Source: Promethearchaeota archaeon (GTDB lineage Archaea; Asgardarchaeota; Lokiarchaeia; Sigyniarchaeales; SOKP01). From it: 24,000 bases of DNA. The position numbers and the translations under genes were made by a program. The DNA lies in contig JAUWGH010000002.1 of NCBI GenBank assembly GCA_030606485.1, forward strand, positions 385,767 through 409,766, written 5' to 3'. Position 1 is the stretch's first letter. Each line of letters starts with the position of its first letter. A model generated the notes under the pieces. The model had not been told where the DNA came from. It was given only the letters and a program-made list of their open reading frames with translations, and did no database searches. Shown here one piece after another: positions 1 through 24,000 of this stretch.

Positions 1-828
1 TGGGGCAAACCCTAAATCAAGGGAATAACCTATTTTTATTTTATTAGGTATCTCCATAAGTTTTTCCAAATAGCTAAATTTTTGTTTTTGCAAAGAATAT
101 CTATCTGAATCATCTTCTCCTGCCATCACATCTAACATTAACGCAGCATCCTTTACATATCTTACAATAGGTCCATTATGAACGAAAGTCCCGAAATTAC
201 CATATATTTTCATTGAATTTTGAGGAATTCGTCCAAAATTCGGTTTGAGACCATAAATACCACAAAAAGAGCTAGGAATTCTAACAGAACCTCCGCCATC
301 TGAACCTAATGCTAATGGCCCCAATCCAGAAGCTACTGCCGCTGCTGCACCACCACTTGAACCTCCAGGAGTTCTCTCTAGATTCCAAGGATTTCTTGTT
401 GTTCCGAAAATTAAATTATCTGTAACTCCTTTATATCCAAATTCAGGCGTATTAGTCTTTCCTAAAATCACACATCCAGCTTCTTTTAATCTTCTTACAG
501 CGACAATATCTTTTTTAGGAATATGATTTTCATATATTTTCGATCCAAATGTAGTTCTAATTCCTTTTGTTTCCGCAAGGTCTTTTATAGATGTAGGAAT
601 TCCATGTAATAAACCTAATTTTTCACCTCTCTTTACTGCCTTATCTGCTTTCTTCGCCGTTTCTCGGGCAAGATCAAATGTAAGAGTACAATACGCATTG
701 ATTATTGGATTGATCTTTTCAATTCTTTCAATTATCGTTTCAGTTATTTCTTGAGATGTATATTCCTGTGTTTTTATTGCATCTCTCATATCACAAGCAG
801 ACATAAAACAAAGATTTTCTTTATTCAT
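1..828 (-). CDS. Amidase-signature family amidase (GatA-like); N-terminal 276 codons, gene runs off the left window edge
   Basis: Minus-strand frame is open from ATG (826-828) to position 1. It is absent from the ORF track because no stop lies in the window. Translation contains the amidase signature PGGSSGGAAAAVASGLGPLALGSDGGGSVRIPSSFCG (about 285-375). Confidence 0.85.
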   Translation of the reverse strand, partial: MNKENLCFMSACDMRDAIKTQEYTSQEITETIIERIEKINPIINAYCTLTFDLARETAKKADKAVKRGEKLGLLHGIPTSIKDLAETKGIRTTFGSKIYENHIPKKDIVAVRRLKEAGCVILGKTNTPEFGYKGVTDNLIFGTTRNPWNLERTPGGSSGGAAAAVASGLGPLALGSDGGGSVRIPSSFCGIYGLKPNFGRIPQNSMKIYGNFGTFVHNGPIVRYVKDAALMLDVMAGEDDSDRYSLQKQKFSYLEKLMEIPNKIKIGYSLDLGFAP

Positions 829-943
829 TTTTTCCACTTTTGAATTTACTCAATATAAATCGATTTGATGAAATATTGGAACTAATTATTATTATCTTTC
901 TTTAATTTATAATTATTATAAATTTTCATTTAAGGTAAAAAAA

Positions 944-957
944 TGCGCCCGCCGGGA
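944..957. repeat. attL core (orphan copy of the tRNA-Gly 3' end)
   Basis: tgcgcccgccggga is identical to 9049-9062. On the minus strand it is followed by TTTTTTT, a likely native oligo-T terminator of the original tRNA. Confidence 0.8.
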
Positions 958-972
958 AACGCCATAGAATAG

Positions 973-990
973 CCCCCTAAATGACCCCCT
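973..990. repeat. Element-internal arm motif CCCCCTAAATGACCCCCT next to attL
   Basis: Near-identical to 9024-9040 apart from a 1-nt indel. It sits 15 bp inside attL and is a GC-rich island in AT-rich DNA. Confidence 0.65.
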
Positions 991-1038
991 AAAATCATAA
1001 TTTTTACAAAGTTTCGAAATAATTCGGAAACCCTTATT

Positions 1039-1095
1039 ATATCACTCAATCTTTAAGGAGAATATTCATACCTCATTAAGATCTCGAATCTGATC
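1039..1095. repeat. ~50-bp repeat, copy 1 (core agaatattcatacctca)
   Basis: Matches 3681-3730, with a 17-nt exact core at 1059-1075 vs 3700-3716 and a similar flank atatcac/atatcag. The minus strand reads GAGGT-ATG plus a 7-8 codon mini-ORF in both copies. Confidence 0.5.
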
Positions 1096-1173
1096 TAAGA
1101 TATATTGTCTTATTCATAATCCCATAATTGAAAAATATATTATAATTTTTATAAGTTATTAGAGATTATAGCG

Positions 1174-1267
1174 CGTCCGACATGGCGAAGGCGTCTGACA
1201 CTACAAAAAATGTAATTATTTTGAATATTGATTAAAAATATATTAATTTTGGTTGCACGTCTGACAC
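1174..1267. repeat. Three direct copies of CGTC(C/T)GACA(T/C)
   Basis: cgtccgacat at 1174-1183, cgtctgacac at 1192-1201 and cgtctgacac at 1258-1267. A related GACATGG occurs at 1179-1185 and 1284-1290. The region is non-coding and GC-rich against AT-rich flanks. Confidence 0.55.
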
Positions 1268-1365
1268 CCATCCATAGTGGTAGGACATGGAAAAATAAAA
1301 AATCCTAAATACAATGAATAAAAAAATTAAATAAAATTAGTGTTTTGAAATTTTTAAAAAATAGA

Positions 1366-1392
1366 TCAAATATCGTGGCAGCCGAGATATTT
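1366..1392. repeat. 25-bp imperfect palindrome, copy A (AAATATCGTGGC-A-GCCGAGATATTT)
   Basis: Half-site AAATATCKNGGC in inverted orientation around a central base. A second copy lies at 1778-1804. Confidence 0.65.
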
Positions 1393-1508
1393 TATTTTCT
1401 AAAAATAAGAGGAATAGATTATTTATTATTTATGAGACAATATTATTATTTTAATAATTAATTAACTTTAAATTTAAATATTATAAATAATAAAAAAATT
1501 GAATTGAT

Positions 1509-1721
1509 ATGCCATTTCACTTTGTTAAATCATTTATTATTGGAATAATATTTATCATCGCATTCTTAATTATCACTGCATTCCTCATATTCTCTGGAGT
1601 TTTAACATTTTCATTTGACCTCTTATTTTACCTTAGCATTCTTATAGGCTTTCTCTCAATAGCATTTCTAATAATTTTATTTGTTTTGGAATGTATTCTT
1701 AAAGAGTTAAGAGAGGAATAA
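1509..1721 (+). CDS. Hypothetical small hydrophobic protein (70 aa)
   Basis: ORF track; 2-3 predicted TM stretches. F/I/L-rich ORFs arise easily by chance in AT-rich DNA. Confidence 0.3.
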   Translation: MPFHFVKSFIIGIIFIIAFLIITAFLIFSGVLTFSFDLLFYLSILIGFLSIAFLIILFVLECILKELREE

Positions 1722-1777
1722 GAAAATTAAAGCTTTAATTTTAAATCATAAAATCCGAAAAATCGAAAGAAATCATA

Positions 1778-1804
1778 TCAAATATCGAGGCTGCCACGAT
1801 ATTT
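1778..1804. repeat. 25-bp imperfect palindrome, copy B (AAATATCGAGGC-T-GCCACGATATTT)
   Basis: Same architecture as 1366-1392, with 24 of 28 positions identical including the shared atc flank. The two copies are 412 bp apart and bracket ORF 1509-1721. Confidence 0.65.
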
Positions 1805-1820
1805 GCGATTCTTTATATTA

Positions 1821-2357
1821 TTAAGGTGTAAAAAAACCCATTATATCTGGAAGAAAACTTATTAAAATACTAATTGTTAAACCAAAAGAGAAAATTATAA
1901 CACTTAACATCAAAAATTTTCTAGCTCTATAAGTTATTTCATAATAATTCTTCTGATATTTTAATAAGGTATTTAATTGTAAATGATAATCGCTCTTAAA
2001 ATCTTCAGAATTCAAATCTTTAGAAATCTCTTTCTCATCTCCATTAAATATAGATTTATAAAAACAAATTGGATATTTCTCAATTTTGAACCTCTTTGCT
2101 GTACTATTCTTCTTAAGTGATAAATATAAATTATATATCGCAGAAATCATATATAAAATAAAAGAAATAGTCAATACAAAGAAGCCAAGAGAACTTAAAA
2201 GAAAATTAAAGATAGCATATAAAATATTATACGTGGTTATTAATGATAAAGTTAAGTTCATGAAATATCTTGTTTGAGTTCCATATAATCTCACAATTTC
2301 ATTTGCTCTTTCAATATTGAATTTCCAATCCTCTATTAAATCATGATTAATTGACAT
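1821..2357 (-). CDS. Hypothetical membrane protein (178 aa; helical N-terminus, central TM pair, C-terminal TM)
   Basis: ORF track with an ATG start; no family recognised. Confidence 0.5.
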   Translation of the reverse strand: MSINHDLIEDWKFNIERANEIVRLYGTQTRYFMNLTLSLITTYNILYAIFNFLLSSLGFFVLTISFILYMISAIYNLYLSLKKNSTAKRFKIEKYPICFYKSIFNGDEKEISKDLNSEDFKSDYHLQLNTLLKYQKNYYEITYRARKFLMLSVIIFSFGLTISILISFLPDIMGFFTP

Positions 2358-2511
2358 AAAAATCTAAGGTTTCTTTAATTTTTAAATAAAAATCTATTAA
2401 AAATAGACAGATCATTCTTATTATAAATTTTTATTATTGGGAAGTTAATAAATAATGAGATTACTTACATTTTTTAAAATCTGGGACTTTATTTTTTTAA
2501 TATTTTAATAA

Positions 2512-2700
2512 ATCATTAATTTATTGACCTCTTTTATATTAAGAAAGTGTGCAGATCCATTTGTTGTTGCTCTTGCTAAGGTACATAATCTTATAGTTGT
2601 TACGTATGAGAAATCTAAGATACCTCTTGCTTGCCAGCTAGTAGAGATAGATTGTATTAACTTTATTGAATTTCTAAGAAGAGAAAATCTACAATATTGA
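2512..2700 (+). pseudogene. C-terminal remnant of a PIN-like DUF4411-type nuclease gene
   Basis: The frame ending TGA 2698-2700 reads ..CADPFVVALAKVHNLIVVTYEKSKIPLACQLVEIDCINFIEFLRRENLQY. This resembles the remembered DUF4411 C-terminus (ADPflIAyAK..tVVT.E...KIPdVC...i.ci...eflr). Only about 60 codons are open, with no ATG. Confidence 0.45.
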
Positions 2701-2760
2701 TGGGTTTTTCATTATTCCTAAGAATTATTAAATTTTTATTTTCTAATAAATCACTCAGTT

Positions 2761-3420
2761 TTATACGGGAAATCTTATAAAAAAGTCTTTCAACCCCATA
2801 ATTAATAATTCTACTTGCTTTTCATTATATCTATCATAATGCGCATGTGCTGCATTATTTCTAATATCCAACCAAGCTGTAATTTGTTTTTGTTCTAATT
2901 TTGAATAAATGTTTTGTTTATACAAATCTGAATTCATTTGCTCTGCTTTTTTAGGTTTAAATTGTCCTGATGAAGTTTCTGTTTCAACTTCAATCTCATT
3001 TTTCTTACATAATTTCCTTAAATGTTCTTCTAAAGTACTGCCTGCAATAACCGCAGATGCATCTTTATAACCTTCTTTTAAGATATATTCTGACATTTCT
3101 AAAAAGTTAGAAAATAATTCTGCATGTATTAATTCTGATAAAGTTTTTAAATATCCTGATTTCAGATCATGGTATAAACCATCTAATACTCCCATAACAT
3201 GTTCTAAAATCGCCTCATCTTTCCATTTTTTCCATTTTTCAAGTGTTTCCTGAATCCTATAATAATATTCAGAACTTTTTCCAGTTGTTCTTACAATTAC
3301 TGCTTTTACTCTTGTAATTAAATTATTAGCTTTTTTAGGCCCTGGATGACTATTTTTTTCATAATCTTCCAAAATCTCTTTAATTTGGCTAATAAAAAAA
3401 TTATCTAATTTTTCACTCAT
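2761..3420 (-). CDS. HEPN-domain protein (TIGR02391/Hypoth_ymh-like), paralog 1
   Basis: C-terminal WLDIRNNAAHAHYD carries the Rx4H HEPN motif, preceded by LIHAELF...EGYKDA.AVIAGSTLEEHLRKLC. It is collinear with, and by eye roughly two-thirds identical to, 3737-4405. Confidence 0.75.
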   Translation of the reverse strand: MSEKLDNFFISQIKEILEDYEKNSHPGPKKANNLITRVKAVIVRTTGKSSEYYYRIQETLEKWKKWKDEAILEHVMGVLDGLYHDLKSGYLKTLSELIHAELFSNFLEMSEYILKEGYKDASAVIAGSTLEEHLRKLCKKNEIEVETETSSGQFKPKKAEQMNSDLYKQNIYSKLEQKQITAWLDIRNNAAHAHYDRYNEKQVELLIMGLKDFFIRFPV

Positions 3421-3680
3421 AATGATCTATATTTCTTTTATGAATGATTCATTAAAATTTTTTTAAATATCTTCAGTAAATAATGACATAAAGAAAATAT
3501 CATATTTTCTCTAACTTAGTAAACATTTAAACCATTAACAAAAGGATTTATTTGATTTTAATTAATAAATCATTTCAGAGTTATAGATTTTAAACTGATT
3601 CGTTCATAAAATATATACAATGTATATACAACCCTCGAATTTTTCCAAGTAATTTAGAAAAATTATTTTCCTCTTCGATC

Positions 3681-3730
3681 ATATCAGTCGAAATTAATCA
3701 GAATATTCATACCTCACTAAGAACTCTGAT
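3681..3730. repeat. ~50-bp repeat, copy 2
   Basis: See 1039-1095. It lies immediately 3' of the HEPN gene at 3737-4405 and about 280 bp upstream of the HEPN gene at 2761-3420. Confidence 0.5.
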
Positions 3731-3736
3731 TTAATT

Positions 3737-4405
3737 CTATACAGGATATCTTTTGAAAAAATCTCTTAAACCCAAAATTAGTATTTTCACTTGTTCATCA
3801 TTATATTCATCGTAATGCGCATGTGCTGAATTATTTCGAATGTCTAACCAAGCAGTTACTTGTTTTTGTTCCAATTTTGAGTATAAACTCTCTCTAGCTA
3901 AATCTGAATTCATTTGATCTGCTTTTTTCGGTCTAAGATCTCCTGATGATGTTATTATCTCAACATCGATCTCATTTTTCATACATAGTTTTCTTAAATG
4001 CTCTTCTAAAGTACTTCCTGCAATAACTGCAGCAGCATCCTTATAACCTTCTCTTAAAAGGTGTTCTGCCATTTCTAAGAAGTCAGAAAATAATTCTGCA
4101 TGAATCAATTCTGATAAAGATTTTAAATATCCTGCTTTTAAATCTTGATGTAAAGCTTCTACTGAACCAATAACAAATTGTAGTTTATGTCCTGGTGAAT
4201 AACCCCAAAGTTTTAATGCTTCCTCAATCCTCTTATAATATTGTGATTTATTTCCTGAAATTCTATCGACTGCAGCTGTTGCTCTAGTAATTAAACCATA
4301 AGTTTCTTCCCTATCACCTAATTTTCTACCTAACTTTATTTCTTTATATTTTTCTAAAATCTCTTCTAATTGTTTAATAAATATATCCGTTAAATCATTT
4401 GGCAT
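3737..4405 (-). CDS. HEPN-domain protein (TIGR02391/Hypoth_ymh-like), paralog 2
   Basis: WLDIRNNSAHAHYD Rx4H motif; full-length paralog of 2761-3420. Confidence 0.75.
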   Translation of the reverse strand: MPNDLTDIFIKQLEEILEKYKEIKLGRKLGDREETYGLITRATAAVDRISGNKSQYYKRIEEALKLWGYSPGHKLQFVIGSVEALHQDLKAGYLKSLSELIHAELFSDFLEMAEHLLREGYKDAAAVIAGSTLEEHLRKLCMKNEIDVEIITSSGDLRPKKADQMNSDLARESLYSKLEQKQVTAWLDIRNNSAHAHYDEYNDEQVKILILGLRDFFKRYPV

Positions 4406-4806
4406 TCTTAATTACCTTTATGTTCTCTAGTTTAATTTTGTCTTTAAGCATAAAAAATTTTTTATTAATCTCAAATTTTATTAGACTTTATCAATATTAT
4501 CAATTTTTTTCAATAATATTTTTTCGATCGAAGATTTTGACTTAGAGAAAATATGATATAAACTATAATTAATTATTCTCAGGAAGAAAAATCTCTACCG
4601 ACAAAACGATTTTTGATATGCAATCTATAGTTAATACTTAGATATAAAAAATTAAAAAATCATAATACCCCTAAAACTTTTGAGTAAAAATACCAACTAT
4701 TATTGTGATAGTTGTTATTTTTCAAAATCTAAACTCAAAATAATCAAAATAAAACAATTTTAGACAATGTTGGAAAGTTGGTATTATATTGTAAAAAATC
4801 TCTCAG

Positions 4807-5535
4807 GTGATTAAAATAGAAGTTTTCACACAACAAAATGATTTTAAAACATTCGAAGCCCAAATAATTAGCAATTTATATGAACAAAACCCTGATCTTA
4901 AAGAAAAAAAACAGGAACTAAAACTTAAGTTTGCATTGTTAGAAGTTCAAATGAATGAACTCATAAAGGTTGCGAAAAAAACTAATATGAAACATGCAAG
5001 AATGATTGAGACTCAATTAAATTGCGGTCTCAGGGTTAGTGAATTAATCCATTTATCAATTAATCAAGTAAATCTTGAGGGAAAGTTTCTAAAAATTGAG
5101 AAAAGAGAAAAGAATCTCTATGTTGATGCATTTAAGCCAAAAACGAAGAATAGCACCAGAATTCTTCCCCTAAGTGACAAAACCATCGACATTCTTAGAT
5201 AACAAATTGACAAAAAGCGAAATGGATATATATTTCCATCCAATAAAGGGGTCCATTTCAACAAGTCTTCTGTAATCAGATTTATTAATAAATATGCAAG
5301 AGAGAGCAGAACTATAGGATTTAATATTGGATCCCATTCTTTAAGAAGAACTTTTGCATCATATTTAATTACAGATCCAAAAAGATCACCAGGAGAGGAA
5401 CAAATCACAATTTCCGATATTTGTAGATTACTTGGCCATAAAAATATCAAAACCACAATGGAATATCTTTTCAATATTGTTAATTTAGTTGATTTCGAAA
5501 AAATAAGAACCTCTATAGATAGAATGCATAATTAA
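4807..5535 (+). pseudogene. Tyrosine recombinase/integrase interrupted by an in-frame TAA (5200-5202)
   Basis: One reading frame throughout. Upstream part has GLRVSELIHL (catalytic R region). After the stop come ..GYIFPS.., HSLRRTFAS (HxxR) and LLGHKNIKTTMEYL (H...Y). Frame checked: 4807, 5200 and 5224 are all congruent to 1 mod 3. Confidence 0.8.
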
Positions 5536-5564
5536 ATCTGATAATTAAGGAGAATAATCAAAAA

Positions 5565-5774
5565 ATGAAGAAAAAGAAGGAGACACTTGCTGAGAAAAAT
5601 GTTAAGGTTGCTATAGATATCCTCAAAGAGGCAGGAGCAGAGTTTAATAAAGAAACAGGAGAATGGGAATTGCCCTCCTCTTCAAAAGAGGGAATCAAAG
5701 TGCCCAAGAAATATGAAGGGGATTATTGTGGAGCAAATTTTGTGAAGAAAGATCGAAAACGCAGAGGATATTAA
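5565..5774 (+). CDS. Hypothetical small basic protein (69 aa)
   Basis: ORF track with an ATG start and AAGGAG about 14 nt upstream; no family recognised. Confidence 0.4.
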   Translation: MKKKKETLAEKNVKVAIDILKEAGAEFNKETGEWELPSSSKEGIKVPKKYEGDYCGANFVKKDRKRRGY

Positions 5775-5810
5775 AAAAGAAATTATAATATTGCCGACAA
5801 AAATATAATT

Positions 5811-6356
5811 ATGTCAAGACAAGAATCGAATAAAAAATTTCAGATTACAGGTGCTTTTTATATTATCTTTGCAATTATCTTTCTAGTGTCTGGGATCGGT
5901 ATTTTCGAGAATGCTTTCTTCGATTCAATATATGTATTTCAATATTTTGGTTATACTCTATTGATATTTGGAGGTTGAGAAGGATTAATTTTAATCTTCA
6001 TCTCAATTATCACTCTTTTCAGTTTTAAAATCAAGAGATCATTAATATTTGGGATAATTGGATGTGTTCTGATCGGAATTAATTTCATAATAATCCTAAT
6101 TGATCATTCTATGCGAATTGCGATTGGATATAGAGCATTTTTCGTTGCTCCTTTCTATATCACCCTCATAGCATGGATAATTCTCTGCTTCATCAATGGA
6201 ATTATATATATTCAAAAATCGAGGTTGGAGATCCCCATATCTAAAGAGGAGAAACCAGAAGAAAAAGCTCCCGAAGGAATGAAGTACTGTTCTTCATGTG
6301 GAGAAAAAATTAAAAAACAAGCAAACTATTGTGAGTTTTGCGGTTCAGAACAATAA
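5811..6356 (+). pseudogene. Multi-TM protein with a C-terminal zinc ribbon, interrupted by an in-frame TGA (5976-5978)
   Basis: ATG 5811 is in the same frame as track ORF 6111-6356. It reads ..LLIFGG*EGLILIF.. and ends CSSCGEKIKKQANYCEFCG. TGG to TGA (Trp to stop) is a plausible single change. Confidence 0.6.
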
Positions 6357-6420
6357 ATTAAAAAATATTTAAAATTTACTTTTTTTCTACACTCTATTTT
6401 TTTAAATTTTAATATAAAGA

Positions 6421-6460
6421 ATATTTATACTGAAAAAATAATATTTATACTGAAAAAATA
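6421..6460. repeat. Perfect 2 x 20-bp tandem repeat atatttatactgaaaaaata upstream of the ParB-like gene
   Basis: 6421-6440 equals 6441-6460 exactly. Each unit contains a TTTATA TATA-like element. It ends 17 bp before ATG 6478. Confidence 0.7.
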
Positions 6461-6477
6461 GTAAAAGGGTGAAAATT

Positions 6478-7794
6478 ATGAAAATAAAATTTGAAAATTT
6501 AGTACCAAATAAATATAATCCACGCAAACTTTTTAGAGGAGCATCTATGGAAGAGCTTAAAGAATCTACTAAGGATTTCGGACTTATAGAGCCATTAGTA
6601 GTGAGACAGCTCAAGAACGGAAAATATGAAGTTGTTGCTGGAATGCGTAGATATCATGCTTTGAAGGAGCAAAAAATAGAAGAAGTAGAATGTAATGTTC
6701 TAGATTTAACCAACAAACAAGCTATTGACGTTGCTTTTATCGAAAATATCCAAAGACAAGATTTAACTGCAATAGAAGAAGCTAATATGTTTTTAAATCG
6801 TTTAAAAATAAATCCTGAATTTTTGAAGAAATTCAAAAAATCGGAAACCGTTTCCGATTTTTTCTCTAAAAACTTAATATCTGGAGATTCCAAATTTACT
6901 AAAGAACTTGGTGATACCTATCATATAAACCCAAAAACAATCTTTAATAAACTTAGTTTATTATGTCTCCCAGAGACATTACAGAATGCTATTGAAATTG
7001 ATGAATTACAATTAAGAATTGCTTATAATATAGCAAGATTGCGTCAAATAGAAGATAATGATCTTGCTCAGAAATCTATGCTTGAAATATATAATGACTA
7101 TAAAAAAGAGAGAGATTCGATAAGTTTAGATGAAATAAAAATGAGAGTATCCAAAAAAATTGAGTATTATAAATCCAAAAAAGATGAACAAGAAGAAATT
7201 ACTGAACAGAGAATTCAAGAACTAAAAAGGAAAATAAAAGAGACAAAAGAGAGCAAAGATGAAATATTGAAGAAATTAGCTAAGAAAATAATAGAAATTC
7301 ATAATAATGAAGCATTTACCGATATTGATTTCTCTGAAATGGAGATTATTGAATATGATGATGATAAAGAGTTATTTGAAAAAAATGATAGAGAAACCAT
7401 TTTTTCAAAAGGTGAGAAAGTTTCTGAATTTTTGGAGGAAGAAGATAAAAAATATAGGGGAAATGAAATATATGAACGAATAGTAGAAAATATTGATGAT
7501 TTAGAAAATAAAATCTCAGATATTCGATTACTAATAACTAGGGTTAAAGAAAAAAATATTACGCAATGTCCTTTCTGCTATGCAAGGATTGACCTACCTG
7601 AGATTAATAAAAAAACAGAGGAATACCAAGATGAATTAGAAGACTTAAAATCACAACGTTCTAAAATAGCAGGTATAAGTGGTTTTATTTCAGACAGACG
7701 GAAGGCAATAAATAAGATATACAGTGCTTTCGAATCTAAGGATAAATTTATAGAAGACTTTGAAAAAGAACTGGAGGACTTAAGAATTGACTAA
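6478..7794 (+). CDS. ParB N-terminal (ParB/Srx) domain protein with a long coiled-coil C-terminus
   Basis: GLIEPLVV..VAGMRRYHAL (GxRR box) and ENIQRQDLTAIEEA (ENxQR box). The E/K-rich coiled coil contains a lone CPFC. GGGTGA lies 6 nt upstream of ATG 6478; the track starts at GTG 6469. Confidence 0.8.
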   Translation: MKIKFENLVPNKYNPRKLFRGASMEELKESTKDFGLIEPLVVRQLKNGKYEVVAGMRRYHALKEQKIEEVECNVLDLTNKQAIDVAFIENIQRQDLTAIEEANMFLNRLKINPEFLKKFKKSETVSDFFSKNLISGDSKFTKELGDTYHINPKTIFNKLSLLCLPETLQNAIEIDELQLRIAYNIARLRQIEDNDLAQKSMLEIYNDYKKERDSISLDEIKMRVSKKIEYYKSKKDEQEEITEQRIQELKRKIKETKESKDEILKKLAKKIIEIHNNEAFTDIDFSEMEIIEYDDDKELFEKNDRETIFSKGEKVSEFLEEEDKKYRGNEIYERIVENIDDLENKISDIRLLITRVKEKNITQCPFCYARIDLPEINKKTEEYQDELEDLKSQRSKIAGISGFISDRRKAINKIYSAFESKDKFIEDFEKELEDLRID

Positions 7795-8575
7795 ACCTAC
7801 ATATAAAGAAGTTAAACCAGACGAAAAAGTTCCATTTGAAAAAGTAGAAGTTCATAGAATCTCAATTGATCCAGTCTTATCTCTTCTAGAATTATTAACT
7901 ATAATAAATGAAAGGGAAAAAGAAGGGGTAATAAAGTTATTAGATATCTCTTTTGAAAGCTCTCCCCAATCAGCAAAATATGGCTCCAGAATTGGGTTTG
8001 GTAAAGATGAAAGACTTATTGTAAGAAGGATGGAAGAGACAATGTATGTTCCTAAAAGAACATTTAAGTTTACAAAAGATTATACAATTGAGGACGCTAT
8101 TGAAGCTTTTGAAGATTTAGACCAATATCTTATAGAAACCAAACATGACTATACTTTAGACATATATCCCACTTCTCTTAATGTTTTGGATATGGGATCT
8201 AAACCAGAACGTGCACAAATGATTATAAGATTTGGGAAGAAAAGAAAAGTTGATAAAAATAGTGAAATAGGTTTAGAATTAAGTGGAGCTCAAATAATGC
8301 CACTTGATGCTATCAAACTTTTTATAGCCATAAGAGATAAAAGAACTAAAAATTGGAGAAAAGGATCAATCCCATCAAGAATTGCTGATAAAATGAAAAA
8401 ATATGTTGATGGAACCTATTTTATTGAAGCTGATGACATTAAAAACTACACAAGACATATTTATAAATCCGATTTTACAATTAAGACAACTTGTATAGTA
8501 GGTAAAGAGAGAAAAACTTTCGATAGATACACACCAATTCCTGGTGGCAAATGTAGAAAAGTCCCTAAAGATTAA
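7787..8575 (+). CDS. Hypothetical protein (262 aa), translationally coupled to the ParB-like gene
   Basis: TTG start overlaps the upstream stop by 8 nt; no family recognised. Confidence 0.55.
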   Translation: MTKPTYKEVKPDEKVPFEKVEVHRISIDPVLSLLELLTIINEREKEGVIKLLDISFESSPQSAKYGSRIGFGKDERLIVRRMEETMYVPKRTFKFTKDYTIEDAIEAFEDLDQYLIETKHDYTLDIYPTSLNVLDMGSKPERAQMIIRFGKKRKVDKNSEIGLELSGAQIMPLDAIKLFIAIRDKRTKNWRKGSIPSRIADKMKKYVDGTYFIEADDIKNYTRHIYKSDFTIKTTCIVGKERKTFDRYTPIPGGKCRKVPKD

Positions 8576-8709
8576 TTTTTTATTTTTTACTTTCAGTCTC
8601 CCCTCTCAGTGTCCTATAAATAGATTAGAGTGCGTGGACTTACTGATTTAACAAATATTTATATTATTGATCATCCTAATTATTTTTGTCGATAAATAAA
8701 TTAACAAAA

Positions 8710-8874
8710 ATGGAAAAACATAAGATGAAAACCGAAATTGATCTTCCTGATGAAGAATATAAAAAATTAAAAGAAATCTACAAAATATTTGATAAAGACA
8801 TTAATGAATCTATAGAACATTTAACAATAAATTTAATAAAAGATTCTTTTACTGAAATCAAGTCTCTGATATAG
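8710..8874 (+). CDS. Hypothetical small protein (54 aa from ATG 8710; track starts at TTG 8686)
   Basis: ORF track. A TATA-like aaatatttatatta lies upstream. Its 3' end overlaps the convergent RHH ORF by 17 nt. Confidence 0.35.
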   Translation: MEKHKMKTEIDLPDEEYKKLKEIYKIFDKDINESIEHLTINLIKDSFTEIKSLI

Positions 8875-9016
8875 ATTTCTTTATTTCTTCTAATCTTCTT
8901 CTTACAGACTCATTAATAAATTCATGATGTGTTCTATAACCCAATTCTATATGCTCTTTAATGATTTTTAGGATTTCTTCTATAACTTCTTCTGGAATTT
9001 TTACAATGTTCGAAAT
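8858..9016 (-). CDS. Ribbon-helix-helix (CopG/Arc-like) protein; start codon unresolved
   Basis: Minus-strand translation ISNIVKIPEEVIEEILKIIKEHIELGYRTHHEFINESVRRRLEEIKKSISET* fits an RHH beta-strand plus two helices. The frame is open up to 9097 (into the tRNA) but has no in-frame ATG, GTG or TTG. Confidence 0.55.
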   Translation of the reverse strand: MSNIVKIPEEVIEEILKIIKEHIELGYRTHHEFINESVRRRLEEIKKSISET

Positions 9017-9023
9017 AAATGGA

Positions 9024-9040
9024 CCCCCAAATGACCCCCT
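9024..9040. repeat. Element-internal arm motif CCCCCAAATGACCCCCT next to attR
   Basis: Direct copy of the 973-990 motif, 8 bp inside attR. In a circularised element the two copies would flank the core. Confidence 0.65.
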
Positions 9041-9045
9041 TTTAA

Positions 9046-9148
9046 TGGTGCGCCCGCCGGGATTCGAACCCGGGCCCCTAACGTGGCAGGCTTTTATCTA
9101 TTTCTTAAGTTAAGAAAATAAAGGATAATACCACTATACTACGAGCGC
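9046..9148 (-). tRNA. tRNA-Gly(GCC) with a 29-nt intron (9093-9121) in the 5' strand of the anticodon stem (position 28/29); CCA encoded
   Basis: Manual fold: acceptor GCGCUCG/CGGGCGC, D-arm GUAU-AGUGGUA-UUAU, T-arm CCGGG-UUCGAAU-CCCGG. After intron removal the anticodon arm is CUAGC-CUGCCAC-GUUAG with a 4-nt variable loop GGGC. The 3' half closely resembles remembered eukaryotic tRNA-Gly-GCC (GCCUGCCACG...GGCCCGGGUUCGAUUCCCGGC). Confidence 0.8.
9049..9062. repeat. attR core (inside the functional tRNA-Gly)
   Basis: Identical 14-mer covering the last T-loop nucleotide, the T-stem 3' strand, the acceptor 3' strand and the discriminator. Confidence 0.8.
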
Positions 9149-9179
9149 TTATTCTATAGATAAAAAAAAGAATATAAGA

Positions 9180-10199
9180 TTAAATATTAATTTTACTAAT
9201 CGTTTGTTCAACTTGATTCTTTTCTATAAATTCCTCGAGTGTTCTTACATTATTTGGTATTCCTTCTCTAACACCAGTATCACTACATTCTAAAGCAGAC
9301 ATAGCGGTTGCAATTTTACATAATTTCGGTAGTGAAAAATTCATAAATAGTGAAATAATTATTCCACTCATAAACGCATCTCCAGCTCCCGTCGTATCTT
9401 CAATGGGAGTGTTAAATATATTAGTTCGAATCATCTCATTTCCATCGAAAACAGTGGAACCATTAGCACCATCAGTTATTGAAATTAAATCAACACCCAT
9501 TTTATGAATATCCATTAAAATATCAATAGTTGATAACTTATTTGTAAATTCTGAAGCTTCCTCTTTATTGAAAGAAACCACATTGGATTTGCTAATTAAT
9601 TTTTTTGCCCATTGAGGATTATTTTTAATTATTGACATACTGGGTGCGGCAAAAACTTTTTTTCCAGCATTTTTAGTTAAATCAATTGCTTTATCTATAG
9701 CCTTACATCCACTTTCTGAAGTTAATGAAGTCCAAGCGAAGCCATCTATGTCTTTAAATATTTCTTCCTTCACATTTGTTGGAGTTATTAAATTGTTTGC
9801 GCCTTTGTACGCCAAGATACTTCGATCTCGTCCCCATTCGGTTTTTAGAATTAATGAAAAGGCAGTAGAATCCTCATCCGTTTGAATAACATTACTTACA
9901 TCAACATTTCTCTTTTTCAAATCATCAAGACATATGGAAGCTGAAAAGTCCTCACCTATAACTCCGATATATATACCCTTCATGCCGATCATTGATAAAT
10001 CAGCAGCAATATTTGTTGCAGAACCTCCAGGAACAAATTTGATATTTTCAACATTCAATTTGCGCGAATATTCAATGGCAGTATATTTTTTGATAACTTC
10101 TTTTTCAAATAATTCAAATCTTAAGATATCTTTTATTTGAATGATACAATCGAGTGTGCAACTGCCAATTGTTACAATTTTTAAATCAGATAAGTTAAT
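9180..10199 (-). CDS. PfkB-family carbohydrate kinase (ribokinase-like); 5' end extended beyond the track ORF
   Basis: Motifs GGSATNIA and TGAGDAF. The frame stays open upstream of the track's TTG (10056-10058) and encodes the canonical N-terminal strand LKIVTIGSCTLDCI. The only start candidate is ATT 10197-10199, 6 nt after GGTGA. Confidence 0.75.
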   Translation of the reverse strand: MNLSDLKIVTIGSCTLDCIIQIKDILRFELFEKEVIKKYTAIEYSRKLNVENIKFVPGGSATNIAADLSMIGMKGIYIGVIGEDFSASICLDDLKKRNVDVSNVIQTDEDSTAFSLILKTEWGRDRSILAYKGANNLITPTNVKEEIFKDIDGFAWTSLTSESGCKAIDKAIDLTKNAGKKVFAAPSMSIIKNNPQWAKKLISKSNVVSFNKEEASEFTNKLSTIDILMDIHKMGVDLISITDGANGSTVFDGNEMIRTNIFNTPIEDTTGAGDAFMSGIIISLFMNFSLPKLCKIATAMSALECSDTGVREGIPNNVRTLEEFIEKNQVEQTISKINI

Positions 10200-10350
10200 A
10201 TTTTCTCACCTATTTTTATTTGGAATAGTAAACAGTCATAAAAATCAGATTTAAGTTTAAAGCTAAATTTTTTAAATTTAAATTTTGTTAAAAAGGCAAA
10301 AAAAAAATATTTAGATTCTATTTCTGTACTGCACATCGGACAAAAAGTTT
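10185..10350. repeat. 166-bp direct repeat, copy 1
   Basis: About 5 mismatches and no net indel vs 11917-12082 (offset 1732 bp). It covers the PfkB 5' end, the intergenic region and a degenerate copy of the zinc-protein 3' end (stop TAA changed to TAT). Confidence 0.9.
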
Positions 10351-10527
10351 ACTTATGTAAAAACATAATAATCCAGCAATCATTGATCCAATAATTCCCA
10401 TGAGCCCTCCTATAAACCAAACCCAAATCATTCCTGTTGCAATAAGAATAATCTCAGAAGGTATGGGAATTAAAAGACCTTGTATTGCCATAATCGTTAA
10501 AAATAGAAAAATTCCAATAATTCCCAA
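10318..10527 (-). pseudogene. Truncated DedA/VTT-like membrane protein fragment fused to repeat sequence
   Basis: The N-terminal ~58 aa (..GLLIPIPSEIILIATG..) resemble a DedA N-terminus, whereas full-length proteins are about 200 aa. The last 8 codons and stop come from repeat copy 1 in a different frame from the zinc-ribbon reading. Confidence 0.5.
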
Positions 10528-10541
10528 TTCGTATATATTAT

Positions 10542-10853
10542 GTGAATTTTGATAAGTTATATTTAGTTTTAAATAAATGCGGGTTTTTTAACATTCTTCA
10601 TGTTCTTTCACTGTATAAAGATTATAGAGTAGAAAAAGGAGAATTTTACAAGAAACTTACTGAGTTCAGTAATTTTAATTCTTTTCTTCGTATAAAAGAT
10701 AAATTGCTGGAGAAAGAATTAATATTGGTTGATAGACATAATGAAGAAGAGTATATCGAGCTTACTAAGAAAGGCAGATCCGTATACGATAATCAAGAGA
10801 TCAATTCAATCTATTTAAAGAAAAAAGTAATTAAAATATGTAGACCAAGATGA
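10542..10853 (+). CDS. Small putative winged-helix DNA-binding protein (103 aa)
   Basis: ORF track with a GTG start. The wHTH-like pattern (..FYKKLTEFSNFNSFLRIKDKLLEKELILVD..EEEYIELTKKG) is a weak call. Confidence 0.4.
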   Translation: MNFDKLYLVLNKCGFFNILHVLSLYKDYRVEKGEFYKKLTEFSNFNSFLRIKDKLLEKELILVDRHNEEEYIELTKKGRSVYDNQEINSIYLKKKVIKICRPR

Positions 10854-10933
10854 AAAAGTTAAATAATAGTAAAATTTGAAGTGGTTAAAGTAAAAGTATT
10901 GTTATAGTTCTATTAGACCATATCTATTATTAT

Positions 10934-11662
10934 CTAAATCTTTCCAATAATAGCTAAGTAAAGAGCAATTTCATATTCACCATCGATATTGATAAGGTCA
11001 TCTAGTTCTTTTTGATTATAAGCGACAATTGCACAAGTACCAGCATCAATTGCACTACAAGCAAGATAAAGGTTTTGGCAGATATGTCCAACACCAATTA
11101 AGATATCTTTAAGAGAATCATCTCCATATCTCCATTCTGTTCTATAGGGTCTACAACTCCAGATAAAAACAACAGCAGCAGTACCTATAAAGGCTTGTCG
11201 ATTACAAACTTCTACGATCTTTGACGGAAACTCTGGTTCATTAGTATTTAATGTCAATAGTTTATGTTCTATAGCTAAATAACGGTATAATCCGGGGGGT
11301 ATTTCGTTTACACGATTAATTATTAAGTATGTTTCATATGGATGCATAGCTCCTCCAGAAGGAACAGTTCGTAATGTTACGAGCCCCCCACGATCAAGTT
11401 TCTTTACTCCTTGTGTTGTCCAGAGCAAAAAAGATAATTCTTCTATTGTTAATGGTGATTTAAGATAATTTCGATGACTTTCTCGATTATTAATTGCCTT
11501 AATTAAAGAAATATTACCTAATTTAATATTCTCAGGTACTACTAGATCAATTAATTTAGCATCTTTAGGATAGGGCTTCTGGATAGGAGGAATGGGTAAG
11601 CCTTTCATTTGATCTGTTTCATCTTCTAAAATTGGATTTTTAAGATATTTACGATATTCCAT
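10934..11662 (-). CDS. SagB-type dehydrogenase / nitroreductase-superfamily protein
   Basis: NRESHRNY..PLTIEELSFLLW..RTVPSGGAMHPYETYLII..PPGLYRY motifs are typical of the SagB/ThcOx family. Confidence 0.75.
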   Translation of the reverse strand: MEYRKYLKNPILEDETDQMKGLPIPPIQKPYPKDAKLIDLVVPENIKLGNISLIKAINNRESHRNYLKSPLTIEELSFLLWTTQGVKKLDRGGLVTLRTVPSGGAMHPYETYLIINRVNEIPPGLYRYLAIEHKLLTLNTNEPEFPSKIVEVCNRQAFIGTAAVVFIWSCRPYRTEWRYGDDSLKDILIGVGHICQNLYLACSAIDAGTCAIVAYNQKELDDLINIDGEYEIALYLAIIGKI

Positions 11663-11916
11663 ATATTCATAACCTCAAAAACTGAATTCTTGAGCAAATT
11701 ATTCTTTAAAATATTCAATATTTAAAAGGATTAGGAATAGATAATAAAAGAATTTTATTAAATTTAAAATGAATTTTTTCATTAATACAATTGAAATCAT
11801 AATAAAATGGGTATCATTACACTTTTTAAATAGAGAGAATGTTGTTAAGTATTTGAACAATGATGTCTCTAAAAAAACCAATTATAAAAAAATTTATAGT
11901 ATCTATTAATACTGGT

Positions 11917-12082
11917 ATCAGATAAGTTAATGTTTTCTCACCTATTTTTATTTGGAATAGTAAATAGTCATAAAAATCAGATTTAAGTTTAAAGCTAAAT
12001 TTTTTAAATTTAAATTTTGTTAAAAAGGCAAAAAAAAATTATTTAGATTCTATTTCTGTACCGCACATCGGACAAATAGTTA
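11917..12082. repeat. 166-bp direct repeat, copy 2
   Basis: See 10185-10350. It contains the real stop and last 14 codons of the 12039-12428 gene and an orphan copy of the PfkB SD and first codons. Confidence 0.9.
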
Positions 12083-12428
12083 TTCCTTTTTTAATCTCTC
12101 CTCCGCAAAAACGACAATAGAGTATTTTTTCACTATATACTACGGGTGCTTTTGGGAGTTTTGTAGTTTGAGACACACTCTGAGCGCGTTTCCAATTAGG
12201 TGGATAACTAAGAATTCTCGTAGTCTTGATGGTTTTTTGATTACATCTATCACAACGTCCTCTTTTTAGATTTCTACTACAAGAATTGCAAATAACTCTC
12301 TCACAAGAGGGACATAAGCGAATTTCAACCCATGGATTTTTTTTTGCAATATCACGTCCACAAATATCACATGGCAGTGGGGTTTTCGGTTCTTTATTAA
12401 CCTTAAAAAATTTTTTTATGAAAGACAT
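12039..12428 (-). CDS. Multi-zinc-finger protein: N-terminal 8-Cys (4 x CxxC) module plus C-terminal CxxC-x10-CxxC zinc ribbon
   Basis: C20-x2-C-x15-C-x2-C-x4-C-x2-C-x8-C-x2-C62, then YCRFCGGEIKKGITICPMCG. ATG start lies 21 nt downstream of the ESCRT-III stop on the same strand. Confidence 0.7.
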   Translation of the reverse strand: MSFIKKFFKVNKEPKTPLPCDICGRDIAKKNPWVEIRLCPSCERVICNSCSRNLKRGRCDRCNQKTIKTTRILSYPPNWKRAQSVSQTTKLPKAPVVYSEKILYCRFCGGEIKKGITICPMCGTEIESK

Positions 12429-12449
12429 TTTAATATTTTTAATTACATT

Positions 12450-13097
12450 TTAGTCGTCAGATTCTTTCAATTCTTTAAGCTCATTTTCTAAATCTTTAAT
12501 TCTTTGATCCCCGCCCACTGTAGGGAGTTGTATTCCTGTTTCAACCGAAATTTCAGCATCAATTTCTCCTAATACATTCATAACATCTTCATTCGAAACA
12601 CTTGTGTCAACATTGATATTTTCAATTCCATCTGCAGTAATTTCCTCAGTAACTTGAAAATCTTCGATTCCTATATCAATGTCTTTGATTGTTTCGGTTA
12701 TTTCAGGAATAGATATCTGTGATTTTAATCCTGAAACGGAACCAGCTATTGCTTTCATAATTCCAGCAACATCTTTAATTGCGGAGGCTTGTTCTAACTT
12801 AAATTGCAATCCTTCAAGATTTAATTTAAAGGTTGAAATTCCTTTTGACCATTTTTTAAATTGTAAATAACCCCGGGCATGAACTTCAGCACCTTTCATA
12901 TCTCCTTCTTTTCGAAATTTAACAGCTTTAGTTCTTGCTTGTTTTGCTTTCGCTTCAAGTTTTTTTGCTTGTCTCTCTAAGCGTTTGTTAAAGATTTTAA
13001 GTTTAACGGTAACGGATCGAACATCTCGATCTTTTGATCTACCACCACTTAACCAACCACTTACGTCTTTTAGAAAACCCAAAATGATTCTACTCAA
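12450..13097 (-). CDS. ESCRT-III (Snf7/CHMP family) protein
   Basis: Basic helical N-terminal hairpin (LERQAKKLEAKAKQARTKAVKFRKEGDMKGAEVHARGYLQFKK), an acidic C-terminal half and a terminal amphipathic helix RIKDLENELKELKESDD (MIM-like). Divergent from Vps4. TTG start. Confidence 0.85.
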   Translation of the reverse strand: MSRIILGFLKDVSGWLSGGRSKDRDVRSVTVKLKIFNKRLERQAKKLEAKAKQARTKAVKFRKEGDMKGAEVHARGYLQFKKWSKGISTFKLNLEGLQFKLEQASAIKDVAGIMKAIAGSVSGLKSQISIPEITETIKDIDIGIEDFQVTEEITADGIENINVDTSVSNEDVMNVLGEIDAEISVETGIQLPTVGGDQRIKDLENELKELKESDD

Positions 13098-13152
13098 TTA
13101 TTTTAAAATTAATCTTCTTAAAATTACTTAAGAAATAAATATTTATTTTAAT

Positions 13153-13219
13153 ATATATCTTAAAAAATATTTAAGATATTTCAATCTATTTTTATTAGTA
13201 GATATATCTTAAAAAATAT
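13153..13219. promoter_or_regulatory. Two exact 18-bp direct repeats atatatcttaaaaaatat in the divergent ESCRT-III/Vps4 intergenic region
   Basis: 13153-13170 equals 13202-13219. Copy 1 extends into the inverted repeat atcttaa-N7-ttaagat. Confidence 0.45.
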
Positions 13220-13242
13220 ATTCTGTTGTGAGTAAAAATTAA

Positions 13243-14460
13243 ATGAGCTCTTTAGATTCTAAGTTGTTTTCTTTTGCAATGAAAGAAGCAAAAGAAGCAG
13301 TTGAGTATGATAAAAAGGCTGAATATCAAAAAGCCATTAATAAATATAGTAGAGCAGCTGAAATATTAATTCAATTTGCAAAATACAATAAAAATCCAAG
13401 TTTGCAAAAACTATGCCAAGAAAAAATTCACGAATATGTCTCCCGTGCTAAGACATTAAAAAGAAGTTTGAAACCTTATAAAAAAGGAAGGATTTCAACT
13501 CGTAAGAGAGTAACTAAAAAGGGAAAAGATTCAGAAGAAATCGAAGAAGAGGAGATTTTAACCAAAGAGCAACAAGAACTTAGAGAAGTTATTTCAGGAA
13601 CAATCATCACCGAATTACCTGATATTCGATGGGACGATATTGCAGGATTAGTGGAATGTAAACAATCTCTTAGAGAAGCAATAGTTTTGCCTATAATGAG
13701 ACCAGAATTATTTACCGGTGCTAGAAAGCCATGGTCTGGTATTCTTTTATATGGTCCTCCAGGTTGCGGAAAAACTCTCCTTGCTCAAGCGGCAGCAACA
13801 GAATGCGATGCAACTTTTTTTAGCGCATCAGCAGCTGAATTATTATCAAAATGGCTTGGGGAAAGTGAGAAATTAATTAGCTCATTATTTAAATTAGCAA
13901 GACTTGAAGCACCAAGCATCATATTTTTTGATGAAATTGATTCTATTACGACTTCGAGGGGATATGGATCGGAGAGTGGTGGAGAGAGAAGAATCAAAAC
14001 TCAATTATTAGGTGAAATTCAAGGTCTTAAATCAAGGACTGAAAAATTACTTTTAATTTTAGGTGCGACAAATCGACCTTGGGATATTGATACAGCAATG
14101 TTGCGAAGATTTGAGAAAAAAATTTATGTCCCTCTCCCAGACGAAGAAGCGAGAGAAGTGATTTTTAAAATACATACAGCTGGGGTAAATCTCTCACTTA
14201 CAGATAATGATTTTAGAGAACTTGGAGAAAAAACTGCGGGATATTCTGGATCTGATATTGCAAATGTTTGTAGAGAAGTGATTATGAGACCGATAAGAGA
14301 GTTAGATATGAGTGGAAAAATAACTGCCGAAGCAGAGGAAATTATCGTTAGAGATGTAAATATAGAAGATTTTAACAAAACACTTAAAAAAATAAAACCA
14401 ATTGTATCTGAAAAAGAAATAAAGAGATACCATGAGTGGTTTGAACAATTTGGTGAATGA
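13243..14460 (+). CDS. vps4: Vps4-type AAA+ ATPase (N-terminal MIT domain plus a single AAA cassette)
   Basis: MIT-like AKEAVEYDKKAEYQKAINKYSRAAEILIQ..IHEYVSRAKTLK, Walker A GPPGCGKT, Walker B IIFFDEIDS, and a Vps4-like C-terminal helix ..YHEWFEQFGE. Confidence 0.92.
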   Translation: MSSLDSKLFSFAMKEAKEAVEYDKKAEYQKAINKYSRAAEILIQFAKYNKNPSLQKLCQEKIHEYVSRAKTLKRSLKPYKKGRISTRKRVTKKGKDSEEIEEEEILTKEQQELREVISGTIITELPDIRWDDIAGLVECKQSLREAIVLPIMRPELFTGARKPWSGILLYGPPGCGKTLLAQAAATECDATFFSASAAELLSKWLGESEKLISSLFKLARLEAPSIIFFDEIDSITTSRGYGSESGGERRIKTQLLGEIQGLKSRTEKLLLILGATNRPWDIDTAMLRRFEKKIYVPLPDEEAREVIFKIHTAGVNLSLTDNDFRELGEKTAGYSGSDIANVCREVIMRPIRELDMSGKITAEAEEIIVRDVNIEDFNKTLKKIKPIVSEKEIKRYHEWFEQFGE

Positions 14461-14489
14461 TAAATAGTAATTAGGTGCATCCTTGAACG

Positions 14490-15371
14490 ATGGAAAGACA
14501 AAAAGCTAAAGAAGTCCCAAAAGAAGAAATTGCTGTATCAGATGAAAAAATTGAAGAACTAAGGAAAGAATTAGAAGATCTAAGAAAAAAAAAAGAAATA
14601 AAATTACAAGCAGAACAAAAAAAGGTAAAGGAAAAAGTAGAACCAACAATTTCCATCGATTTAGATGATATAGAAAAAAGATTAGATGCTATTGAAGAAT
14701 TTCTTGAAGAAAAATCTCAAGCAACCGAGGTTATAATTAAAGCAAAAGATTTGGATGAGATTGAGAAAGAACTTCAGTCTATCGAAAGCGAAATTGTAAT
14801 TGAACCAAAGGTTATAGAAAAGGAATTAACTTCTTATGAAATATTAATTAAAGAGCATACATGGCTTGAAGAAGCTAGATATGAATATATGTTTTCTGCT
14901 CCAGATACAAAGAAAAATGCTAAAGATTATCAATCTTGGTTAATTGAGTGGAGCCAAGTAATTTATGATTATGCCCGAATATCGATATTGCACGTTCTCT
15001 ATATTAGAAAATTAAATGCTGAGAAACCATTTTCTAAACTACGCAATAGAGATGGCGCAATCGCTGCAATAGCTCAAAAATTAGTGGATCAAAATATTGG
15101 AGTATGGTTAAATAAAAAAAAAAAAGAAACATTAAGAATTTATTGGAAAACTTTAGATGAGTGGGCAGAAGAAATACTTAATTGGGCACGGGAAAACGGT
15201 AAATTAGAACCAATTCTAACTTTTGAAATTCGCGAGTCTGGGGAACTTTTTGCAGATTTGCCCAAAAGGGATTTAACACGAATATTTAAAAGATTAGAAA
15301 AAGAAGGCAAAGGAGAAGTAATTAAATCTGAAGAAGGAGATATTACTTTTAAAATAAATTTGAATTATTAA
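14490..15371 (+). CDS. ESCRT-II Vps25-like protein with a ~120-aa N-terminal E/K-rich coiled-coil extension
   Basis: Residues ~125-293 align by eye to human VPS25: YQSWLIEWSQVIYDYAR vs QLAAWCSLVLSFCR; LVDQNIGVWLNKKKKETLRIYWKTLDEWAEEILNWARENG vs LRKKGNLEWLDKSKSSFLIMWRRPEEWGKLIYQWVSRSG. It starts 29 nt after vps4, with AGGTG upstream. Confidence 0.85.
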   Translation: MERQKAKEVPKEEIAVSDEKIEELRKELEDLRKKKEIKLQAEQKKVKEKVEPTISIDLDDIEKRLDAIEEFLEEKSQATEVIIKAKDLDEIEKELQSIESEIVIEPKVIEKELTSYEILIKEHTWLEEARYEYMFSAPDTKKNAKDYQSWLIEWSQVIYDYARISILHVLYIRKLNAEKPFSKLRNRDGAIAAIAQKLVDQNIGVWLNKKKKETLRIYWKTLDEWAEEILNWARENGKLEPILTFEIRESGELFADLPKRDLTRIFKRLEKEGKGEVIKSEEGDITFKINLNY

Positions 15372-15440
15372 ATTTTAATTGAAATTCTTTTTTATAAATG
15401 CTTATTTGATTTACCTTAATTTTCAGATTCAGAAAAAACT

Positions 15441-15995
15441 TTATTTATTTGCTTCTTTCATGATATAGTGAAAGATACAGCGTTTCTTACCTGTAGCCTG
15501 ACGCTCTTTTAGGATGAGCTTTATATCTGGGTTGTATCCTTCAAGGATACAATAGTCCACATATTTGCAATAGATTTTGGCATAATCACCTAAACCCCAA
15601 TCTTCAGCGCCATTATAAAAAGTGCAATTTTTCACTTTTATAATAAAATCACTGTCTTCTATGCTCGCTATTGGTTTAAAGTTTTTTATTGAATCTATGT
15701 CTGAATATATTAACCAGTTCTTGAATGTTAAGGGTTTCCCCTCTGCTCTTACCCTTTCAGCAATTCTTTTTCCCCTTTCCCTTCCAAAATATTCCACAGC
15801 CTCCTTAAGGAGCGCCTCGCCATCTTCAGGTCCTAGCTTCTCGATTATAAATTTGGCAACACTAGAAAACAACTGAGAGGCTAAACCAAATCCCGGTGTC
15901 TGATATTTATCTCCAATCTCTATTTTTTGGGGGAGAACATCATCTAAATATTCGAAATCAAAACCTTTTTCATTTTCTCTTTTTAAATCATCCAT
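15441..15995 (-). CDS. L-2-amino-thiazoline-4-carboxylic acid hydrolase-like (ATC_hydrolase family) protein
   Basis: The C-terminal pattern C.F...AEDWGLGD...IYCKYVDYCILEGYNPDIKL...ATGKKRCIFHY resembles the remembered PF14196 pattern. Confidence 0.55.
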   Translation of the reverse strand: MDDLKRENEKGFDFEYLDDVLPQKIEIGDKYQTPGFGLASQLFSSVAKFIIEKLGPEDGEALLKEAVEYFGRERGKRIAERVRAEGKPLTFKNWLIYSDIDSIKNFKPIASIEDSDFIIKVKNCTFYNGAEDWGLGDYAKIYCKYVDYCILEGYNPDIKLILKERQATGKKRCIFHYIMKEANK

Positions 15996-16107
15996 TTCTT
16001 TTCAACATTATATTAGAAAACTTTATATAATTAATTAATGCAAAAATAAGTTATTTTCTTCCATCTTCTCTGCGTTTCTCTAAATTAGGGGTATTTCCTT
16101 TATTGAA

Positions 16108-16851
16108 CTAAGAGATCGAAGGAAAATACCACTTCTTTCCTCTTAAGTATGACTCATCTTTTTTGGCAAAACCACTGGCTTCTAAAGAATTTAATGCCCT
16201 CAATGCTCTTTCTTGAGACCATGATAATTCTGAGCATGCATCTTCTAAAGAAATAAAACCCTTTTCTGAAGCTAATGAAATTACTTTTGCCTCATCATCG
16301 GTATGTTGAATGGAGAAAAATCTAACTTCAATAACTCCATCATCAAGCTCCCGAATATTAGGAATTACTTTCCTTTTCTTTAAAAGATACATAGCTTTAA
16401 TTACATCTTCAATCTCTAAATGATTCATGAGAATACCTGTATTCACAATTTCAAATACGTCAGAGATCGGCATAATACCTCCAGTTTCTTCTTTTTCCAT
16501 TAAAACTCTTTGGTATGCTAACATACCTAATTTTTCATGATCAATTTTTCTCTTTTTTCTTAAGACGTCTATTTCTTCAATTCTTTCAGTAATAATTCGC
16601 GAAGTAGGAATATCAAATTTCCTCTGTAGTTCTTTAATTTCATCTCTTAATTCAGGATCTAAAGCAAGAATTACTCCGTGTTTGATTGCAATTTCTCTTA
16701 TTTTGTCTTTGGCAAATTCTCTTGTTTTTGCTTCTTCTTCAAGTTCTTTTTGCTTTAACTCAATGCCCTTCCTCTTCATTGCTTCTTTTAGATCAATATC
16801 ATCCTCTATTTTGCGAATCCCCATATAGTTCTCCGACTTTTTTATATGCAC
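16108..16851 (-). CDS. ESCRT-II EAP30-domain protein (Vps22/Vps36-like)
   Basis: The C-terminal tandem winged helix aligns by eye to human SNF8: GGIMPISDVFEIV.. vs GGLITLEELHQQV..; SLASEKGFISLEDACSELSWSQERALRALNSLEASGFAKKD vs QLAEKNGYVTVSEIKASLKWETERARQVLEHLLKEGLAWLD; ends KWYFPSI vs HYWLPAL. An alternative start is Met10 (16824). Confidence 0.88.
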   Translation of the reverse strand: MHIKKSENYMGIRKIEDDIDLKEAMKRKGIELKQKELEEEAKTREFAKDKIREIAIKHGVILALDPELRDEIKELQRKFDIPTSRIITERIEEIDVLRKKRKIDHEKLGMLAYQRVLMEKEETGGIMPISDVFEIVNTGILMNHLEIEDVIKAMYLLKKRKVIPNIRELDDGVIEVRFFSIQHTDDEAKVISLASEKGFISLEDACSELSWSQERALRALNSLEASGFAKKDESYLRGKKWYFPSIS

Positions 16852-16929
16852 TTACTTTTATTTTTTAATATTATAATTATTAAATAATAACAAGATTATA
16901 TTTTTTTTTCGCTTTATTAATTTAAGATA

Positions 16930-17514
16930 ATGCCCAATTATGAAGAAATTTTTCGAAAAGCAAATGAAAATGAAAAAAGAATTGTTAAAGATTCTCTATA
17001 TCATATCTCAAACAAGATTTGGAAATATATTCTTGAAGAGGAATATGAAATTTATATTAAAATCTCAGAATCAAGGCAAAATAAAAACACTCTTGAATTG
17101 TTTCTAATTCCCCAACAATTAGAGTCAGAAATTAATAAAATCAAAAAACTCGCAGCAATAAAATTTTCGGGAATTCCATTGGGGTTTATTAAAAATAAGC
17201 GATTGTTTTTAAGTTTAGAAGCGGCTGAATTATTTTTCAATTTGCACAAAATAGATCCTAGGAATATTTTAATCCTTAATGAAAATGGTGAAAAATCTGT
17301 ACTATATGGAAATCCAATAAAAAAAGCCATGATTTTAAATATTTCGTCAGAAATTCGGACAAATAAGATGGTTTTTTTGATCAATAAAAGTCAAGAGTTT
17401 CTCGGCCTTGGATTATTAAAGGTTAATTACGAGAATTTTAGAAAATTAAATAATAAAGATAATGTTGCATTAAATTTGGTTGATAAGGGTTCTTATTTGA
17501 GAAGAGATCAATAA
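16930..17514 (+). CDS. Nip7-like pre-PUA/PUA domain protein
   Basis: GIPLGFIKNKRLFLSLEAAELF..ILNENGEKSVLYGNPI..EFLGLGLL..LVDKGSYLRRDQ matches the remembered Nip7/UPF0113 C-terminal pattern (D.GeYLR.e). Confidence 0.65.
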   Translation: MPNYEEIFRKANENEKRIVKDSLYHISNKIWKYILEEEYEIYIKISESRQNKNTLELFLIPQQLESEINKIKKLAAIKFSGIPLGFIKNKRLFLSLEAAELFFNLHKIDPRNILILNENGEKSVLYGNPIKKAMILNISSEIRTNKMVFLINKSQEFLGLGLLKVNYENFRKLNNKDNVALNLVDKGSYLRRDQ

Positions 17515-17555
17515 TTACAAGAAGATTTAGAAATTAGAATTAGTGTAGTAGGTGT

Positions 17556-17735
17556 ATGAAAATTTTAAGAGAAGAAGATATTGAAAGAATAAAAAGTGAG
17601 GTTGAGCTAGAATTTTAAAACGATTTCGCATTACAACAAATCCATATTGCCAGGAAAATTATTACTAAAGAAGCGGAGATGAAGGGATTAAGTTATCTTG
17701 ATTATATCAAGTTATTAACTAAAGATAAATCTTAA
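17556..17735 (+). pseudogene. Small conserved-looking ORF (59 codons) with an in-frame TAA at codon 21 (17616-17618)
   Basis: GGTG lies 3 nt before ATG 17556. It reads MKILREEDIERIKSEVELEF*NDFALQQIHIARKIITKEAEMKGLSYLDYIKLLTKDKS*, coherent on both sides of the stop. Not in the track because of the stop. Confidence 0.4.
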
Positions 17736-18676
17736 ATTCGTTCTAATAGACAGTAAAAAAATCCCTCAGAATCGTGTATGTGAGGATACAACTTTTGAGA
17801 ATATTTTGTATCAGGATGAAAAATATATTTTTCAAATTTTTCTAGACCAGGTACTCCAATTTGGTCTTTTATTTTTAAAATTCTTACTCCAACATATTGA
17901 TTTAAAACGTCATTTAAAACCATTTCATTTTCTTCAGGTGCAATTGAGCAAGTGCTATATACCAGATGGCCTCCCTTCTTAAGGGAATCCAAACCTGAAA
18001 TTAATAATTTAGATTGAATTTTACTTAACTTCTTAATGTCTTCTAATGTTCGACTTGTCTTTCTTTTAGGATCTCGGCGTATTAGACCTTCTCCAGTGCA
18101 TGGCGCATCCAATAAGATTTTATCCGCCTTGATATCCATTTTTGGTAAATCTATAGCGTCTTGATTAATAACAATAGAATTATAAACTCCTAATCGTGAT
18201 AGGTTAATTTTCAATGCAGGAATCCGATTAACATTTTTGTCTATTAAGATTAGTTTTCCTTTATTTTCCATCAATTGAGAAATTTGAGTAGATTTACTAC
18301 CCGGAGCAGCACACATATCAATAACTGTTTCTCCCGGTTTAGGGTCTAATACATGGCAAGGAACCATTGAAGAAAAACTTTGTAAATAGTAATAACCCTG
18401 CAAAAATTCATGCAGTGAGCCTAAATTCATTGGACTTTTAATTACTTTAAATCCATAGGGTATCCAAGAGAGAGGCTCCAAAACAAATCCTTTTTTTTGA
18501 AGCCTATTGAGTAAATCATCAATCTTTATTTTCAATGTATTAATTCTTATCGTTGGAATAAGAGGTATCTCATTAGCTTCAAGTAATTTTAAAGTTTCTT
18601 CTTTACCCAAAAATTTTATGTACCTTTCAATCATATAGGGTAAATAACCATATTTCTTTGCAATTGAAATAATCAT
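17732..18676 (-). CDS. NOL1/NOP2/Sun-family RNA cytosine-C5 methyltransferase
   Basis: SAM motif DMCAAPGSKS, catalytic DAPCTGEG..RRDP and YSTCS motifs. Confidence 0.88.
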   Translation of the reverse strand: MIISIAKKYGYLPYMIERYIKFLGKEETLKLLEANEIPLIPTIRINTLKIKIDDLLNRLQKKGFVLEPLSWIPYGFKVIKSPMNLGSLHEFLQGYYYLQSFSSMVPCHVLDPKPGETVIDMCAAPGSKSTQISQLMENKGKLILIDKNVNRIPALKINLSRLGVYNSIVINQDAIDLPKMDIKADKILLDAPCTGEGLIRRDPKRKTSRTLEDIKKLSKIQSKLLISGLDSLKKGGHLVYSTCSIAPEENEMVLNDVLNQYVGVRILKIKDQIGVPGLEKFEKYIFHPDTKYSQKLYPHIHDSEGFFYCLLERI

Positions 18677-18748
18677 GATCTAATCAAGTCTAAATCTTAT
18701 TAACAAATAAAAATAAGATGTGGGAAAGAAAAAATTTTATCTATTATT

Positions 18749-20053
18749 TTAACACTTATTCTTTTTGATTTTATTACGAGCACTCGGTAAATATTTTTTT
18801 ATCTTTTTAATCCAGCCTAAGGGGATTTTTGTATTTTCGAAAATCGTTTTATTATCTGCTTCTTCTAATTGATCGAAATAAAAATAGCCATTTTTAATAA
18901 ATTGAGCTAATCTCTTAGTACCAAGATACTTTATACAATCTTTATATTTCCTTAAACTTAGCGTATGAATCAATTTTTCCGCCTGAGCCGGGAAATGGGA
19001 AATATACCATTTAAGATTTTTATCAGTAATTTCAATATAATCTTTTCCCAGTTGTTCGTCAGTATAAATATTAAAACCCAATCGTGCCAAGTTTTCTCTA
19101 ATTGTGGGAATATTTACATTTAATTTTTTTCTCAATTGAGTTATATCATATTTTTTTTCAATTGATGAAAGCTCATTAATGAATTTAAATATAAATTTAG
19201 TTTCAGGAGAACTTTCGATATTATTTTGAAAAAATTGAATTTCATTCTTAGAGTTTAAATAATACTCCTCTAATTCCCGATATTCATCAAATTCACTTGC
19301 AATCATTTGAAGGATATTTTTGATTTGACTCCTTTTTAAAACTCTAGATTCTTCTAATTCTTCAAACTCACTATCGATATTTTGAATTAAGGTTTTTATT
19401 TTTTGTTGAATATCTTCAATTCCATTATTTATTTTTTCTATACAATCATAAAGTTCATTTTTTGAAATAGAGTAAAGCCCATCTTCTTCTATTTTTTTAT
19501 TTTGAAAAATAGATGAGAAATGTTTAGAGAAAAAATCTTTACCCAAAACCAGTTGAGATATATTTTCATTTTCATTCTTTTTTAATTCAATATCTAATCC
19601 AATTTCAGATGACTCATATTGTTTAATCCTTTGGTTAAATGTATCTATGTTATTTACACTAAAAGTCCCTAAGATTAAATTAAATTCACCTTGATTGAGA
19701 TCGATAATATGATGATCTTCAACTATAGGAAGATTATTACTCCTTTCGATTAGAATGTTATATATCTTTCTTAATAAAATCATAAGGGGTAAAGTTTTGA
19801 AGCCATCGATTTTGATCTCATCATTATAAACACCATCCCATAACTCTTTATTTAAACTGAAATCAAAATTTATTCCTTCTAATTTTTCTATATTTTTTTG
19901 AAGTTCAAGTGAAATATTTTGAAATTTTTTTAAGTTTTCTCCTAATTCTTGTATCTGTGCACCCAAATTATGATTTAATAAATCCTTATCTACAAGAAAT
20001 TTTTCTACTTCTTTAAATTCCATAAAAAAATAGTCTAAATATTCGGTTTCCAT
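18749..20053 (-). CDS. Hypothetical coiled-coil protein with a possible C-terminal HTH (434 aa from ATG; track starts at TTG 20062)
   Basis: Long ORF, N/K/E/I-rich with heptad-like segments. The C-terminal NIPTIRENLARLGF is HTH-like. No family recognised. Confidence 0.6.
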   Translation of the reverse strand: METEYLDYFFMEFKEVEKFLVDKDLLNHNLGAQIQELGENLKKFQNISLELQKNIEKLEGINFDFSLNKELWDGVYNDEIKIDGFKTLPLMILLRKIYNILIERSNNLPIVEDHHIIDLNQGEFNLILGTFSVNNIDTFNQRIKQYESSEIGLDIELKKNENENISQLVLGKDFFSKHFSSIFQNKKIEEDGLYSISKNELYDCIEKINNGIEDIQQKIKTLIQNIDSEFEELEESRVLKRSQIKNILQMIASEFDEYRELEEYYLNSKNEIQFFQNNIESSPETKFIFKFINELSSIEKKYDITQLRKKLNVNIPTIRENLARLGFNIYTDEQLGKDYIEITDKNLKWYISHFPAQAEKLIHTLSLRKYKDCIKYLGTKRLAQFIKNGYFYFDQLEEADNKTIFENTKIPLGWIKKIKKYLPSARNKIKKNKC

Positions 20054-20244
20054 AAAAATCAAATAAGTTTTTTCTATTATTTTTACATATTATTCACATT
20101 CAGAAATTTTTATTGATATATTACGTGAATATTTTACATTTGAACAAAATACAAATAGTAGTATTTTATTAGTTTTATTATTAGTTATGAACTTAACTCA
20201 ATACATAATAGTTTTTATCAAGATAGAATTTAGGCAATTTATCA

Positions 20245-20838
20245 ATGTTTGAAGTAGAAATAAAAGTATTGTTGGAAAATAAAGAAAAAATTAAAAAAAA
20301 GTTAATTTTAATGGGTGGAAAATATATTCATTCACTTGAACATGAAGATACTTATTTTAATATGCCTAAAAAACTTAGAAACTTTTATAGAACTGATGAG
20401 GCATTAAGAATAAGAAAATCTATTGAATTTAATGCAAATAAAATTGAAGAAAAAAGAATTTTTGAATTTTTAACATATAAGGGACCAAAAGTTGATGATT
20501 TAACAAAAACGAGGAAAGAAATAGATTTTAAAGTGGAAGATGGAGAAAAATTAAAGGAGATTTTAAAAATCTTAGGCTTTAGAGAAGTATATACTATAAA
20601 AAAAGAAAGAGAACTTTTCGAAATTGAATACTATTCAGAAAAATTTGAGATATTATTTGACTATTTACCTGTATTAAATCAAAATTTTATGGAAATCGAA
20701 TGCCAAACTGAAAAGAAAAATGAAATAGCTCTAAAGAGGGATAAAATTTTTAAATTTTTAAAAAAATTAGATATAAGTAAGGACAAATCAATTAGGAAAT
20801 CATATTTGGAACTAGTTCTTGAAAAATTATTTAAATAA
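20245..20838 (+). CDS. CYTH-domain protein (CyaB/ThTPase-like triphosphate tunnel metalloenzyme)
   Basis: N-terminal MFEVEIK carries the ExExK signature. Also ALRIRKS, TYKGPK, and LFDYLPVLNQNFMEIE near the C-terminus. Confidence 0.8.
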   Translation: MFEVEIKVLLENKEKIKKKLILMGGKYIHSLEHEDTYFNMPKKLRNFYRTDEALRIRKSIEFNANKIEEKRIFEFLTYKGPKVDDLTKTRKEIDFKVEDGEKLKEILKILGFREVYTIKKERELFEIEYYSEKFEILFDYLPVLNQNFMEIECQTEKKNEIALKRDKIFKFLKKLDISKDKSIRKSYLELVLEKLFK

Positions 20839-20878
20839 ATCAAACTATTTTTAATAAACTATATAGATGAGAATTACA

Positions 20879-21496
20879 TTATAATAGTTCTTCTTTTAGT
20901 TTTGAATTGAATAAATCTACTATTTTCTTTTTCTCAAGAGCCATTTCTTTAGATTTTTTTAAATACAATTGTTCATTTAACTTCAGAATCTTTTCTTGCA
21001 GATGTTTTAAAACTCCATTTACACCCGTTCCATGATTTACTTGATAGGCAATTGTACGATAAATTCCAATTGCCCCGATTGCATCTAATTTATCAGCATC
21101 ACTCAGAATTTTTGCTTCAATCGTCTGAGGTTCAATTTTATTTGAAAAAGAATGTGCTCTAATGCAATGTATGATTCTTGAAATAATAGGAGAATTTAAA
21201 TTTATATATTGTCGCAAATATTTTTCTGCAATTTGAGCTGAAATTTCAGCATGATTTACATCCTTTTTAAGGTTTAAAAACAAATTATTATCATAATTAA
21301 TCCCTTCCAATAAACGACCAATATCATGAAGCAAAGTAGAAATTTTTACAATAAATGAATTACAATTCTCTGATTTTGATAAAACTTCAGCGATTTTTAG
21401 GACTCGTATCACATGGGGAAATCCATGAGTATCATCATCGGAATAATACTTTTTTACAAAATCCAATGTTCTTTGAAAAATTTGAGGTTGATCCAT
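20879..21496 (-). CDS. HD-domain metal-dependent phosphohydrolase
   Basis: HGFPHVIRV...LLHDIGR...DADKLDAIGAIG motifs. Confidence 0.8.
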   Translation of the reverse strand: MDQPQIFQRTLDFVKKYYSDDDTHGFPHVIRVLKIAEVLSKSENCNSFIVKISTLLHDIGRLLEGINYDNNLFLNLKKDVNHAEISAQIAEKYLRQYINLNSPIISRIIHCIRAHSFSNKIEPQTIEAKILSDADKLDAIGAIGIYRTIAYQVNHGTGVNGVLKHLQEKILKLNEQLYLKKSKEMALEKKKIVDLFNSKLKEELL

Positions 21497-21611
21497 TTAT
21501 TAGATATACAAAATTTTAAGAATATAATCAATAATTTTAATAAATTAATTTAATTTATTATTCTCAAGTTAATTTCTCTTGTTATTAAATTATTAATAAG
21601 TTAAGAATAAT

Positions 21612-21854
21612 ATGTGCTTAGCAATTCCCGGTAAGATTTTAGAGGTTAATGGTGATAAAGCCAACGTGGATTTTAATGGCGTTAAACGTGATGTCATCAT
21701 AGCCTTAGTAAAAGATGCAAAAGTTGGAAAATATGTTTTAGTTCATGCAGGTTACGCTATAGAATTATTAAATGAAGAAGAAGCTCAGGAAACTCTCAAA
21801 CTCTGGAAAAATATTGTTGAAGAAGAGCATTTAGATGAATCCTTATTCCTTTAA
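21612..21854 (+). CDS. hypC: Hydrogenase maturation chaperone HypC/HupF
   Basis: Signature N-terminus MCLAIPGKILEV and ..VGKYVLVHAGYAIE; 80 aa. Confidence 0.88.
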   Translation: MCLAIPGKILEVNGDKANVDFNGVKRDVIIALVKDAKVGKYVLVHAGYAIELLNEEEAQETLKLWKNIVEEEHLDESLFL

Positions 21855-21870
21855 TTTTTTATTAATTCTT

Positions 21871-22047
21871 TTATAGATTCATGGTGACAAAAATGAATAG
21901 AGGTTTTTTACCAACTAATTTAAGATTATCTTTTACAGATGCGTAAGTTGATGGTAATAAAACTAAATTCTCATTAGTTCCTTCAATTTTAGCCCTTTCC
22001 CTAATTAATAAAAATTTTATATATCTTAGCTTTTTAATTTTTGACAA
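21871..22047 (-). CDS. Small ORF (58 codons, TTG start only), degenerate paralog of 23799-23984
   Basis: Reads ..RERAKIEGTNENLVLLPSTYASVKDNLKLVGKK.. vs ..GEKTKIEGSGNNLVILSSWVSVKDNLDLKSK.. in the other copy. DNA similarity is visible at 21920-21990 vs 23865-23935. Below the track size cutoff. Confidence 0.3.
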   Translation of the reverse strand: MSKIKKLRYIKFLLIRERAKIEGTNENLVLLPSTYASVKDNLKLVGKKPLFIFVTMNL

Positions 22048-22125
22048 AAATGCATAAATTTAAATATTAGATTAATATAATTAATAATATTATCAGTATT
22101 ATAATTATTAAAAATAAATTCTAAT

Positions 22126-23775
22126 ATGATAAAAGGGAAAAATTATCTAATAATTATAAGTGGAATTCTCTTACTAACTCTGATATTGGCTTTTCAATTT
22201 TCTTTATTTGGCTATGAATTTTCATGGAATGAATATTATAATGATAAAAATAATCTGTTCCTTTCTCAATCTACAGATCATCAATATCTTTTGGAGTGGA
22301 ATAAAATATGGAATGAATATGACGTAAGCGAAGTAAGTGGGATAGGAGTTGATTCTTCTGATAATGTATTTATTGTGGGAAGTATAAAAAGTCTTGATAC
22401 GGGAAAAGATGATGTATTTCTTCTGAAATATAATAAAACTGGAGATCTACTGTGGAATAAGATATGGGGCGGACCTAACTATGATAATGCATATGGTTTA
22501 GTAATTGATTCTTCTGATAATATATATATCGTAGGAAGTACAGGTAATGATACTGGAGAATATGTTGGTTTTGAACTTGACAAACTTAAAAACTTAGATA
22601 TAATTCTTATAAAATATAACAATTTGGGAGTCGAACAGTGGCATAAGACTTGGGGGGGAAGTTTTGATGAGGTAGGTCGAGCCATAGCATTGGATTTGGA
22701 AAATAATATTTATATTGTGGGAGACTCAAATAGAATTGATGAGGATCATCCTCCAAACTTGGATATTGATGTTATTCTTGTGAAATTTGATTGTTTAGGC
22801 AATTATCAATGGGATAAAATATTATATGACCTTAGAGGTATGGGTTGGGAACATGGTCGTGGAGTAGAAATTGATTCTTCTAACAATATTTATATTGCGG
22901 GATATATGCATTGGGAGGAGATGATGCTGTGGAAATACACTAGTTCCGGAATCCAAGAGTGGAATACAATACGGGATATGAGGATTATGGATATAGGGGG
23001 AATAGCAGTCGATTCTTCTGATAATATTTATATTATAGGAACAACTGGCTTTCATTCTTTAGGAACAACTATTTTTCTTTCGAAGTATAATTGTTCAGGA
23101 AAACAGAAATGGTATAAAGCATGGATGAATGTATCTTACCCAGCTCAAGATCACGGTACGGGAATAGCAATTGATTCAGTGGATAATGTCTATGCTATAG
23201 GAACTGCTTTACTAAAATATAATTCCAATGGCGCCCTACTATTATTAACTACAGAAATAACTGGTAAGAAAATTGGTATAGATTCAGAAGATAATTTATT
23301 TATTACTGGCGCGTCAGGCAGTGATGTATTTCTTAGAAAATACAATATTGATTCGGATGGTGATGGATTATCGGATAGGGAAGAGGAAAACATTTATTTT
23401 ACAGATCCTTATGATTCAGATTCTGATGACGATGGGTTAACAGATGGCGCAGAAATTAACAATTATTCGACAGATCCGAACGATTCTGATTCTGATGACG
23501 ACGGGTTAACCGACGATGAAGAAGTGAATAGTTATTTGACAGATCCAAATAATTCAGATACTGATGGTGATGGATTTAAGGATGGAGAAGAGGTATTTAG
23601 AGGTTTTGATCCTAATAATGCATTGAATAATCTTTTGATGGGTAATATAGGAATAATTATAATACTTTTGACAGTTTTCGGATTAATTACAATCTTTATA
23701 ATTTATCCTCGTATAAAGGTGAAAAGAAAAGTAGAAGATTTAGAAAGCGAATTATCGAAACAGACATCAATTTGA
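22126..23775 (+). CDS. Cell-surface protein: N-terminal signal/TM, ~7 SBBP beta-propeller repeats, 4 thrombospondin-type-3-like Ca-binding repeats, C-terminal TM anchor
   Basis: Seven repeats of G(I/V)x(I/V)DSSDN(I/V)YI(V/I)G...KY(N)..G...W. Four D-rich repeats (DSDGDGLSDREE, DSDSDDDGLTDGAE, DSDSDDDGLTDDEE, DSDTDGDGFKDGEE). C-terminal IGIIIILLTVFGLITIFIIYPRIKVKRK. Confidence 0.8.
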   Translation: MIKGKNYLIIISGILLLTLILAFQFSLFGYEFSWNEYYNDKNNLFLSQSTDHQYLLEWNKIWNEYDVSEVSGIGVDSSDNVFIVGSIKSLDTGKDDVFLLKYNKTGDLLWNKIWGGPNYDNAYGLVIDSSDNIYIVGSTGNDTGEYVGFELDKLKNLDIILIKYNNLGVEQWHKTWGGSFDEVGRAIALDLENNIYIVGDSNRIDEDHPPNLDIDVILVKFDCLGNYQWDKILYDLRGMGWEHGRGVEIDSSNNIYIAGYMHWEEMMLWKYTSSGIQEWNTIRDMRIMDIGGIAVDSSDNIYIIGTTGFHSLGTTIFLSKYNCSGKQKWYKAWMNVSYPAQDHGTGIAIDSVDNVYAIGTALLKYNSNGALLLLTTEITGKKIGIDSEDNLFITGASGSDVFLRKYNIDSDGDGLSDREEENIYFTDPYDSDSDDDGLTDGAEINNYSTDPNDSDSDDDGLTDDEEVNSYLTDPNNSDTDGDGFKDGEEVFRGFDPNNALNNLLMGNIGIIIILLTVFGLITIFIIYPRIKVKRKVEDLESELSKQTSI

Positions 23776-23798
23776 GCCCCTTTTGGAACATAATGACT

Positions 23799-23984
23799 TT
23801 ATTCGAGTATAGATTCTTTTACCAATTCATGATGGCAAACAGTTATAGAAGTCGTTTTGCTCTTTAAATCCAAATTATCCTTTACAGATACCCAACTTGA
23901 GAGTATAACTAAATTATTACCGGACCCTTCAATTTTTGTTTTTTCTCCAATTGAACAATAATCTGCAATAATTGTATTATTCAT
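23799..23984 (-). CDS. Small hypothetical protein (61 aa), paralog of 21871-22047
   Basis: ORF track with an ATG start; paralogy to the ORF on the other side of the surface-protein gene. Confidence 0.4.
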   Translation of the reverse strand: MNNTIIADYCSIGEKTKIEGSGNNLVILSSWVSVKDNLDLKSKTTSITVCHHELVKESILE

Positions 23985-24000
23985 TTTAACTCCCTTAGAA

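Follow-up and report, generated by a model that had tools for sequence, protein, structure and literature searches.

Four ESCRT genes lie between positions 12450 and 16824 of the window, the whole 24,000-nt stretch of DNA analysed here. They encode an ESCRT-III protein, the ATPase Vps4 and two ESCRT-II proteins, Vps25 and a Vps22/36-like EAP30 protein (Vps22 below; Table 1). All four exceed the Pfam gathering cut-offs in a search of the window ORFs, and each can be matched by sequence to solved ESCRT structures from Asgard archaea and human. They belong to a block in which PfkB and ESCRT-IIIB are read leftward, Vps4 and Vps25 rightward, Vps22 leftward, Nip7 rightward, NOP2/RsmB leftward and CYTH rightward. 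The archaeal genes that flank them include Nip7, RsmB/NOP2, HypC and an intron-containing tRNA. The first-pass annotation, made from the sequence alone, had named the same four proteins, and every family for which it proposed HMM searches (Snf7, MIT, Vps4_C, ESCRT-II/Vps25, and EAP30) was recovered. Its span for the locus, 12039-16851, does contain the ESCRT genes, but the part from 12039 to 12428 is a separate 129-aa gene and not ESCRT-III.

Table 1. Features of the ESCRT locus (positions counted from the first nucleotide of the window; ESCRT-III and Vps22 lengths are given from their most likely starts)
Feature	Position	Strand	Basis
129-aa 12-Cys protein	12039..12428	-	Alignment; sub-cut-off Pfam DZR
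ESCRT-III, B type (Vps2/24/46, CHMP1-3-like), 210 aa	12450..13082	-	Pfam Snf7 and PDB ranking
ESCRT-IIIB/Vps4 divergent intergenic region	13083..13242		Sequence
Vps4 (MIT-AAA ATPase), 405 aa	13243..14460	+	Pfam and yeast/human Vps4 matches
Vps25 (ESCRT-II), 293 aa	14490..15371	+	Pfam ESCRT-II and PDB matches
709-bp strain-variable insertion with ATC_hydrolase gene (15441-15995, -)	15400..16108		Strain comparison
Vps22/36-like EAP30 protein (ESCRT-II), 238 aa	16108..16824	-	Pfam EAP30 and human VPS36/SNF8

The ESCRT-III ORF (12450-13097, minus strand) matches Pfam Snf7 (PF03357) over residues 32-194 and scores 62.8 bits (cut-off 27.3). Its start is most likely TTG 13082, because orthologue N-termini read MGFLKD...; the alternative TTG 13097 would give 215 aa. 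The protein begins MGFLKDVSGWLSGG and ends DLENELKELKESDD, a MIM1-like helix whose L-x3-L-x2-L-K pattern is kept in orthologues. The best match in a PDB sequence search is human CHMP2A (E = 1.6e-7). CdvB (8.7e-6), Heimdall ESCRT-IIIB (1.9e-5) and CdvB2 (6.1e-5) also match, and CHMP1B, Vps24, and CHMP3 rank below Heimdall ESCRT-IIIB. An Asgard Vps20/32/60-like protein reaches only 0.1, and no Snf7, CHMP4 or CHMP6 match was found in this search at E<=1. The similarity ranking and the MIM1-like motif assign the protein to the B (Vps2/24/46) subfamily. It has 472 homologues at E<=1e-10; among those listed, the ones from other clades share 57-64% identity with it. Some JGI annotations name the orthologues 'division protein CdvB'.

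Vps4 contains MIT (residues 12-73; 51.2 bits), AAA (167-298; 136.2 bits), AAA_lid_3 (323-356; 42.3 bits), and Vps4_C (363-404; 36.9 bits) domains, the last matched at profile positions 20-61 only. It is colinear with yeast Vps4 (5uie), MIT included, over residues 16-356 (326 bits), and matches human VPS4B with 318 bits. The translation shows both Walker motifs, A (GPPGCGKT) and B (DEID), as well as the pore loop (KWLGESE), and an identical protein exists in NCBI (MCK4281814.1).

Vps25 consists of an acidic helical N-terminal extension of ~125 aa followed by a tandem winged-helix core. It scores 46.2 bits with Pfam ESCRT-II (PF05871; cut-off 27). Residues 141-283 align with human VPS25 (3cuq_C, E = 8.3e-6), as the first-pass annotation had proposed, and Odinarchaeota Vps25 (7pb9) gives 1.2e-22. 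A much closer match, at 1e-47, is PDB 9uyv_A, an 'ESCRT-II complex subunit'. A preprint (bioRxiv 10.1101/2025.11.01.685982) makes it probable that this entry is the crystal structure of MK-D1 VPS25, in which the N-terminal extension is present. The extension is conserved over its full length throughout Lokiarchaeia. The AF2 model of the window protein is poor (pLDDT 53), with helices predicted at 18-47, 58-76, and 85-102.

The Vps22 ORF (16108-16851, minus strand) covers positions 2-218 of the 219 in Pfam EAP30 (PF04157; 45.2 bits, cut-off 26.8). Its resemblance to human SNF8, also proposed earlier, extends over residues 25-233 (2zme_A, E = 1.3e-5), and residues 118-242 match human VPS36 (E = 9.5e-8). 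ATG 16824 is most likely the start, because the 238-aa form dominates the cluster and GGAG lies 7 nt upstream; GTG 16851 would give 247 aa.

The arrangement of these genes suggests how they are transcribed. Vps25 begins 29 bp past Vps4, and because of this short spacer the two genes almost certainly form one operon. ESCRT-IIIB would be transcribed divergently from a 160-bp control region common with Vps4, which presumably holds both promoters. Within this region an 18-bp sequence, ATATATCTTAAAAAATAT, is repeated perfectly and in direct orientation, at 13153-13170 and 13202-13219. These are its only two copies in the window, where 0.09 would be expected by chance. Blocks of the region are conserved within the genus and partly in two other loci (L007 and L052). 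The Vps22 gene converges on Vps25. The locus thus falls into three oppositely oriented units interrupted by an unrelated enzyme gene, much as first described. The enzyme is an ATC_hydrolase (Pfam, 84.5 bits). A 99.3%-identical strain (L005) lacks it and has 28 bp from the Vps25 stop to the Vps22 stop. Likewise, no ATC_hydrolase gene lies between Vps25 and Vps22 in any of 67 genome loci, even in those with a 92%-identical Vps25. The gene is a recent strain-variable passenger outside the ESCRT system.

The 129-aa gene shares the strand of ESCRT-IIIB and follows it downstream after 21 bp. All 12 cysteines of its product are invariant in the alignment. Eight of them form an N-terminal module, C-x2-C-x15-C-x2-C-x4-C-x2-C-x8-C-x2-C, which is followed by a YPPxW motif and, at the C-terminus, by a zinc ribbon; Pfam DZR scores 26.2 bits, under its cut-off of 27.3. 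The module was compared with C4C4 RING fingers such as that of CNOT4. The spacing of the eight cysteines is compatible with such a cross-brace two-zinc module, but no Pfam RING model matches residues 20-62 and no fold match is significant. With the AF2 model, which is of moderate confidence (pLDDT 67), almost all top Foldseek PDB matches are RING/U-box E3 domains (best E = 0.059, non-significant; TM 0.25-0.55). The best domain-length PDB sequence match is the RNF4 RING (E = 0.17, also non-significant). The protein may be weakly RING-like. Its close homologues form five clusters only, and it lies next to ESCRT-IIIB only in a few close lineages; full-length homologues of 115-159 aa also occur at greater distance, none of them in another ESCRT locus. 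It is a putatively zinc-binding, lineage-specific neighbour and at most a candidate for association with ESCRT.

Proteins identical to the window's own are found in NCBI 'Candidatus Lokiarchaeota archaeon' MAGs. For comparison, 67 related loci were fetched from species-representative Asgard MAGs, mostly labelled Promethearchaeota or Promethearchaeia. The order and orientation of the PfkB-to-CYTH block are kept in all 67, with a median gap of 30 bp between Vps4 and Vps25 and of 16 bp between the convergent Vps25 and Vps22. The identical proteins and the Asgard origin of all 67 loci identify the host genome as Lokiarchaeial, and GC is 21-33% across the window; the Lokiarchaeia-like genome and AT-rich composition described in the first-pass annotation are both borne out. 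The four proteins do match eukaryotic ESCRT families, as they would if eukaryotic DNA had contaminated the archaeal bin or been joined to it in a chimeric assembly. However, the same contiguous arrangement with archaeal flanks is present in independent ENA, Logan, JGI, and NCBI assemblies as well as in the 67 species-level MAGs. The human matches are weak (E = 1e-5 to 1e-8) against 1e-47 for the Asgard structure, and the genes lack introns, lie close together and have a GC content of ~30%, similar to that of the flanks. Recurrence of the block refutes contamination or chimerism, which we consider almost impossible.

It is also very improbable that the genes form a CdvABC-type cell-division locus, as in TACK archaea (Thermoproteota), and not a eukaryote-like ESCRT system. 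A MIT-AAA ATPase paired with Snf7-domain polymers is common to both, CdvB and CdvB2 are among the PDB matches of ESCRT-III, and the JGI labels mentioned above point the same way. Filament turnover by Vps4/CdvC is probably a shared mechanism as well. However, no CdvA-like protein was found among the window ORFs. ESCRT-III has only ~20 residues past the Snf7 domain, which lead into the MIM1-like helix; a winged helix like the one at the C-terminus of CdvB would have no space there. Furthermore, the locus has genuine Vps25 and EAP30 genes, and the window proteins are closer to the eukaryotic paralogues, the top ESCRT-III match being human CHMP2A. The Cdv identity is effectively refuted on these grounds. 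With a probability of roughly 94%, the window holds the core of a Lokiarchaeial eukaryote-like ESCRT system, and no observation speaks against this identification.

As to the rest of the pathway, Pfam searches of all ORFs of at least 59 aa found no ESCRT-I, ubiquitin or second Snf7 gene in the window. Neither tblastn with human ubiquitin nor the ESCRT-IIIB HMM on all six-frame segments found ubiquitin or a second ESCRT-III, respectively, in agreement with what was first noted. No ubiquitin or second Snf7 gene lies within ~10 kb of the block in 76 related loci, and the called genes of loci L001-L009 include no Pfam match to ESCRT-I (Vps28, Vps23/UEV, steadiness box). Thus, the complete pathway of ESCRT-I, ubiquitin and A-type ESCRT-III is not encoded at the locus; to judge from published work, these parts should lie at other sites of the genome (PMC9192718, PMC11791191). 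Could the module then be a ubiquitin-independent machine for division or abscission and vesicle scission, with ESCRT-II as a membrane- or DNA-associated nucleator instead of a sorter of ubiquitinated cargo? The absence of ubiquitin, E1/E2, UEV, and Vps28 genes within ~10 kb in the 76 loci is in line with this, as are the fixed position of the block beside the housekeeping genes PfkB, Nip7, and NOP2 and the location of Lokiarchaeota ubiquitin and ESCRT genes in two separate genomic regions (PMC9192718). However, gene distance is weak evidence on pathway coupling, and two-hybrid and biochemical work has shown that Asgard ESCRT-I binds ubiquitin and contacts Vps22 (PMC9192718). We regard such a machine as a tentative and rather unlikely alternative.

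For the ESCRT core itself, we infer complexes, assembly order and cellular role from homology and published work on orthologues, for which alone Vps22-Vps25, Vps25-ESCRT-III and MIT-MIM assembly and membrane remodelling are known (PMC9192718, PMC11791191, PMC11804906). A Vps22 dimer with Vps25 arms would dock on the membrane or on ESCRT-I/ubiquitin factors that act upstream and have their genes at other sites, and the C-terminal winged helix of Vps25 would recruit ESCRT-III. A two-hybrid interaction between Vps25 and ESCRT-IIIB is on record, as are Vps22 homodimers (PMC9192718). ESCRT-IIIB and an A-type paralogue encoded elsewhere would co-polymerise into membrane-deforming filaments; Loki CHMP1-3/CHMP4-7 filaments are reported to remodel membranes (PMC11791191). 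A Vps4 hexamer, its MIT domain bound to the C-terminal MIM1-like helix, would then unfold and extract ESCRT-III subunits, leading to remodelling and scission. Candidate roles are cell division, vesicle or protrusion scission, and ubiquitin-dependent sorting. The gene organisation fits the proposed order of action.

The system resembles eukaryotic ESCRT by sequence in VPS25, SNF8/VPS36, CHMP2A/CHMP1B/Vps24, and a Vps4 with MIT, AAA, and Vps4_C domains. The C-terminal ESCRT-III helix (DLENELKELK) is MIM1-like when compared with CHMP2A, DLEERLKNLRRD. While eukaryotic ESCRT-II has a Vps22 and Vps36 pair, the window has a single EAP30 protein with no GLUE/PH or NZF domain, and one ESCRT-III paralogue only. 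The helical extension sets its Vps25 apart from the eukaryotic protein. Its Vps4 is shorter than the eukaryotic one. Only the final two thirds of the Vps4_C profile are matched, which would fit a beta-domain insertion that is absent or reduced, as is also noted for MK-D1 (bioRxiv 10.1101/2025.11.01.685982).

The closest likeness is to the Lokiarchaeial/Asgard cluster described from 2015 onward (e.g., in Lokiarchaeum GC14_75 and Ca. Prometheoarchaeum syntrophicum MK-D1; PMC9192718, PMC10936438). It has the same four families, a Vps25 with an N-terminal extension and co-directed with Vps4, an ESCRT-III of Vps2/24/46 type, and ESCRT-I/ubiquitin and A-type ESCRT-III at other sites. Tight co-location of Vps25, ESCRT-III, and Vps4 in Asgard genomes (PMC9192718), N-terminal subdomains of Asgard Vps25 and the ESCRT-III families Vps24 and Vps20 (PMC10936438) are all on record. 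According to Makarova et al., Vps25 typically has the same direction as Vps4 and ESCRT-III, and Vps22 that of Vps23/28. In this class, however, Vps4 and ESCRT-IIIB diverge from each other, and a solitary Vps22 faces Nip7. The window departs from the known cluster only peripherally, in the ATC_hydrolase insertion, the clade-specific 12-Cys gene and the TTG start of ESCRT-IIIB. These indel and neighbour-gene observations, together with the revised starts (TTG 13082 and ATG 16824), are new but minor. Beyond what was first noted, the arrangement is the invariant, published Lokiarchaeial one, and its interruption varies between strains. The cluster has been known since the first Lokiarchaeum genome, was later analysed in depth, and is ordinary for its lineage.

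Four genes within 12039-16851 encode ESCRT-III, Vps4, Vps25 and Vps22/36-like proteins, as claimed by the first-pass annotation, which had described a eukaryote-like ESCRT locus. The gene set comes from an ORF listing and Pfam scans (see the table), and 4/4 of the ESCRT assignments exceed the curated Pfam thresholds. The ESCRT finding is therefore real, correctly read, and no chance resemblance. The genes of the locus stand, but 12039, taken as its start, belongs to a separate 129-aa gene on the minus strand.

Features of the window and their coordinates
Feature	Position	Strand	Support or remark
Amidase gene	1-849	-	
Integrated mobile element, ~8.1 kb	944-9062 (element ~958-9048)		between the amidase and tRNA genes
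Perfect 14-bp direct repeat TGCGCCCGCCGGGA	944-957 and 9049-9062		bounds the element; second copy in tRNA 3' end
Sub-terminal 23-bp repeats of the element	968-990 and 9018-9040		
Tandem paralogous genes of the element	2761-3420 and 3737-4405	-	219 and 222 aa; 80% DNA identity over 300 nt
Tyrosine integrase of the element	4807-5536	+	in-frame TAA at 5200-5202
ParB-like gene of the element	6469-7794		
tRNA gene, 100 nt	9049-9148	-	Rfam 42.1 bits; missed by ARAGORN
165-bp direct repeat, 97% identical	10185-10349 and 11917-12081		flanks a 1.73-kb segment
129-aa zinc-ribbon protein	12039-12428	-	Pfam DZR 26.2 bits, slightly below cut-off
Snf7-domain protein (ESCRT-IIIB)	12450-13097 (as ORF)	-	Pfam 62.8 bits
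Perfect 18-bp direct repeat ATATATCTTAAAAAATAT	13153-13170 and 13202-13219		49 bp apart
MIT + AAA + AAA_lid_3 + Vps4_C ATPase (Vps4), 405 aa	13243-14460	+	Pfam
Vps25, 293 aa	14490-15371	+	ESCRT-II/Vps25 Pfam 46.2 bits on residues 142-247
ATC_hydrolase	15441-15995	-	Pfam 84.5 bits
EAP30 protein (Vps22)	16108-16851 (as ORF)	-	Pfam 45.2 bits, almost entire profile
59-aa ORF, 3' of Nip7	17556-17735	+	in-frame stop at codon 21, CCA to TAA
434-aa protein	18749-20053	-	between NOP2/RsmB and CYTH
549-aa protein	22126-23775	+	SBBP beta-propeller + bacterial TSP3 calcium-binding repeats

Two of these ORFs are probably longer than their genes. On near-identical contigs the ESCRT-III is called with a length of 210 aa and the EAP30 protein with 238 aa. 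ESCRT-III orthologues share the N-terminus MGFLKD(L/M)S.WLSGG, with ATG where the window has TTG 13082, and GGAG at -7 precedes ATG 16824 of the EAP30 gene. On these grounds the genes are placed at 12450-13082 and 16108-16824. Where ESCRT-IIIB has its conserved N-terminal Met, TTG is common to the window and its close relatives L010-L012. Several other lineages (L019, L048, L049 and L066) have an Ile codon (…IGFLKD…) at this position, without a nearby ATG, which points to initiation at non-canonical codons or to 5' ends of an unusual kind in the ESCRT-IIIB gene.

Sequence searches of the PDB provide independent confirmation. Vps25 matches 9uyv_A, an 'ESCRT-II complex subunit' (E 1e-47), the tandem winged-helix structure of Odinarchaeota Vps25, 7pb9 (E 1.2e-22), and, with residues 141-283, human VPS25 (E 8.3e-6). 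The EAP30 protein matches human VPS36 (E 9.5e-8) and, with residues 25-233, human SNF8 (E 1.3e-5). This confirms the statement that two proteins of the locus are alignable with human VPS25 and SNF8. Since the AF2 model of full-length Vps25 (pLDDT 53 from a 21-sequence alignment) is unusable for fold search, sequence matches to solved Vps25 structures were relied on instead. The top PDB match of the ESCRT-III is human CHMP2A (1.6e-7), followed by CdvB, Heimdallarchaeota ESCRT-IIIB (1.9e-5), CHMP1B, Vps24 and CHMP3. In the same search an Asgard 'Vps20/32/60-like' protein is matched at E 0.1 only, and Snf7, CHMP4 and CHMP6 entries give no match at E<=1. The C-terminus, …DQRIKDLENELKELKESDD, is an amphipathic L-x3-L-x2-L-K helix kept in all orthologues, and it resembles the MIM1 of CHMP2A, DLEERLKNLRRD. 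Because of this MIM1-like C-terminus and the order of the PDB matches, the protein is assigned to the B class (Vps2/24/46, CHMP1-3), an assignment by similarity ranking and not by a tree. Vps4 is colinear, including the MIT domain, with yeast Vps4 (326 bits, residues 16-356) and human VPS4B (318 bits). It matches only positions 20-61 of the Vps4_C profile, and yeast Vps4 is ~30 residues longer. The short length and partial match fit the lack of an insertion that was described for the Vps4 of MK-D1 (bioRxiv 10.1101/2025.11.01.685982).

Assemblies from NCBI, ENA and Logan, with contigs of up to 489,666 bp, encode proteins identical to the Vps4, Vps25, zinc-ribbon protein, ATC_hydrolase and Nip7 of the window. 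The Logan contig L003, from one of the nearest strains, is 100% identical to window 12009-24000. The window Vps4 is MCK4281814.1, 'AAA family ATPase [Candidatus Lokiarchaeota archaeon]', and the homologues of Vps25 and ESCRT-IIIB are from MAGs labelled as Asgard, mainly Promethearchaeota/Lokiarchaeota. These records bear out the proposed placement in a Lokiarchaeia-like genome (the class is named Promethearchaeia in current NCBI taxonomy).

For the synteny sample, the Vps25 alignment was scanned against one genome per GTDB species, which gave 67 loci, and neighbours were mapped by tblastn with the window proteins. All 67 loci come from Asgard MAGs, mostly labelled Promethearchaeota or Promethearchaeia. 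The order and orientation PfkB(-), ESCRT-IIIB(-), Vps4(+), Vps25(+), Vps22(-), Nip7(+), RsmB/NOP2(-), CYTH(+) holds in 67/67; the full eight-gene block is found in 32 of them, and all other patterns are the block cut by a contig end. The gaps have medians of 30 bp from Vps4 to Vps25, 16 bp between the convergent Vps25/Vps22 ends, 222 bp between the divergent ESCRT-IIIB/Vps4 starts and 98 bp between the divergent Vps22/Nip7 starts. Compared with the window proteins, the median identities are 58% for ESCRT-IIIB, 63% for Vps4, 47% for Vps25 and 60% for Vps22. The split into three transcription units is indeed seen, but since order and orientation are invariant it is a fixed class-wide design and not a peculiarity of the window. 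The block is a handy synteny anchor for binning and for detecting lineage-specific insertions. One locus, L073 (BLK3-3.bin.73, Promethearchaeia), has two tandem ESCRT-IIIB paralogues upstream of Vps4 (5938-6570 and 7379-8011 of that locus; 50% and 42% identity to the window protein), the sole duplication among the 67.

Since 67 archaeal genomes have the block, eukaryotic contamination is ruled out as a source of the locus. A Cdv system is likewise ruled out, as there is neither a CdvA nor a CdvB-type winged helix. The window has no ESCRT-I, second ESCRT-III or ubiquitin gene, as the first-pass annotation had noted: Pfam scans of the remaining window ORFs of at least 59 aa did not find Vps28, UEV, Vps23, steadiness box, ubiquitin, E1/E2 or a second Snf7. 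Human ubiquitin gave no tblastn match in 76 related loci, and with an HMM of ESCRT-IIIB orthologues no paralogue was detected in the E range 1e-30 to 0.36, either in the window or in these loci. This agrees with the literature. Lokiarchaeum GC14_75 has two ESCRT-III proteins under distant accessions, KKK42122.1 and KKK44605.1 (PMC11791191), and its ubiquitin and ESCRT genes lie in separate regions (PMC9192718). Reading the 59-aa ORF as the free-standing steadiness-box protein of Loki is unsupported: it has no Pfam match, occurs in close relatives only (intact in L001, L002 and L012), and is interrupted by a stop codon in the window.

The unrelated enzyme gene said to interrupt the locus is an ATC_hydrolase gene, and it is strain-variable. 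It is confined to the window and its nearest strains, L001-L004. The gene is absent from L010-L012, species whose Vps25 is 88-92% identical, and from L005, a strain of 99.3% DNA identity in which 28 bp separate the Vps25 and Vps22 stops. The passenger gene thus lies in a 709-bp presence/absence polymorphism, window ~15400-16108. The insertion says nothing on ESCRT function; it is a clean single-gene case, placed exactly in a convergent spacer that is normally ~16 bp.

Another neighbour, the 129-aa gene, follows ESCRT-IIIB on the same strand after 21 bp. Its product has 12/12 invariant Cys, arranged as C-x2-C-x15-C-x2-C-x4-C-x2-C-x8-C-x2-C followed by a YPPxW motif and a C-terminal zinc ribbon. 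The family has only five close clusters, and the gene adjoins ESCRT-IIIB only in the window's clade, L012 (86% identity) and the locus L007 (53%). An exhaustive HMMER profile search, whose matches are mostly generic zinc-ribbon repeats, found six distant full-length homologues (115-159 aa) and one tandem-duplicated form. None of these maps to another ESCRT locus, so that a functional link to ESCRT that is conserved finds no support. The AF2 model is moderate (pLDDT 67, core ~80). Its leading PDB matches in Foldseek are nearly all RING/U-box E3 domains, none of them significant (best E 0.059). The RNF4 RING matches the family profile at E 0.17 among PDB sequences, and among Pfam RING models none fits the eight-Cys module. 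A RING-like, ubiquitin-related role is therefore a low-probability lead only. The fuller proposal, that in a few close lineages ESCRT-IIIB gained a co-transcribed partner whose N-terminal eight-Cys module would be a C4C4 RING-like finger, serving as a ubiquitin ligase or ubiquitin-system adaptor directly on or with ESCRT-III, is very improbable. If true, it would put a ubiquitin link in an ESCRT-III/Vps4 operon region otherwise without one.

By homology and from work on orthologues (PMC9192718), Vps22 would dimerise and carry Vps25. Vps25 would contact ESCRT-IIIB, and a two-hybrid interaction between them is reported (PMC9192718). B- and A-type subunits would form composite membrane-deforming filaments, as for orthologues (PMC11804906, PMC11791191), and the Vps4 MIT domain would grip the MIM1-like ESCRT-III tail, so that the polymer is disassembled. 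Candidate cellular roles are division, vesicle or protrusion scission, and ubiquitin-dependent sorting. Tight spacing supports co-expression of Vps4 and Vps25. In alignment, the N-terminal extension of Vps25 is conserved class-wide in its full length, with the motifs LRKEL, IExRLDxIExFL and IEKELQxIExEI. It is described as 'additional N-terminal subdomains' in Asgard Vps25 (PMC10936438) and as an 'unstructured N-terminal extension' in MK-D1 (bioRxiv 10.1101/2025.11.01.685982). The 18-bp repeat lies in the 160-bp ESCRT-IIIB/Vps4 divergent region, its second copy 24-41 nt upstream of the Vps4 ATG. It occurs nowhere else in the window, and 0.09 matches are expected by chance. The region also has blocks conserved in related species, and these and the repeat may be promoter or regulator sites.

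Other parts of the window vary as well. The mobile element, with the tRNA gene as its attachment site, is missing from the near-identical L001 and L004, where 238 bp separate amidase and PfkB. Its cargo is the ParB-like gene, whose product has no relatives in a viral-contig scan of IMG/VR, and many ORFs without family matches; the tandem paralogues have no Pfam or PHROG match. Past the TAA, the integrase frame still encodes the catalytic HxLRR...H...Y region, and the gene is probably a pseudogene in a decaying element. The tRNA gene probably contains an archaeal intron. The 1.73-kb segment between the 165-bp repeats carries a truncated VTT-domain ORF, a 103-aa winged-helix-like protein and a nitroreductase. 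The second repeat copy overlaps the final 14 codons of the 129-aa gene, and the repeat is the break point of several short assemblies. L007 has no such segment, and PfkB adjoins the 129-aa gene there. The 434-aa protein looks coiled-coil-rich by eye. Neither Pfam nor PHROG gives it a match, and it can be detected in close relatives of the window and in L007 (54% identity) but nowhere else. Other Lokiarchaeia have a variable Nip7-NOP2 gap with genes of ~434 aa and ~320 aa, or of 650-1030 aa, and the window protein is unrelated to all of these. The ~434-aa genes of this gap also lack Pfam/PHROG matches, and their orthology to the window gene is rejected (phmmer, no match at E<=10). A further strain-variable insertion is the gene for the secreted or membrane-anchored 549-aa protein, which L003 has and the near-identical L001 and L002 lack.

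The ESCRT locus of the window is the already known Asgard cluster. This cluster was first reported with the Lokiarchaeum genome (summarised in PMC4571567) and later work has analysed its genomics, biochemistry and structure (PMC9192718, PMC10936438, PMC11791191, PMC11804906, bioRxiv 10.1101/2025.11.01.685982). Asgard ESCRT-II/III/Vps4 clusters are central evidence that membrane-remodelling machinery was already present in the archaeal ancestor of eukaryotes. The window locus is a further copy of the published arrangement and leaves that picture unchanged.

Follow-up and report, generated by a model that had tools for sequence, protein, structure and literature searches.

The window (the whole 24,000-nt stretch of DNA analysed) carries several ESCRT genes. 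On the minus strand, an ESCRT-III gene of the Snf7 family (12450..13082; Pfam PF03357, 62.8 bits, E 4e-17), with its stop codon at 12450-12452, is followed by an ORF with an ATG start (12039..12428, minus strand, stop codon at 12039-12041) that encodes a protein of 129 aa with three predicted zinc sites, called the zinc protein below. The spacer between the ESCRT-III stop and this ATG, read directly from the DNA, is AT-rich and measures 21 nt (12429..12449, minus strand), just as a sequence-only reading had placed the two genes on the same strand. That reading left the strand unstated; the zinc gene lies on the minus strand. Directly after its stop codon, a run of nine T residues (12030..12038, minus strand; A9 on the plus strand) is found, a candidate oligo-T terminator. 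Divergent from ESCRT-III, the plus strand encodes Vps4 (13243..14460; Pfam MIT, AAA, AAA_lid_3 and Vps4_C), followed by a Vps25-like ESCRT-II subunit (14490..15371, plus strand; Pfam ESCRT-II, E 6.7e-12), and an EAP30/Vps22-like ESCRT-II subunit lies on the minus strand (16108..16851; Pfam EAP30, E 1.2e-11). For ESCRT-III, a TTG start at 13082 (210 aa) is more likely than the TTG at 13097; its orthologues are 210 aa long, and the one at locus L003 starts with ATG. Based on synteny with cog.001760 of Lokiarchaeum GC14_75, as given in Table S2 of Makarova et al. (2024, PMC10936438), this ESCRT-III is of the Vps2/24 type.

In public databases, the zinc protein is labelled only as 'hypothetical protein [Ca. 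Lokiarchaeota archaeon]'. It contains 12 cysteines arranged as six CxxC pairs (positions 20, 23, 39, 42, 47, 50, 59, 62, 105, 108, 119 and 122). The N-terminal spacing is C-x2-C-x15-C-x2-C-x4-C-x2-C-x8-C-x2-C and the C-terminal spacing C-x2-C-x10-C-x2-C, both exactly as first read. All 12 cysteines are invariant in relatives with 95-55% identity (alignment A1) and also in distant relatives with 22-34% identity (alignment A3). Every orthologue in the 55-95% identity range is 123-129 aa long. Compared to four orthologues, the zinc gene has a dN/dS of 0.19-0.38, against 0.02-0.10 for ESCRT-III. Because of the invariant cysteines and this dN/dS, the ORF is not a chance one and the possibility that it is not a gene can be ruled out; by these measures it is a genuine gene under purifying selection. 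A viral origin was considered as well and dropped, because no relative turned up when viral contigs were scanned using the alignment of the family. Scanning metagenomes with alignment A1 retrieved four further members of the clade only.

Three parts can be distinguished in the protein, all encoded on the minus strand: an N-terminal RING-like binuclear (C4C4) domain supported by the family profile and an AF2 model (residues ~17-82; 12183..12380), a variable linker predicted to be disordered (residues 83-102; 12123..12182) and a C-terminal C4 ribbon of the DZR/zinc_ribbon type, which falls just short of the Pfam DZR cut-off (residues 103-129; 12042..12122; C105, C108, C119 and C122). No conserved columns are present in the linker in either alignment, and pLDDT drops below 50 at residues 85-101. 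An aromatic-Pro-x-x-aromatic motif, YPPNW, is conserved at residues 75-79. The protein is strongly basic, with a pI of 9.65.

For the N-terminal domain, a profile (A4) was built from 17 family domains, in all of which the eight cysteines are invariant. Its top match in the PDB is the RING of RNF4 (2xeu_A, E 2.6e-6; tandem construct 4ap4, E 3.7e-12), with ligands 1, 2 and 5-8 in register, followed by matches with E-values of 5e-4 or worse. As a control, 2000 decoy sequences were used in which Cys and His were kept and the other residues shuffled. The RNF4 score of 28.0 bits lies above all of these (mean 5.2, sd 4.6, maximum 22.6). A PDB search with the single protein returned no RING, the best match being noise (KKT2, E 0.083); the RING signal is therefore seen only with the family profile. 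None of the Pfam RING models reaches its gathering score, neither for the window protein (zf-RING_5, 11.6-12.8 bits with a cut-off of 27.9; Prok-RING_4, 10.9-12.4 bits with a cut-off of 27) nor for any family member, the best of which scores 23.6 bits against a cut-off of 27. Sub-threshold matches to Prok-RING_4, zf-RING_5 and B-box models are found among the family members.

The AF2 model of this domain (pLDDT 81.5, compared to 67 for the full-length model) predicts a knuckle and a beta-hairpin (36-39/44-46), with Cys pair 3 marking the start of a helix; hairpin and helix are arranged as is typical of a treble clef. Foldseek searches of the PDB and BFVD with the full-length and domain models, used qualitatively only, give almost exclusively RING domains, but every E-value is 0.036 or higher (none at or below 0.001). 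Some of these RING matches have a TMq of 0.56-0.61 and an rmsd of 2.0-2.5 Å over 53-56 columns. At the level of the family profile, the N-terminal domain is thus RING-like by sequence similarity, and the RING likeness first suggested by the cysteine spacing is supported by the RNF4 match (E 2.6e-6), the decoys and the RING-dominated Foldseek lists. The modelled secondary structure and these Foldseek lists would fit a cross-brace zinc pairing (pairs 1+3 and 2+4).

A canonical RING follows the pattern C-x2-C-x(9-39)-C-x(1-3)-[CH]-x(2-3)-C-x2-C-x(4-48)-C-x2-C, and a gap of four residues between ligands 4 and 5 is known only from C4C4 RING variants. The zinc protein has loops of x15 and x8, a C-x2-C at ligands 3-4 and a gap of x4 between ligands 4 and 5, outside the canonical range of 2-3. 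Like RNF4 and the RING models (2xeu, 4ap4; PF14447 Prok-RING_4, PF14634 zf-RING_5), it has eight zinc ligands in four pairs. RNF4 and the zinc family have C-x-[IV]-C in common; in both, ligand 5 is preceded by a hydrophobic-aromatic residue and the fourth residue past ligand 6 is hydrophobic. The wider zinc family shares CPxC as well. The likeness extends to the predicted hairpin-plus-helix layout and the RINGs listed by Foldseek. It departs from canonical RINGs in having cysteines as its only ligands (C4C4), in the four residues that separate ligand 4 from ligand 5 and in Pfam scores that stay below the gathering score. The RING initially chosen for comparison was that of CNOT4, which like the zinc protein has cysteines as its only ligands and four residues from ligand 4 to ligand 5. 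RNF4 is closer. Since CNOT4 is not among the 60 best PDB profile matches, there is no specific relationship with it, and the loop lengths of the zinc protein differ from those of CNOT4 too.

These similarities raise the question of whether the protein functions as an active E3 of the RING type or as an E3-like scaffold. ESCRT-III/Vps4 or cargo would then receive a Lokiarchaeal E2~ubiquitin-like conjugate, and ubiquitylation would be directly coupled to membrane scission. Two of the classical E2-contact positions in RING-E2 interfaces are ligand 1 +2 and ligand 6 +4, where hydrophobic residues are expected. Both positions, I22 and L54 in the zinc protein, are hydrophobic throughout A4, which supports an E3 function, as do the family-level similarity to RNF4, exceeding the best decoy, and the CPxC at ligand pair 4 in the wider zinc family. 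Moreover, Lokiarchaea encode ubiquitin-like proteins, E1 and E2 (Makarova et al. 2024, Table S2, PMC10936438; Hatano et al. 2022, PMC9192718). However, in the ESCRT-linked clade the proline of pair 4, an E2-contact residue, is replaced by an invariant Asp60 (CD[RKI]C), and the linchpin position 63, after the last cysteine of the domain, is N, D or G, with no conserved Arg/Lys. The sub-threshold scores of all Pfam RING models also argue against E3 function, and the Lokiarchaeal ubiquitin operons in Table S2 of Makarova et al. (2024, PMC10936438) have a membrane-associated RING finger of their own. In addition, no ubiquitin, E1 or E2 gene is located within the window. To our knowledge, no E3 activity is known for this zinc protein family. 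An active E3 is therefore considered unlikely. Less likely still is a stronger proposal, in which an archaeal E3 of the RING type, or a scaffold for E2 docking, would be translationally hard-wired to ESCRT-III and provide a direct ubiquitin-to-ESCRT-III link bypassing ESCRT-I/II.

The C-terminal finger of the window protein scores 26.2 bits for Pfam DZR (cut-off 27.3) and 17.9 bits for Zn_Ribbon_1 (cut-off 25), with a weak Prok-RING_1 match. Several relatives (P0011, P0012, P0035, P0051, P0082, P0155 and P0157) pass the DZR/Zn_Ribbon_1 cut-offs. Its spacing had been compared to that of NZF/RanBP2 fingers, such as those of Vps36 and Npl4, which would make it a ubiquitin reader recognising ubiquitylated cargo for ESCRT. 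The C-x2-C-x10-C-x2-C spacing is the one feature shared with these fingers and the sole support for such a function. The signature W-x-C-x2-C-[TF]-x-N is absent, as the actual sequence, YCRFCGGEIKKG, lacks the W and the N of the fuller pattern W-x-C-x2-C-x3-N-x6-C-x2-C and also the ubiquitin-binding T-F dipeptide. Across the 129-aa protein, Pfam gives no zf-RanBP match even at E <= 1; for the finger, DZR, Zn_Ribbon_1 and Prok-RING_1 match best. Bacterial and archaeal multi-ribbon proteins, numbering in the hundreds, match this C-terminal ribbon only, and unrelated membrane proteins of bacteria carry the same ribbon type, again by the hundreds. The NZF identity is rejected on motif grounds and a ubiquitin-reading role is highly improbable; by its motif, the finger most resembles the generic DZR type of prokaryotic ribbon. 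With DZR/zinc_ribbon_2-type ribbons (PF12773, PF13240) it shares the CxxCG-x10-CxxCG finger, at about 1 bit below the DZR cut-off. Rather than belonging to an N-terminal array on a membrane protein, the ribbon stands alone at the C-terminus of a soluble protein of 129 aa.

Two ESCRT-associated zinc protein groups were also compared. Makarova et al. (2024, PMC10936438) describe Asgard ESCRT-I/II-like proteins with triple Zn ribbons (cog.011556 Znr_CC_PH_SB, cog.002441 and cog.006820) and interpret these modules by analogy with the zinc fingers of Vps36. As described there, these proteins share with the zinc protein three zinc sites, an Asgard origin and an association with ESCRT genes, but they are 430-650 aa long and carry PH, coiled-coil, steadiness-box or winged-helix domains, which the zinc protein lacks. 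No such long triple-ribbon protein is present among the 150 best matches of the family profile. The second group is the B-box-like domain of ANCHR/ZFYVE19 (PF22586), a eukaryotic VPS4/CHMP4C regulator. Both domains are binuclear and, as predicted for the zinc protein, of the cross-brace type, both belong to ESCRT-associated proteins, and PF22586 weakly matches 14/17 family N-domains (best E 2.3e-4; 14.3 bits for the window protein against 27). Unlike ANCHR/ZFYVE19, the zinc protein has neither a FYVE domain nor a MIM, and the match probably reflects generic treble-clef similarity. Searches with Pfam and NCBIfam detected no Snf7, EAP30/Vps25 winged-helix, steadiness-box, UEV or MIT-AAA domain in the 129-aa protein, in line with the first suggestion, which placed it outside the canonical ESCRT components.

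The order Snf7, a spacer of 19-22 nt and the zinc gene is found in the window and at loci L001-L008, L018/19 and L023-25. All contigs of the clade that have upstream DNA retain the pair, with ESCRT-III proteins that are 76-100% identical, and the spacer length remains at 19-22 nt despite diverged spacer sequences. The zinc gene is absent from four sister Lokiarchaeal lineages (L020, L021, L027 and L028), in which ESCRT-III shows 59-64% identity and the gene order EAP30-Vps25-Vps4<>ESCRT-III-pfkB is unchanged throughout. In 2/4 of these, an Arf-family GTPase occupies the slot of the zinc gene. Conservation of the pair in related genomes, whose absence the first reading would have taken as a refutation, is thus restricted to one Lokiarchaeal clade: it holds within the clade and fails in its sisters, which counts in part against that reading. 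On this gene-order evidence, the zinc gene is not a conserved member of the Asgard ESCRT gene cluster, and as the clade is narrow, the persistent adjacency could be simple inheritance. In alignment A5, no clade-specific motif or indel separates ESCRT-III orthologues with a zinc partner from those without. A literature search found no earlier description of a RING or zinc protein beside ESCRT-III in Lokiarchaea or in Asgard archaea at large.

Co-transcription of the zinc gene with ESCRT-III, as first suggested from their proximity, is plausible. Inspection of the window spacer (12429-12449) revealed no oligo-T run and no Shine-Dalgarno-like motif. Oligo-T runs end transcription in archaea, and the T9 run at 12030-12038 is a candidate terminator closing a two-gene ESCRT-III/zinc unit. 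Since the zinc gene ends in this run, it is most likely on the ESCRT-III transcript. A T8-T9 run is also found after the zinc gene at L005-L008 and L023, and shorter T5-T7 runs at L001 and L003. Some orthologous spacers contain T6-T9 runs themselves (L003, L026), at which transcription could terminate between ESCRT-III and the zinc gene. An internal TATA-like promoter may be present within the AT-rich spacer.

Another explanation is that the zinc protein is an incidental neighbour, i.e. a general small basic zinc-finger protein acting on nucleic acids or the ribosome or as a regulator (COG2888/HVO_0758-like), which occupies a permissive slot and has no ESCRT function. The variable content of the slot behind ESCRT-III, which holds the zinc gene in one clade and an Arf-family GTPase or no gene in others, points in this direction. 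In the neighbourhoods examined, none of the distant family members adjoins ESCRT genes and one of them adjoins aEF-2; together with the sister lineages lacking the gene, this means that the family is not intrinsically tied to ESCRT. Zn-ribbon RNA-binding proteins of the archaeal small ribosomal subunit are matched weakly, with all four Cys pairs aligned (6sw9_C, 9fny; E 1e-3 to 0.3), and the high pI would fit as well, as would weak NCBIfam matches to HVO_0758 (14.6 bits) and PRK14890 (13.4 bits). However, the latter scores compare with cut-offs of 70 and 61, respectively, the ribosomal matches are about 1000-fold weaker than that to RNF4, and Foldseek gives RINGs, not ribosomal ribbons. Furthermore, the spacer stays at 19-22 nt although the downstream flanking genes change. 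An incidental neighbour is therefore somewhat unlikely, at roughly one chance in four.

The explanation we tentatively prefer, although its chances fall slightly short of even, is that of a genuine three-zinc protein with a RING-like domain and a ribbon, which would serve ESCRT-III/Vps4 as a lineage-specific accessory or adaptor with no catalytic role. The insertion of the zinc gene between the Vps4-linked (Vps2/24-type) ESCRT-III and pfkB would date to the ancestor of a single Lokiarchaeal clade of genus or family rank, and the gene would since have stayed 19-22 nt behind ESCRT-III. The protein would most likely be translated from the ESCRT-III transcript, residues ~17-82 forming a divergent RING-like C4C4 binuclear treble clef, followed by a disordered linker and the DZR-type ribbon. 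The basic RING-like domain might provide a surface for protein-protein (or protein-membrane) contacts, for instance with the acidic C-terminal half of ESCRT-III, and the tethered ribbon might hold a second partner. The charge complementarity (pI 9.65 for the zinc protein versus 4.05 for the C-terminal half of ESCRT-III) would fit such a contact. Against this explanation speak the narrowness of the clade, the four sister lineages that manage with no zinc gene, the unrelated surroundings of distant family members, ESCRT-III orthologues that look alike with or without the partner, the T6-T9 runs in some spacers and the sub-threshold Pfam RING and Foldseek scores.

The cell-biological role of Asgard ESCRT and its connection to ubiquitin are still open (Souza et al. 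2025, PMC11804906; Hatano et al. 2022, PMC9192718). If expressed together with ESCRT-III, this small RING-like protein would be a cheap and testable handle on Asgard ESCRT, because a protein of 129 aa is suited to pull-downs, NMR and in vitro ubiquitylation. It also adds an uncharacterised small archaeal RING-like-plus-ribbon family of ~20 sequence clusters, missed by current Pfam RING models. Since its ESCRT linkage is limited to one narrow Lokiarchaeal clade, it has little bearing on the Asgard ancestor or eukaryogenesis. Should the protein be an E3 scaffold after all, this one Lokiarchaeal lineage would represent a natural experiment in the coupling of ubiquitin to membrane scission before eukaryotes.

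The ATG-initiated ORF at 12039-12428 (minus strand) is a real gene. Its 129-aa product, here called the zinc protein, bears the sole name 'hypothetical protein' in public records. Rereading the ORF exactly reproduced the cysteine spacings that the sequence-only reading had noted for both zinc regions, C-x2-C-x15-C-x2-C-x4-C-x2-C-x8-C-x2-C followed by C-x2-C-x10-C-x2-C, with the 12 cysteines at positions 20, 23, 39, 42, 47, 50, 59, 62, 105, 108, 119 and 122. A search of 5.8 billion proteins retrieved five orthologue clusters (95-55% identity, 126-129 aa). Across the close orthologues, 12/12 cysteines, the NLKRGRCD stretch and the YPPxWKR motif are invariant, and residues 82-102 are freely variable. 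With Nei-Gojobori dN/dS values of 0.19-0.38 against four orthologues, the zinc gene is under purifying selection, weaker than that on the adjacent ESCRT-III gene (0.02-0.10).

Directly upstream lies this Snf7/ESCRT-III gene (12450-13082, minus strand; Pfam 62.8 bits; alternative TTG start at 13097). The shared strand and the 21-nt gap behind the ESCRT-III stop, both noted earlier, were borne out on the window, and this spacer holds no T-run. The gene for Vps4 (MIT-AAA-Vps4_C; 13243-14460) is divergent from the pair, and a Vps25-like ESCRT-II gene (14490-15371) and an EAP30/Vps22-like gene (16108-16851) lie beyond it. The GC content of this Lokiarchaeon (Promethearchaeia) is ~0.29. According to Table S2 of Makarova et al. 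(2024; PMC10936438), Lokiarchaeum GC14_75 has the same order, CYTH-RsmB-NIP7-EAP30-Vps25-Vps4<>ESCRT-III, and its ESCRT-III counterpart is listed there as asCOG cog.001760, 'Vps24 family'. An ATC_hydrolase-family gene (15441-15995, minus strand) intervenes between Vps25 and EAP30; locus L018 has an unannotated 195-aa gene in this position, and the two ESCRT-II genes directly adjoin in L001, L020, L021, L027 and L028. In the window and L006, a nitroreductase (10934-11662, minus strand) and small ORFs, including 10542-10853 (plus strand), lie between the zinc gene and pfkB (window 9180-10058); in L001, L003 and L018, pfkB comes directly after the zinc gene.

Elsewhere, positions 1-5500 have a low GC content (0.24-0.26 over 1001-5000) and ORFs without Pfam matches. 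A truncated Phage_integrase ORF is found at 4807-5202 and a ParB_N-domain protein at 6469-7794; positions 1-8600 may be what is left of an integrated element. The window is free of tRNA genes throughout. The 549-aa protein at 22126-23775 (plus strand), with SBBP beta-propeller repeats, bacterial TSP3 repeats and a Ca-binding toxin-like domain, is probably secreted or surface-located.

The order Snf7, 19-22 nt spacer, zinc gene recurs in every contig of the clade with upstream DNA (the window, L001-L008, L018/19 and L023-25), at identities of 76-100% for ESCRT-III and 55-100% for the zinc protein. This pairing persists despite differing spacer sequences and downstream genes. In the window, a T9 run (12030-12038) abuts the zinc-gene stop. 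Together with the T-run-free spacer, this fits a two-gene transcript closed by a putative archaeal oligo-T terminator at 12030-12038. T-runs do occur in the spacers of L003 (at 3509-3529, with a T6 run) and L026 (at 1-33, with a T9 run), where they could act as archaeal terminators uncoupling the two genes, so read-through is not assured everywhere; an internal promoter in the AT-rich spacer is also possible. The proposed operon partnership with ESCRT-III is plausible.

Conservation of the pair across Asgard genomes, also envisaged, did not hold. The zinc gene is absent from four sister Lokiarchaeal lineages (L020, L021, L027 and L028) in which EAP30-Vps25-Vps4<>ESCRT-III-pfkB is intact. In ESCRT-III they share 59-64% identity with the window, with a gap in identities from 64% to 76%, and ESCRT-III proteins with and without a zinc partner differ by substitutions only. 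In L020 and L028 the very slot of the zinc gene is taken by an Arf/Ras-family small GTPase (5776-6330 and 4783-5337), L027 has one after pfkB (5887-6411), and in L021 pfkB stands directly behind ESCRT-III. These GTPases are 174-184 aa long (Pfam Arf/Ras/Roc; NCBIfam small_GTP). The slot behind Vps4-linked ESCRT-III hence holds either a trafficking-type GTPase or the zinc protein, or is empty. Distant family members adjoin no ESCRT gene; their neighbours lack Pfam matches, except for one archaeal EF-2. These absences indicate a lineage-specific insertion, not a conserved Asgard ESCRT component. That the zinc gene lies behind ESCRT-III by chance, its product having some general role as a small zinc finger, is considered somewhat unlikely; weak matches to archaeal ribosome-associated Zn-ribbon proteins (E 1e-3 to 0.3) speak for it.

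Next, the N-terminal domain. When a profile of 17 family N-domains was compared with all PDB sequences, the best match, clearly ahead, was the RNF4 RING (2xeu_A single domain, E 2.6e-6; 4ap4 tandem construct, 3.7e-12), followed by matches at E 5e-4 or worse. Ligands 1, 2 and 5-8 are in register; outside the ligands, the sequences agree for instance in C-x-I-C, V-[FY]-C-x-x-C, L-K behind the start of the helix, and C-P-x-C-x-K-K. RNF4 scored 28.0 bits, against a mean of 5.2 (sd 4.6, maximum 22.6) for 2000 decoys with Cys/His fixed and all else shuffled, scored with the same HMM. Pfam matches of individual family N-domains all remained below threshold. Among them are Prok-RING_4 (up to 23.6 bits; cut-off 27), zf-RING_5, ANCHR-like B-box, FYVE and Rubicon-homology domain, which we take to be binuclear treble-clef families, and also DZR, the most frequent, matching 15/17. 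AlphaFold2 gave pLDDT 78-87 at residues 21-70 of the full protein (linker < 50), and pLDDT 81.5 with pTM 0.65 for the N-domain with the 17-sequence alignment. In this model, strands 36-39 and 44-46 flank Cys pair 2 and a helix begins inside pair 3; the predicted knuckle-hairpin-helix order is the one seen in treble clefs and RINGs. Foldseek matches (PDB, BFVD) were almost exclusively RING/U-box, none at E <= 0.001, e.g. TRIM32, cIAP2, TRIM23, IDOL, EL5, RNF4 and XIAP, and viral IE2, Siah-like and 'RING-type' proteins (best viral matches: TMq 0.56-0.61, rmsd 2.0-2.5 A over 53-56 columns; E > 0.001). The suggested RING-like character is therefore well supported by family-level sequence evidence, but qualitatively by predicted structures.

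The C-terminal finger had been likened to NZF fingers. This identity was rejected, since the signature W, N and T-F are missing and the resemblance is one of spacing only; the finger is a DZR/Zn_Ribbon_1-type ribbon (26.2 bits; cut-off 27.3; relatives pass). An NZF-like ubiquitin reader is accordingly highly improbable. Among 1.84 billion cluster representatives, most profile matches cover only this ribbon and belong to membrane proteins of bacteria and archaea with several ribbons each. About a dozen relatives match end to end (P0011, P0012, P0032, P0035, P0051 and P0106, plus P0155-157 from a separate search; 115-160 aa, 22-34% identity), with all 12 cysteines kept. Along with the larger members P0068 and P0082, they share C-x2-C-G, C-x2-C-x4-C-x2-C and usually [KR]-C-P-x-C, then aromatic-Pro-x-x-aromatic, a variable linker and a C4 ribbon. 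In P0068 (250 aa, on a 2653-bp NCBI contig), two tandem copies of the N-domain precede a Pro/Gln-rich linker and the C-terminal ribbon, indicating that the RING-like domain is an independent module; P0082 (208 aa) has extra ribbons. Precomputed annotation assigns P0035 and P0156 to Pfam PF26037.1, which could be a recent family covering this domain; the local Pfam copy does not report that model. No relative was found on the viral contigs scanned.

I22 (ligand 1 +2) and L54 (ligand 6 +4) are hydrophobic and conserved. From general knowledge of RING-E2 complexes, we take these, the CPxC proline and the position after the last Cys to be E2-contact/linchpin sites. The proline of the wider family is replaced by an invariant Asp in the ESCRT-linked clade (C59-D60-x-C62), where the linchpin position is N, D or G. 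With neither residue kept, catalytic E3 function appears possible but not favoured, the putative ubiquitin link is weakened, and an active E3 or E2-docking scaffold is unlikely.

The closest known kind is a RING finger, of which prokaryotic families are already in Pfam, joined to a common prokaryotic zinc ribbon. Among Asgard proteins resembling ESCRT-I/II, Makarova et al. (2024; PMC10936438) describe some whose 'triple Zn-ribbon' modules are joined to a PH, coiled-coil, steadiness-box or winged-helix domain. Compared by domain content, the zinc protein likewise carries three zinc sites, but it lacks all of these fused domains. No zinc or RING protein behind ESCRT-III is described in the ESCRT literature searched. 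The zinc protein is divergent, and its genomic association with ESCRT-III is new but narrow. Tentatively, and with slightly less than even confidence, we propose as the likeliest reading a lineage-specific, non-catalytic ESCRT-III/Vps4 accessory or adaptor, made from the same mRNA as ESCRT-III. Interactions would take place on the surface of the very basic RING-like domain (pI about 10), for which the C-terminal half of ESCRT-III, acidic at pI 4.05, is an obvious candidate partner; the ribbon, on its flexible tether, would engage a second one.
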